Sequence record: OZ336095.1
Reading direction: 5' to 3' (one strand)
Origin: a phage
DNA length: 64,000 bases
Shown here: positions 1-64,000 of the stretch, piece after piece
How the letters are laid out: each line of letters opens with the position of its first letter
Position numbering within the stretch: the stretch's first letter is position 1
The notes under the pieces: model-generated
The model's input: only the letters and a program-made list of their open reading frames with translations
Databases searched by the model: none
What the model was told of the DNA's origin: nothing
Position numbers and translations under genes: made by a program

Positions 1-261
1 TTTACTGGCTTTAGCATACATTACATCATCTTTGCCAAAGTCTATGCCTAAGTATGGTACAGAATTTGTTAAGATGAGGTTTGCACGTTCTGGTAAAGGT
101 TTACTACCCAGAGTCTTAAAAGTCTCATTACCCATGACTACTAAGTTATTTTTAGTGAGTCTCTTAAACTCTTGCATGTCCTGTTTATGTCGAGGCCACG
201 GCATACCAGTCGGTGTACCAAATTCACCGTTTTCACCACTTGCAAAGATTAATTTAATCAT
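1..261 (-). CDS. frd: Dihydrofolate reductase, N-terminal part only (gene runs off the window start)
   Basis: Reverse-strand translation from ATG at 261..259 gives MIKLIFASGENGEFGTPTGMPW...VVMGNETFKTLGSKPLPERANLILT, matching DHFR N-terminal motifs; not in ORF track because it is truncated. Confidence 0.6.
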   Translation of the reverse strand, partial: MIKLIFASGENGEFGTPTGMPWPRHKQDMQEFKRLTKNNLVVMGNETFKTLGSKPLPERANLILTNSVPYLGIDFGKDDVMYAKASK

Positions 262-518
262 TTTGTAAATCCTTTCTTAATGAACCAGTTGATAACATTC
301 TTCACAGCTTTATTGCTATGGTAGATTAAGTGTGGTGCAGGTTGGTATGAACCATAAGCCCAGAAAGCAATGATTTCATTACACCCTGTACACCTTGTAC
401 TCTCTTCAGCGATATGACCGTTGACTATTTCACTTACCTCACCTTGCAAGTCTGTACATCCACAATGTGGACATCGGATAGGTGTTCCATCAGACTCATA
501 GCAGTGTTCAATTTTCAT
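258..518 (-). CDS. Cys-rich small protein (putative zinc-binding), 86 aa
   Basis: ORF track; CPHCGC...CTGC cysteine pairs; stop overlaps frd start. Confidence 0.4.
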   Translation of the reverse strand: MKIEHCYESDGTPIRCPHCGCTDLQGEVSEIVNGHIAEESTRCTGCNEIIAFWAYGSYQPAPHLIYHSNKAVKNVINWFIKKGFTK

Positions 519-1034
519 TTATTTAACCTCAAAAACTGGCTCAAGAACCAATATAAAGTCTACACAGTCATCTTCTTCATCCAGAATACCATCAAAGTTC
601 TTAGGAACGAAGTCGAAGAGGCTCATAACAAAACAGTCAGAAGTGACCCTGATAGTTCCTCCCATGTTCTCTACAGTTAACACTGTGCGACTTTCTTTTA
701 CCTCCCTCAGAAGATTACTCACAAAGTCATCTAAGAAGTACTTCATCAATGACTTAAAACCTTTAGGGTAGTCTGTACCAGAGTATGTTTCAATCTGAGG
801 GACAAGCTTAACATTTATGCTAGTCTTTGTTAAGAACGTACTAGAGAACATACTGTCAGGTAGTTTACAAACAATCTTTCCAGTACCTTCATGTTCAATC
901 TCAACAAAACCAGCTTCATCGCCACATGTAACTATTTTAAAAGATGCTTCATTCTCACCCTGTGAAGCCATAAACTTTTTAAGCATCTCTTTAAGGAAAT
1001 CTGCATGAGCATCTTGTAAGTAGACATCAATCAT
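519..1034 (-). CDS. Hypothetical protein, 171 aa
   Basis: ORF track; abuts neighbouring minus-strand genes; no recognisable motif. Confidence 0.5.
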   Translation of the reverse strand: MIDVYLQDAHADFLKEMLKKFMASQGENEASFKIVTCGDEAGFVEIEHEGTGKIVCKLPDSMFSSTFLTKTSINVKLVPQIETYSGTDYPKGFKSLMKYFLDDFVSNLLREVKESRTVLTVENMGGTIRVTSDCFVMSLFDFVPKNFDGILDEEDDCVDFILVLEPVFEVK

Positions 1035-1047
1035 AGTTAATCACCTA

Positions 1048-1407
1048 TTATGGGAACAGACACTTAATGTCATCGTTTTTGAAAACAAAACTTGTGTAGT
1101 TGTGACCATCAACATCCAACCAAACAGCCTGAACATCTACACCATCAAGATTCTGGTAAAGCTCTTTGATGAAGTGGTCTTTCACAATCTGACTGCTAGT
1201 TGTTTCCAGCTTAATGTTCGAGATTGCTGAACCTACAGCCATATAGCCCATGACACGTTTCTTCTCAGTATGCTTAATCTTACCATCTTTGTAAGCCATA
1301 ATGAGATTGGAGAGAATCTTCACACCATAATACTTTTCAAGGTGAGTGGGTACGCCATAAAAACCTAATGCGAAGTTTTCAGAGTGGATAATGTTTTCAC
1401 GTTTCAT
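1048..1407 (-). CDS. Hypothetical protein, 119 aa
   Basis: ORF track; tight spacing in minus-strand operon. Confidence 0.5.
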   Translation of the reverse strand: MKRENIIHSENFALGFYGVPTHLEKYYGVKILSNLIMAYKDGKIKHTEKKRVMGYMAVGSAISNIKLETTSSQIVKDHFIKELYQNLDGVDVQAVWLDVDGHNYTSFVFKNDDIKCLFP

Positions 1408-1408
1408 A

Positions 1409-1708
1409 TTAATCTGCCAACCTTAAATTAAAATTAACACCAAATTTTTCACATACTTCCAACATATACTCAAGGGAGACATTACCAGTGAGATGAATTA
1501 TGTTGGACACACGAGCCTGAGAGATACCACAAATTTTAGCAACTTGCTCTTGAGAAAGACCTCTGGATTTAATCTCTCTCTTAAAACGATGTGCAACGAA
1601 ATCTCTCATTTCGTATACATCCATTGGACAAATATAACTCTCCATTTCAGCCTCTCTATCAGCCTCCCAATCATCTTGTGGGGCATAAGGGTCAAAAACC
1701 TCATTCAT
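1409..1708 (-). CDS. Putative helix-turn-helix DNA-binding protein
   Basis: ORF 1409..1738 trimmed to internal Met with GGAAG RBS; segment LSQEQVAKICGISQARVSNI resembles an XRE-type HTH. Confidence 0.4.
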   Translation of the reverse strand: MNEVFDPYAPQDDWEADREAEMESYICPMDVYEMRDFVAHRFKREIKSRGLSQEQVAKICGISQARVSNIIHLTGNVSLEYMLEVCEKFGVNFNLRLAD

Positions 1709-1913
1709 CTTTCTTCTTCCGTTTGCGTGAAGTATCAATCAACGAATCTATGTTTGTAGCTCTAACCTTTTCACGTTCATCGTTAAGATAATCATCAAGA
1801 GCCTTTTCAATCTGTGAATCATCTTGACAGATGACTGTAAAGACTGTAAAGCCGTCTGTATCATCAATTATCTTACCATAACCGCTTCTGGGATGTAACT
1901 TTTTAAGAGCCAT
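1701..1913 (-). CDS. Hypothetical protein, 70 aa, lysine-rich C-terminus
   Basis: ORF track. Confidence 0.4.
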   Translation of the reverse strand: MALKKLHPRSGYGKIIDDTDGFTVFTVICQDDSQIEKALDDYLNDEREKVRATNIDSLIDTSRKRKKKDE

Positions 1914-1914
1914 A

Positions 1915-2298
1915 TCAAATACCTGTGCAGCTTCTGTTTTCTAAGAAATACTCAACACCATACATAGCTTTTTGCATCAAATCTTCTTTAAACTGGATAC
2001 GGTGGTTGAGCATCGCCTGTACATCAATATCATCATGGTGTTTCTCTTTAATGTTTGCAGATTGCAGGAAATACTCTGCAAGAACACGATATTGATAGTC
2101 AGTTACCTTATCAGTCATCTCTGTCAAAGACTCTTCAGAGATTGGTTTAAGTAACTCACCATTAGCTAGAGCAATACCTTTTACAATCTGGCAAGTGTCT
2201 TCTGGAACACCTGATAAGTCCACATTTGGAAGTTCTGTTGCATTGACTGGTAAATTCATTGCCATAACCATTGCAGCAGCTAATAAAATCTTTTTCAT
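1915..2298 (-). CDS. Putative secreted/periplasmic protein, 127 aa
   Basis: N-terminal signal-peptide-like MKKILLAAAMVMAMNLPVNA. Confidence 0.5.
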   Translation of the reverse strand: MKKILLAAAMVMAMNLPVNATELPNVDLSGVPEDTCQIVKGIALANGELLKPISEESLTEMTDKVTDYQYRVLAEYFLQSANIKEKHHDDIDVQAMLNHRIQFKEDLMQKAMYGVEYFLENRSCTGI

Positions 2299-2684
2299 AA
2301 TGACCTCAAAGTTATATTAAATTTTGTATTACGTTGAGTATAAAAATAAGCTATAACACCTGACTTGTCAACAGATTTTATAGCTTATTTGGCAGATTTT
2401 TTATAAGGCTACTGCCATCCTTCCATACCATACCACACCAAACCACACCATACCGAACCACACCCTACCAAACCCGACCAAACCCGACCGAGCATCACTT
2501 AAAAATCCTCTTAGAAGACTCTTAAGTGATGTAATCGAATTTTTATGTAGCTCCGATTAACTACCCGCACTTTACCAAACCTCACCCTACCCTACCAGAC
2601 CTTACCTAACCGCGCCGTACCTCATTAAAAGACCCTCTTAAAGACCTTTTAAAAAGGAGCCTCCGAAGAGGCTACCTAGTCAAC
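2299..2684. repeat. Structured intergenic element A: C-rich/G-poor ACC-type tracts plus conserved double-hairpin module
   Basis: Inverted repeat catcacttaa...ttaagtgatg followed by aatcgaattt...cgattaactaccc; shared with 3731..4090. Confidence 0.6.
2646..2673 (-). terminator. Rho-independent terminator for minus-strand gene pair
   Basis: Hairpin agcctc-cgaa-gaggct; T-run on minus strand (plus cttttaaaaa). Confidence 0.5.
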
Positions 2685-3125
2685 TTAGAAAGGTTTTCTA
2701 CGTTGCTTGTTAATGTTAGCTTTCATAGCAGCTAAATGGTTTTGCTGTTCAATCAGTCGTGAGCGTTCTTGATGGCTAAGTGCCATAGTGTTCACATTCT
2801 CAATCGCTTGAGTGGCTTGCTTTAAAGCACGACCAATCTTACCAGACATTTTACGTTTTGCAATAGTTGCTTGATGTTTAGGTTCAACCACACGATAGCC
2901 AACACCCATTGAAGCAACCAGATAAATCTTCTCTTCTTTAAGAAGCTTTTCAATAAACTTCTCAAGTCGGTTTAGTCGTGTAAGTGCATAAGCCTTCATT
3001 TCATCTTCGTACTTAACAATGTCACCTTGATAAGTTGGCTTCACAATACCTAAGAAGGTGTCCATCTCAGAATGTGATACAGTGTCACCGTAACTGAACT
3101 TTGCTGCTAATGCTTTTGTATTCAT
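2685..3125 (-). CDS. Hypothetical protein, 146 aa
   Basis: ORF track; first gene of a two-gene cassette flanked by repeated structured elements. Confidence 0.5.
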   Translation of the reverse strand: MNTKALAAKFSYGDTVSHSEMDTFLGIVKPTYQGDIVKYEDEMKAYALTRLNRLEKFIEKLLKEEKIYLVASMGVGYRVVEPKHQATIAKRKMSGKIGRALKQATQAIENVNTMALSHQERSRLIEQQNHLAAMKANINKQRRKPF

Positions 3126-3127
3126 AA

Positions 3128-4090
<963 letters not shown>

Positions 4091-4312
4091 AGTGATGCTG
4101 GTGAGTACCCGTTGGTTTATGCTGCTCAGTATACTCACCAAATTTTCTATGTCAACAACTTTTTATAAAAAAGTTCTGATAGCTATATGTGTCACGAAAC
4201 AAAAGATTGTAAACAAGACACCCATTGCAAAAGATGTGTCCAAAAGCTTACTTGCAACGTATGACAATACAAAGACAACCAGTATAAACAGAATGACTGT
4301 ACTGAACATAGT

Positions 4313-5413
4313 TTATTCATAATCCCTAATAACTATCCCTACAGGAAACTGTAAAGAACCCTTACGAGTCATCTTCTGGAACTGAACAGTTAAAGGTTTC
4401 CCGATAAACTCTTCAGGATGTTCAGCAAGATACTGTTTCTTCTCATGAGTAGTCTTCCATGAGACATCTACAAAGACATTAGGAAGAGTCTCTACAACGA
4501 ACTTGCCATGACCACGTTTATCGGTCTTTACACCAGTCACTTTAAACTCTTCAGTGTGCATCTTCTTGTGCTTAATCAAGAAGTATGAACGGTGACCACA
4601 CTCGTAGAAAGATTCTTCAGAGATTGAGCGGTACATTGCACCTTCAAACTTAGCTTCAACCCACTTATCATGAGCTTCATCAAACTCTTCCCAAGAATTT
4701 ACACGGATAGTCTGCACAGGAACAACTCTACAGGTATCCCCAAGCTCAACAATGGGTGAGTTATCAATAACTTCACGACGCTCAGGCCAAGATTTTGAAT
4801 TGTCACAGATATCATACCAGTAGAATTTAAGAAGGTGACGGTCTGGATTGTCAGCATTCTTAATCATAGATACAATATCTTCTAAGTCCCAACCATGAGC
4901 ATAAATCTCTCCATCAAAGTCTTCAACTTGCGGGTGTAATTTAAGCAACAAAAGCAAATCTGGGATTAGTTCTGCTGGAACGTTGTAAACAGTATTCTCA
5001 CGAGAATAAGCCGTGAAACTAACTGAATCATCATCTCTTGAAATTCTACAACGTACACCATCCAGTTTTGGTTGAGCATCAGCAGGGAACTTCAGATACT
5101 TTGCGTGACTAACCTTTGCAGCATCATGAGCAAGCTGTACGCCTACCTTCTCAGTATTCTGTGCAGACTCTTTTGTGTAAGCATAACCTTTACGGTCAAC
5201 TTGCTTTTTATACTTAGCAGCAACTTCAAAGAGAGCTTGCTGTTCAGCATTACGCTCATTCTTTTTACCGATGTTCTTAGGCTCTGCTGTGTACTCTTCA
5301 AACATCATCTTGCCATTTTCTTTACCATAGGTTGTGATAACTTTGTCACCTACAGCAACACATGACCAGACGTTGAAGGAACCATCTTTATTTTGTTTGT
5401 ACAGAATTGTCAT
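4313..5413 (-). CDS. ATP-dependent DNA ligase (nucleotidyltransferase superfamily)
   Basis: Motif I KLDGVR, DGEIY, EGAMYR, LIKHKK; start moved to Met 13 with GAGG RBS; about 115 aa N-terminal extension before motif I. Confidence 0.6.
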   Translation of the reverse strand: MTILYKQNKDGSFNVWSCVAVGDKVITTYGKENGKMMFEEYTAEPKNIGKKNERNAEQQALFEVAAKYKKQVDRKGYAYTKESAQNTEKVGVQLAHDAAKVSHAKYLKFPADAQPKLDGVRCRISRDDDSVSFTAYSRENTVYNVPAELIPDLLLLLKLHPQVEDFDGEIYAHGWDLEDIVSMIKNADNPDRHLLKFYWYDICDNSKSWPERREVIDNSPIVELGDTCRVVPVQTIRVNSWEEFDEAHDKWVEAKFEGAMYRSISEESFYECGHRSYFLIKHKKMHTEEFKVTGVKTDKRGHGKFVVETLPNVFVDVSWKTTHEKKQYLAEHPEEFIGKPLTVQFQKMTRKGSLQFPVGIVIRDYE

Positions 5414-5606
5414 TTTTAACCTCTGAGTGATACCAAGTGTTGCAAGCATTACATGCGTAAAGCTCTAAGTCGTTTTTATCTGGTTTATGGAAACAGTTTG
5501 ACCCACAACGACACCGGAATAACTTACCATCAACACGAAGAATGAATGTTTCAAGCTCACCATCTTCTGTAAGAACTGCGTTCTTAAATTTATTATCTTT
5601 ACCCAT
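5388..5606 (-). CDS. Small zinc-ribbon-like protein, 72 aa
   Basis: CRCGSNC...CNACN cysteine pairs. Confidence 0.4.
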   Translation of the reverse strand: MGKDNKFKNAVLTEDGELETFILRVDGKLFRCRCGSNCFHKPDKNDLELYACNACNTWYHSEVKNDNSVQTK

Positions 5607-5762
5607 TTGTACTCTCGCCTGTGTCAGATTTTATATAAGACCTCTCACTACGTCTTTTAATGAAATGTACAACGCATTTTGGTGTATTTTTTACATCTTT
5701 AATGTGCAACCTTTCGAAACTGTGTACTGTGAAGATTGCATCTGTCATTGTTTGCTTAGATT

Positions 5763-5969
5763 TCATTTTCTCTTACCACCAATTTCCACGTCGATAACTT
5801 GAACATCACCAGCAACATCAAACTTATGAATGATGCTTTCCACAGTGTAAGTCCAACCATCAATGCGAACAAGCTCACCTTCTCGTGGAACTATTGGATT
5901 GCGTTGAGCTACAGTTGTAGTGGAGTGAACAACATCATAACGATAGATATAGTTTACTAATACTTCCAT
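5763..5969 (-). CDS. Hypothetical small protein
   Basis: ORF 5763..6068 trimmed to internal Met (MEVLVNY) with GAGG RBS so it no longer overlaps the lipoprotein gene. Confidence 0.35.
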   Translation of the reverse strand: MEVLVNYIYRYDVVHSTTTVAQRNPIVPREGELVRIDGWTYTVESIIHKFDVAGDVQVIDVEIGGKRK

Positions 5970-5979
5970 CGTAAAAACC

Positions 5980-6237
5980 TCACTCAATAACCGTGGTATG
6001 TGATTGACCATTTTTGCCATAGCTATAAGATGTTGTTGTTTGAGAGTTTGGGCATCTGACAACAACAATATCTCTGCTTATAGCATCACCATTGAGTTTG
6101 TAGATTTTGCAGTCTTGCATCTCTGGAGGGAGGCTGTAAGAAGCATCTTTGTTTTCATAAGATGGGTTGCAGCCAGCCAGAAAAATTACTCCAAGTGCAA
6201 CCATTGCTTTCACACAACTCTTAACCTTATTGTTCAC
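5980..6237 (-). CDS. Putative lipoprotein, 85 aa
   Basis: Signal peptide with lipobox-like LAGC. Confidence 0.5.
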   Translation of the reverse strand: MNNKVKSCVKAMVALGVIFLAGCNPSYENKDASYSLPPEMQDCKIYKLNGDAISRDIVVVRCPNSQTTTSYSYGKNGQSHTTVIE

Positions 6238-6369
6238 GATAGTCTACCTCTCTGTATGTTTTTAAATAGTGAGTGATGAGTTCTGGTAATTCACTACGTT
6301 TAACGTTTGAACGAAGAAGTGTCCAGTCAAAACCTTTACCAACCCTTCCCCAGAGACTGTACATCTTCT

Positions 6370-6603
6370 TCATAGCAACTCCAGAATATCAATACGTTCA
6401 CCTTTGAGTACTCCAGTACGGTCTTTTGCAATCTTACCGTCAACGATAAGGATGTGTGTAGACCTTAAAGCGTCGTTGTTAAAGGTTTTTACGAACTTGC
6501 TAGGCATGACTACAATGGACATCTCCTGAATTAACTCTGGAGTGTAGCAGTTATCATGAAGTTGCTGAATAACGTCTGCAAGTGTCATTTTTGATGTCTC
6601 CAA
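6370..6603 (-). CDS. Hypothetical protein, 77 aa
   Basis: ORF track. Confidence 0.4.
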   Translation of the reverse strand: METSKMTLADVIQQLHDNCYTPELIQEMSIVVMPSKFVKTFNNDALRSTHILIVDGKIAKDRTGVLKGERIDILELL

Positions 6604-6800
6604 TATTCAATGTCAATAAGCTCTTGTGCAATGCTTTTCAGATTACCTTTCAAGAAAACCTTCTCAGAACCTGAAAGAGATGAATTATCAATTAGCCTGT
6701 TCATTCTCTCAAACAACTTCTGCTTACGATTCTTGATGGTTTCCTTTGAAGCACCTTTCATCATTGCTGCATGGGTTCTTCCACGGTGGCTCATAATCAC
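6585..6800 (-). CDS. Hypothetical protein, 71 aa
   Basis: ORF track. Confidence 0.4.
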   Translation of the reverse strand: MIMSHRGRTHAAMMKGASKETIKNRKQKLFERMNRLIDNSSLSGSEKVFLKGNLKSIAQELIDIEYWRHQK

Positions 6801-6855
6801 TCCTATATAAGATATAGTATAAGGTACTCTTCCATGAGCACCTTGTCAATACTAA

Positions 6856-9555
6856 TTAGTGAACCTCAAGCCAGCTTTTACCAACCTTACCAGTACCTAT
6901 AACAAGTGTTTCTTTCTTAAGACCTAAGTTTTTAGAAGCTTGTCCATAATACCAGTCAGTAACTGCTTTCACTTCTGCCGTCATACTTTCTGGACATTCC
7001 CAACTTGTTTCATCGTGATATGCGCAGAGCAAACGAGCACCAATAGCTGGTTGACGACCATTCAACTTCATCAAACCTTCGTCAATCATACGACGACAAG
7101 CAAGGTTAATTGCCTCATTTTGAATCTGAGCCTCTGAACCCATCAAAAGATAGTTCAACAGTTTGTGTGGAGATTTACACCACAACCAAGCTCCAGCAAC
7201 CTTTACAAAACCCCCTTTAGAGATTGCAGCAGTCTTACCAAACACCTCTTCAAGTGCCTTCTTAGTTGCTTTGTAGTCAGCTTCCAAGTTATCTAGCAAC
7301 TTCTTAATTTTAGGCAAACGCACAAAGTAAGTCTGTTTAGTTAATGCACCTTCCTGAGTAGTGGCTGCCTTAATAGTTTTAGCAAACTTTTCATCACCTG
7401 CACCGAACAGTAGTGCATAGATACCATTCTTAGCTTTCTTACGACCTTTGCTAATCTCATGAAGAAGATTCTCATCCTGAGTAGCTCGACAAGTCAAGAT
7501 ATCCTGCTCATCATTCAAGCTAAAGTAAATACTGTTCAGTGTATGTGCATCAGTCCCTGAATAGACAACGTACAGGTCATTCTCAGAGTCATAGCGAAGG
7601 TACTTATCAATCTCTGGGTTTAGGTACTCATCAAAATGTTTGCAGTAATAGCGTCCATCTTCTTGACGAATAAACTCAATCTCTTCTTTACCTTGCGTTA
7701 CCGCTTTGGTGAAGTCTTTGTCACCCATAAAGTTACAAAGGAGAACTAGCTGAGCTGAGTTCATGTCTACAGAGACAACATTAGTACCTTCTTCACAAAT
7801 CCACACTGCCCTCATTGGTTCCCCATAGACGGCAGCACCAGACGGTACGTTTACAATACCATATTGTGTCATACGTCCAGTTGAAGTACCAAATACCATT
7901 GCACCAGCACTAAGGCGACCATCAGGACGAATCTGGTTCAACCAACCTTTTTCATCATCCTTTGAGTTCTCAATAGTTCTGCGTCTGTGCATCAAAGTGT
8001 AGTACTTAGCAATCTTCTGTCCAAGCTCACCTTCAATCGTATCATAAGATGATTCAGTAAGTTTTGGTGAAGTACGGATTAAGCAAGGCTCAAGCAAATC
8101 TGTGTATTTCTTCACAGACCAGTTATGCTCAATGTACTGTACACCTTCATGCTCAACATAGCTCAAACCACACCGCTCAATCATTTCCTGCCACTTAGGA
8201 TGTTTTGTAATCATCTTTTTATTGTCTTTGAAACGACAAACTTTGACAGGGCGACCATCTGAGTCTTTCTTGTAGTTCCAGTCATCTGGAATCCAACCAA
8301 CTGATTTCAAGTAGTCTTTAACAACTGCTACCTGAGTCATACGAGAAACTTCAAACTCAATTGGTGTATATGGTGCATCAATCAAACCTGTGTAGCGACT
8401 TGACTCAAGTTCAAAGTGGTTAACAACGTGACTGTTATAGTACTTCACAGTTTTGACTGTTTTTACTGGCTTCCAGTCTTTGCATTTCTTGCCAATCTTT
8501 GCATTCAACTCATTGCAAATTGCACGAGCATCCTTCATTGCTACAAAACCTTCCTTGTACTCTTCACCAGTTACAGAGTTGGTTGGTGTATAGCAATTTC
8601 TCTTTTCAATGTTGAAAATCTTTGTAGTTGGCTTACCAAATGGCTTGATTTCATATGTCTGCATCTCACCGTTACGTACCTGCTGACGATACTTTGTCTT
8701 AGGGTACTTGGTAATTCTCTTCAGTCCATCTGCATGACCGAATGTTTCAACATACTCATTCCAAGCTTTTGCAAACTCTTCTCCAGTGACTTTACCTTTG
8801 GTCTTAATAGTTGGAGGTAGATGTGGTTCAACCTCTGAAGCAAGTTCATTAGTCAATTTGTCAAGCTCCTTTACATGGAACTCCATAAGCTCCTTATCAG
8901 CTTTCCAACCATTGATAGCTTGTTGGCTCATCCAGAAAGATGTCTCTTTAGCTCGCATGTAAGTTTCATAAGTGTCTATACCACACTTCTTAAGCTTGAG
9001 ATACTCGTTATCAAGTGCCCGTTTAGTTTTGGCGTTAATACGGATATCTTCTACAACACGAGTGAAGATTTCTGCATTCCATACACCCCAATGCTCAATC
9101 TCTGGTTTACGAACACCAACACGAGCACCCCATGCAGCCAAACCATGAGCACCTTTATAACCCTTTGGAGTTGGTCTATCCATCCACTGAACACGAGACT
9201 GAATAAGAGAATCCTGAAAGAAATTACTCCACGGCTTACATTTTGGATTATCAAAGTTCCATAAATCCGGTGCAATGTGATTGAAGACCCACCAGTCATA
9301 ACCGAGGCCGTTATGGATACAAAGTCGTTTTGCCTTTAACGCAAACTCAACACCTTCACGTAAACCACCCTTAATGTACTTAGTGTACTTGTGACCGAGG
9401 ATAGGCTCATCTGTAAAGACCCATACAGGTGGCTCTTCATCGTCAGATTTATAGTCTGCAAAGGCCATTACGTGAACTTTAGTGAACTCAAGGAGTAAAC
9501 CATCAGTTTCTGTATCACCAACCAAATGTAAGTTTTTAAAATCTACGTTTTCCAT
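6856..9555 (-). CDS. DNA polymerase, family A (Pol I-like) with 3'-5' exonuclease domain
   Basis: Exo motif DTETDGL; motif A-like VSVDMNSAQLVLL; motif B-like RKKAKNGIYALLFGAG; motif C YHDE; start set at Met 11 with GGGAG RBS. Confidence 0.85.
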   Translation of the reverse strand: MENVDFKNLHLVGDTETDGLLLEFTKVHVMAFADYKSDDEEPPVWVFTDEPILGHKYTKYIKGGLREGVEFALKAKRLCIHNGLGYDWWVFNHIAPDLWNFDNPKCKPWSNFFQDSLIQSRVQWMDRPTPKGYKGAHGLAAWGARVGVRKPEIEHWGVWNAEIFTRVVEDIRINAKTKRALDNEYLKLKKCGIDTYETYMRAKETSFWMSQQAINGWKADKELMEFHVKELDKLTNELASEVEPHLPPTIKTKGKVTGEEFAKAWNEYVETFGHADGLKRITKYPKTKYRQQVRNGEMQTYEIKPFGKPTTKIFNIEKRNCYTPTNSVTGEEYKEGFVAMKDARAICNELNAKIGKKCKDWKPVKTVKTVKYYNSHVVNHFELESSRYTGLIDAPYTPIEFEVSRMTQVAVVKDYLKSVGWIPDDWNYKKDSDGRPVKVCRFKDNKKMITKHPKWQEMIERCGLSYVEHEGVQYIEHNWSVKKYTDLLEPCLIRTSPKLTESSYDTIEGELGQKIAKYYTLMHRRRTIENSKDDEKGWLNQIRPDGRLSAGAMVFGTSTGRMTQYGIVNVPSGAAVYGEPMRAVWICEEGTNVVSVDMNSAQLVLLCNFMGDKDFTKAVTQGKEEIEFIRQEDGRYYCKHFDEYLNPEIDKYLRYDSENDLYVVYSGTDAHTLNSIYFSLNDEQDILTCRATQDENLLHEISKGRKKAKNGIYALLFGAGDEKFAKTIKAATTQEGALTKQTYFVRLPKIKKLLDNLEADYKATKKALEEVFGKTAAISKGGFVKVAGAWLWCKSPHKLLNYLLMGSEAQIQNEAINLACRRMIDEGLMKLNGRQPAIGARLLCAYHDETSWECPESMTAEVKAVTDWYYGQASKNLGLKKETLVIGTGKVGKSWLEVH

Positions 9556-9615
9556 TTTTACTCCCTCTAAAATCATTAACCCCATACATTACTGCAAAAA
9601 ATTATAAAAAGCAAG

Positions 9616-9645
9616 TTGACAATACACTTGACAAGGTGTTAATCT
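9616..9645 (+). promoter_or_regulatory. Sigma70-like promoter candidate
   Basis: TTGACA, about 18 nt spacer, TAATCT; contains recurring CTTGACAAGGTG motif. Confidence 0.4.
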
Positions 9646-9812
9646 TTGCGAAGTGGGTTTTTACTTAAAAGGTTACTTAACAGTTTAACTATACAGATAC
9701 TTTAAAACTCTTAAAAGATTATTTAATAGCTTTTAAAAAGCTTTAAAGTATAACGTATAGAATACGTTAAGATAAAAGATTAAAACTTAATAGTTACTTA
9801 AAAGAGGCTTAC

Positions 9813-10235
9813 ATGCAGAAAATGTTTGTTCACCCAGACATAGCTGACTTTGTTAGAGCTTTGCAGAAGTTGGAAGAACTTGACATTGCTGCTCAACGGG
9901 AATATGCTCACCATCACAGGAGAATGGTTGATATACAACATGAAATAGAGTTGTCTGAAAACTATGAAGATGACTTAAAATGCTCTGTATTTGAGCATAT
10001 GAAAGATGTTGCTACAGCGAGACGTAAAGCTAAAGACACAGTTGCTTTACTAGATTCTCTTAAAAAGATGTTGCAAAGTGGTACAGACCTGTGTAATCTA
10101 GCGTCACTGATTAACGATGTTGAAACTTCTTGGGATAGGCACTATTATCCACGTTCTGAAAAGACACTTGACTTTTCTTCATCTGAAAACTTAAAATGTT
10201 CTAGAAAGAAACTTAACCAACTGAGAGAGAAATAA
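9813..10235 (+). CDS. Hypothetical protein, 140 aa
   Basis: ORF track; first plus-strand gene after divergent intergenic region. Confidence 0.5.
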   Translation: MQKMFVHPDIADFVRALQKLEELDIAAQREYAHHHRRMVDIQHEIELSENYEDDLKCSVFEHMKDVATARRKAKDTVALLDSLKKMLQSGTDLCNLASLINDVETSWDRHYYPRSEKTLDFSSSENLKCSRKKLNQLREK

Positions 10236-10236
10236 T

Positions 10237-11037
10237 ATGAATATCGATGTAGAAAAGATGCTTGAAGAAAAAGGTATTGACGAAGCATTTTTAATCAATG
10301 CCGTAGAAAGCATGGCTATGATTCTTCGTGGGAACAACTACACAGAACAGTTTATGCCTGCAAGCTATAACTTGCCTGAAGACAAGTCTGATAACGGTGC
10401 TTTTGCAGAACAGGTTAACATGATGCTTTGCGACAAAACACTCGCTCTGGCATCTATTGCGGTTGGTGTTGATGCTCTTGCAGAGTTTATTTTTTATGAG
10501 ATGCAGAGAAATGACTATATCAGGATGTCAGACGAAGATAAGGAACTGTTGCTGACTAAGGACACTGATTTCATTATTGATACACTTATCTCATCAACAA
10601 GTGCTGTTATGGCTGTTCTTGAGAAGCGTATGGAAGAGAAACTTTCACGATATGAAAAACTTGATTGGGGCGTAGAAGAATTAAGCCCACGAATCAAAGA
10701 GATTATCCAGCAAACTAAAGAGTCTTTGGAAGAAGCTGTTGAAAATGACTCTGTAGCTGATATAGAACCACTTCAGGTGAAAGTTGCACTGATGATTCCA
10801 GCTATCTCTACGATGATGAATATCGTTGCACTAATCCAACTTTCACAGATGATGGGTGTGAGTATTGAGTTCATTGAAGAGATGACTGGTGGCGTCAGTA
10901 TGCAAGCAATCAATGATGTTTTGGTGAACATTGGTGCTTCCATCATTGAAGAGAAACTACGCATTAACTTCGGTGATGATTTTGTGAAGCAACTCTCAGC
11001 TATGGCTGAAAAAGAGTCTGCTGAGCAACTTCACTAA
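10237..11037 (+). CDS. Hypothetical acidic protein, 266 aa
   Basis: ORF track. Confidence 0.5.
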   Translation: MNIDVEKMLEEKGIDEAFLINAVESMAMILRGNNYTEQFMPASYNLPEDKSDNGAFAEQVNMMLCDKTLALASIAVGVDALAEFIFYEMQRNDYIRMSDEDKELLLTKDTDFIIDTLISSTSAVMAVLEKRMEEKLSRYEKLDWGVEELSPRIKEIIQQTKESLEEAVENDSVADIEPLQVKVALMIPAISTMMNIVALIQLSQMMGVSIEFIEEMTGGVSMQAINDVLVNIGASIIEEKLRINFGDDFVKQLSAMAEKESAEQLH

Positions 11038-11055
11038 GTCTTTATAAATCTTACA

Positions 11056-11079
11056 AGCCTCCTTAGTTGGGGGCTTTTT
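11056..11079 (+). terminator. Rho-independent terminator candidate
   Basis: Imperfect hairpin aagcctcc...gggggctt followed by TTTTT. Confidence 0.4.
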
Positions 11080-11098
11080 AGTAATTAATGGAGATAAA

Positions 11099-11842
11099 AT
11101 GAGTAATATTATAGCATTTACTGGAAAGGCACGTTCTGGAAAAGACACCTCATGTTCTATTGTGAAGAACATCTTAGAGGATGAGCACGGCTACAATGTT
11201 GAAGTAATGGCCTTTGCAGACAACCTTAAACTATCTGCATCAAAGATATTTGACTTGACTTGGAATGACCTGTACGGTGAAACTAAAGAGACTCCACAGG
11301 TTTTTGACTTATCATATCCTGAACTGATGTTCAAAGTTACGGAAGCTATGGAGTTCACCTTCAGAGATGAACGTTACCATATGGACTACAAGCTTATGTC
11401 AGAGTTAACCGGACGATTAATCATGGAGCTTAAGAAGGTTGCTAAACCGACTCTATTGACACGTCTGGGGTTTAGCAAAAAGTATAAATTCTCATCAAGA
11501 CAAATTCAACAGATTTGGGGTACTGAAGTTATCCGTAAAGTTATGGGCGACAAGTTCTGGTCTAAAGACCTTGAAAAAAGAATGGTTAGATTCTATGAAA
11601 TGTGCTCACTTAGAAATCAATATGGTTTTGTCTTAATCAGTGATTTAAGATTTGACTCTGAAGCTGAATGGCTGAGTAGATTTGCACACCAAACTATTGA
11701 AGTAAAAAGAGACAATGTGGACAAAGTTTCATCACATGTTTCAGAAAATGGGATTTCTACAAAATATGAGCGTGACATTATTCATAATAATGGTACTCTT
11801 GCAGACCTTGAGAACAAGCTAAGAGCCATCATTAAAGTTTAA
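11099..11842 (+). CDS. Deoxynucleoside monophosphate kinase-like P-loop kinase
   Basis: N-terminal IIAFTGKARSGKDT P-loop closely resembling T4 gp1 dNMP kinase; 247 aa; GGAG RBS. Confidence 0.55.
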   Translation: MSNIIAFTGKARSGKDTSCSIVKNILEDEHGYNVEVMAFADNLKLSASKIFDLTWNDLYGETKETPQVFDLSYPELMFKVTEAMEFTFRDERYHMDYKLMSELTGRLIMELKKVAKPTLLTRLGFSKKYKFSSRQIQQIWGTEVIRKVMGDKFWSKDLEKRMVRFYEMCSLRNQYGFVLISDLRFDSEAEWLSRFAHQTIEVKRDNVDKVSSHVSENGISTKYERDIIHNNGTLADLENKLRAIIKV

Positions 11843-11850
11843 AAGAGAGA

Positions 11851-12051
11851 ATGAAGATGAGAGTAAAAGACAATTTTAAAGTTATTGACCACCGTTTAGT
11901 GGAACTCTCATCTCTTTCCAATGAGGTAATGATTGAACGTCTTAAGAGAGTTGAATCACGAAGGAAAGAGATTGCAGATGAAATTCATGAACTGGACAAG
12001 ATTGAAAATGGATTGAAGGCAGAACTACAACGAAGAGGTGCTAATGTCTAA
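11851..12051 (+). CDS. Hypothetical small protein, 66 aa
   Basis: ORF track; charged, helical-looking. Confidence 0.4.
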   Translation: MKMRVKDNFKVIDHRLVELSSLSNEVMIERLKRVESRRKEIADEIHELDKIENGLKAELQRRGANV

Positions 12052-14029
12052 AGGTCGTAAATTGAAAGAGGCTGGTCAGTTTGTTGGTCATTGTGCATGT
12101 CCACGTTGTGGTTCATCAGATGCTGGTTCAATCTATCATCATGACGATGATTCTTATTCAATGACTTGCTTTAGTTGTAACAAAGGTTTCCCAGAGTGGG
12201 ATTTTGATAAAGGACAAATCGTGAGCACTTATTCTACTGGTTCAGACAATAAAAACCGTACTTTCCGTGGAATGGACTTAGAAGATGTAAAAGAAAACCT
12301 AGAAGCAATGGACTTGAAAGACAGGAAGATTCCTGCAAAAGTCCTTGAACGCTTAGGTATCAAGGTTGACATTGACAGTGACGGTGAAATTGATGCGCAC
12401 TTCTATCCAACTTACAAACGTAATGAAGATGGTAAGCTAGAACACGTTGGTTACCGTGTACGTCACCGTTACCCAGAAGACCATCCAAAAGAGCACCTAC
12501 GTGGTAAGCTAAAAGACTTTTCTGGTGGTGTTGGAGACATTAAAGGTGAACTAGCAATGTTCGGTTCATGGATTGCTCCAGAAGGTGGTAACCGTCTATT
12601 CATCTGGGAAGGTGAGATGGAATGTGCGACAGCAATCTATATGACTTCTCTTGCGATTAAGGACAAATCTCGTCGTAAGAATTACTGTCACGTATCTGTT
12701 CCGTCAGGTGCAAACATTAAGTCTATCAAAGATAACTATCAGTACATTACATCATTTGATGAGATTTACTTGTGCTTTGATAATGATGAAGCAGGTGCTA
12801 AAGCTACCAAAGAGGCTGCTGGCATTCTCCCTATCGAGAAGGTTCGTTTATTTCAGTATCCAGAGGGTGTAAAAGACCTTAACGAATGGTGGACAAAGTT
12901 CTATAAAGAGAAAGACACAGTTCTTGAAGGGTTTAAGCAGCGTATCTACAATGCACCCCGTTACTGCCCTGCTGGTATCAAGAACTTCGCAGATGGTTTT
13001 GAGGCAATGAAGAATCGTGGTCAGATTCCATTGATTCCTTTCCCAGAATCTTTCGGAGATTTGAACAGGCTGACTTATGGCGGTTACGGTTTAGGTGAGA
13101 TTACAACTCTGGCAGCACCATCTTCAGTGGGTAAATCTGCATACACTCGTGAAATGATTTATACTGCTTGGAAGGATACCGATTACAATATTGGTGTAAT
13201 TCCTGTAGAAGATACCTATGAAGAGTTGATGGAGATGCTTTGTGCAATCCACCTCAGCAAGCAGATTTCTGAGATTCCTTATGACGAACGTGATTGGGAT
13301 GAATTGAAGGAAGCACATGCAGAGCTATCTAAAGGTCGTCGTATCCACATCGTAGACCATCAAGGTGCAATTGACCAAGATAACCTGCTGGAATTTGTTG
13401 ACTATCTTGTTAACAGTTTAGACTGTAAGATTATTATTCTTGACCCTATTACGTTGGCTCTGTCACGTTCAGATACGGATGAAGAGGAAGTTTTGTCTGA
13501 ACTATTGCGCCGTTGCAAACGCTACCAGTATGCACAGGTGAACGTCTGTCACGTTCGTAAGAGCGCAGGTGGTCAGAAAGCTAACTCTGAAGGTGGAGAC
13601 ATCTCTGAAGAGGATATTAAAGGTTCAGGTGCGTATTTCCAGATTTCTATGAACAACATTCTGTTAATGCGTAACAAGGTTGACCCAGACCCTGTTAAGA
13701 AAAACTTGACAAAAATCAAGTTAACTAAATGTCGTCGTCACGGTAAGTCAACAGGTATTGCTGGTCATACTTGGTACAACCCAGATACAGGACGCCTCAT
13801 CAAAGCATCTGGTTGTGGAGTTGACATTGATGGTGCAGCAGAAAATATTCGCCAACAGTTTGGTATTGGTGAAGCTGAAGACCATTACGATGACTCTTTG
13901 CCACATTATGAGGATGAAGTGTTTGACCGTGAAACTGGTGAAGTTTATACTGAAGAACAACGTCAAAGTTCAACAATTCCACCTGTATTAAGTGAGGATG
14001 CAGATGACTGCCCATTCGAAACTGAGTGA
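12044..14029 (+). CDS. Bifunctional DNA primase-helicase (T7 gp4-like)
   Basis: N-terminal Cys4 zinc finger (CPRCGSSD...CFSCNKG); Walker A GEITTLAAPSSVGKSAY; ATG at 12044 with GAAGAGG RBS (track start 12038 is GTG). Confidence 0.8.
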   Translation: MSKGRKLKEAGQFVGHCACPRCGSSDAGSIYHHDDDSYSMTCFSCNKGFPEWDFDKGQIVSTYSTGSDNKNRTFRGMDLEDVKENLEAMDLKDRKIPAKVLERLGIKVDIDSDGEIDAHFYPTYKRNEDGKLEHVGYRVRHRYPEDHPKEHLRGKLKDFSGGVGDIKGELAMFGSWIAPEGGNRLFIWEGEMECATAIYMTSLAIKDKSRRKNYCHVSVPSGANIKSIKDNYQYITSFDEIYLCFDNDEAGAKATKEAAGILPIEKVRLFQYPEGVKDLNEWWTKFYKEKDTVLEGFKQRIYNAPRYCPAGIKNFADGFEAMKNRGQIPLIPFPESFGDLNRLTYGGYGLGEITTLAAPSSVGKSAYTREMIYTAWKDTDYNIGVIPVEDTYEELMEMLCAIHLSKQISEIPYDERDWDELKEAHAELSKGRRIHIVDHQGAIDQDNLLEFVDYLVNSLDCKIIILDPITLALSRSDTDEEEVLSELLRRCKRYQYAQVNVCHVRKSAGGQKANSEGGDISEEDIKGSGAYFQISMNNILLMRNKVDPDPVKKNLTKIKLTKCRRHGKSTGIAGHTWYNPDTGRLIKASGCGVDIDGAAENIRQQFGIGEAEDHYDDSLPHYEDEVFDRETGEVYTEEQRQSSTIPPVLSEDADDCPFETE

Positions 14030-14281
14030 TAGTTATAAAAGAGAGGGGTTCACACCCTTCTTTGAAGAAAAAAGTTTAAATAAATTTCAGGAAGAGTGTT
14101 TGACAAAGGTTGATAGGTTCTATAGAATGCTCTACATGAAATGTGATGGAGGTGTTGAGGTAGAAGAAAAGTTCCACCACAGTATTATCACAGTCACTAT
14201 TACTATACCTCAGCATAATATTGGTTGGCTGTTTATAATGAAAGAAAATGTGTTTGAATATCAAGTATATCGGAGAATATC

Positions 14282-14431
14282 ATGAAACACTCTAAAGCAT
14301 TTGAAAAAGTTTTTGGGGATTCCTTAAAAGCCACTGCTGGAAAACCAGCAAAATACTATGAAGAAAAACGTGTAAGAACTGGAAAAACTGCACGTAAAGC
14401 AGCTTCTAAAGATAAGCACAACTTCCAGTAA
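14282..14431 (+). CDS. Small basic protein, 49 aa (below ORF-track size cutoff)
   Basis: ATG with GGAG RBS; MKHSKAFEKVFGDSLKATAGKPAKYYEEKRVRTGKTARKAASKDKHNFQ. Confidence 0.3.
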   Translation: MKHSKAFEKVFGDSLKATAGKPAKYYEEKRVRTGKTARKAASKDKHNFQ

Positions 14432-14445
14432 TTAGTAATTAGTAT

Positions 14446-14474
14446 TTGACAATAGAGTATCAACAAACTAGAAT
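14446..14474 (+). promoter_or_regulatory. Sigma70-like promoter
   Basis: TTGACA, 17 nt spacer, TAGAAT, about 35 nt upstream of the SSB gene. Confidence 0.55.
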
Positions 14475-14510
14475 TAGTACTCTTCATAAATTGAGATAGA
14501 GGTTTAAATA

Positions 14511-15368
14511 ATGTCTAAAGTTGTTAAAATGAAAGCTCCGGTAGAGAAGTACAACGGTACTGAACGCCAAACTCTGCGTTACCTGCTGAAAGATGTCTGG
14601 TTTTATTACCTGAACACTTCACCACGTCCGGGAAAAGGTAAATCTATTGATAAGAAATTCCCAGGAAAAGACTGTAACTACAGCGTATCAATTCTGGCAG
14701 AAGACGGTAACAAACTGTTTAAAGAGTTTACTAAGTCTAAGAAAAATCCAGAAGGCTGGGATAAAGTCACTACTGAAGCAGTTGATGCAGACGACTTCGA
14801 AGAGAAGTTTGGTTGTAAACCACCTTTTGAAGCAGACACTTACTACATCTTGAAAGTAAGTCGTGCAGCAGCTTATAAAGATGGTGCTGTATGGACAGCT
14901 AAACAGTCATTCCCTGTTATGCTTATTGAAGAAGTAAATGGTAAGCGTGTAGCTGTTAAACAGCCGATGAAGAAAATCAAAGCTCAAGCATCTGATAAAC
15001 ATGAAGATGATAAGAACTATGATGTAATTCATCCAGATATTGCAGTTGGTAACGGTTCTTTTGGTAGTGTGATTCTTTCTACTCACTTCTACACTTTTGA
15101 GAATAATGTTCTGACAAAACCTATTCAGGAACAGTTTATCATTGATACTCTTGTACCTTACACTGGTGGTAACGGTGCTAACGGCGAACCTGAACTGGAT
15201 GAAGACGAACTGGCTATGCTTGGTCTTGATGGTGTCGAAGATAACGGTGAAATCACTGAAGAAGACGCAACAGACCACAAACCTTCGAATGATTCTGATG
15301 ATGGTGACGATGAAGACTTGCCAGACCCAGATGACGAAGAAGATGAAGACTTCGATACAGAAGACTAA
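14511..15368 (+). CDS. Putative ssDNA-binding protein with acidic C-terminal tail (gp2.5-like)
   Basis: 285 aa; extreme acidic tail DDGDDEDLPDPDDEEDEDFDTED; position after primase-helicase. Confidence 0.45.
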   Translation: MSKVVKMKAPVEKYNGTERQTLRYLLKDVWFYYLNTSPRPGKGKSIDKKFPGKDCNYSVSILAEDGNKLFKEFTKSKKNPEGWDKVTTEAVDADDFEEKFGCKPPFEADTYYILKVSRAAAYKDGAVWTAKQSFPVMLIEEVNGKRVAVKQPMKKIKAQASDKHEDDKNYDVIHPDIAVGNGSFGSVILSTHFYTFENNVLTKPIQEQFIIDTLVPYTGGNGANGEPELDEDELAMLGLDGVEDNGEITEEDATDHKPSNDSDDGDDEDLPDPDDEEDEDFDTED

Positions 15369-15387
15369 TCTCTAAAAGTTACTTTAA

Positions 15388-15415
15388 AGCCCTGTACTTA
15401 GTATGGGGCTTTTTC
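15388..15415 (+). terminator. Rho-independent terminator
   Basis: Hairpin agccc...ggggct followed by TTTTT. Confidence 0.55.
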
Positions 15416-15430
15416 ATATGGAGAGTCACA

Positions 15431-16471
15431 ATGGAGAAGTACACATTAAAAAAACTTCCCGATTCAGTTACACATGTCTTTATTGACTCTGACAGTATTG
15501 CCTATAAAGGTGCTTGTGTAGTTGAGAAAGCAAAATATAAATATGTCAATAAACTCACAGCAGAAGAATCTGAATCATTTGATAATGCAAAAGATGCTGC
15601 AAGATGGTTAGCAGACCAGAGAATCCTTGTGGAAGAGCTTGGCCTGACATTTGATGAAGATGAATGGGAAAGACAGACTTGGAAAGAAGCTAAGAGTGAG
15701 AAAGAAGCTATCATGGCTACTCAACAGGTTCTTCAGGAATGGCTTAAGGTGGTTGGTAAAGAGAGAACTTGGGTAGGTTATTTAACAGAGAAAGGTGTGC
15801 ATAAACATAAAGACATTAAAGGTCTTGAGCACCAATATCAAGGGAACCGTAAAGATGCTGTCACACCAACACACTTAGTTGCTTGTCGTGAGTATCTTCT
15901 GTCAAGACCAGAGTTCAAACTCTTAAAGGGAGGATTCGAAGCCGATTCAATCGTAATTGCTAAAGCTGAAAAGATGGGTAAGAAGGCTGCTCTTATGAGT
16001 ATTGACAAAGACCTTCGACAAGCTGAAGGAACTTATTGTATTGATATGACTTATGAAAAATCACCACTAATCTTTATTGCTGATAATAATGTTGGCGATA
16101 TCTGGGATTGTCCTATCAAATCAAAACCAAAAGCTGCAAAAACAGTTGGTGTAGGTTTTAAGTTCTTGTGCTATCAGGCTGTTGCTGGAGATAATGCAGA
16201 CAACTACTTCGGACTTAAAGGTGCTGGTAAAGTAGCTGTGATGAATGCTTTAGATGGTAAAGAGACCTACAAAGAGTGTCTTGATGCTATCTATGAACTC
16301 TATGCTAAAAAAGACTCTTACACCTATGTATCATGGGATGGACAGACTGTTACAAAGACACCGTTAGAGCTAATGGAACAGCATTTCTGGATAGCTTATC
16401 AAGAAAGAAATCCAAAAGATAATTTCTCTTTTAAGAAATATAATTGGGAGCCGTGTATGAATGAAGATTAA
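15431..16471 (+). CDS. 5'-3' exonuclease / flap endonuclease (RNase H-like)
   Basis: VFIDSDSIAYKGA N-terminal motif and EADSIVIAKA (EADD-type) motif of the FEN / 5' nuclease family. Confidence 0.6.
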   Translation: MEKYTLKKLPDSVTHVFIDSDSIAYKGACVVEKAKYKYVNKLTAEESESFDNAKDAARWLADQRILVEELGLTFDEDEWERQTWKEAKSEKEAIMATQQVLQEWLKVVGKERTWVGYLTEKGVHKHKDIKGLEHQYQGNRKDAVTPTHLVACREYLLSRPEFKLLKGGFEADSIVIAKAEKMGKKAALMSIDKDLRQAEGTYCIDMTYEKSPLIFIADNNVGDIWDCPIKSKPKAAKTVGVGFKFLCYQAVAGDNADNYFGLKGAGKVAVMNALDGKETYKECLDAIYELYAKKDSYTYVSWDGQTVTKTPLELMEQHFWIAYQERNPKDNFSFKKYNWEPCMNED

Positions 16472-16958
16472 AAGATTTGGCAATTGCCCCACCTATGGTC
16501 ATTGGGTATCTTTATGTGGGGAAGTTGACCCCACTAAACATTTTGGTTTTGTCTATTTAGTACACTGTAAGAAGACTGGACAATATTATATCGGAAAGAA
16601 ACAGCTTAATAGTGTGACCAAAAGAAAAGTTGCTGGCAAGACTCGGAAGAAGGTAGTCACTAAGGAGAGTGATTGGATGACTTACGAGACTTCTTCTGAG
16701 TATATTAAAAAAGATATTGAGAGCTTTGGAAAAGAATTTTTTGACTTTTACATTATCCAAACCTACTACACGAAAGGTGGTCTAGTTTATGGCGAAGCAA
16801 ACCTTCAACATAAATTCGATGTAATGACAAAAAGGATTGACTCTAAGCTCAGACTCTTCTACAATGCCAATATTGCAGCAATTAAGTTTATCACTAAAGA
16901 AACTTATGAAGATGCTGAAAAAAGAATCCATAAGGTAATGAAAGCAAATTGTGCTTGA
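16461..16958 (+). CDS. GIY-YIG-like domain protein (possible endonuclease)
   Basis: FGFVYLVHCKKTGQYYIGKK resembles the GIY...YIG motif spacing. Confidence 0.35.
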   Translation: MKIKRFGNCPTYGHWVSLCGEVDPTKHFGFVYLVHCKKTGQYYIGKKQLNSVTKRKVAGKTRKKVVTKESDWMTYETSSEYIKKDIESFGKEFFDFYIIQTYYTKGGLVYGEANLQHKFDVMTKRIDSKLRLFYNANIAAIKFITKETYEDAEKRIHKVMKANCA

Positions 16959-16979
16959 TAACTATTGAGAGAGAATAAA

Positions 16980-17210
16980 ATGTTTAACAAAAGTAAAGCT
17001 GTGAGTCATGTAGCAAAGGTTGACAGCAAGATTGAAGAACTTGAGCGCATTCTTGCAAATGCCAGAGAGTCAATAATTAAAGAAGTTGAAGCTGTTGAAT
17101 CTCAAATGCAGCACCTAATGCTTAAACGTCAAGAGTTACGTGAGCATCTGGAATATATTGAAACACGAGAGCTAAAAGTTAACAGATTTTTAAGGAGTCC
17201 GAATGTTTAA
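16980..17210 (+). CDS. Hypothetical small protein
   Basis: ATG at 16980 after GAGAGAG (track start 16965 is TTG). Confidence 0.4.
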   Translation: MFNKSKAVSHVAKVDSKIEELERILANARESIIKEVEAVESQMQHLMLKRQELREHLEYIETRELKVNRFLRSPNV

Positions 17211-17958
17211 CTCAAGAGAATCAGTAAAAAACTGGAATCTTCGTTGTGGAAACACCCAAAAGCAACCTTACAGCAATGAGTATTGGGAATCTTTGAAATC
17301 TCAATCTCTGTGTATGCTTGAGGAAGCAAAAGAGCTTGTAAAAGCAATTGAAGAGAAAGACCCCATTGAGACACTGGATGCTCAGGCAGATTTGCAATAT
17401 GTTCTTGATGGTTTGATTTACCTGTCACAACATGACCATAACGGTGCTATGAAAGCTGTTTGTCATAATAATGACCTGAAGTACACAGATGACTATGAAG
17501 AAGCTTTAAAACGTCTTGCAGATATTGAGAAGCGTACTGGTCAAGAGTGTATCATCAGAATGTCAGTAGTTGATGGTAAAGAGTGGTATGCGATTGTTCG
17601 TGCAGCCGATGGTAAGATTATGAAGCAGTCTAATCTTCCTAAAGTGCAGCTTGGTGAATACATTGTAGAACTTGAAAGCCAAGAACTTTTTGTGGTAGTA
17701 TCTGAGACATGCGTTATCTGCAAAAGTATTGTAGGTAGCTTAAAGGATTTGGGTGTAGATGGTTTTGTAGAAGTTAATCCAATTACCTCTAAAGCAGATA
17801 AAGATTTCTGTAAAGAGAACGGACTATGGATTGCAGATATTGTCTACTATGATGGTGAGCAGTTCCATGTAACCTCATACCCGAAACTGAATTATGATGC
17901 TAATAACCTGAAGTGCTGGTTAAAAGGGGTTGGTTATAATGGATTCACAGAACATTAA
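17203..17958 (+). CDS. Hypothetical protein; N-terminal MazG-like NTP pyrophosphohydrolase-like region and C-terminal CxxC thioredoxin-fold-like region
   Basis: EEAKELVKAIEEKD...DAQADLQYVLDG acidic helix pattern; C-terminal VVVSETCVICKS. Confidence 0.3.
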   Translation: MFNSRESVKNWNLRCGNTQKQPYSNEYWESLKSQSLCMLEEAKELVKAIEEKDPIETLDAQADLQYVLDGLIYLSQHDHNGAMKAVCHNNDLKYTDDYEEALKRLADIEKRTGQECIIRMSVVDGKEWYAIVRAADGKIMKQSNLPKVQLGEYIVELESQELFVVVSETCVICKSIVGSLKDLGVDGFVEVNPITSKADKDFCKENGLWIADIVYYDGEQFHVTSYPKLNYDANNLKCWLKGVGYNGFTEH

Positions 17959-18262
17959 TAAAGAGGGTGTGGCTCAGAAGAGCCACTTCTCAAACTACAA
18001 TATTTCTATGACGGTGTTTATGAATGACCCGTTACTAGAAAAATATGGTGAGACTCCAGATACACTTCTGGACAATGAACAAGTTTTAAAAGCAGTCCTG
18101 TACAAATACGGGATTGATATTGAGAAAGAATATTCTTTTGAAATCTGCCAACACAGAAATACTTTTGGTAAAGTTGTGATGGCTCCGCTCTTTATGGGTG
18201 TAGAAAGAACTGACTATGGTTGGTTGTATCTAAAAAGAAACTTGGAGAAATACCGTGTCTAA
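17930..18262 (+). CDS. Hypothetical protein, 110 aa
   Basis: ORF track. Confidence 0.4.
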   Translation: MVIMDSQNINKEGVAQKSHFSNYNISMTVFMNDPLLEKYGETPDTLLDNEQVLKAVLYKYGIDIEKEYSFEICQHRNTFGKVVMAPLFMGVERTDYGWLYLKRNLEKYRV

Positions 18263-18587
18263 AACAAAAAAGCTATCTTATGATGACATTATCTCAGGTG
18301 CTAAGTTAGGTGTTGATAGTATAGGACAAGACGTTAAGCACGGAGACACAGTTATGTACTGTGATGACCGAAAAGGCAGAAGTGCAATCTTGTTTGGAAG
18401 AGTTGTTTGCAAGATACGAGGTAATTATGTTGTTGAAGACATGAATGTTGATGTCACAAAACAGCTTGAAATTATTATGAGTAATAATATATCATGGTTC
18501 ATCAATTGTATGCACACTTCTTCAGTCACAAAAGTAAGTGATAAGTTTTACGACATGTGGCAGAATGAGCAAATTTTCAAGATTTAA
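18255..18587 (+). CDS. Hypothetical protein, 110 aa
   Basis: ORF track. Confidence 0.4.
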   Translation: MSKTKKLSYDDIISGAKLGVDSIGQDVKHGDTVMYCDDRKGRSAILFGRVVCKIRGNYVVEDMNVDVTKQLEIIMSNNISWFINCMHTSSVTKVSDKFYDMWQNEQIFKI

Positions 18588-18593
18588 ACTAGG

Positions 18594-18616
18594 GAGCCTC
18601 TTCGGAGGCTCTTTTC
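18594..18616 (+). terminator. Rho-independent terminator
   Basis: gagcctc-ttcg-gaggctc hairpin followed by TTTTC. Confidence 0.6.
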
Positions 18617-18632
18617 ATCTGTAGGATTCAAA

Positions 18633-20867
18633 ATGATTAAGACAATTAAAAAATCAAACGGTACAGTAGTAAGCTTTGACCCAGAAAGACTGAATAAATG
18701 GGCATCATGGGCAGATAAGCGTGGAATTATCTGGTCAGAAGTCACTATGGAAGCCATGAAACGTGTCTATGAAGGCTGCACTACAAAAGAGATGCACCAA
18801 GCCATGATTGATGTTTGTGTTGATAAACAAACTCAAGAGTACTCAGACATGGCTGGACGGCTACTTCTGGGTATTATCTACAAAGAAGCCTTTGGAGGCT
18901 TTACTAAGGTTCCTACTCTGGTTACCTTCGTTAAAAATATGGAGAGAGCAGGACTTTGGGAGAAGATGGATTATTCACAGGAAGAGCTTGAATACCTGCA
19001 AGGTTACATCGTGCACTCAAAAGATATCTCTTACGGCTATGCAGTCTTGAAACAGTTCAGAGACAAGTATGGTATCCGTGATATTAAAACTGGAAGACTT
19101 TTTGAGTCACCTCAATTTATGTTTATGGGTATGGCTATGAAAGCCTTTGAGAAGCAACCAAAGCACCGTAGACTGCAAGATGTTATCAAGCTGTACACTT
19201 ACCTATCTGACCTGAAGATTAACGCTCCTACTCCTTATTTAAACGGTTTAAGAGCAACTAAATCAGGCTATGCGTCATGCTGTTTGATTAAGGCAAATGA
19301 TACTGCTGAATCACTTGGTATTGCTGCAAAGGTTGCTTATGATATGACTACAAAGCAAGCTGGTATCGGTATGCTGATGGAGACTCGCACTATTGGTGAT
19401 GGTATCCGTCAAAACACCATTGAGCACATGGGTAAGCTACCTTATTATAAGCTTGTACGTTCATCTGTAGAGGCAAATAAACAGAAGAGTCGTGGTGGCT
19501 CAGCTAATAACTTCTACACTGCTCTAGACCCGCAGATTGAAGATTTACTGCGTTTGAAGCACCCTACAACGGTTCCTTCTAAACGTATTAATGAGATGGA
19601 CTACTCATTCGGCACAAACGATTATTTCTGGCAGTGTGTTCAGTATGATACAGATTGGTTGCTATTCTCTTACAAAGATGCACCAAAACTCTATGACATG
19701 TTCTACACAGCATCTGCTGATGAGTTTGCTATGGCAGTTGGTCATGCAGTACATTCAGGTGTTAAGCACAGACGGGTAAAGGCTCGTGAAATTGCTAAGC
19801 TGTTTATCCAGCAGCGTTATGCAACAGGTCGTGTGTATCCTTTCTTCACCAACAATGCAAACACACACACGCCATTTAAAGAACCATTGAAGATGTCAAA
19901 TCTTTGTATGGAAATTGTGTTGCCAGTGTACGGATTTGAGAAAGAGACAGACCTTTACAGAGATGATGCTGTGAAAGAGGATGGTGAGGTGGCTCTTTGC
20001 TTCCTAGCTAGTTTGGTTGCAGGGAGAATTTCAGAAGATGAATACGCTGACGTTGCTTATTATGCTCTTGCAATGGTTGACTCCGTTATTGACCTTATGG
20101 ATTATCCGTATCCGTCGATGCGTAACCATGTTCAGAAGCGTCGTTCTGTTGGGATTGGCCTTACAAATGTGGCTCATTACCTTGCGAAGAACTACGTGAA
20201 CTACTCTTCACGAGCAGGTAAAACGAAACTCCATGAACTGGCAGAGATGCACTCTTACTATCTGCATGAAGCCTCTCTGAGACTTGCTAAAGAGCGTGGC
20301 GTTCCAGAGTACATGAAGTTCACTAAGTATCCTGAAGGTTGGGTTCCTCCAAAGACAGCTAACAAGAAGATTGATGAAAAGCATGATGCAAAACTACGAT
20401 ATGATTGGGATGACTTAGCACAACGTATCAAAGAAAATGGTGGAATCCGAAACTCTGTATTAGAAGCTTACATGCCTAATGAGAGTTCTTCACTAGCAAC
20501 TAATACGACAAATGGCTTGTACCCAATTCGTGACTTTATTTTAACTAAAAAGTCTGCAACTGGTAACGTGCTGTTTATTGTTCCAGATTATGAAGAGTTA
20601 AAGTATGTATATGAAATTGCTTGGGGTATTGACACCTTTGACCTGATTGATTGTTATGCAATTGTTCAAAAGTTCACTGGTCAAGCTATCTCTTCAGATT
20701 TCTATGTTGACTACGCAAAAGCTAAGAAGGTATCATTGGCTCAAGCTTTGAAGTACATGATTTATGCCAACTCGGTAGGTATGAAAACCATGTACTACCT
20801 TAACAGTCGCATTGGTGTAGGTAAATCTGCACTGCAAGATGCTTATTGCGAGGGTTGTGGTGTTTAG
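18633..20867 (+). CDS. nrdA: Ribonucleotide reductase class Ia large subunit
   Basis: 744 aa; N-terminal ATP-cone-like region; active-site SNLCMEI; paired with downstream nrdB. Confidence 0.9.
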   Translation: MIKTIKKSNGTVVSFDPERLNKWASWADKRGIIWSEVTMEAMKRVYEGCTTKEMHQAMIDVCVDKQTQEYSDMAGRLLLGIIYKEAFGGFTKVPTLVTFVKNMERAGLWEKMDYSQEELEYLQGYIVHSKDISYGYAVLKQFRDKYGIRDIKTGRLFESPQFMFMGMAMKAFEKQPKHRRLQDVIKLYTYLSDLKINAPTPYLNGLRATKSGYASCCLIKANDTAESLGIAAKVAYDMTTKQAGIGMLMETRTIGDGIRQNTIEHMGKLPYYKLVRSSVEANKQKSRGGSANNFYTALDPQIEDLLRLKHPTTVPSKRINEMDYSFGTNDYFWQCVQYDTDWLLFSYKDAPKLYDMFYTASADEFAMAVGHAVHSGVKHRRVKAREIAKLFIQQRYATGRVYPFFTNNANTHTPFKEPLKMSNLCMEIVLPVYGFEKETDLYRDDAVKEDGEVALCFLASLVAGRISEDEYADVAYYALAMVDSVIDLMDYPYPSMRNHVQKRRSVGIGLTNVAHYLAKNYVNYSSRAGKTKLHELAEMHSYYLHEASLRLAKERGVPEYMKFTKYPEGWVPPKTANKKIDEKHDAKLRYDWDDLAQRIKENGGIRNSVLEAYMPNESSSLATNTTNGLYPIRDFILTKKSATGNVLFIVPDYEELKYVYEIAWGIDTFDLIDCYAIVQKFTGQAISSDFYVDYAKAKKVSLAQALKYMIYANSVGMKTMYYLNSRIGVGKSALQDAYCEGCGV

Positions 20868-20922
20868 TTTTAACAACTATGAGGGTCGTAAAAGACCCTC
20901 TAAAAATAACTTTGGAGAGACC

Positions 20923-21180
20923 ATGAAAGATTTAATAGAAAAACATGAGCGGCCTATATACTTGCTCCACAAGCCTCGGAAAACGATGTACTATGTGAGT
21001 AGCACAGATATGATGATAAAACAAAAGGATGACTCATGGGTTGCTGGTATCTCTTACATCTCTATAGCAGATGGTAAAATCTACGCAAGACCTTATGAGA
21101 TGTTTAACAAAGAAAATTGGGAAGTTTTAGACAGAAAACAAGCCTTAGAAATGATAAAGAAAGGAGAAATCACGCTATGA
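20923..21180 (+). CDS. Hypothetical small protein
   Basis: ORF 20839..21180 trimmed to Met with GGAGAG RBS; stop overlaps nrdB start (ATGA). Confidence 0.4.
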   Translation: MKDLIEKHERPIYLLHKPRKTMYYVSSTDMMIKQKDDSWVAGISYISIADGKIYARPYEMFNKENWEVLDRKQALEMIKKGEITL

Positions 21181-22250
21181 TTAACCAGCACCCAATCTTT
21201 TTAGGTGGTGAGAGAAAAACTTTTGACTCACTTAATAAACACTACCCAAAAATCTTTGAACTTTATAAACAACAAAAAGCACAAGATTGGTCAGAAGATG
21301 AGTTCCCTTTTGAACAATCACGTCTTGATTTTGAGAGTGTACCAGCATCAATGTCAGGTGTAATGCTTGAGATTCTTAAGTGGCAGTGGGAAGCAGATAC
21401 TCAAGTTGCTAAGAGCTTGGCATTTGCCTTTGCACCATTTATCTCTGATGACATCTATGCAACTGCAATTATGAAGCAGTCTGAGATTGAAAACCTACAT
21501 GCTCTTACTTACTCAGAGATTGTAAGGCAATGTATTAAAAACCCTGAAACAATCTTAGATGAGATTAACCAGAATGTTGCTGTACAAGACCGATTAAAAA
21601 CTGTGAATCGTGTTCTTGAAGAATTACTGGATGAAGGTATAAACTATCGTCTGAGTTATGTGCGTGATTCACTTCTGGACAAAGACCCTTTACACTTCCA
21701 TAAAGTGATTCTGAAAGGGCTATTTGCAGTGACTGCACTTGAAGGTATATCTTTTATGGCATCCTTTGCATGTACCTTTGCACTTGATGCTCAAGATAAA
21801 TTTCAGGGTATTGCTCAAGCTGTCCAGAAAATTATGCTTGATGAAATCCTTCACACTAAAATTGATATTGAAGTTTTAAAAGAAACTTTAAGAGATGATG
21901 AGTGGCAGAAAGCTTTTCAACAAATTCTTCCAGAGATTAAAGTAATCTTAGATGAAGTAGTTGAAAGTGAAGAGAAATGGTCGTATTATATCTTCTCCGA
22001 AGGACGTGCTGTAGTTGGCTTAAATACAAAGCTTCTTCATGAGTGGGTTTACTATAATGCTGCCCCACTGTATGATATGTTTGGCATTCCCAGAGATTTT
22101 GTAGCTCCTAAAGAACCACCTTTGAAGTACATGATTAAGAAGATGGAAATTGATAAAGAGCAGAATGCTAATCAGGAGCAACAGAATGGTGCGTACCTAT
22201 TGAATACTGTTGTAGATGATTTGAATAGTGGATTTTTAGAGGTTCCTTAA
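21177..22250 (+). CDS. nrdB: Ribonucleotide reductase class Ia small subunit
   Basis: Start at MINQHPIF with AAGGAG RBS; ferritin-like diiron protein size and position after nrdA. Confidence 0.85.
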   Translation: MINQHPIFLGGERKTFDSLNKHYPKIFELYKQQKAQDWSEDEFPFEQSRLDFESVPASMSGVMLEILKWQWEADTQVAKSLAFAFAPFISDDIYATAIMKQSEIENLHALTYSEIVRQCIKNPETILDEINQNVAVQDRLKTVNRVLEELLDEGINYRLSYVRDSLLDKDPLHFHKVILKGLFAVTALEGISFMASFACTFALDAQDKFQGIAQAVQKIMLDEILHTKIDIEVLKETLRDDEWQKAFQQILPEIKVILDEVVESEEKWSYYIFSEGRAVVGLNTKLLHEWVYYNAAPLYDMFGIPRDFVAPKEPPLKYMIKKMEIDKEQNANQEQQNGAYLLNTVVDDLNSGFLEVP

Positions 22251-22492
22251 TGACTTATGTAATTTACTCCAAAACTGGATGCCCTCAATGTGAGACTGCA
22301 AAGAATTTTGCAAAAGCTCGTGGTATTGAACATGTTGTGAGAATGTTAGGGCAGGATTATGAGCTATCAGACCTGATGGATATTGCACAGATGCCAGTTC
22401 GTCAGATGCCATTCATCATGAAAACTGATGGGCAAAACCTAAAGCCTGTTGGAACGCTACAGAATTTTATGGCAGAGGTGAATAATGCTTAA
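22250..22492 (+). CDS. Glutaredoxin / NrdH-like redoxin
   Basis: 80 aa; CPQC active site near N-terminus; between RNR genes. Confidence 0.7.
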   Translation: MTYVIYSKTGCPQCETAKNFAKARGIEHVVRMLGQDYELSDLMDIAQMPVRQMPFIMKTDGQNLKPVGTLQNFMAEVNNA

Positions 22493-22691
22493 ACGCCTTT
22501 GGGAAGGTTTGGTTGTTGATGCACCAGCTATTGTGATTGGTATGCTTATTGTTAACCTATTTACTGACTTTGAACAAGGTTCATTGTTTGGAGCTATGTT
22601 ACTATGGGTTATCTTCGAAATATTAGAGATACAGTTAGGTATCACTGAAAAACTAAGAGAACTCTTTTCGAAGTTTTCTAAAAAGATTTAA
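22485..22691 (+). CDS. Small hydrophobic protein, 68 aa
   Basis: ORF track; predicted transmembrane segments. Confidence 0.4.
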   Translation: MLKRLWEGLVVDAPAIVIGMLIVNLFTDFEQGSLFGAMLLWVIFEILEIQLGITEKLRELFSKFSKKI

Positions 22692-22698
22692 AATGAAA

Positions 22699-22720
22699 GG
22701 GTCTCTTCGGAGACCTTTTT
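22699..22720 (+). terminator. Rho-independent terminator
   Basis: gggtctc-ttcg-gagacc hairpin followed by TTTTT. Confidence 0.6.
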
Positions 22721-22739
22721 AGCATGTAAAGGGGCAATA

Positions 22740-24884
22740 ATGAACAAAGTACAGATTATTAAAAAGAACGGCTCACTTGAAGAACCTGATATCAAAAAAG
22801 TTTTAGCAGCAGTCACAAAGTCAGCTAACAGAGTTGGTTATAAAGAGCTTCCACCAGATGTTACTCAAGCTCTTGAGTCAGCATTTATGAGGATTCTGGT
22901 AAAGTCCACTAAGCAGAATAATTTGCTAATTTCTGTAAATGATATTCACAGTATTGTTGAGGGTGCTTTGGCAGAAGTCAATCACGAGATTTATGAGTCT
23001 TACTCAACATATAGAAATTACCGTAAAGAAGTTGCTCAAAATTGGGATGAGCTTTACCAGAAGACCAAAGATACACTCTTCTTAGGTGACCGAGAAAACG
23101 CTAATTTTGACAGCAGTTTAATTTCTACAAAAGGTTCAATTATTCGTGGTTATCTGACTAAAGAAATCTTTAAACAGTACCACTTAACACCAGAGGAACT
23201 TGAAGCCATTGAAAAAGGGTTTATCTATATCCATGATTTAAGAGACCTAATTTTTGGTGGTATCAACTGTTGCCTGTTTGACATTGGTAAAGTCCTGAAA
23301 GGTGGCTTTGAAATGTCTGGCATCGAATATTGTGAACCGAAGTCTGTACTGTCAGCCTTACAGGTTATTGGTGATGTAGTTCTTTCAGCAACTGCACAGC
23401 AATTTGGTGGTTTTACTTTAGCAGAGATTGATAAGGTACTTGTACCGTATGCTAAGAAGTCTCTACGCTATCATGCTGAGAAAGCATCATCTTATGGTAT
23501 TCCTAAAGAGCATTACCACAATTATGTAATGGAGCAGTTACAAATTGAACTGACTCAAGGTTTTCAGTCACTTGAGATGAAACTAAATACCGTGCCTTGT
23601 AGCCGTGGTGATTTTGCATTCACAACTTTGACATTCGGGTTACTTGAATCAGATATGTCCAATGAAGATAACCGACTGCAATATATGATTGCAAGTACTC
23701 TCCTAGATGTTCGTATGAATGGTCAAGGTAAGAGCAAGAAACCTGTTGTATTCCCTAAACTGGTTTATATTTATGACCAGAAGAGACATAATGAGAATAT
23801 CTGCCAAGGCCACCTGTACAGTAAAGCTATAGAGTGTTGCTCTAAAGCGATGTATCCAGATTTCTTAAGTGTGTCTGGTCATGGTGCTGTAGCAGAAGCT
23901 TTTGAGCGTTCTGGCAAGGTAATTTCGCCGATGGGTTGTAGAGCCTTCTTATCTCCATATCTTAATGAGGATGGGGAAGAGTTCTACGTTGGTCGTGCTA
24001 ACATTGGTGCTGTATCTTTGAACTTACCGATGATTTATCAGTACGCCAAAGAGAATGGTTTAGATTTCTGGAAAGAGCTTGATAAGTACCTAGAGATGAT
24101 TCGCAGCTTCCACAAGAAACGCTACGAAATGATTGCTAATATGCCAGCAAGTTCTAACCCTCTCGCATTCACACAGGGTGGTCTATACAAAGGGAATAAG
24201 AAACCTACTGATAAGGTTGGCTGGGATATCGTGAAGTCCTTCACAGCTTCTTTTGGGGTTACTGCGCTTGATGAATTATCTGTTCTTGCTGAAGGTAAAC
24301 GACTTCATGAAGTTGGAAGTTGCAGTTTTGCATACGATGTTCTGGAATACATCAACATGAAAACTGAAGAGTTTAAAAATGAAGATGGTTTCTTATATGC
24401 AGTCTATGGCACTCCAGCAGAATCACTTTGTGGAACTCAGCTAAAACAGTTCAGAGATATGTTTGGAGTTATCAAAGGTGTTTCTGATAAGGAATACTTT
24501 ACAAACAGCTTCCATATGAATGTTGCAGCAGACATCACACCATTTGAGAAGCAGGACTTAGAAGAACCTTTCTTCCATATCTGTAGAGGTGGCAGAATCC
24601 AGTATGTAAGGGTAGCTAATCCAGAAAACTTATCAGCACTTAAGAGTTGTATTACAAGAGGGATGTTGAAAGGTTTCTATCAGGGACTTAACTTTGACTT
24701 AGCAATCTGTGAACATTGTGGTAACAGACCAAAGGCTGATGTTGAAGAGTGTGAGGTTTGCCATTCACATGATATCTCTGTGATTAACAGGGTGTGTGGG
24801 TATCTTGGATGGACTAAGATTAAAGGTGAATCCCGAATGAACGATGCAAAAATCGCTGAGATTCGTGATAGAGTCTCTATGTAA
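22740..24884 (+). CDS. nrdD: Anaerobic ribonucleoside-triphosphate reductase
   Basis: 714 aa; C-terminal Cys cluster and glycyl-radical motif RVCGYLG. Confidence 0.9.
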   Translation: MNKVQIIKKNGSLEEPDIKKVLAAVTKSANRVGYKELPPDVTQALESAFMRILVKSTKQNNLLISVNDIHSIVEGALAEVNHEIYESYSTYRNYRKEVAQNWDELYQKTKDTLFLGDRENANFDSSLISTKGSIIRGYLTKEIFKQYHLTPEELEAIEKGFIYIHDLRDLIFGGINCCLFDIGKVLKGGFEMSGIEYCEPKSVLSALQVIGDVVLSATAQQFGGFTLAEIDKVLVPYAKKSLRYHAEKASSYGIPKEHYHNYVMEQLQIELTQGFQSLEMKLNTVPCSRGDFAFTTLTFGLLESDMSNEDNRLQYMIASTLLDVRMNGQGKSKKPVVFPKLVYIYDQKRHNENICQGHLYSKAIECCSKAMYPDFLSVSGHGAVAEAFERSGKVISPMGCRAFLSPYLNEDGEEFYVGRANIGAVSLNLPMIYQYAKENGLDFWKELDKYLEMIRSFHKKRYEMIANMPASSNPLAFTQGGLYKGNKKPTDKVGWDIVKSFTASFGVTALDELSVLAEGKRLHEVGSCSFAYDVLEYINMKTEEFKNEDGFLYAVYGTPAESLCGTQLKQFRDMFGVIKGVSDKEYFTNSFHMNVAADITPFEKQDLEEPFFHICRGGRIQYVRVANPENLSALKSCITRGMLKGFYQGLNFDLAICEHCGNRPKADVEECEVCHSHDISVINRVCGYLGWTKIKGESRMNDAKIAEIRDRVSM

Positions 24885-24888
24885 AAAC

Positions 24889-24933
24889 TTGACAAGGTGA
24901 TGTAGGTCTTGATAGGCTTACATCACCTTTTTT
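24889..24933 (+). promoter_or_regulatory. Composite element: TTGACAAGGTG promoter-like motif overlapping a terminator hairpin
   Basis: TTGACA...TAGGCT with about 18 nt spacer; hairpin ggtgatgta...tacatcacc followed by TTTTTT. Confidence 0.45.
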
Positions 24934-25039
24934 ATTGGATGTTAGATATGGCAGAGAGTATTATTGGGTTGTTCATAGGTTCTGTCTTACTAGGGTTCTT
25001 TTTAGGACTTTCTTATTGTGAATTGAAAGGTAAGTTAAA

Positions 25040-25240
25040 ATGTTTAAGATATCAAAAGCGTTGATATACATACTCCATATTCTAGTCTTCTTCTTTGGGG
25101 TTAGTGTTATGGTATGGGGTTTTTCAGACCCACAATGGAGTTTCTCATATCATGGTCAGATGGATTTATGGTCATGCTTCAAACCATTTTTAGGGTTAGT
25201 CATAGCATTCAGTGCATTACCAACTAAGGTGAAATTATGA
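25040..25240 (+). CDS. Small membrane protein, 66 aa
   Basis: ORF track; hydrophobic. Confidence 0.35.
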   Translation: MFKISKALIYILHILVFFFGVSVMVWGFSDPQWSFSYHGQMDLWSCFKPFLGLVIAFSALPTKVKL

Positions 25241-25632
25241 TTAAGTTGAACAAAAAACAGTTTGAGTGGATTAAAGATTATGCCTCAGAGTGTGGCTCTT
25301 GTGAAAAGAATCACGTAAGGTACTCAACATTCCATACAGCCTTTACATTATATCTCAGCGAAAACGTTCTAGCTGATTCTGTAGAAGATGGTGTGTCATT
25401 ACCTAATGAGTTACTTGATAAATTAGCTGTAGTTACTGGAACTTGGTCTGAAGAAGATGGTCATGAGTTATCTGATGATGTTGTCTTCTACAGTCTTGAA
25501 AACATTATGAATCCAGAGTATATTGCACTAATGACCTGTGCACAAGACTGTGTAATCTTGCAGGATTTCATCAAGAAACACTGCGAAGAGTTTATTACTA
25601 AACAGGTTCCTTGTCAGGTGGTGTTTGAATGA
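25237..25632 (+). CDS. Hypothetical protein, 131 aa
   Basis: ORF track; overlapping start/stop with neighbours. Confidence 0.45.
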   Translation: MIKLNKKQFEWIKDYASECGSCEKNHVRYSTFHTAFTLYLSENVLADSVEDGVSLPNELLDKLAVVTGTWSEEDGHELSDDVVFYSLENIMNPEYIALMTCAQDCVILQDFIKKHCEEFITKQVPCQVVFE

Positions 25633-25928
25633 GTAAAACAATTCGAAGAAAAGGTTTAAAGAACGTTCATGGACTCTACGAGTGGAGAAATGAGGTACGT
25701 AACAGAGAAAATGCTTCAGATGTCTACTTCCATTCTGATATGATGTCCAGAAAAGGTGGCTCTTACGACTTCACAAGCCAGCCTTGTAGAGAGATTAAGA
25801 AGGCCACTAAACGTCTTACAAGAACACAAATAAGGCAGCTTTCTAAGACATCCTTCTTAGATGAAGATTTTGATATTGATAGCAAGTCTCCAAAGAAAGC
25901 CGCTAAGAACACTTATATGTATTGGTGA
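25629..25928 (+). CDS. Hypothetical basic protein, 99 aa
   Basis: ORF track. Confidence 0.45.
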   Translation: MSKTIRRKGLKNVHGLYEWRNEVRNRENASDVYFHSDMMSRKGGSYDFTSQPCREIKKATKRLTRTQIRQLSKTSFLDEDFDIDSKSPKKAAKNTYMYW

Positions 25929-25937
25929 GGTAACTAG

Positions 25938-26423
25938 ATGAATTACATGGAGATTCGACCATTTGACACAGCTAATGGTGAAGGGGTTCGTGTAAGCCTC
26001 TTCGTAGCTGGTTGTAAGCACCACTGTGAAGGTTGCTTTAATAAGGAATCTTGGAAGTTTAATGCTGGTAAAGAGTTCACTTATGCAAACCTTTATGGCA
26101 TCATTAAGTTAATGGATGATAATGCCATCAGTGGGCTGTCAATACTTGGTGGAGAACCTCTGGATGATAGAAACATTCAAGAGGTTACCAACATATGCAA
26201 ACGTATTAAAACCGTTTACCCAGAAAAATCTATCTGGCTCTGGACAGGTTTTCAGTTACATGAAAAAATTCACCTTGATGTGATGAAATATGTTGACGTG
26301 GTGATTGATGGTAAGTATGATTCATCTAAACCAACAGTTAAACCATATCGTGGTTCTGATAACCAAAACCTCTGGAGAAAAGAGTATGGGTGGCAAGGTG
26401 ATTGTCAGTGGAGAGCAGAGTGA
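25938..26423 (+). CDS. nrdG: Anaerobic RNR activating enzyme (radical SAM)
   Basis: 161 aa; CKHHCEGCFN Cys cluster; size and position typical of phage NrdG. Confidence 0.75.
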   Translation: MNYMEIRPFDTANGEGVRVSLFVAGCKHHCEGCFNKESWKFNAGKEFTYANLYGIIKLMDDNAISGLSILGGEPLDDRNIQEVTNICKRIKTVYPEKSIWLWTGFQLHEKIHLDVMKYVDVVIDGKYDSSKPTVKPYRGSDNQNLWRKEYGWQGDCQWRAE

Positions 26424-26504
26424 TTATTCTGGCAAATGGACTAAGGTATAACTCCAATTGGTATCACTGAAGAAGAACTTCATAAGTTCTGTATTAAACT
26501 TTAA

Positions 26505-26530
26505 TGAGAGAGAGAGAGAGAGAGAGAGAC
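26505..26530. repeat. (GA)13 dinucleotide microsatellite
   Basis: gagagagagagagagagagagagaga immediately upstream of ATG at 26536. Confidence 0.9.
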
Positions 26531-26535
26531 TAAAA

Positions 26536-26802
26536 ATGGGAATTTTAGGTAATATGAAAGCTGGATTCTTGAAGGCACTGGCAAAAGCAGCAGCAATTGT
26601 TTCTATGACTGGAAAGCAGGTCGGTGTAGATGCTTCAGCGGTTGCACAGGTTCTTACAAGCCAAATTGAACAGCAGCCTTACATCTATGTAGGTCGTGGC
26701 AAAGGTGGTAAGAAACAAGCCCACCGTCCGTCTGGTGCAGCAGCTATTAAACGAGCAGCTAAGAAAGCTCGTAACCGTAAACGTAATAAGAAGGCTAAAT
26801 AA
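26536..26802 (+). CDS. Hypothetical protein with basic C-terminal tail, 88 aa
   Basis: ORF 26458..26802 trimmed to Met 27 so the (GA)n tract is not translated. Confidence 0.4.
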   Translation: MGILGNMKAGFLKALAKAAAIVSMTGKQVGVDASAVAQVLTSQIEQQPYIYVGRGKGGKKQAHRPSGAAAIKRAAKKARNRKRNKKAK

Positions 26803-26804
26803 TC

Positions 26805-27125
26805 ATGAGCAAAGTTTATAACACTCGTAAATTACAGATTTTCTTACTGTGCCAGTTTATGGCTAGAGAGCATAACTCCTACTATTGTGGTACAGGATTC
26901 ATTAGTGATAATGATGGCTCATATCTCCCATTCAAAGAGGCTGTAAAACTCTTCAATGAAGAGAAAAGCTCTGAGAAAGATATTGAAAAGGTTAAATTAA
27001 CCTATAGTAAGAAAGATAAGAAGATTATCTGCCTAGATAACTTTGTGAAAGTTACCAAAGAAACTAAAGAGTTAATGGAAGAAAGTGAAATTCCATTCAC
27101 AAGAATCTTGAAAGTAGCTCAGTAA
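26805..27125 (+). CDS. Hypothetical protein, 106 aa
   Basis: ORF track. Confidence 0.45.
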   Translation: MSKVYNTRKLQIFLLCQFMAREHNSYYCGTGFISDNDGSYLPFKEAVKLFNEEKSSEKDIEKVKLTYSKKDKKIICLDNFVKVTKETKELMEESEIPFTRILKVAQ

Positions 27126-27138
27126 GCAGATACTATAA

Positions 27139-27165
27139 GGGAACTGTAAAGGTTCCCTTTTTATT
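27139..27165 (+). terminator. Rho-independent terminator
   Basis: gggaac...gttccc hairpin followed by TTTTT. Confidence 0.6.
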
Positions 27166-27176
27166 TTGGAGATAAT

Positions 27177-27692
27177 ATGTATCTGTCAAATCTGAAACGT
27201 TCTGCTGCAATGTCAGTGTTAAGACTCAGTTTTGAGGAACGTCAAGAGTTCATTGACTCCCACCAATACGACCCTTCCAACTCCAATCACATGATTCTCT
27301 GGAATCGTGAGAGTACTCGTGAAAGAGCATTATTTCGATATTACCCACACTATACCATAGACAACCTATATGAATGCTTTGTTGTGAAGAACACCATTAC
27401 AGTACTCAATAAACTTTGCAGATACACAGGCAGTCAATCCTTCACATTAGGTCACCACAAACCTGTTACAAAAGGTGGTGAACATCACTGTGCAAACTGG
27501 TTTATCCAGACTAAACTTGATAACCAGAAGCAAGGGGATAGTCTTTTAAGTACCCCTAAGATGACCTACGAAGAGCAAGAGAAATATATCAAAAACAATA
27601 TGCCAGATGTGCTTGACAACAACTATACAGATTTGGCAATATCTCTCCTGTTGAAGTTCGAGACAGTTTATAGGGCAACTTATAATGGCTAA
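27177..27692 (+). CDS. HNH endonuclease
   Basis: LGHHKPVTKGGEHHCANW HNH-type motif. Confidence 0.55.
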   Translation: MYLSNLKRSAAMSVLRLSFEERQEFIDSHQYDPSNSNHMILWNRESTRERALFRYYPHYTIDNLYECFVVKNTITVLNKLCRYTGSQSFTLGHHKPVTKGGEHHCANWFIQTKLDNQKQGDSLLSTPKMTYEEQEKYIKNNMPDVLDNNYTDLAISLLLKFETVYRATYNG

Positions 27693-27963
27693 AGAGAAGT
27701 GGGAGATTTTACCATTAGTCAGTGAAGGTGGTAATGGTTGTGAGATGTACATGATACGTGGTCATGTTCCAGAACCAATTGCACTTGAGATGGTAAACAA
27801 CTTTACAGATGGCTCTTACAAAGACTTAGGAGAGCCAACTATAAAGCAGCAATGGGTAAAGCCTGTACCAGACAGCACAGGTAACTGTAGTGTACTTTAT
27901 CACGTTGTAGACCCTGCAAAATGCAAATCTGCAATGGCAGTAACAAACGTAACTTTTGATTGA
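27685..27963 (+). CDS. Hypothetical protein, 92 aa
   Basis: ORF track. Confidence 0.4.
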   Translation: MAKEKWEILPLVSEGGNGCEMYMIRGHVPEPIALEMVNNFTDGSYKDLGEPTIKQQWVKPVPDSTGNCSVLYHVVDPAKCKSAMAVTNVTFD

Positions 27964-27974
27964 GAGAGAAAACT

Positions 27975-28856
27975 ATGAAAACATCTATCCGTGTTACAGT
28001 TCATTCACCAACTAAAGGGACTCATGAAGAAGAGTTTAACATCGTCCAATTCCCTTCTGGTGAGATTGGTGGACACTTTTCGCCAGAGTTTGTTGATTTT
28101 ACTGCTTATGCAGCATCATCTATCAACAATGTGATTATGATTGTAAAAGGTTATGATAAGGACACATTGTTTGCTGTGGCACTTGCTAAAGAAGCAATTG
28201 ATGATTTAGTACCTCATAAGTTTGCTATGAAGACTGCTATCTTTTACTATTTGCCAAATGCACGTTACGACCGTCACATGTTTAAAGGTGATGCAGCAGC
28301 TTTGAAAGTGTTTGCACAACAGGTTAATGCAATGGGTTTTGATGCAGTCTGTGCAGTTGACCCTCACAGCTATGTACCAGATAACCTGTTTAACTGCTTC
28401 CAGAGTATTCCTCAAAAGGAAATTGCAGTCCACTATGCAAATGACCCACTGATTGATTACTTAGTAGCCCCAGATGCAGGTGCTGCTAAGAAGATTGCAG
28501 AGACTGCTAAAGAGGTGGATAAACCATACATCACAATGTCTAAAGTGCGTAACCTTAAGACTGGTGAAATTACTGGTATGCGAATCCTTGATGATGTTGA
28601 TTTGACAGATAAAACCGTCATGATTCTGGATGATATCTGTGATGGTGGTCGAACCTTCATAGAAGCAGCGAAGCATCTTCGTGAAGCAGGTGCAAAACGT
28701 GTGGAACTTTATGTAACACATGGTATCTTCTCTAAAGATGTTGAAAACCTTCTTGACAATGGTATCGACCATATTTACACTACAAACTCTTTAGGCGAAG
28801 CTAAAGACCGTGGCTTAACACATTACAGTCAAGTTACTGTAGCAAACCTTGATTGA
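27975..28856 (+). CDS. Ribose-phosphate pyrophosphokinase (Prs) homolog; candidate ADPR-PP synthetase of NARP1
   Basis: Prs-like motifs FPSGEIGG, YYLPNARYDR, VDPHS, VMILDDICDGGRTF (PRPP-binding loop), GAKRVELYVTHGIFS; ATG at 27975 (track start is TTG); immediately upstream of NAMPT-like gene. Confidence 0.65.
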   Translation: MKTSIRVTVHSPTKGTHEEEFNIVQFPSGEIGGHFSPEFVDFTAYAASSINNVIMIVKGYDKDTLFAVALAKEAIDDLVPHKFAMKTAIFYYLPNARYDRHMFKGDAAALKVFAQQVNAMGFDAVCAVDPHSYVPDNLFNCFQSIPQKEIAVHYANDPLIDYLVAPDAGAAKKIAETAKEVDKPYITMSKVRNLKTGEITGMRILDDVDLTDKTVMILDDICDGGRTFIEAAKHLREAGAKRVELYVTHGIFSKDVENLLDNGIDHIYTTNSLGEAKDRGLTHYSQVTVANLD

Positions 28857-28865
28857 AAGTTTATA

Positions 28866-28887
28866 GGGGCTTAAAAGCCCCATTTTG
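28866..28887 (+). terminator. Rho-independent terminator (weak T-run)
   Basis: ggggctt-aaa-agcccc hairpin followed by ATTTTG. Confidence 0.45.
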
Positions 28888-28901
28888 AGAGAGATTAAAA
28901 G

Positions 28902-30683
28902 ATGACTAAATCACTTTATGCAGTACCAGCAGGTTTAAACGCAGATGCTTACAAATCTGGTCATGTTTACCAGTACCCTAGTGCAACAGAATACTTGATG
29001 TTCAACCTGACACCACGTAGTGACAAATGGTTTAACAGCCCATTAGCAATTGATGGTGTAGTAGCTTTTGGTATTCAACGTTTCGTTAAAGATTACTTGA
29101 TAGACCACTGGAACGCCACTTTCTTTGAACGTGATAAAAAAGAAGCCATTGATGAAATATTAGAAGTCATGAATGGTGTTCTGGGTAAAGATGCTATCGG
29201 TCGAGAGCATTGGGAAGCACTTCACGACTTAGGTTATCTACCAGTTGAAGTATACGCTGTAGAAGAAGGTACAGTTGTCCCTATGCGTGTCCCAATGATT
29301 GTCTTCCAGAACACTGTTTCAGGTTTCCATTGGGTAGCGGGGTATCTGGAAGATGCTTTCTCTGCTGAGATTTGGAAGGCTTGTACCATTGCAACTATTG
29401 CATTGCATTATAAACGCATCTGTAAGAAGTGGGCTGACCTTACTTGCGACAACGACTTACATTTACCTTATCAGTGCCATGACTTTGCTATGCGTGGTAT
29501 GTCCGGCTTTACTGATGACGCATTTAACGCTGTAGGCCACTTAACCAGCTTTAAAGGAACTGATAGCTTCCCTGCTGTGTATACGGCTAAACGAATCTAT
29601 GGACAGTCTTACCCAATCTCTGATATTGGTAGCTCTGTACCAGCCACTGAGCACTCTGTAATGTGTGCAAACATTGCTTGGGAAGGTGGTAATGAGTTGA
29701 TTGAAGAAGAAAGACGCTTTAAAGGTGAGTTACAAACCTTCCGTCGTTTCTTAACAGAAACTTACCCAACTGGTATTGCAAGTATTGTTTCAGATACTTA
29801 TAACTTCTGGAGAACTGTGTCAGAAATCTTACCAGCACTCCGTAAAGAAATTATGGAACGTGATGGTAAACTGGTAATTCGCCCTGACTCTGGAGACCCT
29901 GTACATATTGTCACAGGTTATAAAGCAATCCACTTAGAGTGTGCTAAAAAGGCTTATTACGAGCACCTAAGCAAGCTTGAAGCCAGCGACACAATGTTGA
30001 ATGCTGTTCTGAACATGAAGCTTGAAAACATCAACTATGGTATTGCTGGATGGCTACTGTCAGAAGGCTACGAAATGGTTGTTGACAGAGAAGACTTTGA
30101 AGTTGCTGATACAGTGCTGTTGAAAAACGCTTATATGGTTGGTTCTGCAAACGTTGTAACACGTCCTGTAGCGGAGATTGATGGAGCTATCAAGACACTG
30201 TATAACATCTTTGGGGGAACTATTAACTCTAAAGGGTTTAAGGTACTGGATGAGCACATCGGCCTTATCTATGGTGACTCTATCACGCTGGAACGTGCAA
30301 ACGAAATCATGAAGCGTCTGTATGAAATGGGTTTTGCAAGCTCTAACGTAGTATTTGGTGTAGGCTCTTACACTTACCAGTACATGACTCGTGACACCTT
30401 TGCATTTGCTGTCAAAGCAACTCTTGCAAGCATTGGTGGTAAAGAGATTATGCTTGCAAAAGACCCTAAAACAGATAGTGGTGTTAAGAAATCTGCCTTT
30501 GGTGGTGTAGCACCTATGTGGGATGGTGAAAATCTGAAAGCTGTAGATGGCTATGGGTTCCAGAGCTTTGCAGATGCACTTGAACACCCAGCTTGTGCTT
30601 TACGTCTAGTCTTTAGTGACTCTGAGCAGTTCGGCTACACAACTCTTGGTGATATTCGAAATAATATTGACAAGCAGCTTTAA
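28902..30683 (+). CDS. Nicotinamide phosphoribosyltransferase (NAMPT/NadV) homolog; candidate nicotinamide ADPR transferase of NARP1
   Basis: 593 aa; N-terminal NADAYKSGHVYQYP resembles the NAMPT DSYKVTHYKQYP signature. Confidence 0.7.
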   Translation: MTKSLYAVPAGLNADAYKSGHVYQYPSATEYLMFNLTPRSDKWFNSPLAIDGVVAFGIQRFVKDYLIDHWNATFFERDKKEAIDEILEVMNGVLGKDAIGREHWEALHDLGYLPVEVYAVEEGTVVPMRVPMIVFQNTVSGFHWVAGYLEDAFSAEIWKACTIATIALHYKRICKKWADLTCDNDLHLPYQCHDFAMRGMSGFTDDAFNAVGHLTSFKGTDSFPAVYTAKRIYGQSYPISDIGSSVPATEHSVMCANIAWEGGNELIEEERRFKGELQTFRRFLTETYPTGIASIVSDTYNFWRTVSEILPALRKEIMERDGKLVIRPDSGDPVHIVTGYKAIHLECAKKAYYEHLSKLEASDTMLNAVLNMKLENINYGIAGWLLSEGYEMVVDREDFEVADTVLLKNAYMVGSANVVTRPVAEIDGAIKTLYNIFGGTINSKGFKVLDEHIGLIYGDSITLERANEIMKRLYEMGFASSNVVFGVGSYTYQYMTRDTFAFAVKATLASIGGKEIMLAKDPKTDSGVKKSAFGGVAPMWDGENLKAVDGYGFQSFADALEHPACALRLVFSDSEQFGYTTLGDIRNNIDKQL

Positions 30684-30698
30684 AAGTATATGATAAGA

Positions 30699-30719
30699 GG
30701 CTCCTACGGGAGCCTTTTT
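30699..30719 (+). terminator. Rho-independent terminator
   Basis: ggctcc-tacg-ggagcc hairpin followed by TTTTT. Confidence 0.6.
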
Positions 30720-30733
30720 AATTTCTGGAGAAG

Positions 30734-31081
30734 ATGATGGATAGCCTTTCTATATGGTTTAACAAGAAACCTGTGCAACCAAAATACTTACAAGTTGCCT
30801 ATACAGACATCCTTGAAGTTCTCGGTAAAGAAAAGTTTGAAAAGTTTTGTGAAGGTATCTACAATCACCACTGCCAATTTGCTACAAAAGAAGGTATGTT
30901 TGTCATAGAACAATTCTTTGGCAGAGACCCAGATGACTACGAAGAGATTAGCTTTGTAATGAAATACATGATAGAGTATATTGAAAATCGTGGATTCGAA
31001 GTTAATCCTGAATTTTATGAACATGAGGGTGTACCTTTAGCAAAAGGTTTCGATGGCATACTCGTTAACTGGACTTGGTGA
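30734..31081 (+). CDS. Hypothetical protein, 115 aa
   Basis: ORF track. Confidence 0.45.
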   Translation: MMDSLSIWFNKKPVQPKYLQVAYTDILEVLGKEKFEKFCEGIYNHHCQFATKEGMFVIEQFFGRDPDDYEEISFVMKYMIEYIENRGFEVNPEFYEHEGVPLAKGFDGILVNWTW

Positions 31082-31086
31082 AAACT

Positions 31087-31452
31087 ATGAAAATCAAAGA
31101 GATGAACATCAACATTGTCTTAGAAGAACGTTGGGAGAACATCAATAAGCCTGAAGATGGCCATAAGTTTCTTAACAAAATTTTAGTAGCAGCTAAAGAA
31201 GAACTGACTGGCAAGGTCGCAGCAGCAATTACAATAAAGGTCTGCGTAAAAGGTCTTCCAGACAATCACCAATTTGCACTTGACGAGTTTAAAGGAAGCT
31301 TCTACAATCCAAACAAACAGATGCTTGAAAGTAACTTTGCAGTGTCTACAAGTATCGTTCATGACAGAAGCTTTATCCTTTACAAGAATATGAGAGGTGA
31401 GTCATGCAAGCATGCAAGCATATTGGATAGAAATTTTACTGTCACTCGGTAG
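31087..31452 (+). CDS. Hypothetical protein
   Basis: ATG at 31087 (MKIKEM; track start 31075 is TTG). Confidence 0.45.
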   Translation: MKIKEMNINIVLEERWENINKPEDGHKFLNKILVAAKEELTGKVAAAITIKVCVKGLPDNHQFALDEFKGSFYNPNKQMLESNFAVSTSIVHDRSFILYKNMRGESCKHASILDRNFTVTR

Positions 31453-31588
31453 TGTAGCAGTCCTTGTTTATCTTCTTTGTAAGTACTTTGCAGAACATAA
31501 GAAGTGTGACTACTGTAACGGAGAAGGGTATACAAGAGCAGGTTGTTGCCCTATGTGTGGTGGTTCTGGTAAAATGTTTAATAAGTAA
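31412..31588 (+). CDS. Small membrane protein with C-terminal Cys-rich zinc-ribbon-like motif
   Basis: Hydrophobic segment then CDYCNGEGYTRAGCCPMCGGSG. Confidence 0.35.
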   Translation: MQAYWIEILLSLGSVAVLVYLLCKYFAEHKKCDYCNGEGYTRAGCCPMCGGSGKMFNK

Positions 31589-31616
31589 TTTAACAGTAAA
31601 CTAAGAGGAAAGTATT

Positions 31617-33983
31617 ATGCGCATGGTAAATGACCACGCAGAAGTGATTAAGAGTTCAACTTCTTTAGAGACGTCTCAAGCACAGATTACAATGACACCT
31701 GAGATGTTCAGCCTTTTGAGTTCTGGTGTATATACCTTTAAAGAAAGGGCAGTGATTCGTGAACTGTCATGTAACGCAGTAGATGCTCAGAAAGAAGCTG
31801 GAAAAGAGAACATCCCATTCCATGTGCATTTACCTACTCGTTTTGAGCCTTACTTCGAAGTTCGTGATTTTGGAACTGGATTGACTCATGATAAAGTTAT
31901 GAGTTTGTACCTAAACTATGGAGCTTCTACGAAGAATGACTCTAATGACTACATTGGTGCAATGGGTATCGGCTCAAAGTCACCATTTGCAATTGCTCAG
32001 TCATTCACAGTATCTAGTTATGTTGACGGTGTTGTTAATAAGTACTCTGTTTATCTTGAGAATGGTATCCCTCAAGTAACTAAGCTGACAACTAACCAAA
32101 CAAAAGAACCTAATGGTTTAGCTGTACGTGTGGCAGTTGCTGACCACCGTATCTCAAAGTTCTTTGAAGAAGCTGGGAATGTGTACTCATACTTCACTGT
32201 AAAACCAGAAAGTAATATTGAGTACGACGATGTATTAGCAGATATGAACGTAATTGCCCGTGAAGAAGGTGTTTATGATGCCATGATTCATAAGCACAGC
32301 TGGCGTTCTAGTGATAACAGGACAGAGTTTAATGTGGTGATGGGTAACATTGCCTACCCTGTTAATATGGAAGCATTACTTGGCGATGATTTCTTCAAAG
32401 TATTGCCAGAATTTTTCCGTAGGAGCGTAGACCTTGTAAACATCTACATGCCTATTGGTTCAGTTGCTATTGCAGCTTCTCGTGAAGCATTGCAGATGAA
32501 TGACACGACAAAAAATGTTATCATTGAGGCTACTAAAAAGATAACTGAAGCCATTACAAAGGATGTTATCAAAAAGATTAACAATCAGCCCACACTCATG
32601 GATGCTGCACAGGCTTATGCTGAGTTGCGTTTGAACTCACGAGAAATGTTTAATGCTGTGTGTCCAAAGCTAGAGTGGGGAGGCGTTAAGCTTGATTCTC
32701 TGGAAGAAGAGTTGCTAAACATTCGTCGCGGGATTATCTACGCAGAAGACGGCTCAGTCATTTATGAACGTGACGGTAAAGGTAATATTAAGGTTGATAG
32801 GAACGGGAACAATATCCCTAAAGTAGATTATCTTTATAACCCAGTTGCTTATGTCAAGTTCAACTCTTTAGAGAGTAAGATTCGTGCAACAGCACTTTCC
32901 TACACTCAAGAGGCAAGTATGTTCAATATCTTTGGTGCAATGCGTAAAAGCCAAATTGAACAGTTTTTGTTCGTGATTAATGACCGTCGCAATAAAAATG
33001 GTACTGAGAAGACTGTAGGCCGCAATCAGATTCTGCGTGGTGCATGTCGAGACTACGCCAGTGAGTCAAGTCTGTTTCACAGATACAATGGTATTGTGTT
33101 TGTATTCTCGACTGAAAAAGAGTTAGACGACCTAATCAATCTACACAAACTTGATAAAAGCTTGTTAAAGATTGTGAAGATGTCTGATAAGGAGCACCAT
33201 TATCAGCGTAAAGAAGCTGTAAGAGGTGTTGTAAAACTCTGGAAAGCTGTTCCAGCAGAAGGTGTAGCTTCCTATAAAGAGGTTTCAGAGGACTTTGATA
33301 CAATTGAAGAACCTCAGCTTTACATTAAGGCAATTGGTGACACAGTTGATGGCGAATGTTTTTGCTCATCTCCAGAAGATGTAGCCAAGTCAGTTGCTAA
33401 TGTTACAGGGAAGACAGTCTATGTTTTCCGAAAAGCAAATTGGAAAAAGATACCAGAAGACTGGATTGAAGTAGATGAGAAACTCTTGAACGACAGCTTA
33501 ACTGATGTTCATTGGATTAATCATAACAGGTATATGACACGTATCTATATGAATGGTGTCCTTGACCTTACAAGCAGTTGGATTATTGCCAGAAACTTTA
33601 CGTTCAATAACAGGAAGATTTCTCGTGGCTATTGCTATTCACGGGATACAAACAAAACTATCTTCCTAGAAGGAAATGAAGATGCTGTAGAGGCAATGTT
33701 CGGTAAAATCCAATACGTTGCTGCACCATTTGCATACACTTATACTATTAGTGTATTGAAAACTTTGAAAGACTGTCTTGACAATGATACAAAGCTTTAC
33801 AAGAAAATTAAGAAAGCTGGTGACCGTATGGTCATTAAGGTGACAAACTACCTTTCAAAAAGAAAACAAGAAAACTTCTTGCTTTCTCATTTAGATTGGA
33901 ATAAAGTGTCACCCATCGAAGTGAGTAAGTTCTTAGGCTTTGATGTAAAATGTGTTCCAGAAGGGACTACAATTTATGATTAA
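31617..33983 (+). CDS. rIIA: rIIA protein (GHKL-ATPase-like N-terminus)
   Basis: FSLLSSGVYTFKERAVIRELSCNAVDAQ, FEVRDFGTGL, NDYIGAMGIGSKSPFA match T4 rIIA N-terminal blocks; 788 aa. Confidence 0.8.
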   Translation: MRMVNDHAEVIKSSTSLETSQAQITMTPEMFSLLSSGVYTFKERAVIRELSCNAVDAQKEAGKENIPFHVHLPTRFEPYFEVRDFGTGLTHDKVMSLYLNYGASTKNDSNDYIGAMGIGSKSPFAIAQSFTVSSYVDGVVNKYSVYLENGIPQVTKLTTNQTKEPNGLAVRVAVADHRISKFFEEAGNVYSYFTVKPESNIEYDDVLADMNVIAREEGVYDAMIHKHSWRSSDNRTEFNVVMGNIAYPVNMEALLGDDFFKVLPEFFRRSVDLVNIYMPIGSVAIAASREALQMNDTTKNVIIEATKKITEAITKDVIKKINNQPTLMDAAQAYAELRLNSREMFNAVCPKLEWGGVKLDSLEEELLNIRRGIIYAEDGSVIYERDGKGNIKVDRNGNNIPKVDYLYNPVAYVKFNSLESKIRATALSYTQEASMFNIFGAMRKSQIEQFLFVINDRRNKNGTEKTVGRNQILRGACRDYASESSLFHRYNGIVFVFSTEKELDDLINLHKLDKSLLKIVKMSDKEHHYQRKEAVRGVVKLWKAVPAEGVASYKEVSEDFDTIEEPQLYIKAIGDTVDGECFCSSPEDVAKSVANVTGKTVYVFRKANWKKIPEDWIEVDEKLLNDSLTDVHWINHNRYMTRIYMNGVLDLTSSWIIARNFTFNNRKISRGYCYSRDTNKTIFLEGNEDAVEAMFGKIQYVAAPFAYTYTISVLKTLKDCLDNDTKLYKKIKKAGDRMVIKVTNYLSKRKQENFLLSHLDWNKVSPIEVSKFLGFDVKCVPEGTTIYD

Positions 33984-34062
33984 AGTGTTTGACAAGGGGC
34001 TTCAAAGCCCCTTAAAATAGCATCACAAAATGATTTATTAACTAACAAGAGAGAGTAATAAG

Positions 34063-35172
34063 ATGACTACTAAAACTAAAGCACAGATTGACGCAGAAAT
34101 TTACAAACTGGTTAAAGAGGGCAAGCTGACTAAAACCGCTATTGCACAGAAATTTAACACCTCAACCCGTTCAGTCGGTCGTGCTGTAGAGCGTCATGAA
34201 GCAACCTTAAAAGGGAATAAGAAGGTGACTTCTACACCAGCTACGAAGACTTTGAAGCAAGTTGCTAAGACCTTTAAAAAGAAAGCTGACAAACCAGTTG
34301 AAAAGGTTGTTAAAGAGTCTGTACAGAAAGCTCCAGTAAATAAACTACATGAAGCTATGCAGAAAGATGACAAGATTGAGTACATGATTACTGGTGACTC
34401 TGTAATTATGACTTATGGTTCAGAGTCTGAAATTGTTGAGTCTACTCATCCGAACTATCAAGAGATTGTAGTTCATGTTGTGAAAGGTGAGTTTAAGAAA
34501 GCCTTTGAACTGATGAACATTCGTAAGTCTATCGAAAACTTCACTCAGGGTGCTATCACAATCAAAGGTGATAAGTTATTCTACGGTGCTGTTGAGATGC
34601 GTTCTACTCTGGTTGACCGTATTCTTCACATGATGAAGACTGGAGATAAAGGCTTTGAACGCCTTGTGATGTTCTTCGAAAAACTGATGGAAAACCCATC
34701 TAAAGATTCCGTAGAACAACTTTGGGGCTTCGTATCTCACCTTGATGTTGAAATTGATGAAGAAGGCTACATCATTGGTTGGAAGAAAGTCTCTACTCGT
34801 GAAGGCAAGCTGGTTGACTCCCACACCTACAGAGTACCTAATGATTTGGGTAACATTGTAGAAATGCCACGTTGGATGGTTGATAATAACCGTAACGTGA
34901 CTTGCTCTCAAGGTCTTCACGTTGGTGCTTGGGATTATGTTCGCTGCTTCTCAGGTGATACAATTCTTAAGGTTCGTGTTCATCCACGAGACGTTGTATC
35001 CGTACCAACTGATTACAACGATATGAAGATGCGTTCATCACGTTATGAAGTTGCAGCAATCGTTGATAATCAACGTAAAGTACTGAAAGCATGGGATGGT
35101 AAGACTGAAGCTTTACATGTCATCGTTGGTACTGCTGGTGAACTTATCTCTCAGCGTAAACGTGAAAGCTAA
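34063..35172 (+). CDS. rIIB: rIIB protein
   Basis: LFYGAVEMRSTLVDRIL, ENPSKDSVEQLWGFV, VHPRDVVSVPTDYNDMKMRSSRYEV match T4 rIIB blocks; directly downstream of rIIA. Confidence 0.75.
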   Translation: MTTKTKAQIDAEIYKLVKEGKLTKTAIAQKFNTSTRSVGRAVERHEATLKGNKKVTSTPATKTLKQVAKTFKKKADKPVEKVVKESVQKAPVNKLHEAMQKDDKIEYMITGDSVIMTYGSESEIVESTHPNYQEIVVHVVKGEFKKAFELMNIRKSIENFTQGAITIKGDKLFYGAVEMRSTLVDRILHMMKTGDKGFERLVMFFEKLMENPSKDSVEQLWGFVSHLDVEIDEEGYIIGWKKVSTREGKLVDSHTYRVPNDLGNIVEMPRWMVDNNRNVTCSQGLHVGAWDYVRCFSGDTILKVRVHPRDVVSVPTDYNDMKMRSSRYEVAAIVDNQRKVLKAWDGKTEALHVIVGTAGELISQRKRES

Positions 35173-35189
35173 TAAGTAATTTCTTAAAA

Positions 35190-35211
35190 GGCTGCTTCGG
35201 CGGCCTTTTTT
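35190..35211 (+). terminator. Rho-independent terminator
   Basis: GC-rich hairpin around ttcg loop followed by TTTTTT. Confidence 0.55.
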
Positions 35212-35272
35212 ATTTGTATTTTGTGCAGAGTGCTGTATAATTGTTGTCACGATAAACTAAACAGGAGAACCA

Positions 35273-35821
35273 ATGAAGAAATTGATTCTAGGTTTGTGCT
35301 TAATGTTTACAGCACACTTATCTTATGCAGTTGACTGCCCAGAGCTATCAATTAGCCAAAAAGTAAACATGTTAAAAGCTTACCAGTATGGTGAGAATAA
35401 CATGGGTAAAGGTTGGGGTATAACTCTAGCTGCTATAGCCTTACAAGAGTCAGAGTTAGGTCTGAAGGTAGAGAATAAAAAGACACATGATTATGGTATT
35501 TTCCAGAATCACTTGAAGACTGTTGTAAAGCGTAACAAAATTAGCCCTAATGTGGCTAAAAAGAAACTCTTAAAAGATTTTGACTATGCTGCGAAGGAAA
35601 CGCACAAAGAACTTGAGTTTTGGACAAAGGTGCATGGTCAGCCAAAGTCAAAGAAGACTTTACAAAAAGTTTTAGCATCATATAATGCTGGGTATTCGTA
35701 CAGAATCCCTAAAGCTAAGAAGTATTCTCAAGATGTCTATAACAACATGAAAGTTATTGCTCAATGTGAATTTGCAACAAACATTTCTAAGGTAAATCAT
35801 GAAAAAATTAAGAAAGTCTGA
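35273..35821 (+). CDS. Secreted lytic transglycosylase-like (SLT domain) protein
   Basis: Signal peptide MKKLILGLCLMFTAHLSYA; AIALQESELG, DYGIFQ, YNAGYSY resemble SLT ES...GLMQ...AYNAG motifs. Confidence 0.5.
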   Translation: MKKLILGLCLMFTAHLSYAVDCPELSISQKVNMLKAYQYGENNMGKGWGITLAAIALQESELGLKVENKKTHDYGIFQNHLKTVVKRNKISPNVAKKKLLKDFDYAAKETHKELEFWTKVHGQPKSKKTLQKVLASYNAGYSYRIPKAKKYSQDVYNNMKVIAQCEFATNISKVNHEKIKKV

Positions 35822-36494
35822 TGAAGTACTGTGTCATGCTTATGACTTACATCCTCATGAGTTAGGTCTTGATTCCTGTGTATGGACTCCAGAACAGTGT
35901 AGGGATTTTGAAGACACCGCAAGAGAGGTTGTATGTTCACTCGAAGAGTTCCACACATCAGAGCCAATTGTTAATGTTGTAGATAAAGAGACTGGACAAG
36001 CTATAGGTGTAAGTCGTGATAGTTTAGTCATAGTCAATAAAGACCTTGTAGAAAAAGGGAATCTCATCTTAGCAGATATTGATGGTGTTCTTACAAATTT
36101 TAATCACGAAGATTGTTCAACGGAATTGACTGACGGTTCATTCTCGCAGTATACCAATCTTCTTGATTCTGTAAGAGCAAAGCCGACGTATGTTTTCAAT
36201 ATCATTGATGCAATTGCTAATCATGCTGCTGTTGGACTCTTGACAGCGAGAGGTGAATCTCAGAGAATACCTACTGAGATGTTTTTAAGGCATAACACAG
36301 AGCATGATTACATGCTTTTTATGCGTGGTTTTGGGACTAACTCTATAAGTGCAGAAAGTTTGAAAGTAAGGATGATTCAGTCTTGCATTCTTCCTTACTT
36401 TAATATAGTATGCTTTATAGAAGACACAGAGAAGAATGTTCAGAAGGTAAACAGAATACTTCCACACATCAAAACCATGTTAGTTAAACATTGA
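35799..36494 (+). CDS. Hypothetical protein, 231 aa
   Basis: ORF track. Confidence 0.45.
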   Translation: MKKLRKSDEVLCHAYDLHPHELGLDSCVWTPEQCRDFEDTAREVVCSLEEFHTSEPIVNVVDKETGQAIGVSRDSLVIVNKDLVEKGNLILADIDGVLTNFNHEDCSTELTDGSFSQYTNLLDSVRAKPTYVFNIIDAIANHAAVGLLTARGESQRIPTEMFLRHNTEHDYMLFMRGFGTNSISAESLKVRMIQSCILPYFNIVCFIEDTEKNVQKVNRILPHIKTMLVKH

Positions 36495-36504
36495 GAGAAA
36501 ACTT

Positions 36505-36969
36505 ATGAACAATATCATTACGGTAGCACTGGACGTTACGGCAAACAAATCTGAAGTAGTTCGTAAAATGATTCAAGGTAACTTTGAAGGTAAAATTTTC
36601 CGTGCTGTTAATGTAAAAGCTGATGGTAGCATTCGTGAATATCGTGCATTGTTGAACGTTAAGAAGCACGTAAAAGGTGTTGGTTCAACGACTGCACACA
36701 AAGAAAACCTGATGACTATCTATGATATGGGTAAGGCTTCAGAGTTAGGTGCTGAAGGTATCGTTAAAGAAGGTGCTCCGTATCGCTCTTTCAATCTGGA
36801 AACTACTCTTATGCTTTCCTTTACAAGTGGTTCTAAAACAATCACTTATCTCTTTACTGATGCTGCAACGGTATCTGCTATTAAGGATAGCACTGTCAAA
36901 GCTGGCGTAGTTGCTGCTGCAAAAGCTTCTTCGATGGCTGCGAATATCCTTGCTAAAGTCCTCGGTTAA
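36505..36969 (+). CDS. Hypothetical protein, 154 aa
   Basis: ORF track; followed by strong terminator. Confidence 0.5.
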   Translation: MNNIITVALDVTANKSEVVRKMIQGNFEGKIFRAVNVKADGSIREYRALLNVKKHVKGVGSTTAHKENLMTIYDMGKASELGAEGIVKEGAPYRSFNLETTLMLSFTSGSKTITYLFTDAATVSAIKDSTVKAGVVAAAKASSMAANILAKVLG

Positions 36970-36981
36970 GGTTAAGATACA

Positions 36982-37002
36982 GGCTCCTTCGGGAGCCTTT
37001 TT
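36982..37002 (+). terminator. Rho-independent terminator
   Basis: ggctcc-ttcg-ggagcc hairpin followed by TTTTT. Confidence 0.65.
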
Positions 37003-37021
37003 CATTTCAGGAGATTGTTAA

Positions 37022-37369
37022 ATGACATTTAAAGAGTTTTGTCAAGCTACTTTCATAATTGTTTTCTTAGTTGGGGCAGGTGTCTGGGGAGGATACTCTT
37101 ACAGAGACTACCAAGTTGCTGAAACTGAGCTAAATAATGAGAAACTAATAAGTGTTGCCAAAGATGCTTATCAGGAAGGTTTAGCCACACTCAGCACCAA
37201 TTACAAAAATGATTTGAAAGATGTGCTTGCTAAGAATAAGCACACAAAAGAGGTACTAACATATGAAAAAACTAAGCCAGAGTTTTATAATGTTTGTGTT
37301 ACTGATAATTATGTCAGGGTGTTCAACGAACAAAGTGAACAGTACATTCAAAAACTCCCAAGTAAGTGA
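37022..37369 (+). CDS. Candidate i-spanin (N-terminal transmembrane protein)
   Basis: 115 aa; N-terminal TM FIIVFLVGAGVWGG; overlaps a lipoprotein gene in another frame. Confidence 0.4.
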   Translation: MTFKEFCQATFIIVFLVGAGVWGGYSYRDYQVAETELNNEKLISVAKDAYQEGLATLSTNYKNDLKDVLAKNKHTKEVLTYEKTKPEFYNVCVTDNYVRVFNEQSEQYIQKLPSK

Positions 37370-37532
37370 GAGTGATAAGTACACTCAAGAAGATTCAAGA
37401 TTCACTATCAAAGGTAATACTGGTAGTGATGTGGCAGCAGCCCTTGAGTTCTATCGTGATGGATTTTACCAGTGCACAATCAAAGCTAATAACCTTATTG
37501 ATATGATTTTATTAGGAAATAAACAGCAATGA
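37263..37532 (+). CDS. Candidate o-spanin (lipoprotein), overlapped with upstream gene
   Basis: 89 aa; signal peptide with lipobox-like IIMSGC; GAGG RBS; start embedded in 3' end of 37022..37369. Confidence 0.4.
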   Translation: MKKLSQSFIMFVLLIIMSGCSTNKVNSTFKNSQVSESDKYTQEDSRFTIKGNTGSDVAAALEFYRDGFYQCTIKANNLIDMILLGNKQQ

Positions 37533-37798
37533 CAGAGAATGAAGATACTTTTTACGTAGAAGGGTACTTACTGTTACCGCGACCAAAAGAAACTTATATG
37601 CGAATTGACTTCATACCAACCATTATGGATAATGTGATGTGTCATATCTTTATGCAGGGTGTCACAGCACAGCTTAAGCATGTTGGTAAAGACTGCAAAA
37701 TAAAGGTTGACACTCATCCAGAAATCAAAGAGAATCACTACACATGGTTCTTACCAGACTCTAAAGAAATCTTAGCAGTTCTCAAAACGAGGAAGTAA
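37529..37798 (+). CDS. Hypothetical protein, 89 aa
   Basis: ORF track. Confidence 0.45.
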   Translation: MTENEDTFYVEGYLLLPRPKETYMRIDFIPTIMDNVMCHIFMQGVTAQLKHVGKDCKIKVDTHPEIKENHYTWFLPDSKEILAVLKTRK

Positions 37799-37800
37799 CT

Positions 37801-38127
37801 ATGCAGATTAATGGAAGAGACTTTGTAGCCGTTTACTACGAGAAAGGTAAAGAGGTTGGTGTAGCACAAGTATCTTATGGCAATGGTAAGTGGCTATATG
37901 GGACAATCGCAGTAGTAGGAACAAGAAGTGATACAAAAACTTTTAAAGATTGTGTTGACCTTCTTGAAGAATCCATACACAATCATTGGTGTCTGATATG
38001 GATGACTGACAACGAAGTGATAGAACGCTTCAAAAAGATTGGTATCAACATTGATAGCATTGAACATGTTGATTTATATGAGCTAACTGAGAAGGTAAAC
38101 TATGAAAGTAATACTAGCCAGAGATAA
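37801..38127 (+). CDS. Hypothetical protein, 108 aa
   Basis: ORF track. Confidence 0.45.
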   Translation: MQINGRDFVAVYYEKGKEVGVAQVSYGNGKWLYGTIAVVGTRSDTKTFKDCVDLLEESIHNHWCLIWMTDNEVIERFKKIGINIDSIEHVDLYELTEKVNYESNTSQR

Positions 38128-38329
38128 AAAGACACGGAAACTTATCAGGTCAGCGGTGTTCATTGGACGAAATAAGGTCATACCATTTGCAGCAAATGAT
38201 GTGATAGCTTACCGGAAGAACTTAGTATTCACTGACTGTTTACGTGGCTTCATCTCTGAACCATTAGAACACTTTAAAAGTCGTTGTGGTAAAGGCATCA
38301 TCATTCAAGAGGTAATTATTCATGGCTGA
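38102..38329 (+). CDS. Hypothetical protein, 75 aa
   Basis: ORF track. Confidence 0.4.
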   Translation: MKVILARDKKTRKLIRSAVFIGRNKVIPFAANDVIAYRKNLVFTDCLRGFISEPLEHFKSRCGKGIIIQEVIIHG

Positions 38330-38522
38330 TTTCTGCAAAGACTGTGCTATCGAAATGTTTGGACGTGATACAGGTGATTTAAAAGGTCTTATCACTGAAG
38401 ATGACTTTAAAGCTGGCTATGCAATGCCAGTAATCTGTGAAGGTTGTGGGTGCATCTGGGTAGACCACGAAGGGCAACGTGTAAAACCTTCAGAAGATAA
38501 AGAATCTTGGGAGAGATGTTAA
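38322..38522 (+). CDS. Small Cys-containing protein, 66 aa
   Basis: ORF track; CKDC...CEGCGC. Confidence 0.4.
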   Translation: MADFCKDCAIEMFGRDTGDLKGLITEDDFKAGYAMPVICEGCGCIWVDHEGQRVKPSEDKESWERC

Positions 38523-39308
38523 ATGGGTATTGTAAAAATCATCAAAGGTGATATCTTTGACGCATTTGATAAAGGTAAGTTTGACATCATTGGTCACGGT
38601 TGCAACTGTATGAACTTCATGGGTGCAGGTATTGCAGCAACTATTTCCAAGCGTTATCCAAAAGTGTATGATACTGACACAGAAGTTTACCTGTTTGCAG
38701 GTGGCATTCGTCACAAACCCTGTGAAAATTTACTAGGTAATTTCTCTGTAGCACGTTTAAAACAAGGCCGTATAGCTAACCTTTACACCCAACTTCATAC
38801 TGGTAAAGATGCCCGATACAGTGCTTTAGAGTCATCTTTGAAACAGCTTAACAGATACTGTGAAGTTAACCAGTTGAAGAAAGTTGGTCTACCTATGATT
38901 GGTGCAGGTATCGGTGGGCTTGACCCTCAAGCTGTCACAGTTATCATTAATCAGGTGATGAAGAGTGTAGATGTTTATCTGTATGTCTATGAAGCAAAAA
39001 TGTATAATGAGTTACACTCAGGTTGGAAAAACTACTGTGAACCAGAATACTTTGCAGGTGTAGTTGTGTTCACAGATAACGAAGTTACCCTCTTCAGACG
39101 AAGAAAAGGTAAGATACATCAAAGTAACCCTCCGGTTGAAAAGATGTCTCTGAGTAACGCTCTAGTTACCCACCTGTCGAAGAGCAATCACAGGATTGCA
39201 GTAACATTTGGCAGTGATGCAGATACTTATATCTATGCAAGAACTGATGAGGATATCGAGACAGTTTTCTCTTCACCAGAAGTTACCTTCTTAGACGCAA
39301 AGAACTAA
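38523..39308 (+). CDS. Macro domain protein (ADP-ribose binding/processing) with C-terminal extension
   Basis: IKGDIFDAFDKGKFDIIGHGCNCMNFMGAGIAATI and GLPMIGAGIGGL resemble macro-domain Gly-rich diphosphate-binding loops. Confidence 0.55.
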   Translation: MGIVKIIKGDIFDAFDKGKFDIIGHGCNCMNFMGAGIAATISKRYPKVYDTDTEVYLFAGGIRHKPCENLLGNFSVARLKQGRIANLYTQLHTGKDARYSALESSLKQLNRYCEVNQLKKVGLPMIGAGIGGLDPQAVTVIINQVMKSVDVYLYVYEAKMYNELHSGWKNYCEPEYFAGVVVFTDNEVTLFRRRKGKIHQSNPPVEKMSLSNALVTHLSKSNHRIAVTFGSDADTYIYARTDEDIETVFSSPEVTFLDAKN

Positions 39309-39374
39309 GAAACTCTGTAGAATATTCACAATAGACCAAGCCTTTCTTATCTGGTAAATTTTTCAGGTAAGGAG

Positions 39375-39560
39375 GGCTTTTTCATTTCAGAATTGTGCAG
39401 GTAGATTTCTATAGAGAAACCTGTAGAGAAAATATTGAACTCCAAAGAGAAAATTCATTTTCAAACTGTGCAGATAATCTCCAAAGAGCTTTTTCATTTT
39501 CAAAACGTGCAGACCCCGCTCAGGTCGGGCAAGGAAAATCATTTTAGATTTGTGCAGGTA
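39375..39560. repeat. Degenerate tandem repeats (four units with core cattttcaaa.ygtgcag) followed by a polypyrimidine tract
   Basis: Units at about 39378, 39451, 39488, 39535; ccctctccccctcttactccccctctcccc at 39585..39615. Confidence 0.6.
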
Positions 39561-39737
39561 GGTTTTTATAGAGAGCCAGACCAACCCCTCTCCCCCTCTT
39601 ACTCCCCCTCTCCCCAAAAGTCAAGAGAAAAATTTGTAGCGGATTGAAAAATAATTCTTGATTTGTGTTCTGTTTTGTGGTAGTCGTGTGCGCCCGTTTC
39701 ATTACAGTTTTGCCAAAAATATTTTTAAAATTTTTTC

Positions 39738-39766
39738 TTGACTCTTTGAACGTGGTTATCTAGTAT
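39738..39766 (+). promoter_or_regulatory. Strong sigma70-like promoter at entry to small-ORF region
   Basis: TTGACT, 17 nt spacer, TAGTAT. Confidence 0.6.
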
Positions 39767-39774
39767 TTGCATCA

Positions 39775-39829
39775 ACGGGGAGGGAATGACCTTCCCCACT
39801 AAATAAAGTCCTAAACTGGAGATTCAAAA
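39775..39829 (+). repeat. Cassette type 1 (hairpin ggggagggaatgaccttcccc + actaaataaagtcctaaactggagattc + ATG)
   Basis: One of six near-identical copies preceding small ORFs. Confidence 0.7.
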
Positions 39830-40213
39830 ATGGCATATCGTGCACCTAAATTCATCAACAAAGACAACTTTCGCAACGCACTGGAGAAGTCACTTGATGA
39901 GAATTTTAAAGGTAACATTATCGTTGTTCACGCATTCAATTTTAAGTATGATGTAAACGGGAATAGAATCAACCATTACACGGCAACCATGTTAGATGGT
40001 ACACTTTCAAGTGAAAAAGCCGTACTAAATGCACTGGCAGGACGTGGAAAGGTATTAGTAAGATGTGATAAGAGACGTTATCAGGGCGGCGCATATGGTT
40101 ATGATGATGCTGTTTACCATCTTGAAAATATGGGCTATCAAGTAGAAAAAGCTGGAGCATCACAAATCATCGGCAGCGATGGTTATGTAACTATCTTCAA
40201 AATTAACAAATAA
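39830..40213 (+). CDS. Hypothetical small protein (cassette ORF), 127 aa
   Basis: ATG directly after cassette RBS GGAG; ends KINK inside next cassette. Confidence 0.5.
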   Translation: MAYRAPKFINKDNFRNALEKSLDENFKGNIIVVHAFNFKYDVNGNRINHYTATMLDGTLSSEKAVLNALAGRGKVLVRCDKRRYQGGAYGYDDAVYHLENMGYQVEKAGASQIIGSDGYVTIFKINK

Positions 40214-40299
40214 AGTACTTTACAAGGGGCTTATAGTTCGATAAAGTAAGCCCCAGATAAAGAGCTTTACCACTAAATCCTAAATTGGAGAACTTAAAA
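40214..40299 (+). repeat. Cassette type 2 (agtactttaca + hairpin ggggcttat...ataagcccc + agataaagagctttaccac.aatcctaaa.tggaga + ATG)
   Basis: One of seven copies; hairpin arms covary between copies. Confidence 0.7.
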
Positions 40300-40593
40300 A
40301 TGGCTATTATCAAAAACGTTGTAATTACTGCAAAGACTCGTGATGACGCTCGCGTTATGGCTAAAAAGTTATGCGGGAAAGTGGTTGACAATGGAAAACA
40401 ATCCGCTGTAAGGTGGGGCGTGAAGGTTGATAAACAGTTGAAGTTAAAAAATTCACCGATAAACCTTTTTACATGTGTAAACACTATCGGGAAGACAAAT
40501 GTATACACGAAAAAGGCATACATTAGGCGCGTAGCATTAACATCCCCCATTCGTACAATGAGAAGTTATGCAAAGCTGAAAATTAACAAATAA
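40300..40593 (+). CDS. Hypothetical small basic protein (cassette ORF), 97 aa
   Basis: ATG at 40300 after cassette (track start 40285 lies in cassette). Confidence 0.45.
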   Translation: MAIIKNVVITAKTRDDARVMAKKLCGKVVDNGKQSAVRWGVKVDKQLKLKNSPINLFTCVNTIGKTNVYTKKAYIRRVALTSPIRTMRSYAKLKINK

Positions 40594-40678
40594 AGTACTT
40601 TACAGGGGGCTTAAAAGTTGATATCTTAAGCCCCAGATAAAGAGCTTTACCACTCAATCCTAAACTGGAGATTCTAAA
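40594..40678 (+). repeat. Cassette type 2 copy
   Basis: Hairpin variant gggggcttaa...ttaagcccc. Confidence 0.7.
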
Positions 40679-41191
40679 ATGAAAACTGTAGACGCTACCT
40701 TTGAAGTTGTAAAAGAAAAATTTTCCATCATCTACGAAGCGGTAAATTGCTACGAAGCAAGCCATAATCTCGATAATTGGGAGTTTACAAACGACCATCA
40801 AGGCGGTGTGACTGTTAAAAATCCTAACTGTCAGCATAATGATTTTAAATATGCAATCCCTTTGCATTACAGCCTTAAACAGCTTTCAAGTGACTATGCA
40901 AAACAAGGCCGGGAAAATCCATCAAAAGAGGCTTACGCAAGCTTACAAAAAGAACTAGAAAGAGATTTAGAGGCTTCAGAGTACAGCCTTGCCGCGAAAG
41001 TTGTGGATGCAAACGGTAACACGGTTTTAGAAAGTTTTTATCTTGGTTATGCTTTCGATTGGTGCTATCGTGACGGCGATGATTTAGAGGATAGACTAAA
41101 AGAAGAGGTGAACAATTCAGACGCAGAAACTGAAGTATTAGAACGTTTGGAATCGTTGAAAGATTCAGTGATGAATATCTTTAAGAACTAA
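40679..41191 (+). CDS. Hypothetical protein (cassette ORF), 170 aa
   Basis: ORF track; cassette upstream. Confidence 0.5.
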   Translation: MKTVDATFEVVKEKFSIIYEAVNCYEASHNLDNWEFTNDHQGGVTVKNPNCQHNDFKYAIPLHYSLKQLSSDYAKQGRENPSKEAYASLQKELERDLEASEYSLAAKVVDANGNTVLESFYLGYAFDWCYRDGDDLEDRLKEEVNNSDAETEVLERLESLKDSVMNIFKN

Positions 41192-41283
41192 ATAGATTTC
41201 TTTACACGGGGTTATCAAGCTGGTAGGATAGCCCCAGATAAAGAGATTTATCAAATAAAGCCCTTAAACTAGGAGATTCTAAA
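41192..41283 (+). repeat. Cassette type 2, diverged copy
   Basis: Hairpin ggggttatc...gatagcccc with compensatory changes. Confidence 0.6.
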
Positions 41284-41580
41284 ATGAAATTATCAAATCA
41301 AGTGCGTGAAAATCTGAGCAAATTACTCAACAAAATTGATTTCATTGAAACATCAAGGAATAGCCATGATGTTATGGAATGGTTACACGGCAAAATAAAA
41401 GGTCGTCGTGTAGTGATTTGCTTATGGAACAGTTGCAGGGAGTATAAAAAACCTGTATTACAAGTCAATATCTATGATGATACTTTTAAAAGTCCAGTAA
41501 AGTCTAAAAGCGATTTATTAGAATCTTATGAGATATCTGTAAATGGCAAAGTATCACGTAATGAGGTAACACCATGTTAA
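41284..41580 (+). CDS. Hypothetical protein (cassette ORF), 98 aa
   Basis: ORF track. Confidence 0.5.
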   Translation: MKLSNQVRENLSKLLNKIDFIETSRNSHDVMEWLHGKIKGRRVVICLWNSCREYKKPVLQVNIYDDTFKSPVKSKSDLLESYEISVNGKVSRNEVTPC

Positions 41581-41906
41581 TGACTGGTATCACTGCAATC
41601 ATTGCCATTTTCGCGCTATATAAGGCATATAAAGCCTATAATCTAGCAAATAAGGCAATCACACAGCAGGTTAGTAATAACCTTGTAGAAAGCTTTCTAG
41701 GGCGCCTCAGTGATGAGCAAATAAAGCGGCTAGAGATGAGCTTCAGATATAAAGCGAAAACCTATCAGATAAGTGACATCTTTAAAGATGATTTTCAGTT
41801 AGTTGATGATTATAATTCTCTGATAAATGCTTTAAACGTCAGTGACTTGAAAGACTATCACGCTGTAATTGTTCAAGAATTGAGCAAACGAAAACAAAAC
41901 TGTTGA
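41574..41906 (+). CDS. Hypothetical protein with N-terminal transmembrane helix, 110 aa
   Basis: MLMTGITAIIAIFALYKAY; start overlaps previous stop. Confidence 0.45.
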   Translation: MLMTGITAIIAIFALYKAYKAYNLANKAITQQVSNNLVESFLGRLSDEQIKRLEMSFRYKAKTYQISDIFKDDFQLVDDYNSLINALNVSDLKDYHAVIVQELSKRKQNC

Positions 41907-41935
41907 CACTGGTTTTCAGATAGATTAAATTACAC
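41907..41935 (+). promoter_or_regulatory. Sigma70-like promoter candidate
   Basis: TTGACA, 17 nt spacer, TAAATT; near-identical copy at 43521. Confidence 0.45.
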
Positions 41936-41939
41936 ACCA

Positions 41940-41994
41940 ACGGGGAGGGAATGACCTTCCCCACTAAATAAAGTCCTAAACTGGAGATTCAAAA
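41940..41994 (+). repeat. Cassette type 1 copy
   Basis: Same hairpin and leader as 39775..39829. Confidence 0.7.
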
Positions 41995-42153
41995 ATGTTT
42001 TTTGCAGGTGATAAAGTTGTCTGGAATGATATAGATGACGGTTTATGTACGAAAGTTGTTGTTATCTTAGAAATTGATTATATCACTGGTGTTGCAACTG
42101 TAGCAGATAATGATATAATCTTTGATGTCTTAATTAGTGAACTGTCAAAATAA
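41995..42153 (+). CDS. Hypothetical small protein, 52 aa (below ORF-track cutoff)
   Basis: ATG directly after cassette; MFFAGDKVVWNDIDDG...VADNDIIFDVLISELSK. Confidence 0.35.
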   Translation: MFFAGDKVVWNDIDDGLCTKVVVILEIDYITGVATVADNDIIFDVLISELSK

Positions 42154-42178
42154 AATCCTTAAACTAGGAGCTTTTAAA

Positions 42179-42451
42179 ATGTACACTACTAACAACGGTC
42201 GCACTTTAAACGTAACCCTTCGTCACTATGTGAACGGTGTAATGCACTTCGAGGATTTACAAGCCGAACAACATATCTTAGATTGGCAACTAGCAGGACT
42301 CCAAAAAACTGCTACCGGATACGGCAAAAAGATTCCAACTAGCTGGAAAGTACACTATGAAGGACGTTTGCGCAGAATTTACCAAGATGTATGCAGCAAT
42401 AGCGCATCTAGTTACATCATAGTAAAAGGTAAAAAGCTGCATTTAGTATAA
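42179..42451 (+). CDS. Hypothetical small protein, copy 1 (90 aa)
   Basis: ATG after AGGAG RBS (track start 42137 is GTG); MYTTNNGRTLNVTLRHYVNG... Confidence 0.45.
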   Translation: MYTTNNGRTLNVTLRHYVNGVMHFEDLQAEQHILDWQLAGLQKTATGYGKKIPTSWKVHYEGRLRRIYQDVCSNSASSYIIVKGKKLHLV

Positions 42452-42536
42452 AGTACTTTACAGGGGGCTTATAAGTCTGTACAGTAAGCTCCCGATAAAG
42501 AATTTTATCACTCAATCCTAAATTGGAGACTCTAAA
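42452..42536 (+). repeat. Cassette type 2 copy
   Basis: Identical to copy at 43027..43111. Confidence 0.7.
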
Positions 42537-42692
42537 ATGGCTATTAATAATCGTGAACTGGCTGTATTAAAAGCACGTTTGACCGTCAACCGCATCAACG
42601 TTATTACATCAGCAGCACCGGACGAAACATTACACACTGTAGCAGATAATGATATAATCTTTGATGTCTTAATTAGTGAACTGTCAAAATAA
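42537..42692 (+). CDS. Chimeric small ORF created at duplication junction (51 aa)
   Basis: N-terminus equals start of 43112 ORF (MAINNRELAVLKARL...), C-terminus equals end of 41995 ORF (...VADNDIIFDVLISELSK); in frame across junction at 42635/42636. Confidence 0.3.
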   Translation: MAINNRELAVLKARLTVNRINVITSAAPDETLHTVADNDIIFDVLISELSK

Positions 42693-42717
42693 AATCCTTA
42701 AACTAGGAGCTTTTAAA

Positions 42718-43026
42718 ATGTACACTACTAACAACGGTCGCACTTTAAACGTAACCCTTCGTCACTATGTGAACGGCACTTTAAACGTAACCCTTCGTCA
42801 CTATGTGAACGGTGTAATGCACTTCGAGGATTTACAAGCCGAACAACATATCTTAGATTGGCAACTAGCAGGACTCCAAAAAACTGCTACCGGATACGGC
42901 AAAAAGATTCCAACTAGCTGGAAAGTACACTATGAAGGACGTTTGCGCAGAATTTACCAAGATGTATGCAGCAATAGCGCATCTAGTTACATCATAGTAA
43001 AAGGTAAAAAGCTGCATTTAGTATAA
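42718..43026 (+). CDS. Hypothetical small protein, copy 2 with 12-aa internal duplication (102 aa)
   Basis: Same as 42179..42451 plus duplicated TLNVTLRHYVNG. Confidence 0.45.
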   Translation: MYTTNNGRTLNVTLRHYVNGTLNVTLRHYVNGVMHFEDLQAEQHILDWQLAGLQKTATGYGKKIPTSWKVHYEGRLRRIYQDVCSNSASSYIIVKGKKLHLV

Positions 43027-43111
43027 AGTACTTTACAGGGGGCTTATAAGTCTGTACAGTAAGCTCCCGATAAAGAATTTTATCACTCAATCCTAAATTG
43101 GAGACTCTAAA
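43027..43111 (+). repeat. Cassette type 2 copy
   Basis: As above. Confidence 0.7.
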
Positions 43112-43516
43112 ATGGCTATTAATAATCGTGAACTGGCTGTATTAAAAGCACGTTTGACCGTCAACCGCATCAACGTTATTACATCAGCAGCACCGGACGA
43201 AACATTACACAACATTATCGGGAAGATTCAAGGCGTTATCTTAGACGTTGAAAATGTAAAAAACTCATTAGCCGACGTTGCAGCAGGTATCACACTAGAT
43301 GGCGCACAATATGAAATGTCCGACATGTTAGGTAAATCAAAGGTAATGAATAAAGAGATTGATTTAAAAATGTTTAGATTTGCCGTGAAAGTGTGGCTAT
43401 CTGTTGAGTATGACGCTAATTTTGCAATCGCTGATTTCTTTGCCACATGGTTGCAACGTAATTTGGCGAGTCATGACTTCCGTGACATCTGCGATGCAAT
43501 TTACGCAGAACTCTAA
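43112..43516 (+). CDS. Hypothetical protein (cassette ORF), 134 aa
   Basis: ORF track. Confidence 0.5.
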   Translation: MAINNRELAVLKARLTVNRINVITSAAPDETLHNIIGKIQGVILDVENVKNSLADVAAGITLDGAQYEMSDMLGKSKVMNKEIDLKMFRFAVKVWLSVEYDANFAIADFFATWLQRNLASHDFRDICDAIYAEL

Positions 43517-43520
43517 AAAT

Positions 43521-43549
43521 TTTATTGACACTGATTTTTAGATAGATTA
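43521..43549 (+). promoter_or_regulatory. Sigma70-like promoter candidate
   Basis: TTGACA, 17 nt spacer, TAAATT. Confidence 0.45.
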
Positions 43550-43561
43550 AATTACTCATCA

Positions 43562-43617
43562 ACGGGGAGGGAATAACCTTCCCACTAAGTAAAGTCCTTA
43601 AACTAGGAGATTCAAAA
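43562..43617 (+). repeat. Cassette type 1 copy
   Basis: Slightly diverged hairpin. Confidence 0.65.
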
Positions 43618-43866
43618 ATGATGAATTTTTTAAATATCCCTGATACTTGCCGACTGTTGACGCAACCAGAAAATTTAGGCAAACCTTTCCTGTACCATAT
43701 GCCAGACAATACACCAAAAACATATAGCTACACGGTTAACCGCTTTACGGGTTACGCTGCAAAAAACGGTTACAAGGTTACTACTCAAAAAGTAACACTA
43801 TTTACAAATATCGAAGAGCTTCCAACAATCGCTGTAAAACTAATATTTACGAAGAAGACGCAATAA
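43618..43866 (+). CDS. Hypothetical protein (cassette ORF), 82 aa
   Basis: ORF track. Confidence 0.45.
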   Translation: MMNFLNIPDTCRLLTQPENLGKPFLYHMPDNTPKTYSYTVNRFTGYAAKNGYKVTTQKVTLFTNIEELPTIAVKLIFTKKTQ

Positions 43867-43951
43867 AGTACTTTACAGGGGGCTTAAAAGTTGATATCTT
43901 AAGCCCCAGATAAAGAGCTTTACCACTAAATCCTAAACTGGAGATTCTAAA
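43867..43951 (+). repeat. Cassette type 2 copy
   Basis: As above. Confidence 0.7.
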
Positions 43952-44155
43952 ATGACTATTATTAACGGCGTATCTATCGAGACTGTACATATCAAAGACA
44001 TTAAAGTTGGTGATGTAGTCCTTTCCCACGGCGTAGAGAAAACTGTCACTGCAAAGGATATCAAAGATGATTCTTTCATGGGTAGAACTCTCTTCGGTGA
44101 TTCTTATTGCTTAGGTTATCTTGCAGTTTTAAAAGTTGTAAAAAATAACAAATAA
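43952..44155 (+). CDS. Hypothetical protein (cassette ORF), 67 aa
   Basis: ORF track. Confidence 0.45.
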   Translation: MTIINGVSIETVHIKDIKVGDVVLSHGVEKTVTAKDIKDDSFMGRTLFGDSYCLGYLAVLKVVKNNK

Positions 44156-44240
44156 AGTACTTTACAAGGGGCTTATAGTTCGATAAAGTAAGCCCCAGAT
44201 AAAGAGCTTTACCAATCAATCCTAAACTGGAGATTCTAAA
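44156..44240 (+). repeat. Cassette type 2 copy
   Basis: As above. Confidence 0.7.
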
Positions 44241-44783
44241 ATGAAATGTTTTCACGGTACTACTCAAGAAAATTTCCTCAACCTGATTAATAACGGTAAC
44301 AAGCCATCAGGTGCATGGAATTGTTCGGATATGGACGGCAATTTTTACGTGTATCCAGAAAATAAAATCTATGGCGACGATGAGGAAGAGATAACATCGG
44401 AGGGCATTCAGCAAGCTCTAGGCAATGCCACTATCACCGCAGCTTTTCAGATGAAGACTCAAAATATTGTTATCTTAGAACTCGATATTCCAGAGGATGA
44501 GCTAAATGATGATTATTCTTGTGATAATATGTCTGGCGTAGCAAGTTTTACAGAATACTTCGATTTAAATTGGATTAAAAAGGTTTACGTAACCGAGTTT
44601 AATGCGATGTTTTCACCTTTTTGTCTTCCTTCACTGGATAACCCAAATATGAACTATCTTGATGAGACATTAGAACTACTTGCTAAAAGTGTTCAACAAT
44701 CGGACAGTATTCAGGTTTTTTGTGACATCATGGATACACTGACAGAAAACATCGCAGAAGAGGATTTAAAGAGCTTTTTCTAA
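44241..44783 (+). CDS. Hypothetical acidic protein (cassette ORF), 180 aa
   Basis: ORF track. Confidence 0.5.
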   Translation: MKCFHGTTQENFLNLINNGNKPSGAWNCSDMDGNFYVYPENKIYGDDEEEITSEGIQQALGNATITAAFQMKTQNIVILELDIPEDELNDDYSCDNMSGVASFTEYFDLNWIKKVYVTEFNAMFSPFCLPSLDNPNMNYLDETLELLAKSVQQSDSIQVFCDIMDTLTENIAEEDLKSFF

Positions 44784-44848
44784 AACCTATACAATCACCT
44801 TATAAACACTGATTAGCCCCTCACAGGGGCTTTTAGAGGGCTTAAATC

Positions 44849-45082
44849 ATGCTTACAACCGTTTATCTCATCCTTTCTATTTGTAATGGCCATTCATGTG
44901 ACTTTAAAGGGCTTGAGGAGTTTACAGGGAGTAAAGAAAATGCTGTTCAAGTGTGCCAGATAGCAAGGCAAGACTACCCCGCCAGTGATGATATACAATG
45001 TTACTTTAAGACAGAAGATGAAGACGGTATCTATTTTGACAGCGTAGATGGTCAGTATGAAATTATCATTGAAAAAGACTAG
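44849..45082 (+). CDS. Hypothetical protein, 77 aa
   Basis: ORF track. Confidence 0.45.
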   Translation: MLTTVYLILSICNGHSCDFKGLEEFTGSKENAVQVCQIARQDYPASDDIQCYFKTEDEDGIYFDSVDGQYEIIIEKD

Positions 45083-45116
45083 ACAAGCCTGATAAAAATC
45101 TGTAAATTGTCAATAA

Positions 45117-45172
45117 ACGGGGAGGGAATGACCTTCCCCACTAAATAAAGTCCTAAACTGGAGATTCTAAAA
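45117..45172 (+). repeat. Cassette type 1 copy
   Basis: As above. Confidence 0.7.
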
Positions 45173-45514
45173 ATGGCTTATGTAACTGTAATTACCAATA
45201 AAGAAAATTCATCTTGGTCAACTCAAGTCAGTGATAAGATGTCACCTATGCAGTGCCTAAAATACTTTGAGCAGTGGAACAAAGGCGAGGGTGTCAGCCC
45301 CTTTCAAGTGATGCAAATCATCCATACGGATAACGAAGGGAACAAAACGACACTTAATAGCGAATATTACGCAAATCGTTTTGAGAGTCGAGTTGAAACG
45401 ATGAAGGGGCTACGTGAGGCCGGATATGGGCACATTGCCGCCCTGTTATGGGATAACCTACTAAAAAACCAACGTATCAGCTATGTAAAACCTGAAAAAA
45501 TATTCATCAGTTAA
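45173..45514 (+). CDS. Hypothetical protein (cassette ORF), 113 aa
   Basis: ORF track. Confidence 0.5.
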   Translation: MAYVTVITNKENSSWSTQVSDKMSPMQCLKYFEQWNKGEGVSPFQVMQIIHTDNEGNKTTLNSEYYANRFESRVETMKGLREAGYGHIAALLWDNLLKNQRISYVKPEKIFIS

Positions 45515-45711
45515 TCAATAACTTACAAAAAACTTTTAAAAAAGTGTTGACAATACCCATTGACATTGGTAACTTTGTTCGAGGGGGTTATCTAAAAGGG
45601 ATTCACTTAACAGATTCTTTATATATAAACTTAAAAATTGCTTGCAATCACTTTCTAAAAGCCCTATAGTATCTATCAAGCAAAACAACTTCCTAAACTG
45701 GAGAAATCAAG

Positions 45712-46239
45712 ATGAATAAGTTCACAGCAATCAATACTATTCGCTCAAAAGACGTAATGAAAAAGCCTGTCAAGGATACTTTCGAATTTACCCTGAAAGA
45801 TAAAACTTTTGCAGTTATCACGAAAGGGGAAGATAAGAAATATTACATACATCGCCCAAATCAGCAAATGATAACAGCTAACAGCTTTATGAAGGCCGTA
45901 GCGGTTATCCTGCCGGATTATATGGCTATCGTCGCAGAAATTCACGAAATGGCTATCAAGGCGACTAAAAACGAGCTAAACCAATACAAAATGGCTTATG
46001 AACGCTCTATAAAGTCTCATAACCTTTTTATTGCAATTTTCTACACTGGCGTGTCTGCTACTGGTACAGGCAATCAACAACACCCAATCTATGAAGTTGA
46101 AAAACTGTTTACAAGTGAATACAAAACAGATATTTTTAAAGTAACGTTAGGCAAGGCATTAACAGACTTAATCAAGCTTTACGAAAAATCTTTAAAAAAT
46201 TTAGAAAATGCACTTGACGAAACGTTATCAAATCTTTAA
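45712..46239 (+). CDS. Hypothetical protein, 175 aa
   Basis: ORF track; GGAG RBS. Confidence 0.5.
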   Translation: MNKFTAINTIRSKDVMKKPVKDTFEFTLKDKTFAVITKGEDKKYYIHRPNQQMITANSFMKAVAVILPDYMAIVAEIHEMAIKATKNELNQYKMAYERSIKSHNLFIAIFYTGVSATGTGNQQHPIYEVEKLFTSEYKTDIFKVTLGKALTDLIKLYEKSLKNLENALDETLSNL

Positions 46240-46250
46240 AGTATCTATCA

Positions 46251-46305
46251 AGGGGAAGAAATCACTTCCCCACTAAATAAAGTCCTTAAACTAGGGGTTA
46301 TCAAG
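46251..46305 (+). repeat. Cassette type 1 copy (diverged)
   Basis: ggggaagaaatcacttcccc hairpin plus conserved leader. Confidence 0.6.
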
Positions 46306-46569
46306 ATGGAAAACGTAGAATTAACCACACTATTGCAGATTGCAACTGACAAAGAAGATGTAGCACTGTTTCACCGTATCGAAAGCGATTTATTCAATGG
46401 TGAAATCATCAAAGAATCTTACGAAGTTGTCGGATTCAAAGATGGTAAAGCATTTGGATTCTTTGACCTCGACAAAGGCAACGCTGTTACAAAGTACGAT
46501 GTTTTGTCTTGTGAGATTCTTACAAAATACAACGAAAAAAGGCTTGCAACATACGCCAATATGCAGTAA
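46306..46569 (+). CDS. Hypothetical protein (cassette ORF), 87 aa
   Basis: ORF track. Confidence 0.45.
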   Translation: MENVELTTLLQIATDKEDVALFHRIESDLFNGEIIKESYEVVGFKDGKAFGFFDLDKGNAVTKYDVLSCEILTKYNEKRLATYANMQ

Positions 46570-46580
46570 ATTACTAATTA

Positions 46581-46633
46581 ACGGGGGATGACCTCCCCCA
46601 CTAAGTAAAGTCCTAAACTGGAGAATCTAAATT
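46581..46633 (+). repeat. Cassette type 1 copy (diverged)
   Basis: gggggatgacctccccc hairpin plus conserved leader. Confidence 0.6.
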
Positions 46634-46882
46634 ATGTCAACTATCCGCGTAACTGTTAATGCTTATGGCTGCCACGAACTTGATGCAAAATTCGATATCG
46701 GTGGAACAAATAACACCTTTGACCTTATCAAAATGCTGATTCAGCAGGTGCTACCAGATTATAACCCTACCGATGACTTTTGGAAGGACGCTGTAAAAGA
46801 AGCCATAAACGAGGAATATCACTACCACTACTGGGGAGAAAAAATTGTCTCCCTGTACTACAACAAGCAAGATTATAACTAA
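46634..46882 (+). CDS. Hypothetical protein (cassette ORF), 82 aa
   Basis: ORF track; last plus-strand gene before the repeat region. Confidence 0.45.
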   Translation: MSTIRVTVNAYGCHELDAKFDIGGTNNTFDLIKMLIQQVLPDYNPTDDFWKDAVKEAINEEYHYHYWGEKIVSLYYNKQDYN

Positions 46883-46920
46883 TCGACGCAGCGGGGCTAT
46901 TTAGCCCCAGATACCTTGAC

Positions 46921-46946
46921 AGCCCCTATTTAAAGGGGCTTTTTTA
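46921..46946 (+). terminator. Rho-independent terminator
   Basis: agcccct...aggggct hairpin followed by TTTTTT; second hairpin ggggctatttagcccc just upstream. Confidence 0.6.
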
Positions 46947-46950
46947 CGTC

Positions 46951-48504
46951 TATCCAATCCTTATACAATCCCTTTCCTTTCCTTTCCAGAATCTTACTAG
47001 ACCTTAAAAGCAATAACTCTATAGTCTACTCTATAACCTCTTATCAAATCAACTTAAATAAAAGCCAATAACCCCAGAAAGGGGATGGCCCATTTAAACG
47101 CTCTATAAAGCTCTATAACATCCTTATCAACCTAACTTAAGGGATTGCATTAACTCACCCTAAAAAGCCCTTTATAAAGCTTCCTAGAGACTTAAAAGAA
47201 TCTTATAAGGGTGTAAGCTTTATCGTCTCGTTAGTATTCTTGTGAATAACTAAACAACCCCTTGATAGTCACTAAAAAGTATGTTATAGGGGCTATAAAG
47301 TAGCTTAAAAGTTGCTTAAAAGTTACGTAAATGCTAGCCCCCTTAACATTTTCTTAACAATTTCTTAACAATCCCTACATAGTTATGCTTGTTAGAGACT
47401 TGTTAGCCCCTTGTTAAATCTCTGTTAAGACCACGTAAAAACCTTGTAAGAGTCTTTGACATAGCCTTAAAAGCTCCTGTAAAGCCCTATAAAGAGCTAT
47501 CCATACAGTTGAGGGGTAGATACTAGGAAGAGGCTTAAAAGAACTTATAAGGGGCTATAGAGAGCTTTTAAGAGGCATGTTTAGAGAATCACTAAGAGAG
47601 AAAGGGAACGATAAGAAAAGAGATAGTGACCATGTTAATAGCTTGTTAAAAAGATTAAACACTTGTTAGGAACTTGTTAATTATCCCTACAAAATAACTC
47701 TTTAAAATTAACTTGTTAGCTCTTGTTAGTCATCTGTTAAGATTCTGTAAAGTCTATGTATCAACTGTTAAGAAACTGTTACATCCCTGTTAGTTCTGTT
47801 AAGAGTCTATTAAGACCTTTGAAGAGTTGTTAAGAGCTTGAGAGAGTTGTTAAGAGATTGTTAAGGATATTTTAAAATTTTGCAAAGTACTTGTAAGGGA
47901 GTTGTTAAGGGTTACCAAGCAGATATACATCCTCAACAGATATTTTTGAGTTCCTTCAAAGACCCTAAAAAATGACTTGATAGCCCTATTTTATAAAAAT
48001 TTTAAAATTCTGAATAATTACCTAGACAGTCTTTTAAAAATACAGGCATAAACAGGCTTATAAGATACCTTGTTAGTACCGTGTTAGACCTTGTGAGATA
48101 AGGTCTGTAAAGATATTCCTGTTAAGTTTGTTAAAACAGTCTATATAGAGGCTTAGTAGCTCCTAGTGAACACCTATAGAGGGTATCATAGCTGACATAG
48201 AGATTAAGAGGTGTATAGGAGCTTCTAAGAGGGTGTAGAGAGATGGTTAAGGTGATTGTATAGGTTGTTAAGAAGGCTTGTTAGAGGGCTTGTTAGAAGG
48301 GTTATACAGAGGGGCTATTAAGACCACTAGATAGTTACTAAGACACTATATAGTACTATATAACTATATAGAGAGTAAGATTAAGAAGGTTGTTAAGAAG
48401 GATAGATATTTTATTCACATATGATGGTGACCCAGAGGTTGGGACAACCGATAAAATTTTATAAAAATTAAAAAGCCCCCGATTAAGGAGGCTCTTAAGA
48501 TATT
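46951..48504. repeat. 1.6 kb ORF-free region dense in short repeats
   Basis: No ORF of 60 aa or more on either strand; more than 25 copies of YTGTTAAG/YTGTTAG (some as CTTAACAA) and many CTTAAAAG/CTATAAAG/CTTATAAG units. Confidence 0.85.
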
Positions 48505-49098
48505 TTAAATCAGTGTTTCCAGAACTGTTTTCAGGGATGACTTAGTTGTCTGATAAAAATGAGTGAATCCGTTGTTGTTATCGAATATCTGCATCATAAT
48601 ATCATCTCCCTTGATTGGATACACTCGGATATCATAGTGAAACCCGTTAAAGACAGCAGAACCATTACAGAACACACTAAAATCGTCCACTGAGATATAC
48701 TCTTCATGTCCTGTGATTTTTATACAGACGCCTTTGCTCGGTCTCTTAGGGTTGATATCTTCCATCACAGACATACTCTGTCCACCAAGAGATACCATAG
48801 TGACCACTTTACGGTTCTTCTGTCTAAAGTACATTTTAACTTTCTGTAAAGTGTCTTCATAGAACGGATAAGACTTCTCTACAAAGATTCCTTCAAGTGG
48901 CTCTTTACCATTTTCAACTTCTCTGGTATGTCGTACTGCAAAGATAATTTGTTGGAACCAGTCAAGATTTTCTTCGGAGAGTGCTTCACGAACATCACTC
49001 CAGTCAAGGACTAGGTAGTTGCCTTCAACTTCTTTTAAGTTATCTTTTTCCATACCTATCACACCGTTATCGTAAAACTTGGTAAGCTGGTACTGCAA
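48505..49098 (-). CDS. Hypothetical protein, 197 aa
   Basis: ORF track; first gene of minus-strand block. Confidence 0.5.
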   Translation of the reverse strand: MQYQLTKFYDNGVIGMEKDNLKEVEGNYLVLDWSDVREALSEENLDWFQQIIFAVRHTREVENGKEPLEGIFVEKSYPFYEDTLQKVKMYFRQKNRKVVTMVSLGGQSMSVMEDINPKRPSKGVCIKITGHEEYISVDDFSVFCNGSAVFNGFHYDIRVYPIKGDDIMMQIFDNNNGFTHFYQTTKSSLKTVLETLI

Positions 49099-49531
49099 AC
49101 TCGTTGCTACTGTTTCTAATAAGGTCTTCTTCTGTTACTAAGAATGTAATCCCACATAAGTGCGTATAGTGGCTGTCATACTCGAATACTTTAAGTAAGT
49201 ATTTACCATCATGATAAACAGATTCTACTACACCTTTTGCAACAATCTTTCCAGTCTTGAAGTCTTTAAGAGGGTATGTATTACCAACTTTAGGGACTGT
49301 TTTCACTTCAGGTTCTTTTAGCTTCTCACTAGCTTCTACATCACCTAGTAAGTTAGAACTTTCAAAAGCTCTGAATCTCATATAAGCTTCTGAACATTCC
49401 CAGATAAAACAATGTACAAGAACCTTAGCAGCATGTCTTGAGCAATTCAACTCATCACAGATTTCTTTGTACATTTCATCTTTAGTTGAATTGGTAAGTA
49501 TTGCTTTTCGAACTGTTTCTTTAATTTTCAT
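49067..49531 (-). CDS. Hypothetical protein, 154 aa
   Basis: ORF track. Confidence 0.45.
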   Translation of the reverse strand: MKIKETVRKAILTNSTKDEMYKEICDELNCSRHAAKVLVHCFIWECSEAYMRFRAFESSNLLGDVEASEKLKEPEVKTVPKVGNTYPLKDFKTGKIVAKGVVESVYHDGKYLLKVFEYDSHYTHLCGITFLVTEEDLIRNSSNEFAVPAYQVLR

Positions 49532-49949
49532 AAGTTCTCCGAATAACCCTATTAAGCATCTCTAAAGTCAGCTTTCCAGATTCTAAATGTGGCACAATAA
49601 GTTTTAAAGCTTTTTCAACATCATGCACAACATCTATTATACCTTCTGCATAGGCTTCTACAAGGATATCTTTTACATTTTGTGATTTACCTTTTTGTGG
49701 TATCACTAGACGCATATCAAACTCATTTGCTTGAGGATGGTTCTTACCTTGCCAATAACCATCTTTGTTAAAGCTGATGTAGTCACCGTGGTAAAAGTGT
49801 ACACCATTAGCTTTAAACTTCTCCAGCACAAGGCATTGAATTGGGTATTCAGTATTCCACTCCCTGACTCCTATAACCTTCACTGTTGCGATGTACTCCT
49901 GTGTTTTTGCATCTATGATGTCAAGTTCTTGACCAGCTATGATTTGCAT
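49521..49949 (-). CDS. Hypothetical protein, 142 aa
   Basis: ORF track. Confidence 0.45.
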   Translation of the reverse strand: MQIIAGQELDIIDAKTQEYIATVKVIGVREWNTEYPIQCLVLEKFKANGVHFYHGDYISFNKDGYWQGKNHPQANEFDMRLVIPQKGKSQNVKDILVEAYAEGIIDVVHDVEKALKLIVPHLESGKLTLEMLNRVIRRTYEN

Positions 49950-50002
49950 ATTCGCTACCTTCTAAGTTTCTACAAAGGGGCTATCAAGTAACCCCTAAGT
50001 TA

Positions 50003-50227
50003 TTACTCAGACTTTTCAGTCTTCTTATCGGATTTCTTACTAGTCTTCTTCTCAGCTTTCTGCTCAGGTTCCTTCTCAGAAGTTGCCTTAATAACCATAT
50101 CAAGAAGCTCTGATAGGTCACTCTTCAGCAAAGTAACAGGCTGCTCATTGTAGAAGTTTTTGTCAAGATAAACTTTGAACTCTTCTATAGAAGGAAATCC
50201 AAAGATTGGTACAGGTGTCTTAATCAT
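50003..50227 (-). CDS. Hypothetical small protein, 74 aa
   Basis: ORF track; lysine/serine-rich C-terminus. Confidence 0.4.
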   Translation of the reverse strand: MIKTPVPIFGFPSIEEFKVYLDKNFYNEQPVTLLKSDLSELLDMVIKATSEKEPEQKAEKKTSKKSDKKTEKSE

Positions 50228-50303
50228 TACTTAGTCTCTCCATAGGCATCTTTCAAGATTGCCTTGTTAATCATTTCAGCGATTGCAAAACGAACACATA
50301 CAG

Positions 50304-50807
50304 CTATAATTGTAGGTTGCATTCTTTACTTACCTCTTCAAGTTTAATCTCCGAGTCCTTAAGTCGTTTCTTATGAACTCTGAATCTTAGTAGTGAGATA
50401 ATGATACCAGCTAAAGGAACAGCATACAAGTACCATGCATCATATACCTTTGCAGTAATCTGTGTGATAGTTAAATCTTGAGCTATGTAACTGATTGCTG
50501 ATACGGCTAGTAATGTTGCTAAGAAGAAAACCAGTATCATAGCAATATTCAGACAACCTCTGGCATGGTATTCATGCTTAATGCACTTATTCTTCTCTTC
50601 AACAACCCTGTTGTAGTCATTTGTAAAGTCTCTGTAGAAAGCTTTCAAGTATTCTTGAGTGTAGCCTTCAAAGCAACCTGTACCGTACCAATAGTCACCA
50701 CCAAAGTGTGCTATGATACCGGTATCCCCATTTGGTTTGGTTACTCTCAAAGAGGTGTGATGACGAGTATCCTGATAATCTATCTTGTATCTTTCTTCGT
50801 AAATCAT
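50304..50807 (-). CDS. Putative membrane protein, 167 aa
   Basis: Hydrophobic segments (ILVFFLATLLAVSAISYI, AVPLAGIIISLL). Confidence 0.45.
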   Translation of the reverse strand: MIYEERYKIDYQDTRHHTSLRVTKPNGDTGIIAHFGGDYWYGTGCFEGYTQEYLKAFYRDFTNDYNRVVEEKNKCIKHEYHARGCLNIAMILVFFLATLLAVSAISYIAQDLTITQITAKVYDAWYLYAVPLAGIIISLLRFRVHKKRLKDSEIKLEEVSKECNLQL

Positions 50808-51022
50808 TTTCCAATCCCTCTCAATCGTTTATTCCACTCAAGGTCAACAAGTCTTTGCAGGACTTTCCCTCTAGGTGTTACACCTTTTAAATCTGCATCG
50901 TAGCAACGGTAAAAGTCACCTTCAGCGTGTTTACCATAGCACTTTCTTATATTCTGACTTCTACGATATTGCTCTAACAGGGACAGTTTGTAGTAATCTT
51001 CAACTGTAGTTAGCTTTTTCAT
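50804..51022 (-). CDS. Hypothetical small protein, 72 aa
   Basis: ORF track. Confidence 0.4.
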   Translation of the reverse strand: MKKLTTVEDYYKLSLLEQYRRSQNIRKCYGKHAEGDFYRCYDADLKGVTPRGKVLQRLVDLEWNKRLRGIGK

Positions 51023-51105
51023 TCTTTTACCATGCCTCTTATCTAGAAACTAAAAAGGGAACTACCTCTCGATAGCTCCCATCATAATCAGTGTTGTATA
51101 CTCGG

Positions 51106-51687
51106 TCAAGAGTATTTTTTAGGCAGCAATGCACTGCGCTTGTTACTCTCTTCACTCAATAGTGCAATGAAATCATCACTTTTACCTTTCCACGGGCTGA
51201 ATGAAGGGATATGTTCGCGGATAGCCTCAATCACTGTTTTAAGTGCTGTGTTCTTCATCCACCAATCAGAATCTGCTGATGCTACCACGTAGTATCCACC
51301 GTCATCAGTTAAAATTGGCTCTGAAATACATGGTGAAATCAAAGTGGTGATGATTGAACCGTTGTTCATGTAGTATGTGCGCTTCATAACCTTTTCAAGA
51401 AGCTTGTGAAGGTCACCAAACAGTGTTACAAGTTCTTTGTGGTCAATATCTTTTTCGAGGTTTGCTCGATACTTCAATAGTGCAGCATCAACCTCTCTGT
51501 CATTGAACTTGAAATATTGAACCTCTTCAACAAGGCAAACACTGATATTGTTGACATTCATAGTCAACTTGCAAACTTTTACAGGAGAGTTGATATTTGG
51601 TTGAAAAAGTGCAATACAACCTTCAATATTTCCAAAATGTTGTACCAGTGTTACTTGTGGAGTGATATTCTGTTGCTCTTCGGACAT
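51106..51687 (-). CDS. Hypothetical protein, 193 aa
   Basis: ORF track. Confidence 0.45.
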   Translation of the reverse strand: MSEEQQNITPQVTLVQHFGNIEGCIALFQPNINSPVKVCKLTMNVNNISVCLVEEVQYFKFNDREVDAALLKYRANLEKDIDHKELVTLFGDLHKLLEKVMKRTYYMNNGSIITTLISPCISEPILTDDGGYYVVASADSDWWMKNTALKTVIEAIREHIPSFSPWKGKSDDFIALLSEESNKRSALLPKKYS

Positions 51688-52031
51688 TACAGTTTCCTCA
51701 TTAAATACTTTTTAAGTTGGGTGTTAGGTTTCTCAAAAACTTCTATAGAAGATATCTTGACAGATTCACCACGCATACCAGTATGTTTGAATATGTAATA
51801 CTCTAACATCCCTATGTACTTTGCTGGTAAGTCATATTTGACATACACCGTTACAGAATCTTCAAACTCAACAACCTTTGTACCATCTTTGTAGTTAAAC
51901 TCTTTAGGATGGTTGTAGTTGTCTATATCGTACATTAAGAAGAGTCTTTTACGTTGTAAGTCAAGCTTATTTGTTAAAGACTCTTTAATATCTGAGAAGT
52001 TTTTGTAAACTGTGACATGGAGCTTACTCAT
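51687..52031 (-). CDS. Hypothetical protein, 114 aa
   Basis: ORF track. Confidence 0.45.
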   Translation of the reverse strand: MSKLHVTVYKNFSDIKESLTNKLDLQRKRLFLMYDIDNYNHPKEFNYKDGTKVVEFEDSVTVYVKYDLPAKYIGMLEYYIFKHTGMRGESVKISSIEVFEKPNTQLKKYLMRKL

Positions 52032-52317
52032 CGTTAAACTCTCTGACGAAGAAATAGTTGACTTTATTATTACCTACCATAAGGTCAAAGCAGGTGTTCT
52101 CAAAAGGCTTGTTGTAGGCATCATATGAAGTGTACGTATCAGCTACTTGCTTAGTAGTGAGCTTTTTACTTGATGGATTTAAGAGGCCACCATACAGTTT
52201 CTTGATAGCCTCTTCTACAACAGACCAGATGATTTCGTCAGTAATTTCTTCGTACAGGTCAAGTTCACGCTCTAGTGAGAAGTCACAAATAGGGAAAATA
52301 ACCTGTACTTTACTCAT
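52024..52317 (-). CDS. Hypothetical protein, 97 aa
   Basis: ORF track. Confidence 0.45.
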   Translation of the reverse strand: MSKVQVIFPICDFSLERELDLYEEITDEIIWSVVEEAIKKLYGGLLNPSSKKLTTKQVADTYTSYDAYNKPFENTCFDLMVGNNKVNYFFVREFNDE

Positions 52318-52712
52318 TAGCGAATGACCTGTGTTACCTGAATAGCTTCAGTTACTGACAAATCACCAACCGTTTCTTCTTTGACGAAGGTGAAGGTAAG
52401 TTCAACAGGCTCTTGTTCTTCCTGCTCAACCGGAATACCGTTAAGCTCATCAAAGATTGATTGAGTTGTCCAGTCTTCTCCACCATCTGGGTAGTGGATT
52501 GCGTAAAGAGGGAACTCTAAATTATACCAAGCAAATACAGGACAACCATCTTCATCATCTCGACATCTGTGGAGATATGTGTTTGTACCTTCAAAATGCA
52601 AATGGAGATTACCATTCTTCTCAAATAGAAGAGCATCTTGCAGGTCTAGTTCCTCATTTTCGCTATAACGGCTGACATCAACCTTAACATGGATATGACT
52701 GTTATTATTCAT
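52317..52712 (-). CDS. Hypothetical protein, 131 aa
   Basis: ORF track. Confidence 0.45.
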   Translation of the reverse strand: MNNNSHIHVKVDVSRYSENEELDLQDALLFEKNGNLHLHFEGTNTYLHRCRDDEDGCPVFAWYNLEFPLYAIHYPDGGEDWTTQSIFDELNGIPVEQEEQEPVELTFTFVKEETVGDLSVTEAIQVTQVIR

Positions 52713-53103
52713 AAAAACCTCTCTCTGCTTGTTCGATTTTTGCTCTTAAAATTTCGCAATGTTGTAAATGGTAGTTAGCTTCTTGTTCATGTGTTGCTAA
52801 CTGCCTTTCAAGAACAGTTTTATAATAACCTGCAAGTTGCTCTTTTGTCAACGGGTGTTCTGAAATAATATCAAGTCCACTTTCGCCAAGAGGGTTGAAT
52901 TGTCCATGCTCATTGACATTGTAAGTCTCAAACTTGAACAGACCATTGTTCACAGACTCAATAGGCGACAGCTCAACAAGCTCTACAGTAAACCGTGTAT
53001 ATACCTTGTCACCTCTTGAAACCACATTGTTTCCGACAATGCGTACAAGCGAGCCATTACGAGTGTACTTAAAAGTTCCAAAGTCACTAGCCCAAAGTTT
53101 CAT
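52705..53103 (-). CDS. Hypothetical protein, 132 aa
   Basis: ORF track. Confidence 0.45.
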   Translation of the reverse strand: MKLWASDFGTFKYTRNGSLVRIVGNNVVSRGDKVYTRFTVELVELSPIESVNNGLFKFETYNVNEHGQFNPLGESGLDIISEHPLTKEQLAGYYKTVLERQLATHEQEANYHLQHCEILRAKIEQAERGFYE

Positions 53104-53121
53104 AGTTTTCTCCTTAGAAAA

Positions 53122-53143
53122 TAAAAAGGCTCCCGAAGGAGCC
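53122..53143 (-). terminator. Rho-independent terminator (minus strand) downstream of lysozyme gene
   Basis: ggctcc-cgaa-ggagcc hairpin with T-run on minus strand. Confidence 0.55.
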
Positions 53144-53153
53144 TATGAAGATA

Positions 53154-53618
53154 TTACTTTGGATATACACTGTCAAGATAAATGTCAGCTTCCATTCTAC
53201 GTCTGTTTTTCAGGCCGTTTGAAGTGACCTTCTTACCTTTTACTGTAACCTTGTTCCACCACTGCATAGCTTCTGCACAACCGACCTTATTACCAGCATT
53301 GTGGCGCTTGATAAATGTAGAGTCCTGCATAGCTGTGATACCAATGTTGTATGTTTCACTTACAAGTGCATCAAACTCATTCTGAGAAGTTGGAACCTTG
53401 ATGGCTTTGTTCACTGCTGTAACGAACTTTTCAACATCTGCAAGAAGATACTGTTCAGCTTGTTCAGCGGTAATCTTCATACCCATCTTAACAGGCTTCC
53501 CACCAATACGAATTGTCCCATACCCAATTGTGGGGATTCCAGCAGAATCTTCGTAAGACTCAAGCTTAAGACCTTCAAAGAACTTAATAGCTTCTAAACC
53601 TTTTCTTGAGAGTTGCAT
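53154..53618 (-). CDS. Lysozyme (GH24, T4 e / lambda R-like endolysin)
   Basis: N-terminal LEAIKFFEGLKLESYEDSAGIPTIGYGT matches the E...D...TIGYG catalytic region; GGGGAGG RBS; 154 aa. Confidence 0.75.
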   Translation of the reverse strand: MQLSRKGLEAIKFFEGLKLESYEDSAGIPTIGYGTIRIGGKPVKMGMKITAEQAEQYLLADVEKFVTAVNKAIKVPTSQNEFDALVSETYNIGITAMQDSTFIKRHNAGNKVGCAEAMQWWNKVTVKGKKVTSNGLKNRRRMEADIYLDSVYPK

Positions 53619-54751
53619 TATGCCTCCCCTGCTGTGTTAACAGTAACTGTTGCTGCATTAGATGTTACAGAGCCACCTGCACCAGTAACTACACAGGTGT
53701 AGCTTCCTGCATCAGCAGCGGTTGCACCTTCTTTGGTGTAAGTTGCAGCAGTTGCGTCTGGGATGACTTCCTCACCTTTCTTCCACTGATAACCTGTTGC
53801 ACCAGTAGCCACAACATTCAGCGTTAAGGTCTCACCTTCAGTGATTTCTTGATTGGTTGGCTGTTGAGTAATTACTGGAAGTGCGTTCACAGTTACTACA
53901 GCAGCATTAGATGTCACTGCACCACCCGCACCTGTTACAACGCAAGTATATGAGCCTGCATCTGCTGGCAGAGCACCAGACTTGCTATAGGTAGCATTTG
54001 TAGCTGAAGGAATGTCAGAGCCATCTTTCTTCCACTGGTAACCTGTCGCACCTGTTGCAGTCACTTCCAAGTTAATGCTTCCACCCTCATTGACAGTCTG
54101 ACCAGAAGGCTGCTGTGTAATCACAGGCAGTGCATTAACAGCAACTGTTGCCGCATCTGAGGTAACACTTGTTCCAGCCTCTCCAGATACAACACAAGTG
54201 TATGAGCCAGCATCAGAAGGTACTACGGACTGTTTTGTATAAGTTGCAGAGGTGGCACTAGGAATATCCTCTCCATCCTTTTTCCATTGATATCCAGTGG
54301 CATTCGTTGCAATAACACTTAGGGTAAGCGTACCACCTTCATTTACTGTTTGATTGGTTGGTTGCTGAGTGATTGCTGGTGGCTTGATAGCATCCTTCAA
54401 CTTAGCATTCAACATTGAGAATGGTTTAACTCTTGCCAGCCATTCACAATAAATTGTGTCAACGTCTTTACCATTGATAATTGCATATTGTAAGTCCATG
54501 AAGAAGTCAGAAGTTCTCATTTGAGCACCAATGCTGTAAAGCAACTCATCACTAAATGGAACTTTGTAGTCTGGTTTGTAGTCAAACTCATCGACTTCTG
54601 CAATATCAGCTTCAGGCCAATACGAACTGTAGGTAAGCGGTAAAATAGCCTCTTGATATGTTCTAAAATCATATCTCTTACCAGCCTTTACGTTTGCAAT
54701 GAAGCCCTTCACAAACTCTTTGAAGTCTGGGTAAGTCTTTGCTTTAATCAT
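53618..54751 (-). CDS. Protein with N-terminal unknown domain and three tandem Ig-like domains
   Basis: Three roughly 85-aa repeats each with YQWKK...SATYT...AGSYTCVV.G; N-terminal 125 aa paralogous to 54748..55119. Confidence 0.6.
   Translation of the reverse strand: MIKAKTYPDFKEFVKGFIANVKAGKRYDFRTYQEAILPLTYSSYWPEADIAEVDEFDYKPDYKVPFSDELLYSIGAQMRTSDFFMDLQYAIINGKDVDTIYCEWLARVKPFSMLNAKLKDAIKPPAITQQPTNQTVNEGGTLTLSVIATNATGYQWKKDGEDIPSATSATYTKQSVVPSDAGSYTCVVSGEAGTSVTSDAATVAVNALPVITQQPSGQTVNEGGSINLEVTATGATGYQWKKDGSDIPSATNATYSKSGALPADAGSYTCVVTGAGGAVTSNAAVVTVNALPVITQQPTNQEITEGETLTLNVVATGATGYQWKKGEEVIPDATAATYTKEGATAADAGSYTCVVTGAGGSVTSNAATVTVNTAGEA
53621..54379. repeat. Three tandem coding repeats of about 250 bp (Ig-like domains)
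   Basis: Direct repeats visible at protein level within 53618..54751. Confidence 0.7.
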
Positions 54752-55119
54752 TTCTTTTTAGCCTCTAAATGTGCGTTTAGTCTAAAATAACCTTTGTGAT
54801 GCGGAGATACGTCACCAACAACAATACCTTTAACCTTATAACCTTTACCAATTACATACTGGATATCCATAAGGAATCTTCCAAGACCAACAATATGGAA
54901 CATTGGATATAATAGATTCTCAGAGTCTGGAATATTGATTTCGGGTTTGTAGGTACGATGTTCGATTGTTGGTGTAATATCTTCTTCAGGCCATTTGCTG
55001 AGTCTCCATGTCAAAGGTGTTGGGATAACATCATTAAGGCTGTACCTTTCACCATTTTGCACGGAATTGACATAGGATTGTAGGAAGCAATAAAAGTCTT
55101 TTGCACTCTTAGCTTTCAT
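54748..55119 (-). CDS. Paralog of the N-terminal domain of the Ig-like protein (no Ig domains)
   Basis: Shared blocks ...GKRY...WPE.DI...YKP...SE.LLY...FMD.QY.I..G with the adjacent gene. Confidence 0.5.
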   Translation of the reverse strand: MKAKSAKDFYCFLQSYVNSVQNGERYSLNDVIPTPLTWRLSKWPEEDITPTIEHRTYKPEINIPDSENLLYPMFHIVGLGRFLMDIQYVIGKGYKVKGIVVGDVSPHHKGYFRLNAHLEAKKK

Positions 55120-55130
55120 TAAATATCCTT

Positions 55131-55158
55131 ATAAATAGTTAAAGGGGCATCAGCCCCT
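55131..55158 (-). terminator. Rho-independent terminator (minus strand)
   Basis: aggggc-atca-gcccct hairpin with T-rich tail on minus strand. Confidence 0.45.
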
Positions 55159-55166
55159 ATTCACAC

Positions 55167-55757
55167 TTAAGCTTTGGTCTTAAGTAGGTTCTTAAGTTTT
55201 TTAAGATTCATACTCTCATCAAACTTAAAACCAAATCCATTGACATAATCAATGAACTCGGATTTCTTACTAAGTGACAATGCGTAACTCATATCGAAGT
55301 TCTTACTTGTTTCTGCGTCTGGACTAGAGTTCACATCAAATGAAATTTCTGTAGGTTCTTGCTTACTTTTTCTCATATTATCAACCAACAAACATGTATA
55401 GTTTGCTGGATAGAAGTTTACACTGCCATCAACGTAGCTGTACTTATTATTATGGATAAGGTTGGAAAATACCTTAAGAAATGTTTCTGAGTCGTGGCAA
55501 ACAAGTTTGAATTGGCTGCTCTCTCCAAGCGCAACTAATGAGTACGGACTTTCACTATCAAAGTCATAATTTGGATTCGATGGCGTCACTGTTACACGCA
55601 TCAAGTTATTAGCAATAGTCTTCTGTTTAAAAGAATTTTGAACATAGTGAAGACCTCTATCAGACTGATTGACTAGCTCTTTAAGTAGGTCATTTGCATA
55701 TGGTGAATTAATTGATACAGAGCCATCACTATTGTAATTAAAACTTACTGTTAACAT
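55167..55757 (-). CDS. Hypothetical protein, 196 aa
   Basis: ORF track. Confidence 0.5.
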   Translation of the reverse strand: MLTVSFNYNSDGSVSINSPYANDLLKELVNQSDRGLHYVQNSFKQKTIANNLMRVTVTPSNPNYDFDSESPYSLVALGESSQFKLVCHDSETFLKVFSNLIHNNKYSYVDGSVNFYPANYTCLLVDNMRKSKQEPTEISFDVNSSPDAETSKNFDMSYALSLSKKSEFIDYVNGFGFKFDESMNLKKLKNLLKTKA

Positions 55758-55984
55758 TTTTCAGTTCTCCTGCGGTTTATAATTTTGCTGCAATAGAGAA
55801 ACGAAGTAAACTCACTGGAAGAAACCATTAAGTGTTGTTCACTAGATTGAGCCATTGCCCTGAAATACATTCCAGTCAAAGCATCATAGTGACTATTCTT
55901 TCCAATTGAGGTTATATAGCCATGACTCTTTGCAGTTTGATATAAATCTATAATATCTGCGATTTCTAATTGGGAACTACACAT
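55751..55984 (-). CDS. Hypothetical protein, 77 aa
   Basis: ORF track. Confidence 0.4.
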   Translation of the reverse strand: MCSSQLEIADIIDLYQTAKSHGYITSIGKNSHYDALTGMYFRAMAQSSEQHLMVSSSEFTSFLYCSKIINRRRTEKC

Positions 55985-56148
55985 AGATAATCCTCTTGTC
56001 TTCTGTAATTTTGAAAGAACAGGTACAGACCAATTTCAGAGGACGAATAGTAGATTAATTCTACCCTTTTTGATTCCTTACAGTGATTGGTATTCTTACC
56101 TTTCTTCGGTTTATTTGATTTTCTCATTAAGTCTCCTTTGTAGAACAA
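55966..56148 (-). CDS. Hypothetical small basic protein, 60 aa
   Basis: ORF track; weak. Confidence 0.3.
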   Translation of the reverse strand: MFYKGDLMRKSNKPKKGKNTNHCKESKRVELIYYSSSEIGLYLFFQNYRRQEDYLCVVPN

Positions 56149-56225
56149 GGCAGACCTACAGCTTAAGTAAGATGGTACAGTAATCCATACAACAAGTCAA
56201 GAACTATTGCAAGTTAAAAAAGTTG

Positions 56226-56254
56226 TTGACAAAGTACTTGACAAGGTGTAGGCT
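56226..56254 (+). promoter_or_regulatory. Sigma70-like promoter candidate
   Basis: TTGACA, 17 nt spacer, TAGGCT; contains CTTGACAAGGTG motif. Confidence 0.45.
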
Positions 56255-56375
56255 TATAAATACTTAGAAGATAACTTAAAAGGTTCCTCTAAAAAGGCTA
56301 TTTAAACAGATATCTTTCTGGATATCTATCTTTTATCTTAAAAGCCTTTTAAGAGGTCTTATAAGAGGCATACCA

Positions 56376-56747
56376 ATGAAAAACAGAACAAACAAAGGCC
56401 AGTTTAAAAAAGGCCAGTCTGGAAACCCATCTGGAAGACCAAAAGGCTCTCGTAACAAAAGCTCACTTGTAAAAGCTCAACTGACCATTGATAATTCTGC
56501 TGAGTTTGCTGCAAAGTTGTTTGAGGCGGTTGTTACAAGGGATGCTGCTAAGCTTGCAGAGTTCGGTTTGACGACTGACGATGTAAACCTGAAGTCGATG
56601 ATGGAGGCTGGTAAAACCATCATGACTCACTCAGCAGGTGAGATGAAAGCGATTGCAGCAGACACTAAGAAGACCCCTGATAATGGTGGTCAGTCTCAGA
56701 CAGATAACAAACCAACGTTCTCTGCTGTAGCGACTCTCAAAAAATAA
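56376..56747 (+). CDS. Hypothetical protein with N-terminal Gly/Pro-rich basic motif
   Basis: KGQFKKGQSGNPSGRPKGSRNK motif. Confidence 0.45.
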   Translation: MKNRTNKGQFKKGQSGNPSGRPKGSRNKSSLVKAQLTIDNSAEFAAKLFEAVVTRDAAKLAEFGLTTDDVNLKSMMEAGKTIMTHSAGEMKAIAADTKKTPDNGGQSQTDNKPTFSAVATLKK

Positions 56748-56828
56748 TTTTAAAAGGTGTTGACAGACTCTACAAAGTTGCTCTAAAGTCTGTCACATCA
56801 ACAAACAAATGAGAGAAGAGAGTAAAAT

Positions 56829-58244
56829 ATGAGCGAATTATTTAAACATGCGCACCTTCATGCAGGTCGAACTGAAAATGGTGCTGTAAACCATACTTCA
56901 TCAATGTCTGCTCTTGTAGACTTTTACAAAGCTGCTGGTTCAAGCCGTAGCAACGTAGAAATCTTACCAGACCTGTTCTACAAAGCTTTGCGTGAGGATG
57001 TTGATGTTGCAGTTCGTATTTTGCTTCATATGCGAGATGTACGAGAAGGCATGGGTGAGCGTAAAGCCTTCAGAACTGTTTTACTTCAAGCGATTGAAGA
57101 TAAGGTTTTAGAACCTACACAGGTTCTTCGCATTATGGATAAGATTGCAGAGCTTGGTCGTTTTGATGACTTCAAAATCTTCGTAGGTACTCGTTTCGAG
57201 ACAGATGCCTTCAAACATTTAGAAGCAGCATTACTAGACCCTGCAACAGCAGGTTTGGCAGCCAAGTGGCTACCACGAGTCAAACCACGTCATAAGCAGT
57301 TTGTAAAACGTTTCTGCAAGTTTGCCAACTTGAGTGAGAAAGAGTACCGCACACTGTTGTCTGCACTATCTGATACAGTTGAGCAAAAAATCTCTGCTAA
57401 TGAGTTTGGTAAGATTGACTACAGTAAGATTCCTTCACTTGCTGCTGCACGTTACCAAAACCTGTTTAACCGTAAAGATGGAGAGCGTTACAAAGCTTAC
57501 ATCGAGTCCTTATCAAAAGGTGAGACTAAGATTAACGCTGGTGCTGTTTACCCATACGATGTGATTAAATCTATTAAGTATGGTAATGCAGATGTTGCTA
57601 ATGAGCAGTGGAAAGCACTACCAAACTGGATGGCAGAAGGTGAAAACATCTTGTGCATGACTGATGTCTCAAGCTCAATGTCTTGGGTGAATCTTGGTTC
57701 AATCACTGCTCTTGATATTGGTGTATCACTTGCATTGTATGTTGCAGAACGTAATACAGGTTGCTTTAAGAATGAGTTGATGGTTTATTCAACAAACCCT
57801 CACTTCATCGAACTGAGTGGTGATTTACGAAACCGTCATCGTCAGGTGATGCGACACGTTGAATATGGCTCAACTAACTTACAAGCAGCTTTTGACCGTA
57901 TTCTTGAGACAGGTAAAAGAAACAACTTGACTCAGAAAGATATGCCAAGTAAGCTTATCATTTTCTCCGATATGGAGTTTAATCAGGTTGATGGTGCTAA
58001 TGGCCGTACAAACTTCGAAGCAATTCGAGATAAGTACGAAAAAGCTGGATATGAGATGCCACAACTGGTATTCTGGTACTTAGCAAACCGTAATGGTACT
58101 TGCGAAGTGTCTGTTAAGGATAACGGTGTAGCAATGGTATCAGGCTTCTCTCCAGCTACTTTAAAAGCTCTGCTTGGTGGTGAGAAGTTTGACCCAATCA
58201 GCGTAATGCTCAAAGCAGTAATGATTGACCGTTATATCTGGTAA
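56829..58244 (+). CDS. von Willebrand factor A (vWA) domain protein with helical N-terminal region; possibly TROVE/Ro60-like
   Basis: MIDAS-like DVSSSMS motif after a roughly 270-aa helical region; C-terminal LIIFSDMEFN; gene ends about 170 bp before the tRNA cluster. Confidence 0.45.
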   Translation: MSELFKHAHLHAGRTENGAVNHTSSMSALVDFYKAAGSSRSNVEILPDLFYKALREDVDVAVRILLHMRDVREGMGERKAFRTVLLQAIEDKVLEPTQVLRIMDKIAELGRFDDFKIFVGTRFETDAFKHLEAALLDPATAGLAAKWLPRVKPRHKQFVKRFCKFANLSEKEYRTLLSALSDTVEQKISANEFGKIDYSKIPSLAAARYQNLFNRKDGERYKAYIESLSKGETKINAGAVYPYDVIKSIKYGNADVANEQWKALPNWMAEGENILCMTDVSSSMSWVNLGSITALDIGVSLALYVAERNTGCFKNELMVYSTNPHFIELSGDLRNRHRQVMRHVEYGSTNLQAAFDRILETGKRNNLTQKDMPSKLIIFSDMEFNQVDGANGRTNFEAIRDKYEKAGYEMPQLVFWYLANRNGTCEVSVKDNGVAMVSGFSPATLKALLGGEKFDPISVMLKAVMIDRYIW

Positions 58245-58263
58245 AAAAGTTTTAAAAAGGGTA

Positions 58264-64000: not shown

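Follow-up and report, generated by a model that had tools for sequence, protein, structure and literature searches.

The window, a stretch of 64,000 nucleotides of sequence record OZ336095.1, belongs to a Felixounavirus (Felix O1-like, Ounavirinae), and many Escherichia and Salmonella phages match its region 25900-27200 at 92-97.5% identity. A six-gene unit in this region comprises three small ORFs, nrdG, a gene for an 88-aa basic protein and a DUF7390 gene. Two terminator-like hairpins bracket the unit, one opening it at 24894-24929 and its partner closing it at 27137-27159 (+ strand). The KhF2 and KhF3 records carry an "attP" feature close to the downstream terminator; it does not coincide with the GA tract described below and has no bearing on it. 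The nrdG gene (25938-26423, + strand), identified from the ORF list and the annotations of relatives, encodes the anaerobic ribonucleotide reductase activase and lies upstream of the 88-aa gene in the same transcription unit; its orthologues carry the Pfam domains Fer4_12 and Radical_SAM. The 88-aa gene (26536-26802, + strand) begins with ATG 26536. Directly upstream of this start codon a perfect GA repeat (26506-26529, + strand) was found, followed by the spacer CTAAAA (26530-26535, + strand).

The interval between nrdG and the ATG is 112 nt long and contains the remnant of a destroyed ORF. By alignment and translation, positions 26443-26504 (+ strand) were identified as the non-coding 3' remnant of a small ORF (..GITEEELHKFCIKL, followed by the stop codon TAA at 26502-26504). 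This ORF of 91 aa is intact in Meda, P219 and SPJ41; it is annotated as a 276-nt CDS in SPJ41 and Meda, and with a longer 5' start in P219. In the window it was destroyed by a 157-bp deletion with its junction at approx. 26442/26443, which left the last 19 codons. Alignment against Meda, P219 and SPJ41 showed that the deletion is common to the window, JLBYU32 and SeKF_63. A connection between this deletion and the expansion of the GA tract was considered and rejected, expansion being seen in 5 of the 28 records that have the deletion and in 3 of the 32 that lack it. A sigma-70 scan gave no promoter match overlapping the GA tract, and with terminator-like hairpins bracketing the whole six-gene unit a repeat within a promoter spacer was also rejected. 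The Rfam scan of 26200-26900 returned no family, only a chance match. Hfq binds (ARN)n motifs and CsrA binds GGA; by inspection (GA)n fits neither, and both were discarded as candidates.

The 88-aa protein matched phrog_4425, a family of unknown function (E=1e-48). The gene is conserved across the Ounavirinae and the C-terminus of its product is strongly basic, in line with the small basic protein gene that had been proposed at this position in a sequence-only reading. The start at ATG 26536 is backed by the annotations of SeKF_63, in which the same start was used, and Meda, and N-termini of the type MGI(L/F/W) are kept in most relatives. The last 37 residues of the protein (VGRGKGGKKQAHRPSGAAAIKRAAKKARNRKRNKKAK) hardly vary, in contrast to a strongly divergent N-terminal half. 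No match to the protein was found in Pfam, in the PDB (by sequence) or in PADLOC. An AlphaFold2 model based on a 12-sequence alignment consisted of three helices and was of low confidence (pLDDT 63, pTM 0.25). The gene is probably dispensable. In public records its products are given as 88, 93, 98 or 110 aa long, and in KhF2 no gene was called.

Counting with a regular expression gave (GA)12, i.e. 24 bp, for the perfect repeat, bordered by T26505 on the 5' side and C26530 on the 3' side, and Tandem Repeats Finder reported period 2, 12.0 copies and 100% matches. The sequence-only reading had correctly recognised a perfect GA repeat, but had counted 13 units (26 bp) and placed it 5 nt before the ATG; the size was corrected to 12 units and the distance to 6 nt. 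Under a first-order Markov model of the window (GA)12 is expected 1.5e-9 times per strand in 64 kb. The dinucleotide runs of the window comprised 83 of three units, nine of four, one of five and one of twelve, the second-longest run thereby having five units. In a survey of mycobacteriophage genomes the highest dinucleotide iteration was 9 (PMC6426759), and we judged it fair that repeats of this length had been called rare in phage genomes. With a perfectly repeated unit inside the range of 1-6 bp and a length well beyond chance, the tract has the properties of a microsatellite.

We compared the tract (number of GA units, n) in 48 sequence-verified loci drawn from IMG/VR, GenBank, ENA, NCBI and Logan. 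Four units were found in 26 loci, three and five units in 6 loci each, six units in 3, seven and eight units in 2 each, and 10, 11 and 12 units in one locus each; the window, with n=12, carries the longest allele found. Approx. 106 GenBank records assessed by their alignment spans showed n=4 in the great majority, with n=5 in DE17, fjerdesal, LF110P2 (two records) and SSBS18, n=6 in JLBYU32, n=7 in SPJ41 and n=11 in P219 as outliers. A DNA-pattern scan of metagenomes for alleles of n=4-19 gave 3 matches, each of n=4, too few to be informative. In the alignment with Meda, P219, SPJ41, JLBYU32 and SeKF_63 the alleles differed solely in whole GA units and the flanks were unchanged. The clearest pair is P219 (n=11) and SPJ41 (n=7), which differ by four units within 2,582 bp of otherwise 100% identity (left flank 1,066 bp, right flank 1,516 bp) and are ~98% identical beyond this 2.58-kb stretch. 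Even among ten contigs that encode exactly the 88-aa protein of the window n was 4, 4, 4, 4, 5, 5, 6, 6, 7 and 10. Such whole-unit polymorphism between close relatives with identical flanks is again as expected of a microsatellite. The tract had been called prone to slipped-strand length change, and this was borne out by the variation from 3 to 12 whole units among the 48 relatives with unchanged flanks and by the P219/SPJ41 pair.

When the flanks were placed in a neighbour-joining tree, the window (n=12) grouped with loci L047 (n=7), L041 and L048 (n=6) and L045 (n=10), and the outgroups of this clade had n=4. The other expansions were placed at L001/L002 (n=8), P219/SPJ41 (n=11 and 7), L005/L006/JLBYU32 (n=5, 5 and 6), L004/L042 (n=5) and L043 (n=5). 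The GA expansion arose independently at least five times. Clades that had reached n of at least 6 were found to carry many different lengths. The alleles and their distribution point to slipped-strand mutation that is subject to a length threshold.

The position of the tract relative to the gene was strictly kept. In 48 of 48 sequence-verified loci the GA tract lies 5-7 nt before the orthologous ATG, and this includes relatives with ~53% protein identity and a different intergenic sequence (..ATTGAGAGAGATACGAAATG), in which the tract was still present. The spacer between tract and ATG is 6 nt long in 37 of the 48 loci (range 5-7 nt) and reads CTAAAA in 26 loci, among them all those with n of at least 6. 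Similar motifs were found elsewhere in the window: (GA)n of at least three units lies 2-12 nt (mostly 5-8 nt) upstream of 13 long ORFs, all four further (GA)4 tracts of the + strand precede start codons, and 14 of the 99 crude gene starts (~14%) have GAGAG(A) just upstream, against a background of 1.1% at random positions. The predicted pairing is that of GAG-A-GAG with CUCCUU of the 16S rRNA 3' end with one bulged A, and its strength is close to that of GGAG: the duplex of GAGAGAGA with the anti-Shine-Dalgarno sequence GAUCACCUCCUUA was calculated at -5.0 kcal/mol, compared with -5.2 for GGAG and -2.9 for (GA)3. The Meda record labels GAG at the tract position as a ribosome-binding site. At the sequence level, the tract combines complementarity to 16S rRNA, a placement within the range of about 5-9 nt before a start codon, a conserved position and a motif that is reused in the genome. 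Given the occurrence of GAGAG(A) at ~14% of the gene starts and the GGAG-like pairing, the tract is best read as the predicted Shine-Dalgarno element of the 88-aa gene, presumably expanded by replication slippage. The published Shine-Dalgarno consensus of a member of the genus is AGGAGGA (PMC4837284), and GAGAG is therefore a minority variant; that it is weaker than this consensus counts against the reading.

Three other (GA)4 ribosome-binding sites of the window served as controls. At the site of prs (27962-27969, + strand) n was at most 4 in 20 loci, and the variation consisted of point substitutions and not of expansion. The site of nadV (28887-28894, + strand) was essentially length-stable, with spans deviating by at most +2 nt, and at the site of a 76-aa gene (16967-16974, + strand) no increase in span was detected in 60 records sampled from 215. 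Relatives thus showed no more than about one extra unit at any of the three control sites. Expansion was found in 16 of 48 loci at the site of the 88-aa gene and in 0 of 20 at that of prs (Fisher p=0.002, phylogeny not being corrected for). Since the control sites were stable, the instability is specific to the site of the 88-aa gene. Either the control genes are harmed by an expansion that the 88-aa gene tolerates, or expansion is favoured at the 88-aa gene. The stability of the controls hints that tract length is not always neutral: a fully neutral length would have led to expansion of the controls too, and selection therefore differs between the sites. This difference could be due to positive selection at the site of the 88-aa gene. 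An expansion unique to this site in comparison with three controls would agree with selection of the kind that acts on contingency loci, but relaxed constraint explains it equally well.

The reading of the repeat as coding sequence was also followed up. It had been suggested that a frameshift could fuse an upstream frame, translating the repeat as ERERERER, to the gene. In this form the suggestion found no support. In the window the frame that reads ERERERER runs on into the gene from TTG 26458 without any shift, the tract length of 24 being a multiple of 3; the upstream frame is not a gene, and all classes of n mod 3 occur. The resulting extension (26458-26535, + strand; TTG, 26 codons, ..NERERERERLK) appears spurious. 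It is in frame only if n is a multiple of 3, it crosses the remnant of the deleted ORF out of frame, and upstream of TTG 26458 no Shine-Dalgarno sequence stronger than a distant AAGG was found. A look-up of the TTG-extended product of 114 aa (n=12) gave no other record. A second upstream start, the ATG of the TAATG overlap, opens a mini-ORF (26504-26533, + strand) that encodes MRERERERD and stops 2 nt short of the real ATG; n determines both the frame and the length of the mini-ORF, and like the TTG it has no recognisable Shine-Dalgarno sequence. This ATG is absent in loci L010, L011, L013, L015 and L018-L029 and is not conserved outside the close clade. When n is 2 mod 3 the ATG of the 26504 type is fused to the gene, and P219 (n=11) is annotated in this way; when n is 0 mod 3 the TTG is fused to the gene, as annotated in JLBYU32 (n=6); when n is 1 mod 3, the modal class, no fusion occurs. 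The modal class comprised 29 of the 48 loci, and the other two classes 10 and 9. Since all classes are present and the upstream ATG is missing in distant relatives, we concluded that the tract is untranslated leader. The extended N-terminal products of JLBYU32 and P219 are, judged from the frames, gene-calling artefacts. MRETK-extended proteins in a public collection, which form a cluster of 149 member sequences, were attributed to the same gene-calling effect. The GA tract accounts in this way for the inconsistent N-terminal annotations of the 88-aa gene in public records.

What would a longer tract do to translation? Changes in length affect neither the tract's 3' edge nor the 6-nt spacer, and therefore the same productive register between Shine-Dalgarno sequence and AUG would be present at every n. 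When the leader was folded in silico with n=0-20 the minimum free energy was constant from n=4 upward, and the mean unpaired probability of positions -15 to +13 was 0.40 at n=4 and 0.45 at n=12. The number of overlapping GAGAGAG registers rises from 1 at n=4 to 9 at n=12. As the 3' edge and the spacer are constant and the accessibility barely moves, at most a quantitative effect is to be expected, and in this model expansion is probably tolerated without any on/off switching of the gene. A modulation of translation initiation by repeat length, as put forward in the sequence-only reading, would probably be weak. The extra units could slightly raise capture of the 30S subunit by acting as a standby site, or slightly lower it by acting as decoys.

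The sequence of events that we propose would begin with (GA)4, located 6 nt before the AUG as an element of the Shine-Dalgarno type, which is the norm for the genus. This short purine repeat would be a proto-microsatellite, which replication slippage may lengthen now and then, and above about 5-6 units the tract would go on changing its length fast. Units would be gained and lost inside the tract, so that the 3' edge, the CTAAAA spacer and the productive register would be preserved, and the added units would merely supply upstream, out-of-register Shine-Dalgarno copies and an unstructured purine leader. That the repeat exists, keeps its position, varies in whole units and has expanded repeatedly and independently, and that GAGAG serves as a ribosome-binding site elsewhere in the genome, are observations; the slippage mechanism, the Shine-Dalgarno function and the near-neutrality of the length changes are what we infer. 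On this evidence the tract is a real, recurrently expanding and hypervariable microsatellite that originated from a putative GAGAG-type Shine-Dalgarno element and has at most a putative regulatory role.

The alternative that comes closest to this reading is that tract length acts as a rheostat, tuning 30S capture through extra Shine-Dalgarno registers, a standby site or titration into unproductive registers, and that the recurrent expansions were selected, as a varied dose of the 88-aa protein would help on different hosts. It is kept alive by the site specificity, with independent and recurrent expansions at one ribosome-binding site and fixed lengths at three equivalent (GA)4 sites. The gain of eight overlapping registers between n=4 and n=12 would provide a means, and contingency loci based on hypermutable repeats have been reported in coliphages (bioRxiv 10.1101/2025.10.21.683753) and, as cited in PMC10877375, in Campylobacter phages (Sorensen 2021). 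However, the proximal register keeps the spacing to the AUG whatever n is, the predicted structure and accessibility are scarcely altered, and n=4 clearly predominates, with 26 of the 48 verified loci and most of the ~106 GenBank records. Neither the host nor the upstream deletion showed an evident association with n, and the 88-aa gene is without known function and offers no phenotype to link. We therefore regard such tuning as rather unlikely. Still more doubtful is the stronger proposal of a contingency locus in the ribosome-binding site, in which slippage would create subpopulations with different amounts of a histone-tail-like basic protein or with Arg-Glu-extended isoforms, and in which the recurrent expansions at this ribosome-binding site alone would reflect selection for variability. 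The architecture found here differs from that of such a locus: the tract lies outside the ORF, no promoter overlaps it, its 3' edge and spacer are constant, and accessibility is nearly constant.

A switch between N-terminal isoforms, in which n mod 3 determines whether an in-frame upstream start yields an (Arg-Glu)n extension, would use the ATG of TAATG if n is 2 mod 3 and TTG 26458 if n is 0 mod 3, and would be the functional form of the fusion suggested in the sequence-only reading. These frame relations were verified, in phages with the intact upstream ORF the stop codon of this ORF overlaps the upstream ATG (TAATG) in a manner compatible with termination-reinitiation, and extended products are on record for P219 and in the 149-member MRETK cluster. 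Against this, both starts are without a recognisable Shine-Dalgarno sequence, the upstream ATG is lost in more distant relatives, and the deletion of the upstream ORF makes coupling impossible in the window. No fusion results from the modal n=4, the sequence of the extension is not conserved, and the window's own 114-aa product is recorded nowhere else, so a switch of this type is very improbable. Homopurine mirror tracts can form H-DNA, an intramolecular triplex, and the repeat could instead be a pause site for replication or transcription or a hotspot of recombination. The tract is indeed a perfect homopurine-homopyrimidine mirror repeat of 24 bp, although the length of at least ~20 bp needed for such a structure is reached by the expanded alleles only, and the region is mosaic with a 157-bp deletion nearby. 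But the tract of most relatives, at 8 bp, is too short for H-DNA, so that a structure of this kind is not what the site is conserved for; SeKF_63 and other n=4 genomes have the deletion as well, and there is no evidence that the structure forms in phage DNA in vivo. A role of this kind is highly unlikely. Finally, the polymorphism might be technical, the length of the tract having been mis-called during sequencing or assembly. PCR-based libraries can stutter at dinucleotide repeats, yet 24 bp fits easily inside one read, the lengths vary over dozens of independent assemblies from all five sources and follow the phylogeny (expanded clade vs n=4 outgroups), and the control GA tracts are free of such noise. 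An artefact is very unlikely, and expansion by slippage of a predicted Shine-Dalgarno element is the reading that we prefer.

Comparable repeats are known from bacteria, for example the (AG)12 tract in a type III methyltransferase gene of Mycoplasma mycoides subsp. capri (PMC3498834). Bacterial contingency loci resemble the present site in having a perfect dinucleotide repeat of ~12 units in a 5' region, with whole-unit changes between near-identical genomes and slippage as the presumed cause. They differ in that their tracts lie in an ORF or in a promoter spacer and their length switches the gene, whereas the tract described here is untranslated and precedes the AUG, its 3' boundary is fixed, and no switch is predicted. 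Contingency loci have also been described in T2, T4 and other phages, in the form of homopolymers inside ORFs (bioRxiv 10.1101/2025.10.21.683753), and in Campylobacter phages, whose genes contain polyG tracts (Sorensen et al. 2021, cited in PMC10877375). Common to these and to our site are a hypermutable simple repeat in a virulent phage and heterogeneity among close relatives, but the phage contingency loci consist of mononucleotide runs of at least 6 bp in coding sequence and act by frameshift, whereas here a dinucleotide repeat forms a predicted ribosome-binding site. The preprint census left out dinucleotides and ribosome-binding sites (bioRxiv 10.1101/2025.10.21.683753).

Like Shine-Dalgarno elements, tandem Shine-Dalgarno registers and standby sites, the tract is purine-rich, complementary to the 3' end of 16S rRNA and located 5-9 nt upstream of the AUG, and its motif recurs at many genes of the genome. 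Instead of GGAGG it carries the GAGAG variant with a bulged A, reiterated into 9 overlapping registers. The site also follows the microsatellite life cycle, known mainly from eukaryotes, in which a proto-microsatellite passes a length threshold and becomes unstable: (GA)3-4 is stable across the genus and clades with n of at least 6 are variable. The difference is that here the genome is that of a compact lytic phage and the seed is a predicted translation signal. Our search of the literature on Felixounavirus microsatellites and on dinucleotide repeats at Shine-Dalgarno sites gave nothing specific, and no paper describing the tract was found.

The locus provides a clean natural case of a predicted GAGAG-type Shine-Dalgarno element seeding a microsatellite, and a hypervariable one, in a genus of virulent enterobacterial phages that has found wide use in typing and biocontrol. 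If the tract tunes expression, phage contingency loci would extend from frameshifting homopolymers to translation signals, and if the doubtful contingency-locus proposal were true, the site would have no described precedent among phages as a dinucleotide contingency locus acting at the level of translation. The natural allelic series with n=3-12 and identical flanks is suited to the study of reiterated Shine-Dalgarno registers in initiation. A simple PCR over the tract could provide a variable-number-repeat marker for distinguishing near-identical Felixounavirus isolates and following them through production or therapy. In the laboratory-evolved lines VpaE1_ev78 and ev108 the tract was kept at n=4.

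Public annotations of the gene for the basic 88-aa protein (26536-26802; phrog_4425) were found to be inconsistent because of the GA repeat, the (GA)12 tract at 26506-26529 directly upstream of its ATG. In phage JLBYU32 the product was annotated with 110 aa from a TTG start, in P219 with 98 aa from the ATG of the TAATG stop-start overlap, and in many metagenomic calls as a 93-aa product with the N-terminus MRETK-. The gene was not called at all in KhF2.

By comparing the 88-aa protein with its relatives we found that its C-terminal third, the basic tail VGRGKGGKKQAHRPSGAAAIKRAAKKARNRKRNKKAK (window 26686-26799), was almost invariant, while the N-terminal halves attached to this near-constant tail were very different. 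In one case, the database relative P0027, the tail was joined to the upstream ORF. Within the protein, the motif GRGKGGK matches the N-terminal tail of histone H4. Together, the near-invariant tail, the divergent N-terminal halves, the fusion in P0027 and the histone-like motif suggest that the C-terminal third is a modular, putative nucleic-acid-binding tail. Two further database versions, P0009 and P0028, switched after GRGKG to the overlapping +1 frame (..VRNKPT..NHEQSL; window 26696-26821). The change of frame points to 1-nt indels within the GGTGGTAAGAAAC stretch, whether introduced by errors in sequencing or present as genuine frameshift alleles.

Upstream of the GA tract, alignment with phages Meda, P219 and SPJ41 revealed a 157-bp deletion in the window with its junction at 26442/26443. 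In these three phages a 91-aa ORF overlaps the end of nrdG (25938-26423 in the window, + strand), and most of this ORF was lost through the deletion. As 157 is not a multiple of 3, the ORF remnant is non-coding. The same deletion was present in JLBYU32 and SeKF_63. Inside the remnant, 13 nt upstream of the tract, lies a 7-bp perfect inverted repeat (AGAACTT-CAT-AAGTTCT, 26473-26493), the stem of which was retained among close relatives. Its retention may reflect only coding constraint, since the stem coincides with the conserved codons EEL..FC.

In the nrdD region, P219 and SPJ41 carry nrdD annotated as two CDSs with small ORFs between them, whereas in the window nrdD is one 714-aa ORF (22740-24884). 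The split versus single arrangement fits the homing-endonuclease or intron polymorphism reported for the genus Felixounavirus (PMC4837284).

Elsewhere in the window, at least 14 small genes at 39800-46900 (+ strand) are each headed by a near-identical leader of approx. 22 nt (CCTAAACTGGAGATTCTAAA-ATG). The leader resembles a recurrent cassette, either a ribosome-binding site or a promoter-proximal element, at the head of the small-ORF block. The ORF at 42718-43026 contains a perfect tandem duplication (36 bp x 2) at 42740-42812 (Tandem Repeats Finder score 146). The stretch 46900-48400, which separates the + strand block from the - strand block, is free of genes and crowded with direct repeats whose period is 11 nt (CTTAACAATTT, AAAGTTGCTTA and TTGTTAAGAG, among others; Tandem Repeats Finder). 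An origin or a regulatory region marked by iteron-like repeats is a possible reading of this stretch.

Follow-up and report, generated by a model that had tools for sequence, protein, structure and literature searches.

We found that two adjacent genes in a 64,000-nucleotide stretch of Felixounavirus DNA (sequence record OZ336095.1; hereafter the window) very probably form a NARP1 operon, in which a Prs-like enzyme, Adps, and a NAMPT-like enzyme, Namat, rebuild NAD+. This reading is supported because both proteins are orthologous to those of phage Bas63, the clamp and catalytic residues are kept and no NMN adenylyltransferase (NMNAT) is found in the window; synteny and fold add to that basis. 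NARP1 is already known and Bas63, itself a Felixounavirus, is its founding phage. The sequence-only reading, which presented the pair as a candidate pathway, therefore overstated its novelty, as this is a textbook instance of NARP1 and no new candidate. The features discussed below, with the evidence for each, are as follows.

27975..28856, + strand: adps, predicted Prs-like ADP-ribose pyrophosphokinase (ADPR-PP synthetase), 293 aa, ortholog of bas63_0079 (ORF, profile matches, identity)
27975..28454, + strand: divergent N-terminal adps allele (aa 1-160) relative to Bas63 (DNA and protein identity, dS, dN)
28866..28887, + strand: intergenic hairpin GGGGCT-TAAA-AGCCCC followed by ATTTTG (fold energy)
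28902..30683, + strand: namat, predicted NAMPT-like nicotinamide ADP-ribose transferase, 593 aa, ortholog of bas63_0080 (identity, PDB match, model)
29673..29735, + strand: Namat insertion site 1, aa about 258-278 (alignments)
29919..30182, + strand: Namat insertion site 2, aa about 340-427 (folded alpha/beta subdomain)
30363..30395, + strand: selectivity-clamp helix (SCH) motif of Namat, GSYTYQYMTRD, aa 488-498 (residue mapping)
30695..30723, + strand: intrinsic terminator at the operon end (10-bp stem, T-run)
38523..39308, + strand: Poa1p/TARG1-like Macro-domain protein, 261 aa, unlinked candidate accessory, ortholog of bas63_0095 (homology)

ORF analysis of the window places adps (882 nt) and namat (1782 nt) next to each other in the same orientation with a 45-nt spacer, as had been claimed from the sequence, and the motifs quoted in that reading (VMILDDICDGGRTF, YYLPNARYDR, GAKRV...THGIFS and DAYKSGHVYQYP) are all present in the translations. 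The adps ORF starts with an ATG that has GAGAGAGA directly upstream; translation is unlikely to begin instead at the in-frame TTG at 27960. Positions 24.9-87.1 kb of Bas63 (Escherichia phage JohannRWettstein) are colinear with the window. Upstream of the pair lie nrdD (NRDD at 22740..24884, E=2e-114) and nrdG (radical-SAM activase at 25938..26423), which bears out the position downstream of an nrdD/nrdG block. The genes on either side (26536-27963 and 30734-31588) match PHROGs of unknown function with nothing tying them to NAD+, and the sole flanking gene with a named similarity, at 27177-27692, has a weak HNH-like match. Bas63 NARP1 shares the genus, locus, neighbours, gene lengths, spacer, hairpin and terminator. 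Elsewhere the mosaic of the window differs from that of Bas63: its nrdD lacks an intron, and small genes and homing endonucleases are extra or missing.

The claim that each gene has its own terminator held only in part. Downstream of namat we observed a strong intrinsic terminator (30695-30718 plus a T-run; 10-bp stem with 5 G-C pairs) that is identical in Bas63. Between the genes the hairpin at 28866-28881 and its trailing ATTTTG (-12.6 kcal/mol, z=-2.74) comprise a 6-bp stem with just four Ts, were not called in the terminator scan, and are kept in Bas63 with one loop change. This hairpin would be at best a weak or partial terminator, or else an mRNA-stabilising element. The discoverers of NARP1 regarded the adps-namat pair as a single operon.

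The first gene had been read as a PRPP-synthetase-type gene, and highly significant matches agree with this: its product matches Pfam Pribosyltran and Pribosyl_synth, PHROG 619 (E=2.7e-98) and the broad TIGR01251 model (127 bits, cut-off 113). TIGR01251 was the sole Prs model of NCBIfam that the protein passed; in ten other ribose-phosphate diphosphokinase/PRPP synthetase models it scored 42-106 bits against cut-offs of 296-536. The comparison with housekeeping Prs that had been proposed as a check thus leaves the protein below every Prs equivalog cut-off. It is 80% identical to bas63_0079 across 293/293 aa without gaps. Against SPbetaL1 Adps it is 36% identical (101 bits) and against E. coli Prs 30% identical (66 bits), so that these pairwise scores put it only moderately nearer to the former. 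Its K190 aligns with K162, the catalytic lysine of SPbetaL1 Adps, where the K162A mutation abolishes activity. By identity and profile cut-offs, the first gene is predicted to encode a Prs-family member of the phage Adps clade.

The second gene belongs to the NAMPT family, as had been proposed, with highly significant matches to Pfam NAPRTase (E=9.5e-35), PHROG 448 (E=5.7e-202) and NF006629 of NCBIfam (468 bits). It is 98% identical to bas63_0080 (583/593, gap-free) and matches the Namat crystal structure 9w5w in the PDB with E=4.3e-128. An AF2 model of the protein (pLDDT 95) gave the Namat crystals 9w5x/9w5w as its top Foldseek matches (TM 0.95 on the target), and in the structure comparison that the sequence-only reading had called for, the model was closer to these crystals than to true NadV or NAMPT. 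The SCH motif GSYTYQYMTRD is present with Y490 and Y494. In the selectivity-clamp loop (SCL), TPRSDKW, K42 is followed by W43 as in Bas63 Namat, the published example of a K/Y-type clamp loop (K/Y and then an adenine-stacking residue). The catalytic core is kept: H251 (in TEHS), R327, D221 and F195, the last three corresponding to R306, D215 and F189 in SPbetaL1 numbering. Of the residues through which SPbetaL1 Namat contacts NAD+, 16/20 are identical; the four substitutions are R40 to K42 then W43 (as in Bas63), S190 to A, A362 to S and F392 to Y.

Bacillus phage SPbetaL1, the source of the Namat crystals, shares with the window the adps-namat order, the catalytic lysine of Adps, the SCH motif and the fold. 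Its proteins differ in that identity is 36% (Adps) and ~39% (Namat), the N-terminus of the window's Adps does not align with SPbetaL1 Adps, and the SCL of SPbetaL1 Namat has R40 where the window's has K-W. Namat was correctly described as about 100 aa longer than typical, at 593 aa versus 491 aa in SPbetaL1 and ~495 aa in most homologs. Alignments resolve the extra ~100 aa into two insertions, of ~14 and ~75 aa, neither of which is in the SPbetaL1 crystal. Site 1 has 21 aa versus 7 aa in short Namats, and site 2 is an alpha/beta subdomain lacking in SPbetaL1 Namat and in NAMPTs, for which we found no structural relatives. Bas63 Namat has both insertions, as well as the clamp residues, within its 98% identity.

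These features are consistent with the following scheme. A NAD+-depleting defence (SIR2-HerA, type I Thoeris, DSR1/2, SEFIR and similar) would split NAD+ into ADP-ribose and nicotinamide. Adps would then transfer pyrophosphate from ATP onto the free ribose of ADP-ribose and so form ADPR-PP. Namat would act by NAMPT-type chemistry through His251, Arg327, Asp221 and Phe195, and its adenine clamp (the K42-W43 loop together with Y490 and Y494 of GSYTYQYMTRD) would select ADPR-PP over PRPP. Exchange of the pyrophosphate for nicotinamide would yield NAD+, in two steps and without NMN or an adenylyltransferase.

Support for this scheme comes from the two studied systems. NARP1 was discovered in the operon formed by Bas63 genes 79-80; without these genes the phage forms ~20-fold fewer plaques on cells carrying SIR2-HerA, and NAD+ is depleted more deeply (bioRxiv 10.1101/2024.02.11.579819). 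In the same study metabolomics detected ADPR-PP only when wild-type phage infected cells that had the defence system, and the rescue was independent of host pncC and nadR, persisting in a pncC nadR double mutant. Since Bas63 Adps purified poorly, in vitro enzymology was carried out on SPbetaL1, where Adps acts on ADPR with no Prs behaviour and Namat prefers ADPR-PP over PRPP. We infer that the enzymes of this isolate, its different Adps allele included, have NARP1 activity like those of Bas63 and SPbetaL1. By analogy with Bas63, this phage would presumably counteract NAD+-depleting defences independently of host NMN salvage.

The Pfam and NCBIfam labels and the database names of the two genes read Prs and NAMPT/NAPRTase, and Namat still forms NMN from PRPP in vitro. 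On this basis a true PRPP synthetase and a true NAMPT/NadV could be envisaged that make NMN, which host NadR or PncC/NadD would convert to NAD+, as in NARP2 or a metabolic boost. Cellular Prs and NAMPT/NadV do share superfamilies and chemistry with the NARP1 enzymes (pyrophosphoryl transfer from ATP; phosphoribosyl-type transfer to nicotinamide), but use ribose-5-phosphate and PRPP in place of ADPR and ADPR-PP. NARP2 of Vibrio phage KVP40 (NadV/Nampt plus NatV Nmnat) likewise restores NAD+ against depletion defences with a phage NAMPT-family enzyme; however, it needs PRPP and an NMN adenylyltransferase. In contrast, the window has an Adps neighbour that scores far under every Prs equivalog cut-off and a Namat with the aromatic adenine clamp that sets Namat apart from Nampt. 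As had been noted from the sequence, no NMNAT is visible: when essentially every ORF of at least 45 aa was scanned against Pfam, in pools and individually, no NMNAT (CTP_transf_like), Nudix, NadR or PnuC domain was found in the window, and the content of the ~25 kb of genome outside it (the structural module) was judged from the Bas63 annotation only. Since the Bas63 orthologs make ADPR-PP in vivo without host NadR or PncC, SPbetaL1 Adps shows no Prs behaviour and the clamp is present, we rejected Prs plus NAMPT salvage, which we consider extremely unlikely.

The NARP1 operon of the window differs from that of Bas63 chiefly at the start of adps. DNA identity falls to ~65% over 27975..28454 with flanks at 98% and 91-98%, and aa 1-160 are 69% identical to Bas63 (dS 2.47, dN 0.235) while the C-terminal 133 aa are 92.5% identical. 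This sharp fall, and the fact that we found no published test of this allele class, leave room for an allele that changes or abolishes ADPR pyrophosphorylation, so that the pathway would be impaired or another ribosyl substrate used. We regard this as very unlikely. Because dN/dS is ~0.1, the segment is under purifying selection; with saturated dS, this ratio rules out decay or positive selection behind the divergence and indicates an old allele exchanged via recombination. Across the genus, N-terminal identity to the window's Adps is bimodal (at least 90% in 155 records, 60-80% in 97 and between these in 2), so the window carries the commoner allele, found in 155/254 records. The flexible-loop motif LPNARYDRHMFKGDAAALKVFA is identical between both alleles, and the catalytic lysine and PRPP-type loop are intact. 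Moreover, activity is kept in far more divergent Adps proteins, namely those of SPbetaL1 (36% identical), P. foliorum, Vibrio phage Gary and mycobacteriophage DyoEdafos.

Apart from NARP1 itself, three features seen here are less well covered: the Namat insertions, the Adps N-terminal allele and an unlinked Macro protein that resembles Adpp of NARP1-AP. Our literature search found no treatment of the Namat insert, the Adps N-terminal alleles or a dispersed three-enzyme pathway. The Macro protein (38523-39308) matches Pfam Macro (E=5.3e-7), PHROG 335 'phosphatase' (E=5.7e-115) and, in the PDB, TARG1 (1.4e-6) and Poa1p (3.6e-3); its Bas63 ortholog, bas63_0095, is annotated 'putative phosphatase'. 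It aligns across the whole of Adpp from Vibrio phage Gary (28% identity, E=6e-15), and the two proteins have the motifs HxCNC..MGxGIA and GLPxIGxG in common. This suggests a possible ADPR-1''-phosphate phosphatase, which we name as an Adpp-like candidate only.

The NARP1-AP operon of phage Gary (Adps-Adpp-Namat; bioRxiv 10.64898/2026.01.28.702374) resembles the window in that the window encodes Adps, Namat and an Adpp-homologous Macro protein. It may therefore be asked whether the window carries a dispersed NARP1-AP, in which the unlinked protein would dephosphorylate the ADPR-1''-phosphate left by RES-type NAD+ phosphorylases (aRES) and feed ADPR to Adps. The whole-length alignment with the validated Gary Adpp, the Poa1p/TARG1 class of the protein, its coding on the same strand and its conservation across the Felixounavirus genus are consistent with this. 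The published NARP1-AP survey was confined to two genes either side of NARP1, and would for that reason have missed the Felixounavirus gene. However, we found no Macro (Adpp) gene within the operon or within two genes of it: the sole Macro gene lies 15 genes and 7.8 kb downstream of namat, whereas that of Gary is within the operon. The Gary protein has 158 aa; the window's has 261 aa, of which ~100 aa form a lineage-specific extension at the C-terminus. The gene is not NARP1-specific, since about 3000 phage records contain a homolog, among them those of T4-like phages that lack NARP1 (Tk.4), and Macro domains take many other substrates (O-acetyl-ADPR, protein and nucleic-acid ADP-ribosylation). 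We also looked for RyR/RyDEP-type accessories and none were present, and in the text and supplements of the NARP1-AP preprint we found no challenge of a Felixounavirus with aRES. On balance we consider a dispersed NARP1-AP doubtful.

The biology of NARP1 is not itself new, and the practical value of this analysis is in the annotation of Felixounavirus records. None of the papers in the literature collection searched joins 'Felixounavirus' and 'NARP1', and in the Felixounavirus records among the matches listed the genes are called 'ribose-phosphate pyrophosphokinase', 'nicotinamide/nicotinate phosphoribosyltransferase' or hypothetical protein, and never Adps or Namat. Our data indicate that this anti-defence operon is recognisable from sequence alone. 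The two Adps alleles, the Namat insert subdomain and the candidate unlinked Adpp-like Macro protein bear on how NARP1 diversifies. Both the two deeply diverged Adps N-termini and the Namat insert are lineage-specific and could be adaptations in an arms race over NAD+, for example in the evasion of host inhibitors or in altered regulation. If the dispersed three-enzyme pathway is real, it would let Felixounavirus NARP1 also defeat RES-type NAD+ phosphorylases.

ORF calling located two ORFs precisely at 27975-30683, where the sequence-only reading had placed a Prs-like and a NAMPT-like gene, and every motif that it had quoted is present in their translations. The genes, termed here adps and namat, and their surroundings are as follows.

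22740-24884, + strand: NrdD (PF13597, E=2e-114), 5' of adps
25938-26423: NrdG, radical-SAM activase, 5' of adps
27975-28856, + strand: adps, Prs-like, 293 aa from the ATG at 27975, with GAGAGAGA just before the start
28866-28887: adps-namat intergenic hairpin, a 6-bp GC stem then ATTTTG (-12.6 kcal/mol, z=-2.7)
28902-30683, + strand: namat, NAMPT-like, ORF of 593 aa
30695-30718: strong intrinsic terminator 3' of namat

The nrdD/nrdG block was thus identified by domain upstream of the pair, as had been proposed. Each gene had also been given its own terminator. This holds for namat; the hairpin behind adps, which is kept in Bas63, was not called as a terminator in the terminator scan. The gene at 27177-27692 (+), two positions 5' of adps, may share the adps transcription unit since it lies 3' of a terminator at 27137-27159. 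Its product gives a weak HNH-endonuclease-like match (PHROG 2214, E=2.8e-4; HHKPVTKGGEHH...N) and is otherwise a member of PHROG 3500, a family without assigned function.

We found that Adps matches Pribosyltran and Pribosyl_synth (Pfam) and PHROG 619, 'ribose-phosphate pyrophosphokinase' (E=2.7e-98). It scores 127 bits with the broad model TIGR01251 (cut-off 113) and is far under all curated Prs equivalog cut-offs (for example 93.6 vs 297 bits). Namat matches NAPRTase (Pfam, E=9.5e-35), PHROG 448 (E=5.7e-202) and NF006629 (468 bits).

The window aligns colinearly with the genome of Escherichia phage JohannRWettstein (Bas63, MZ501086), starting at 24.9 kb, running to its end (87.1 kb) and continuing over the first 222 bases, so that the structural module is the sole part of the genome outside it, judged from the Bas63 annotation. 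The Bas63 genes bas63_0079 and bas63_0080, the founding NARP1 operon, are 882 and 1782 nt, exactly the lengths of our ORFs, and the 45-nt spacer and the neighbour genes are the same. Namat is 98% identical to bas63_0080 (583/593) and Adps 80% identical to bas63_0079 (233/293), both without gaps. The 2.85-kb adps-namat region matched 258 phage records at up to 98% identity, nearly all of them Felixounavirus from Escherichia, Salmonella, Shigella and Citrobacter. The deposited records listed never use Adps or Namat for the two genes but call them 'ribose-phosphate pyrophosphokinase', 'nicotinamide phosphoribosyltransferase' or similar. No identical genome is deposited; the best matched a 25-kb query at ~93-95.5% identity over ~90% of its length.

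Several differences from Bas63 were seen elsewhere. The nrdD gene at 22740-24884 (+) is unbroken, while in Bas63 a 741-bp intervening sequence with the homing endonuclease bas63_0068 interrupts the gene; the homing endonuclease bas63_0046 has no counterpart at ~6850. A SegE-type GIY-YIG endonuclease is encoded at 16461-16958. The ~1.4 kb at 2646-4056 (-) has no Bas63 counterpart and is an accessory-gene indel of the early region; its ORFs at 2685-3125 and 3128-3715 fall into PHROGs 5926 and 4652, neither of which has an assigned function.

The structural paper on Namat (PMC12774641) defined a Namat-specific 'selectivity clamp', and its motifs are present as GSYTYQYMTRD (aa 488-498) and TPRSDKW (K42-W43). 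When the NAD+-contact residues of Namat from the Bacillus phage SPbetaL1 were mapped onto our protein, 16 of 20 were identical. The other four are substituted: R40 to K42 then W43, S190 to A196, A362 to S460 and F392 to Y490.

Mapped contacts, part 1: D15, Y17, K42, F195, A196, R198, D221, A248, R327 (= R306), D329
Mapped contacts, part 2: G458, D459, S460, G488, S489, Y490, Y494, T496, R497, D498

The catalytic His251 is retained within TEHS. An AlphaFold2 model of Namat (56 homologs; pLDDT 95, pTM 0.92) gave the Namat crystals 9w5x and 9w5w as top Foldseek matches (TM 0.95 on target, 39% identity), with Haemophilus NadV and human NAMPT ranking behind them. In the alignment of our Adps with that of SPbetaL1 (36% identity, 101 bits), K190 falls on the essential K162; E. 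coli Prs aligns at 30% identity and 66 bits.

It has been shown that Bas63 lacking its two NARP1 genes forms ~20-fold fewer plaques on SIR2-HerA cells, in which NAD+ depletion is then deeper, that the rescue is still seen in a host mutated in both pncC and nadR, and that ADPR-PP (m/z 720.010) is detected only with wild-type Bas63 plus the defence system (10.1101/2024.02.11.579819). Because Bas63 Adps purified poorly, the SPbetaL1 homologs were used in vitro: ADPR and ATP gave ADPR-PP, ADPR-PP and nicotinamide gave NAD+, and K162A in Adps or R306G in Namat abolished NAD+ production. NARP1 also neutralises type I Thoeris, DSR1, DSR2 and SEFIR.

The sequence-only reading had argued for this pathway over NMN salvage from the lack of a visible NMN adenylyltransferase gene. 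Pfam scans of essentially all window ORFs of at least 45 aa gave no hit to CTP_transf_like, Nudix, NadR-type or PnuC domains, and thus that argument stands; a stronger one is the published finding that the Bas63 pathway needs neither pncC nor nadR of the host. Together with the orthology to bas63_0079/0080 and the clamp and catalytic residues of Namat, this leaves us with little doubt that the pair is NARP1. The locus is already known: it is the NARP1 type locus, in a sister isolate of Bas63.

The two isolates differ within adps.

27975-28454, + strand: adps N-terminal allele diverged from Bas63, aa 1-160

Over ~480 nt from the start of adps, with an abrupt boundary at the start codon, DNA identity to Bas63 is ~65%; it is 98% upstream and 91-98% downstream. 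Residues 1-160 are 69% identical (dS 2.47, saturated; dN 0.235), residues 161-293 are 92.5% identical (dS 0.39), and dS for namat is 0.14. In 254 Felixounavirus-type records, identity of the segment to the window is distributed bimodally: 155 at >=90%, 97 at 60-80% and 2 between. This pattern indicates an old allele exchanged by recombination. Bas63, the phage studied experimentally, has the other allele, and loss or change of function in ours would be one reading of the divergence. We consider this very improbable, since dN/dS of ~0.1 points to purifying selection and the flexible-loop motif and catalytic residues are common to both alleles.

Namat had been described as about 100 aa longer than usual, and at 593 vs 491 aa for SPbetaL1 Namat it is; alignments place the excess in two insertions.

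aa ~258-278: insertion site 1, 21 aa vs 7 in short forms
aa ~340-427: insertion site 2, 91 aa vs 15-19 in short forms

Length at both sites varies among homologs. The long form (~580-610 aa) has 254 phage records, and its range takes in Suspvirus-like, Citrobacter, Yersinia and Pectobacterium phages, whose proteins are 46-60% identical overall.

Other features lie further along the window. An intergenic cassette (hairpin GGGGAGGGAATGACCTTCCCC, then ACTAAATAAAGTCCTAAACTGGAGATTC, then ATG) occurs in ~9 copies over 39777-46636 (+), each immediately 5' of a small + strand ORF, and a second repeat family of 120 nt has 6 copies over 40199-44260; both are probably terminator/promoter/RBS modules of an early-gene array. 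A ~0.4-kb segment is duplicated with 100% identity (42097-42500 and 42636-43075). The second copy has an additional 36-nt tandem repeat, and therefore the peptide TLNVTLRHYVNG is present twice. The duplication is missing from Bas63 and is either recent or an assembly artefact. The ~1.6 kb at 46883-48504, at a + to - strand gene switch, has no ORF of at least 45 aa and no Rfam match, and is likewise unannotated in Bas63. A 24-gene tRNA array (58411-63553, +; RF00005) is typical of Felixounaviruses.

A window-wide domain scan also identified a Macro protein.

38523-39308, + strand: 261-aa protein with a Poa1p/TARG1-like Macro domain, orthologous to bas63_0095 ('putative phosphatase'); PHROG 335 'phosphatase'

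RES-domain defences (aRES) cleave NAD+ and yield ADPR-1''-phosphate, which is not a substrate for Adps, and 15% of NARP1 operons encode Adpp, a Poa1p-like Macro phosphatase restoring ADPR (NARP1-AP), in a survey that covered only genes within two of NARP1 (10.64898/2026.01.28.702374). Vibrio phage Gary has a validated Adpp, and our Macro domain (aa 3-154) aligns to its entire length (28% identity, E=6e-15), which raises a dispersed NARP1-AP as a candidate. Among solved structures TARG1/OARD1 matched best (1.4e-6) and Poa1p more weakly (3.6e-3). However, ~3000 phage records contain Macro homologs, some of them (Tk.4) from T4-like phages without NARP1, the gene lies 15 genes and 7.8 kb from namat, and a ~100-aa extra C-terminal region is exclusive to Felixounavirus-like phages. 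A dispersed NARP1-AP is thus rather unlikely. If the Macro protein does act as Adpp, NARP1 might be effective against aRES. Beyond the known NARP1, the Adps allele, the Namat insertions and the Macro protein amount to modest variants of a system that is already well described.

What the first reader, a model, noticed from the sequence alone, without database searches (positions are those of the whole stretch)
31617..35172. rIIA/rIIB pair in a phage with a T7-type replisome
Seen in sequence: clear rIIA and rIIB homologs (multiple conserved blocks matching the T4 proteins) lie in a genome whose replication genes are T7-like (family A polymerase, gp4-like primase-helicase, acidic-tail SSB). Established knowledge: rII proteins are membrane-associated factors best known from T4-type phages for lysis inhibition and escape from RexAB-type exclusion. 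Inference: the genome is a mosaic, and the rII pair may protect against prophage-encoded abortive-infection systems in the host.
Basis: partly seen in the sequence, partly recalled or inferred. Interest (0 to 1): 0.5.

Follow-up and report, generated by a model that had tools for sequence, protein, structure and literature searches.

The report
Known rIIA/rIIB pair, Felix O1-like phage
The two genes are genuine rIIA and rIIB anti-defence genes, but they are the standard, already published equipment of Felix O1-like phages, whose T7-like replication genes were described alongside them in 2010, so the finding is correct but ordinary.

Summary
ORF 31617-33983 (788 aa) is rIIA and ORF 34063-35172 (369 aa) is rIIB. 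Both fall in the same PHROG families as the T4 proteins (E 1e-188 and 1e-88) and align directly to them (32% over 306 aa; 43% over 215 aa). The window is a Felixounavirus, 95-97% identical in DNA to many sequenced phages that already annotate these genes. The family A polymerase and T7 gp4-like primase-helicase are confirmed. The acidic-tail "SSB" is only plausible.

The combination is not new. The 2010 Felix O1 genome paper reports rIIA as gene 1 together with T7/SP6-like polymerase and primase-helicase. It is also not a recent mosaic: the 25-kb block from primase-helicase to rIIB is collinear across about 200 genomes, and rII pairs occur in about 2,900 phage records from many lineages.

The proposed anti-abortive-infection role has been tested in close orthologues. 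Bas63 rIIA/rIIB deletions (97% and 83% identical) lose 10^4-10^5 plating efficiency on QatABCD, and SUSP1 knock-downs become RexAB-sensitive.

My own additions: intact GHKL ATPase motifs in rIIA, a sigma-4-like HTH in rIIB, no transmembrane helices, and a weak, untested ADP-ribosyltransferase-like fold signal in the rIIB core.

The parts
31617..33983 (+). rIIA gene (788 aa)
   Evidence: phrog_612 E 1.1e-188 over the full length; 32% identity over 306 aa to T4 rIIA, E 4e-37; 97.3% identical to Bas63 gp84; RBS AAGAGGAAA lies 5 nt upstream of the ATG.
31686..32567 (+). rIIA conserved N-terminal region (aa 24-317), containing a GHKL/Bergerat-type ATPase domain
   Evidence: This is the only part alignable to T4. 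Motifs E49-x3-N53-x2-D56, D84-x-G-x-G88 and G114-x2-G-x-G119 are conserved in the window, Bas63, SUSP1 and T4. NCBIfam HSP90-family hit at aa 30-135, E 2.7e-11, and sacsin ATP-binding domain, E 4.7e-7, both below curated cut-offs. The GHKL assignment is published (PMC7824862).
32568..33980 (+). rIIA variable C-terminal two-thirds (aa 318-788)
   Evidence: Not alignable to T4 by BLASTP. Identity to SUSP1 falls from 86% (aa 1-190) to 48-59% here. Described as 'highly variable C-terminal domain' in PMC7824862.
33989..34018 (+). Promoter-like site in the rIIA-rIIB gap (TTGACA-18-TAAAAT), with a GC hairpin in its spacer
   Evidence: 11 of 12 consensus matches. The hairpin AAGGGGCU-UCAA-AGCCCCUU gives the gap an MFE of -17.2 kcal/mol, z -2.8. 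This is a consensus match only; function is not shown.
34063..35172 (+). rIIB gene (369 aa)
   Evidence: phrog_609 E 1.1e-88; 43% identity over 215 aa to T4 rIIB, E 5e-60; 100% identical to Escherichia phage VpaE1_ev78 rIIB; 82.9% identical to Bas63 gp85.
34078..34215 (+). rIIB N-terminal helix-turn-helix domain (aa 6-51)
34222..34326 (+). rIIB disordered lysine-rich linker (aa 54-88)
   Evidence: pLDDT below 50. The wider segment aa 49-100 has 14 K/R against 4 D/E. It is the most variable segment between genera: 50% identity to SUSP1.
34342..35169 (+). rIIB conserved alpha/beta core (aa 94-369), carrying the family's invariant residues
35186..35209 (+). Intrinsic-terminator-like hairpin plus U-run closing the rII transcription unit
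   Evidence: 10-bp stem, UUCG loop and T-run, 14 nt after the rIIB stop codon. MFE -16.0 kcal/mol, z -4.2, 0 of 200 shuffles as stable.
30695..30718 (+). Terminator-like hairpin upstream, separating the NAD-salvage genes from the small-ORF/rII block
   Evidence: 10-bp stem plus T-run. MFE -16.6 kcal/mol, z -3.3.
31412..31588 (+). 58-aa membrane protein with a zinc-finger-like tail, immediately upstream of rIIA (possible partner; link untested)
   Evidence: TM helix with KD19 2.16; C-terminal CxxCxGxG...CCPxCxGxG motif; conserved in Bas63 (bas63_0083 'putative membrane protein'), ULIM3 and SUSP1; unrelated to T4 rIIA.1.
6856..9585 (-). Context: family A DNA polymerase
   Evidence: PF00476 E 3.8e-15; phrog_17 E 6e-113; T7 gp5 E 1e-13.
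12038..14029 (+). Context: T7 gp4-like primase-helicase
   Evidence: Toprim_2 + DnaB_C; phrog_239 E 1.6e-184; 27.7% identity over 592 aa to T7 gp4, E 8e-45.
14511..15368 (+). Context: acidic-tail protein, candidate SSB (unproven)
   Evidence: 18 D/E in the last 25 residues. It lies between the primase-helicase and the exonuclease. No significant match to T7 gp2.5, the PDB or any named family.

Best explanation
This is the conserved rIIA-rIIB operon of a Felixounavirus (Felix O1-like myovirus, subfamily Ounavirinae). It is a pair of conditionally required counter-defence genes, dispensable on naive hosts but needed to plate on hosts that carry certain abortive-infection or other defence systems. 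That role is shown for orthologues: RexAB for SUSP1 and QatABCD for Bas63. The pair is part of the fixed ancestral gene order of the subfamily, linked to a family A polymerase and a gp4-type primase-helicase, and was not recently acquired. On how it works, the domain content is shown and the rest is inferred. rIIA carries an intact GHKL (HSP90/MORC/MutL-type) ATP-binding domain followed by a fast-evolving C-terminal region. rIIB carries a sigma-4/LuxR-like HTH, a basic disordered linker and a highly conserved alpha/beta core. Neither protein has a transmembrane helix. My preferred inference (about 40% among mechanisms) is that the two form a soluble or peripherally bound ATP-driven complex. 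This complex would act on a nucleic-acid- or protein-level trigger early in infection, masking or remodelling the phage DNA-protein intermediate that defence sensors detect. On this view it does not plug a membrane channel directly. The variable rIIA C-terminus and rIIB linker/tail would be the arms-race surfaces.
For: Identity: profiles and T4 alignments; 95-97% DNA identity to Felixounavirus genomes that annotate rIIA/rIIB; Felix O1 itself 92.9%. Function in orthologues: PMC11879866; bioRxiv 10.1101/2024.10.10.617714. Stable linkage: and synteny. Pairing across phages: 2,926 records for rIIA and 2,911 for rIIB, with near-identical host breakdowns. Domains: GHKL motifs (PMC7824862); HTH; no TM helix, maximum KD19 1.29 and 0.69. 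Arms-race signature: SUSP1 polymerase is 94.7% identical but its rIIA only 63% and rIIB 80%, with variation concentrated in the rIIA C-terminus and the rIIB linker and tail. RIIB is itself sensed by a CARD/gasdermin system (bioRxiv 10.1101/2023.05.28.542683). Own transcription unit: promoter-like sites and flanking terminators.
Against: No experiment has been done on this phage. Its rIIB is only 83% identical to the Bas63 protein that was tested, and 37% in the last 30 residues, so specificity could differ. The biochemical mechanism of rII is unknown in any phage. The classical T4 literature places the proteins at the membrane, and RexB-mediated depolarisation is a membrane event. ATPase activity and DNA binding are predicted only. 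GHKL similarity scores are below the curated family cut-offs.
Confidence: 0.85

Rival explanations
1. The classical view: rIIA and rIIB are 'membrane integrity protectors' or lysis inhibitors. They sit at the inner membrane and directly prevent depolarisation or premature lysis.
For: Database names ('RIIA lysis inhibitor', 'membrane integrity protector'). RexAB and the model proposed for QatB act by membrane depolarisation. A conserved 58-aa TM protein is encoded 29 nt upstream of rIIA. A spanin pair lies 2 kb downstream.
Against: Neither protein has a predicted TM helix. Their recognisable domains are a GHKL ATPase and a DNA-binding-type HTH. Knock-downs and deletions have no phenotype without a defence system, which argues against a general lysis-timing role. 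From my own knowledge, not checked here: in T4 the lysis-inhibition machinery proper is rI, rIII and the holin T.
Confidence: 0.25
2. rIIB is primarily a transcription factor that tunes phage gene expression, as proposed by Iyer et al. 2021, with rIIA as an accessory ATPase. Counter-defence would then be an indirect effect of altered expression.
For: Sigma-4/LuxR/DeoR-like HTH with high model confidence; HTH families in 22 of 73 homologues; the proposal itself in PMC7824862.
Against: There is no fitness phenotype on defence-free hosts. The most conserved part of rIIB is the 230-aa core, not the HTH. In T4 only the core aligns by BLASTP. RIIB alone is toxic and triggers a defence system when expressed without phage.
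Confidence: 0.12
3. The rIIB core is an ADP-ribosyltransferase-fold domain. It would bind NAD+ or an ADP-ribose-derived ligand, or modify a host or defence target, tethered to DNA by the HTH.
Confidence: 0.12
4. One reading: the pair is a recent mosaic insertion from a T4-type phage into a T7-type backbone.
For: The T4 replisome type differs from this one (family B polymerase in T4, from my own knowledge), while the polymerase and primase-helicase here resemble those of T7.
Against: Only 32-43% identity to T4. The block is collinear across about 200 genomes and several genera. There is no composition break around the locus: GC 0.39-0.40, and the GC-skew sign is unchanged from 10 kb to 42 kb. 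rII occurs in many non-T4 lineages. The combination was already described as the normal Felix O1 architecture.
Confidence: 0.03

Closest known systems
Felix O1 gp1/gp2 (rIIA/rIIB), Salmonella phage FelixO1 NC_005282; Whichard et al. 2010 (PMC3185647)
   Same: Same genes at the same locus, 92.9% DNA identity over the pair. The paper already notes rIIA as gene 1, a polymerase closest to PaP3/SP6/T7, and a gp4d-type primase/helicase closest to T7-likes.
   Different: Allelic differences only. The Felix O1 annotation starts rIIA 25 codons further downstream (its match begins at query position 76). The longer start used here matches phrog_612 from position 1 and has a good RBS.
Bas63 (JohannRWettstein, MZ501086) gp84/gp85
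   Same: Same genus and identical synteny. rIIA is 97.3% and rIIB 82.9% identical in protein sequence. Shown experimentally to be co-essential counters of QatABCD.
   Different: The rIIB alleles differ, especially aa 340-369 (37% identity) and aa 101-126 (73%), so the defence spectrum may not be identical. The preprint's statement of '>80% homology' to T4 is not borne out: I measured 32% and 36%.
SUSP1 (Suspvirus, Ounavirinae) rIIA/rIIB
   Same: Same subfamily and synteny; 63% and 80% identity. Knock-down sensitises the phage to lambda RexAB.
   Different: The rIIA C-terminal region is much more divergent (48-59%), while the polymerase is 94.7% identical.
T4 rIIA (725 aa) and rIIB (312 aa)
   Same: Same PHROG families, the same GHKL motifs, the same conserved rIIB core, adjacent genes, and a counter-RexAB role in the literature.
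   Different: Only the N-terminal ~40% of rIIA is alignable. The genome background differs (T4-type replisome). The T4 upstream gene rIIA.1 is unrelated to the small TM protein found here. In T4 the two genes lie at opposite ends of the linear reference map but are adjacent on the circular map.
N4-like (Schitoviridae) and phiCbK-like rIIAB loci
   Same: These show that rII pairs coexist with non-T4 replication modules. N4 rII knock-down is RexAB-sensitive, the BASEL paper notes the N4 rIIAB locus, and phiCbK has both a PolA-type polymerase and an rIIA-like gene.
   Different: Distant sequences (about 26-32% identity over the N-terminal third of rIIA) in podovirus or siphovirus backgrounds.

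Membership tests
rIIA (PHROG 612; T4 rIIA) | Full-length profile match to the family that contains T4 rIIA | tested here: met
   phrog_612 E 1.1e-188, residues 1-770 against profile positions 1-716 of 725. T4 rIIA is in the same family, E 9e-250.
rIIA (PHROG 612; T4 rIIA) | N-terminal GHKL/Bergerat ATP-binding motifs (ExxxNxxD, DxGxG, GxxGxG) | tested here: met
   Motifs at residues 49, 84 and 114, conserved in the window, Bas63, SUSP1 and T4. HSP90-family NCBIfam hit E 2.7e-11, below its curated cut-off.
rIIA (PHROG 612; T4 rIIA) | Encoded next to, and co-directional with, rIIB | tested here: met
   79-nt gap on the same strand. Record counts are almost identical across the phage collection: 2,926 for rIIA and 2,911 for rIIB.
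rIIA/rIIB functional class (counter-defence) | Dispensable on naive hosts, required on hosts with RexAB or another defence system | not testable with these tools
   Shown for orthologues only: SUSP1 and Bas63. No data exist for this phage.
rIIB (PHROG 609; Pfam PF26926) | Profile match and direct similarity to T4 rIIB over the conserved core | tested here: met
   phrog_609 E 1.1e-88; 43% identity over 215 aa, E 5e-60; all invariant family residues are present.
rIIB (PHROG 609; Pfam PF26926) | Match to the Pfam rIIB model | tested here: inconclusive
   The local Pfam-A copy returned no such family. PF26926 is precomputed for homologues up to 98% identical. The model appears to be missing from the local library, and I could not retrieve its name.
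T7-type replisome | Family A DNA polymerase | tested here: met
   PF00476 E 3.8e-15; T7 gp5 E 1e-13 for the polymerase domain and 2.7e-5 for the exonuclease domain.
T7-type replisome | Single-polypeptide primase-helicase (gp4-like) | tested here: met
   Toprim_2 + DnaB_C in one 663-aa protein; 27.7% identity over 592 aa to T7 gp4, E 8e-45.
T7-type replisome | gp2.5-like SSB with an acidic C-terminal tail | tested here: inconclusive
   The acidic tail is present. There is no significant similarity to gp2.5 (E 0.019, in a compositionally biased stretch), no PDB match and no named family.
Genus Felixounavirus | High nucleotide identity and collinearity with genus members | tested here: met
   25 kb at 93-95% identity with 94-100% coverage in many members. 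The rII region is 92.9% identical to Felix O1 and 97.1% to TH10.
Integral membrane protein (the 'membrane-associated' label) | Predicted transmembrane helix | tested here: not met
   Maximum 19-residue Kyte-Doolittle hydropathy is 1.29 for rIIA and 0.69 for rIIB; the T4 proteins score 1.18 and 0.89. Peripheral association is not excluded.
ADP-ribosyltransferase fold superfamily (considered for the rIIB core) | Significant structural similarity to ART catalytic domains | tested here: inconclusive
   [not shown]
ADP-ribosyltransferase fold superfamily (considered for the rIIB core) | Canonical catalytic triad (R-S-E or H-Y-E) with an invariant Glu | tested here: not met
   No Glu is conserved at >=80% across 73 homologues. 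The conserved polar residues are N211, S216, K241, N260, R270, C281, S282, H286, Y292, D310, S313, D317, K322, R324 and Y328. Non-canonical sets (Arr H-Y-D, Tpt1 R-H-R-R) could not be mapped without coordinates.

The most novel reading that the evidence does not exclude
The conserved core of rIIB adopts an ADP-ribosyltransferase-like fold and is tethered by a sigma-4-like HTH and a basic linker. Working with the GHKL ATPase rIIA, it would act enzymatically or as a ligand sponge on DNA, NAD+-derived signals or defence proteins. That would replace the 70-year-old 'membrane protector' picture of rII with a nucleic-acid- or NAD-level mechanism. It would apply to all rII phages, not this window in particular. 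I found no report of it in the held library, but I cannot exclude that it is described elsewhere, for example in the Pfam PF26926 entry.
Probability: 0.12. Interest if true: 0.65.

Novelty: already known. Interest (0 to 1): 0.12.

Why it matters
As stated, the finding adds nothing new. The rIIA/rIIB pair alongside T7-like replication genes is the textbook architecture of Felix O1-like phages (2010). The proposed deletion-and-plating experiment has already been done in the same genus and subfamily (2024-2025). Its practical value is as a correct annotation. It also marks window 27960-35172 as a run of counter-defence genes (NAD salvage followed by rII) in a phage group used for biocontrol and therapy. 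The only part with wider interest is the mechanism of rII itself, which remains unsolved. The domain picture assembled here (intact GHKL ATPase, HTH, no TM helix, a possible ART-like core) points to testable point mutants.

Tried and rejected
1. Local Pfam-A on both proteins gave no rII family, only sub-threshold HATPase_c and HTH hits. I do not treat this as a refutation, because PHROGs, direct T4 alignments and the precomputed PF26926 all agree.
2. Sequence search of the PDB with rIIA, rIIB and the rIIB family profile found no solved relative, only weak HTH hits.
3. SSB candidate against T7 gp2.5, the PDB, Pfam and PHROGs: no significant match. I left it as 'plausible'.
4. I tested whether the small TM protein upstream of rIIA is the counterpart of T4 rIIA.1. 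It is not: there is no similarity, and rIIA.1 is hydrophilic.
5. I looked for natural rIIA-rIIB fusion proteins, suggested by the 1055-column phrog_609 profile that both proteins hit. None appeared among the 120 best rIIB homologues, whose maximum length is 549 aa. I did not pursue this further.
6. Rfam scan of 30500-35500: nothing.
7. A wrong accession guess for Bas63 (MZ501111 is Bas51) and a range error. The correct accession came from the PhageMaP methods.
8. Recent horizontal transfer / mosaic junction: rejected on collinearity, composition and divergence.
9. I could not take the ART-fold lead to residue level.


Full report
WHAT IS THERE. The stated coordinates hold two co-directional ORFs on the + strand: 31617-33983 (788 aa) and 34063-35172 (369 aa). 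Against PHROGs, the first matches phrog_612 'RIIA' over its whole length (E 1.1e-188) and the second matches phrog_609 'RIIB' (E 1.1e-88). T4 rIIA and rIIB, fetched from NC_000866, fall in the same two families. Direct BLASTP gives 32% identity over 306 aa (E 4e-37) for rIIA, restricted to the N-terminal ~40%, and 43% identity over 215 aa (E 5e-60) for rIIB. The local Pfam-A copy has no matching rII model and returned only sub-threshold HATPase_c and HTH hits. However, every rIIB homologue in the large protein database, including one 98% identical, carries the precomputed family PF26926.

WHOSE GENOME. A 5-kb query around the locus hits 277 phage records, and 211 of them cover at least 80% of it. 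These are Felixounavirus / Felix O1-like phages of Escherichia, Salmonella, Shigella and Citrobacter, at up to 97% identity, and most already annotate 'rIIA' and 'rIIB'. Felix O1 itself matches at 92.9%. The window's rIIB is 100% identical to that of Escherichia phage VpaE1_ev78.

THE REPLICATION CONTEXT. The polymerase is family A: 6856-9585 on the minus strand, PF00476 E 3.8e-15, phrog_17 E 6e-113, with T7 gp5 E 1e-13 for the polymerase domain and 2.7e-5 for the exonuclease domain. The 663-aa protein at 12038-14029 combines Toprim and DnaB_C and is 27.7% identical over 592 aa to T7 gp4 (E 8e-45). A gp6-like exonuclease (15431-16471, E 2.5e-6) and an ATP-dependent ligase are also present. ORF 14511-15368 has 18 acidic residues among its last 25 and lies between the primase-helicase and the exonuclease. 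It has no significant match to T7 gp2.5, to any solved structure or to any named family. 'Acidic-tail SSB' is therefore plausible but unproven.

IS IT A MOSAIC? Not in any useful sense. The 25-kb stretch from the primase-helicase to rIIB is collinear at 93-95% identity in 196 records, and still recognisable at ~81% in other Ounavirinae genera. Gene order around rII is identical in ULIM3, SUSP1 and Bas63: PRPP synthetase, NAMPT, three small ORFs, rIIA, rIIB, a hypothetical ORF, polynucleotide kinase, then spanins. Base composition and GC skew show no break at the locus. rII is also not a T4-type marker. tblastn finds rIIA in 2,926 phage records and rIIB in 2,911, with near-identical host breakdowns. 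These include Vequintavirinae, Ackermannviridae-size genomes, and Campylobacter, jumbo Pseudomonas, Streptomyces, Rhodococcus, Rhizobium, N4-like and crAss-like phages. phiCbK appears in both the PolA and the rIIA hit lists. Most tellingly, the 2010 Felix O1 genome paper already states that the genome was opened at the rIIA homologue (gene 1). It also states that the polymerase is closest to PaP3, SP6, K1E, K1-5 and T7, and that the primase/helicase is closest to T7-like podoviruses (PMC3185647).

FUNCTION: WHAT IS SHOWN. CRISPRi-ART knock-down of rIIA or rIIB in T4, MM02, EdH4, SUSP1 and N4 has no effect on Rex-free E. coli but lowers plating on lambda RexAB (PMC11879866). SUSP1 belongs to Ounavirinae, and its proteins are 63% (rIIA) and 80% (rIIB) identical to those in the window. 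PhageMaP deletions of Bas63 g84 and g85, which are rIIA and rIIB, reduce plating on QatABCD by 10^4-10^5 and are complemented (bioRxiv 10.1101/2024.10.10.617714). Bas63 is in the same genus, with 97.3% and 82.9% protein identity. T6 RIIB is in turn the trigger of a CARD/gasdermin defence system and is toxic when expressed alone (bioRxiv 10.1101/2023.05.28.542683).

LOCUS ANATOMY. Terminator-like hairpins with U-runs flank the block at 30695-30718 and 35186-35209 (z -3.3 and -4.2). An 11-of-12 promoter-like site (TTGACA-18-TAAAAT) lies in the rIIA-rIIB gap with a GC hairpin inside its spacer. No Rfam family matches. A 58-aa protein with one TM helix and a CxxCxGxG-type tail is encoded 29 nt upstream of rIIA. 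It is conserved across the subfamily and could supply membrane anchoring, which is untested.

VERDICT. The novelty rating is 'already known' and interest is low. The remaining open question, how rII works, is general to all rII phages and is not specially exposed by this window.

Noticed in passing
window 31412-31588 (+): A 58-aa ORF lies 29 nt upstream of rIIA. It has an N-terminal TM helix (KD19 2.16) and a C-terminal CxxCxGxG...CCPxCxGxG zinc-finger-like tail. It is conserved in Bas63 (bas63_0083), ULIM3 and SUSP1 and is unrelated to T4 rIIA.1. It is a possible membrane partner for the TM-less rII proteins.
   Followed up: partly
[not shown]
   Followed up: partly
window 27960-30683 (+): PRPP synthetase (27960-28856) and nicotinamide phosphoribosyltransferase (28902-30683) lie directly upstream of the rII block. 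Their Bas63 orthologues g79/g80 are reported as counters of Sir2-HerA. Window 27960-35172 is therefore a run of counter-defence genes.
   Followed up: partly
window 28857-28901, compared with L001 17397-17888 and L006 13491-13982: ULIM3 and SUSP1 carry an HNH homing-endonuclease gene between the PRPP synthetase and NAMPT genes. The window and Bas63 lack it, with only a 45-nt gap at that position, so this is a presence/absence polymorphism.
   Followed up: no
window 34063-35172 versus L007 23826-24932: Within the genus, rIIA is tightly conserved: 207 records at 95-99% and only 2 at 80-95%. rIIB alleles are spread over 80-99%. Between the window and Bas63, rIIA is 97% identical but rIIB only 83%, and 37% in the last 30 residues. 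This suggests recombination or diversifying selection on rIIB, the partner known to be sensed by a CARD/gasdermin system.
   Followed up: partly
window 33989-34018 (+): The promoter-like TTGACA/TAAAAT pair in the rIIA-rIIB gap has a perfect 8-bp GC-rich hairpin (AAGGGGCU-UCAA-AGCCCCUU) inside its 18-nt spacer. No U-run follows it, so it is not a classic terminator.
   Followed up: partly
PHROG phrog_609: The 'RIIB' profile is 1055 columns long. rIIA N-termini (window and T4) match columns ~19-310 and rIIB proteins match ~751-1049. The family seems to include fused or mis-merged rIIA-rIIB sequences. No natural fusion was seen among the 120 best rIIB homologues.
   Followed up: partly
bioRxiv 10.1101/2024.10.10.617714 versus L007, L002 and L003: The PhageMaP preprint states that Bas63 g84/g85 share '>80% homology' with T4 RIIA/B. 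The measured identity is 32% over 306 aa and 36% over 322 aa.
   Followed up: yes
window 37022-37369 and 37263-37532 (+): An overlapping i-spanin/o-spanin pair lies about 2 kb downstream of rIIB, assigned by synteny with the SUSP1 and Bas63 annotations.
   Followed up: no
window 58411-63556 (+): An array of 26 tRNA genes, typical of Felix O1-like phages (compare the tRNA arrays).
   Followed up: no
window 14511-15368 (+): A 285-aa protein with an extremely acidic C-terminal tail (18 D/E in the last 25 residues) belongs to phrog_3877 'unknown function' and is annotated as hypothetical in relatives. It is a candidate gp2.5-type SSB that current profiles do not recognise.
   Followed up: partly

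What the first reader, a model, noticed from the sequence alone, without database searches (positions are those of the whole stretch)
37022..37532. Overlapping membrane-protein / lipoprotein gene pair resembling a spanin unit
Seen in sequence: a 115-aa protein with an N-terminal transmembrane helix overlaps, in a different frame, a gene for an 89-aa lipoprotein (lipobox-like IIMSGC) with its own GAGG RBS. Established knowledge: i-spanin/o-spanin pairs typically have this overlapped architecture. The candidate o-spanin is not proline-rich and the recognised lysozyme is 16 kb away, so this is tentative.
Basis: partly seen in the sequence, partly recalled or inferred. Interest (0 to 1): 0.45.

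Follow-up and report, generated by a model that had tools for sequence, protein, structure and literature searches.

The report
Felix O1-type overlapped spanin gene pair
These two overlapping genes are the already catalogued inner-membrane and outer-membrane "spanin" pair of Felix O1-like phages, which most likely breaks the host's outer membrane at the last step of lysis; the finding is correct but ordinary.

Summary
A 115-aa ORF (37022..37369) with one N-terminal transmembrane helix overlaps by 107 nt, in another frame, an 89-aa ORF (37263..37532). The second ORF has a Shine-Dalgarno site and a lipoprotein signal (KK, hydrophobic core, lipobox MSG|C, Ser at +2).

The window is a Felixounavirus genome, 95-97% identical to many Felix O1-like phages. 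The supplement of Kongari et al. 2018 lists exactly this pair for Felix O1: 115 aa and 89 aa, "overlapped", 107-nt overlap, same RBS. Several GenBank records annotate it as i-spanin/o-spanin.

I found homologous pairs with the same layout in Mooglevirus, Suspvirus, Kolesnikvirus and phiEco32-like podophages. Two small Peduoviridae phages also carry them, directly after a holin and an endolysin. The lipobox Cys and one periplasmic Cys in each protein are invariant. Substitution patterns show that both frames are under selection.

The pair is unrelated in sequence to lambda Rz/Rz1 and to T4 PseT.3/PseT.2. The o-spanin has no proline, and no coiled coil is predicted in the i-spanin. The 16-kb distance to the lysozyme is normal for Felix O1-like phages.

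A practical point is that many records start the o-spanin at an internal ATG and so lose the signal peptide.

The parts
36981..37005 (+). Intrinsic-terminator-like hairpin (AGGCTCC-TTCG-GGAGCCT followed by TTTTTCATTTC), immediately upstream of the i-spanin RBS
   Evidence: Found by the terminator scan. A terminator is annotated at the equivalent place in Mijalis and phiEa21-4.
37009..37013 (+). Shine-Dalgarno AGGAG of the i-spanin gene, 8 nt before the ATG
   Evidence: Read from the sequence. The same string 'tttttcatttcAGGAGattgttaa' is listed for Felix01 in the Kongari 2018 supplement.
37022..37369 (+). i-spanin gene (115 aa). It has an N-terminal transmembrane helix at about residues 7-24 (nt 37040..37093) and a periplasmic domain of about 88 aa with the invariant residues F88, C92, F101 and N102.
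   Evidence: ORF list and hydropathy. It matches phrog_1152 'Rz-like spanin' at 8e-42. Invariant residues come from alignment A2. The substitution pattern supports coding. The sequence matches the Felix01 entry in Kongari 2018.
37250..37253 (+). Shine-Dalgarno GAGG of the o-spanin gene, 9 nt before the ATG, inside the i-spanin gene
   Evidence: Read from the sequence. An RBS is annotated at the same place in Mijalis.
37263..37532 (+). o-spanin gene (89 aa). The lipoprotein signal peptide is residues 1-19 (nt 37263..37319) and the lipobox Cys20 codon is at 37320..37322. The mature protein of 70 aa has Ser at +2, a predicted disordered linker and a C-terminal helical hairpin carrying the invariant Cys71.
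   Evidence: ORF list and lipobox check. It matches phrog_4180 at 1.7e-50 and phrog_456 'Rz-like spanin' at 7.9e-5. Invariant residues come from alignment A3. The AlphaFold2 model gives the secondary structure. Kongari 2018 lists an 89-aa Felix01 o-spanin.
37263..37369 (+). 107-nt region coding in both frames (C-terminus of the i-spanin and signal peptide plus N-terminus of the o-spanin)
   Evidence: The substitution rate against Mijalis and SUSP1 is 0.09-0.10 per site here, compared with 0.20-0.26 in the singly coding parts.
53154..53618 (-). Endolysin (Phage_lysozyme family), the unlinked partner for the peptidoglycan step of lysis. It is not part of the finding's coordinates.
   Evidence: Pfam PF00959 at 2.8e-40 and phrog_7 endolysin at 1.8e-55.

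Best explanation
The two genes encode a two-component spanin of the overlapped architecture.

Shown by sequence: the 115-aa protein has a single N-terminal transmembrane helix, and the 89-aa protein carries a lipoprotein signal with lipobox Cys20 and Ser at +2.

Inferred from established spanin and Lol-pathway biology:
- The i-spanin sits in the inner membrane as a type II protein, with about 88 mostly helical residues in the periplasm.
- The o-spanin is exported, lipidated at Cys20, cleaved by signal peptidase II and sorted to the inner leaflet of the outer membrane.
- The C-terminal domains of the two proteins bind each other across the periplasm. In the i-spanin this is the conserved E-K-x-K-P-x-F-x-N-x-C-x-[ST]-[DE]-x-Y-x-x-F-N segment. 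In the o-spanin it is the conserved L-E-[FWY]-[YW]-R-D-x-[YF]-x-x-C-x-x-x-x-N-x-L-I helical hairpin.
- The single invariant periplasmic Cys in each protein forms homodimer disulfides.
- Once the unlinked lysozyme (53154..53618) has destroyed the peptidoglycan mesh, the complexes are free to move and disrupt the outer membrane, probably by fusing it with the inner membrane. This completes lysis.
For: 1. The anatomy is as described: transmembrane helix, lipobox, Ser at +2, own RBS and 107-nt overlap.
2. The pair matches the catalogued Felix O1 overlapped spanin pair: same lengths, same overlap, same RBS and 2 amino-acid differences in the i-spanin (main text).
3. The i-spanin matches phrog_1152 'Rz-like spanin' at 8e-42. 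The o-spanin weakly matches phrog_456 'Rz-like spanin' at 7.9e-5.
4. Both genes are co-conserved with the same overlapped layout in Mooglevirus, Suspvirus, Kolesnikvirus, Yersinia phage P778, the phiEco32-like podophages KBNP1711 and ES17, and the Peduoviridae phages YenM_324 and SI7. The lipobox Cys with Ser at +2, a second Cys in the o-spanin and one periplasmic Cys in the i-spanin are invariant.
5. In YenM_324 and SI7 the homologous pair directly follows a holin (phrog_175) and an endolysin (phrog_1768), which is a canonical lysis cassette.
6. Both frames are under purifying selection. Substitutions concentrate at third codon positions in each singly coding part, and the rate halves in the overlap.
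7. Felix O1-like phages are reported to scatter their lysis genes.
Against: No experiment on this family was found in the searched library. There is no Pfam, NCBIfam or PDB match, and no detectable similarity to the tested lambda or T4 spanins.

The mature o-spanin has no proline. Kongari's tables record no predicted coiled coil in the Felix01 i-spanin. Both features matter for the lambda mechanism.

The flanking charges around the transmembrane helix give only a weak positive-inside signal, so the N-in topology is inferred. The AlphaFold2 models have low confidence, with pLDDT 60.6 and 64.5. The genes lie in an early-looking region (rIIA/rIIB, polynucleotide kinase) just after a terminator, so late expression has not been shown.
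Confidence: 0.9

Rival explanations
1. The lipoprotein is a superinfection-exclusion or receptor-blocking lipoprotein of the T5 Llp or Cor kind, and the overlapping membrane protein has an unrelated function. The spanin-like layout would then be coincidental.
For: The genes sit in an early-looking region next to rIIA/rIIB and are not next to the endolysin. PHROGs files the lipoprotein family (phrog_4180, phrog_2425) under unknown function. The protein is not proline-rich.
Against: The two genes are always found together and overlapped across four phage lineages. In Peduoviridae the homologous pair follows the holin and endolysin directly. The partner matches a spanin family at 8e-42. The periplasmic Cys residues are conserved in both proteins, as in other two-component spanins.
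Confidence: 0.04
2. Only the 115-aa gene is real. The overlapping 89-aa ORF, or its first 16 codons, is not translated. The product would then be absent, or it would be the 73-aa protein starting at the internal ATG 37311 (MSGC...) that many records annotate.
For: JK55 and ekra annotate a 73-aa o-spanin starting at the equivalent of 37311. The largest protein cluster is the 73-aa form, P0008, with 303 member sequences. Some records annotate no gene here at all.
Against: The ATG at 37311 has no Shine-Dalgarno site, whereas 37263 has GAGG 9 nt upstream. A protein starting at MSGC would have no signal peptide and so could not be a lipoprotein. The N-terminal KK/KR plus hydrophobic segment is conserved in homologues of only 26-35% identity. 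Third-position bias downstream and the reduced substitution rate in the overlap indicate translation in this frame from within the i-spanin gene. Curated annotations (Mijalis, SUSP1, Kongari 2018) use the 89-aa form. Kongari et al. describe this gene-caller bias explicitly.
Confidence: 0.04

Closest known systems
Felix O1 overlapped two-component spanin (Felix01 p014 i-spanin plus overlapping o-spanin; Kongari et al. 2018, BMC Bioinformatics 19:326; group Felix01/FO1a/UAB_phi87)
   Same: It matches in every checked respect: a 115-aa i-spanin differing at 2 residues, an 89-aa o-spanin, a 107-nt overlap, the same RBS string and the same position after the polynucleotide kinase gene.
   Different: There is no material difference. 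The window is another Felixounavirus isolate, 95-97% identical in DNA to many records.
phiEco32-like (Gordonclarkvirinae), Kolesnikvirus (phiEa21-4) and small Peduoviridae (SI7, YenM_324) spanin pairs
   Same: They belong to the same protein families: all match phrog_1152 for the i-spanin and phrog_4180/phrog_2425 for the o-spanin. They share the overlapped layout and the invariant Cys residues and C-terminal motifs.
   Different: Identity is only 26-35%. The overlaps are 116-137 nt. Some have a second periplasmic Cys in the o-spanin. In the Peduoviridae the pair lies in a holin-endolysin-spanin cassette rather than on its own.
Lambda Rz/Rz1, the experimentally characterised paradigm
   Same: It has the same two parts, a type II inner-membrane protein and an outer-membrane lipoprotein encoded in another frame of the same DNA. 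It also has periplasmic Cys residues available for homodimer disulfides. The presumed role is the same, outer-membrane disruption after murein degradation.
   Different: Neither protein shows Pfam-detectable similarity to any family, Rz and Rz1 included. The architecture is overlapped, not embedded. The o-spanin has no proline-rich region (0 Pro) and is predicted to have a helical hairpin instead of being unstructured. The i-spanin is shorter, 115 aa against 153 aa, and has no predicted coiled coil.
T4 PseT.3/PseT.2 spanins
   Same: The sizes are similar (117 aa and 99 aa as read from the RefSeq T4 record). The o-spanin is not proline-rich and has predicted secondary structure including a C-terminal helix. 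The genes are unlinked to the holin and endolysin and lie next to a polynucleotide kinase gene.
   Different: BLASTP finds no similarity beyond the signal peptide, and the PHROG families differ (739/812 against 1152/4180). T4's architecture is separated, not overlapped. T4 PseT.3 has no periplasmic Cys and PseT.2 has two, whereas here each protein has one.

Membership tests
Two-component spanin, overlapped architecture (as defined by Summer 2007 and Kongari 2018) | The i-spanin is a small protein with a single N-terminal transmembrane domain, and the rest of the protein is periplasmic | tested here: met
   There is one hydrophobic segment at residues ~7-24 and no other. The N-terminal segment is hydrophobic in all 10 aligned homologues. 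Topology is inferred, not shown.
Two-component spanin, overlapped architecture (as defined by Summer 2007 and Kongari 2018) | The o-spanin has a lipoprotein signal peptide with a lipobox and Cys, and no inner-membrane retention residue (Asp) at +2 | tested here: met
   The signal is MKKLSQSFIMFVLLIIMSG|C followed by S, and it matches a PROSITE-like pattern. Cys20 and Ser21 are invariant in homologues of 26-35% identity. Actual lipidation cannot be tested here.
Two-component spanin, overlapped architecture (as defined by Summer 2007 and Kongari 2018) | The o-spanin gene starts inside the i-spanin gene in another frame and ends beyond it | tested here: met
   The CDSs are 37022..37369 and 37263..37532, with a 107-nt overlap in different frames. 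The same layout occurs in 9 related loci.
Two-component spanin, overlapped architecture (as defined by Summer 2007 and Kongari 2018) | At least one periplasmic Cys is available for homotypic intermolecular disulfide bonds | tested here: met
   Cys92 of the i-spanin and Cys71 of the o-spanin are invariant. Disulfide formation itself cannot be tested here.
Two-component spanin, overlapped architecture (as defined by Summer 2007 and Kongari 2018) | The genes are associated with lysis genes | tested here: met
   The pair is not linked to lysis genes in this genome; the lysozyme is 15.6 kb away on the other strand. Homologous pairs directly follow a holin and an endolysin in YenM_324 and SI7. Scattered lysis genes are reported as typical of Felix O1-like phages.
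Two-component spanin, overlapped architecture (as defined by Summer 2007 and Kongari 2018) | The pair is required for outer-membrane disruption, or complements lambda Rz-am Rz1-am | not testable with these tools
   No experimental report on the Felix O1 family was found in the searched library.
Felix O1 spanin group (Kongari 2018 supplement) | Sequence identity and the same gene geometry as Felix01 NC_005282.1 5330-5678 and 5571-5841 | tested here: met
   The 115-aa protein differs at 2 positions. The o-spanin length (89 aa), the overlap (107 nt) and the RBS are identical.
Lambda Rz/Rz1 family | Sequence similarity to the Rz and Rz1 families | tested here: not met
   Neither protein has a Pfam match above noise.
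Lambda Rz/Rz1 family | A proline-rich region in the o-spanin and two coiled-coil helices in the i-spanin | tested here: not met
   The mature o-spanin has no proline. Kongari's table lists no coiled-coil segment for the Felix01 i-spanin. The low-confidence AlphaFold2 model shows several short helices.
T4 PseT.3/PseT.2 family | Sequence similarity to PseT.3 and PseT.2 | tested here: not met
   BLASTP gives E = 18 for the i-spanins. For the o-spanins only the signal peptides align, at E = 0.033. The T4 proteins fall in phrog_739 and phrog_812, not in 1152 and 4180.

The most novel reading that the evidence does not exclude
This spanin family has no proline-rich region in the o-spanin and no predicted coiled coil in the i-spanin. 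It has one invariant Cys per subunit, and the o-spanin is predicted to have a helical hairpin. It spans Ounavirinae, phiEco32-like podophages and small P2-like phages. It could therefore be a structurally and mechanistically distinct solution to outer-membrane disruption rather than a diverged Rz/Rz1. None of this was tested here or, as far as I found, elsewhere.
Probability: 0.15. Interest if true: 0.4.

Novelty: already known. Interest (0 to 1): 0.1.

Why it matters
The finding adds little. It confirms that the window carries the standard Felix O1-type spanin pair, which completes the lysis gene set together with the unlinked lysozyme.

Its practical value is for annotation. Many public records and gene callers start the o-spanin at an internal ATG (73-aa or 68-aa forms without a signal peptide) or miss it entirely. 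PHROGs v4 labels its families (phrog_4180, phrog_2425) as "unknown function". Automated pipelines therefore under-report this spanin in phages that are candidates for therapy.

The family has not been tested experimentally. It differs from the lambda paradigm in the two features thought to matter for membrane fusion, so it would be a reasonable subject for comparative spanin work.

Tried and rejected
- **Pfam, NCBIfam and PDB sequence searches** of both proteins gave nothing above noise. The NCBIfam hits to the o-spanin were below each model's cut-off, and most covered only about its first 50 residues, which include the signal peptide.
- **T4 spanins.** I considered that the pair might be diverged T4 PseT.3/PseT.2, because it lies next to a polynucleotide kinase gene as in T4. 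I rejected this at the sequence level.
- **Exhaustive HMMER search** of 1.84 billion representatives with a shallow o-spanin profile gave only 5 hits. The protein is too short for that database size. A word-indexed profile search with distant members was more useful, giving 58 hits including prophage copies.
- **Structure prediction.** The permitted alignments gave low-confidence models (pLDDT 60.6 and 64.5). I used only their secondary structure and ran no fold search, because matches from such models would be meaningless.
- **Promoter.** The sigma-70 consensus scan found no promoter-like site in the 23 nt between the terminator and the i-spanin start. How and when the pair is expressed remains open.
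- **Holin.** I looked for a holin among small membrane ORFs. The candidates at 22485..22691 and 41574..41906 match only PHROGs of unknown function, and I did not pursue them.

Full report
**1. Observation**

The ORF list shows 37022..37369 (+, 115 aa) and 37263..37532 (+, 89 aa). They lie in different frames and share 107 nt.

The 115-aa protein has one hydrophobic segment at residues ~7-24, CQATFIIVFLVGAGVWGG. The remaining ~88 residues are polar, with Cys92 as the only Cys outside that hydrophobic segment.

The 89-aa protein begins MKKLSQSFIMFVLLIIMSG|CS. This is a basic n-region, a hydrophobic core, a lipobox ending in Cys20, and Ser at +2, so there is no Asp retention signal.

GAGG lies 9 nt before the ATG at 37263, which is the first ATG after an in-frame TAA. 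AGGAG lies 8 nt before the ATG at 37022.

The mature lipoprotein has no proline and has one further Cys, C71.

A lipoprotein-signal pattern finds 2 ATG-ORFs of at least 45 aa in all six frames of the window. Twenty shuffles give a mean of 0.35. The other hit, at 817, is unconvincing.

**2. What the window is**

The stretch 35000..39500 is 95-97% identical to more than 200 Felix O1-like myophages of the genus Felixounavirus. Some records annotate the two genes as i-spanin and o-spanin (JK55, ekra). Many others call them hypothetical.

**3. Prior knowledge**

Kongari et al. 2018 (PMC6139136) list Felix01/FO1a/UAB_phi87 among the overlapped two-component spanins. Their supplementary tables give these details for Felix01 (NC_005282.1):

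| Feature | Value in the supplement |
|---|---|
| Architecture | 'ovl' (overlapped) |
| i-spanin | 5330-5678, 115 aa, differs from the window's protein at 2 residues |
| o-spanin | 5571-5841, 89 aa |
| Overlap | 107 nt |
| RBS string | identical to the window's |
| Predicted coiled coils in the i-spanin | none |

The genome announcement for the Felix O1-like phage Moogle states that the endolysin, the two spanins and a putative holin are scattered around the genome rather than grouped in a cassette. The finding is therefore an already catalogued feature. The distance to the lysozyme is normal for this group.

**4. Independent evidence gathered here**

*Family assignment.* The i-spanin matches phrog_1152 'Rz-like spanin' at 8e-42. 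The o-spanin matches phrog_4180 (1.7e-50) and phrog_2425 (1.6e-9), both labelled unknown function, and weakly matches phrog_456 'Rz-like spanin' at 7.9e-5.

*Distribution.* tblastn finds the o-spanin in 311 phage records and the i-spanin in 403.

*Conserved layout.* I fetched nine relatives and found the same arrangement in each: an ORF with an N-terminal transmembrane helix overlapped by a lipoprotein ORF. The relatives were:
- Mijalis (Mooglevirus)
- SUSP1 (Suspvirus)
- phiEa21-4 and SPARTY (Kolesnikvirus)
- Yersinia phage P778
- the podophages KBNP1711 and ES17 (Gordonclarkvirinae)
- the Peduoviridae phages YenM_324 and SI7

*Invariant residues.* At 26-35% identity the i-spanin keeps G24, L65, E82, F88, C92, F101 and N102. 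The o-spanin keeps L4, C20, S21, G54, C71, N76 and L78. All ten members of each alignment hit the same PHROGs.

*Lysis-cassette context.* In YenM_324 and SI7 the pair directly follows a holin (phrog_175) and an endolysin (phrog_1768). This is the strongest contextual argument for a role in lysis.

*Selection on both frames.* Substitutions against Mijalis and SUSP1, which are 79-80% identical, concentrate at third codon positions in each singly coding part:

| Comparison | i-only part, codon positions 1/2/3 | o-only part, codon positions 1/2/3 |
|---|---|---|
| Mijalis | 14/9/35 | 9/5/27 |
| SUSP1 | 14/11/23 | 9/7/26 |

The substitution rate falls from 0.20-0.26 to 0.09-0.10 per site in the 107-nt overlap, as expected if both frames are translated.

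*Prophage copies.* A profile search returned 58 relatives, some on contigs named as bacterial genomes (Enterobacter, Salmonella, E. coli, Buttiauxella), probably prophage copies. Every full-length call carries [LMT]-[ST]-[GAS]-C-S-T.

**5. Start codon of the o-spanin**

JK55 and ekra annotate a 73-aa product starting at the internal ATG, equivalent to 37311 (MSGC...). The largest protein cluster is this 73-aa form, with 303 members, and 68-aa forms also exist. Such products would lack the signal peptide.

The ATG at 37311 has no Shine-Dalgarno sequence, and the N-terminal signal is conserved in distant homologues. Curated annotations (Mijalis, SUSP1, Kongari 2018) use 89 aa. Kongari et al. describe this gene-caller bias explicitly.

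**6. Mechanism**

The sequence shows the signals for inner-membrane anchoring of one protein and lipoprotein export of the other.

The rest is inferred from lambda and T4 work summarised. The two proteins would form a periplasm-spanning complex through their conserved C-terminal regions. Homodimer disulfides through C92 and C71 would stabilise it. The murein mesh would hold it inactive until the endolysin acts, and it would then disrupt the outer membrane, probably by fusing the two membranes.

The AlphaFold2 models have low confidence (pLDDT 60.6 and 64.5), so I used only their secondary structure. The i-spanin periplasmic domain is helical. The o-spanin has a disordered stretch at residues 18-53, followed by a helical hairpin at 54-75 and 78-87. 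That hairpin carries the best-scoring region of the model and the conserved motif.

**7. Comparison with known families**

The pair works like a two-component spanin and meets every sequence-level criterion of that class.

It is not a member of the lambda Rz/Rz1 family. There is no Pfam hit, no proline-rich region, no predicted coiled coil, and the architecture is overlapped rather than embedded.

It is not a member of the T4 PseT.3/PseT.2 family either. BLASTP gives E = 18 for the i-spanins and aligns only the signal peptides of the o-spanins, the PHROGs differ, and the T4 genes are separated rather than overlapped. It does share T4's proline-poor, partly structured o-spanin, and its position next to a polynucleotide kinase gene.

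No relative has a solved structure detectable by sequence.

**8. Rivals**

An exclusion lipoprotein paired with an unrelated membrane protein is unlikely. The two genes are strictly co-conserved, and the Peduoviridae homologues sit in lysis cassettes.

A non-translated or N-terminally shorter second ORF is unlikely. The substitution pattern, the RBS and the conserved signal peptide all argue against it.

**9. Verdict**

The feature is already known from bioinformatic cataloguing and has not been tested experimentally. Interest is low.

What remains open is whether this proline-free family without predicted coiled coils uses the same fusion mechanism as lambda. The evidence here does not address that.

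Noticed in passing
window 37311 (internal ATG of the o-spanin); L001 2810..3031; L002 2812..3033; L005 1573..1761; L006 1814..1939; L009 1799..1972: Many public records start the o-spanin at an internal codon, which removes the signal peptide or lipobox, or they annotate only a fragment. Examples are JK55 and ekra (73 aa from MSGC), YenM_324 (start after the lipobox) and KBNP1711 and ES17 (short 'hypothetical' fragments). SPARTY annotates nothing there. PHROGs v4 labels the o-spanin families phrog_4180 and phrog_2425 as unknown function.
   Followed up: yes
window 35273..35821 (+): This 182-aa protein has an N-terminal signal-like hydrophobic segment and a weak SLT lytic-transglycosylase match (Pfam PF01464, E = 9e-4, below the cut-off; ES and SYNAG motifs). 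Phage ekra annotates it as 'putative lysin', and it falls in phrog_600 (unknown function). It lies 1.2 kb upstream of the spanins and could be a second, secreted muralytic enzyme.
   Followed up: partly
window 36981..37005 (+): A strong terminator-like hairpin with a GC-rich stem, a TTCG loop and a T-run sits 16 nt before the i-spanin start. A terminator is annotated at the same place in Mijalis and phiEa21-4. No sigma-70-like promoter lies between it and the gene, so how and when the spanins are expressed is unclear.
   Followed up: partly
window 35799..36494 (+): This 231-aa protein is annotated 'polynucleotide kinase' (phrog_3970, 2e-134) but has no Pfam match. By eye it shows a HAD-type DIDGV motif and no obvious P-loop, so it may be only the 3'-phosphatase half. 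In T4 too, the spanin genes lie beside the polynucleotide kinase gene pseT, although the spanin proteins are not similar in sequence.
   Followed up: no
window 38523..39308 (+): This is a macro-domain protein (Pfam PF01661, 5.3e-7). The equivalent gene is annotated 'putative phosphatase' in ekra, and a similar-sized gene just after the spanin pair in phiEa21-4 is annotated 'Tk.4'.
   Followed up: no
phage collection record GU169904.1 (Staphylococcus phage SA1), 125695..126039: A record named as a Staphylococcus phage contains a 100% identical copy of the Felix O1-type i-spanin. Two Campylobacter-named records also match the region. These are probably chimeric or contaminated records.
   Followed up: no
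window 22485..22691 (+) and 41574..41906 (+): These are small membrane proteins of unknown function. The first is 68 aa with two hydrophobic segments (phrog_4532). The second is 110 aa with one N-terminal hydrophobic segment (phrog_4375). Either could be the unidentified holin of this phage.
   Followed up: partly
protein P0039 (136 aa, 933-bp ENA contig): This predicted protein fuses the first ~37 residues of the i-spanin to the polynucleotide-kinase-like protein from about its residue 5. It is probably an assembly chimera or a deletion variant.
   Followed up: no
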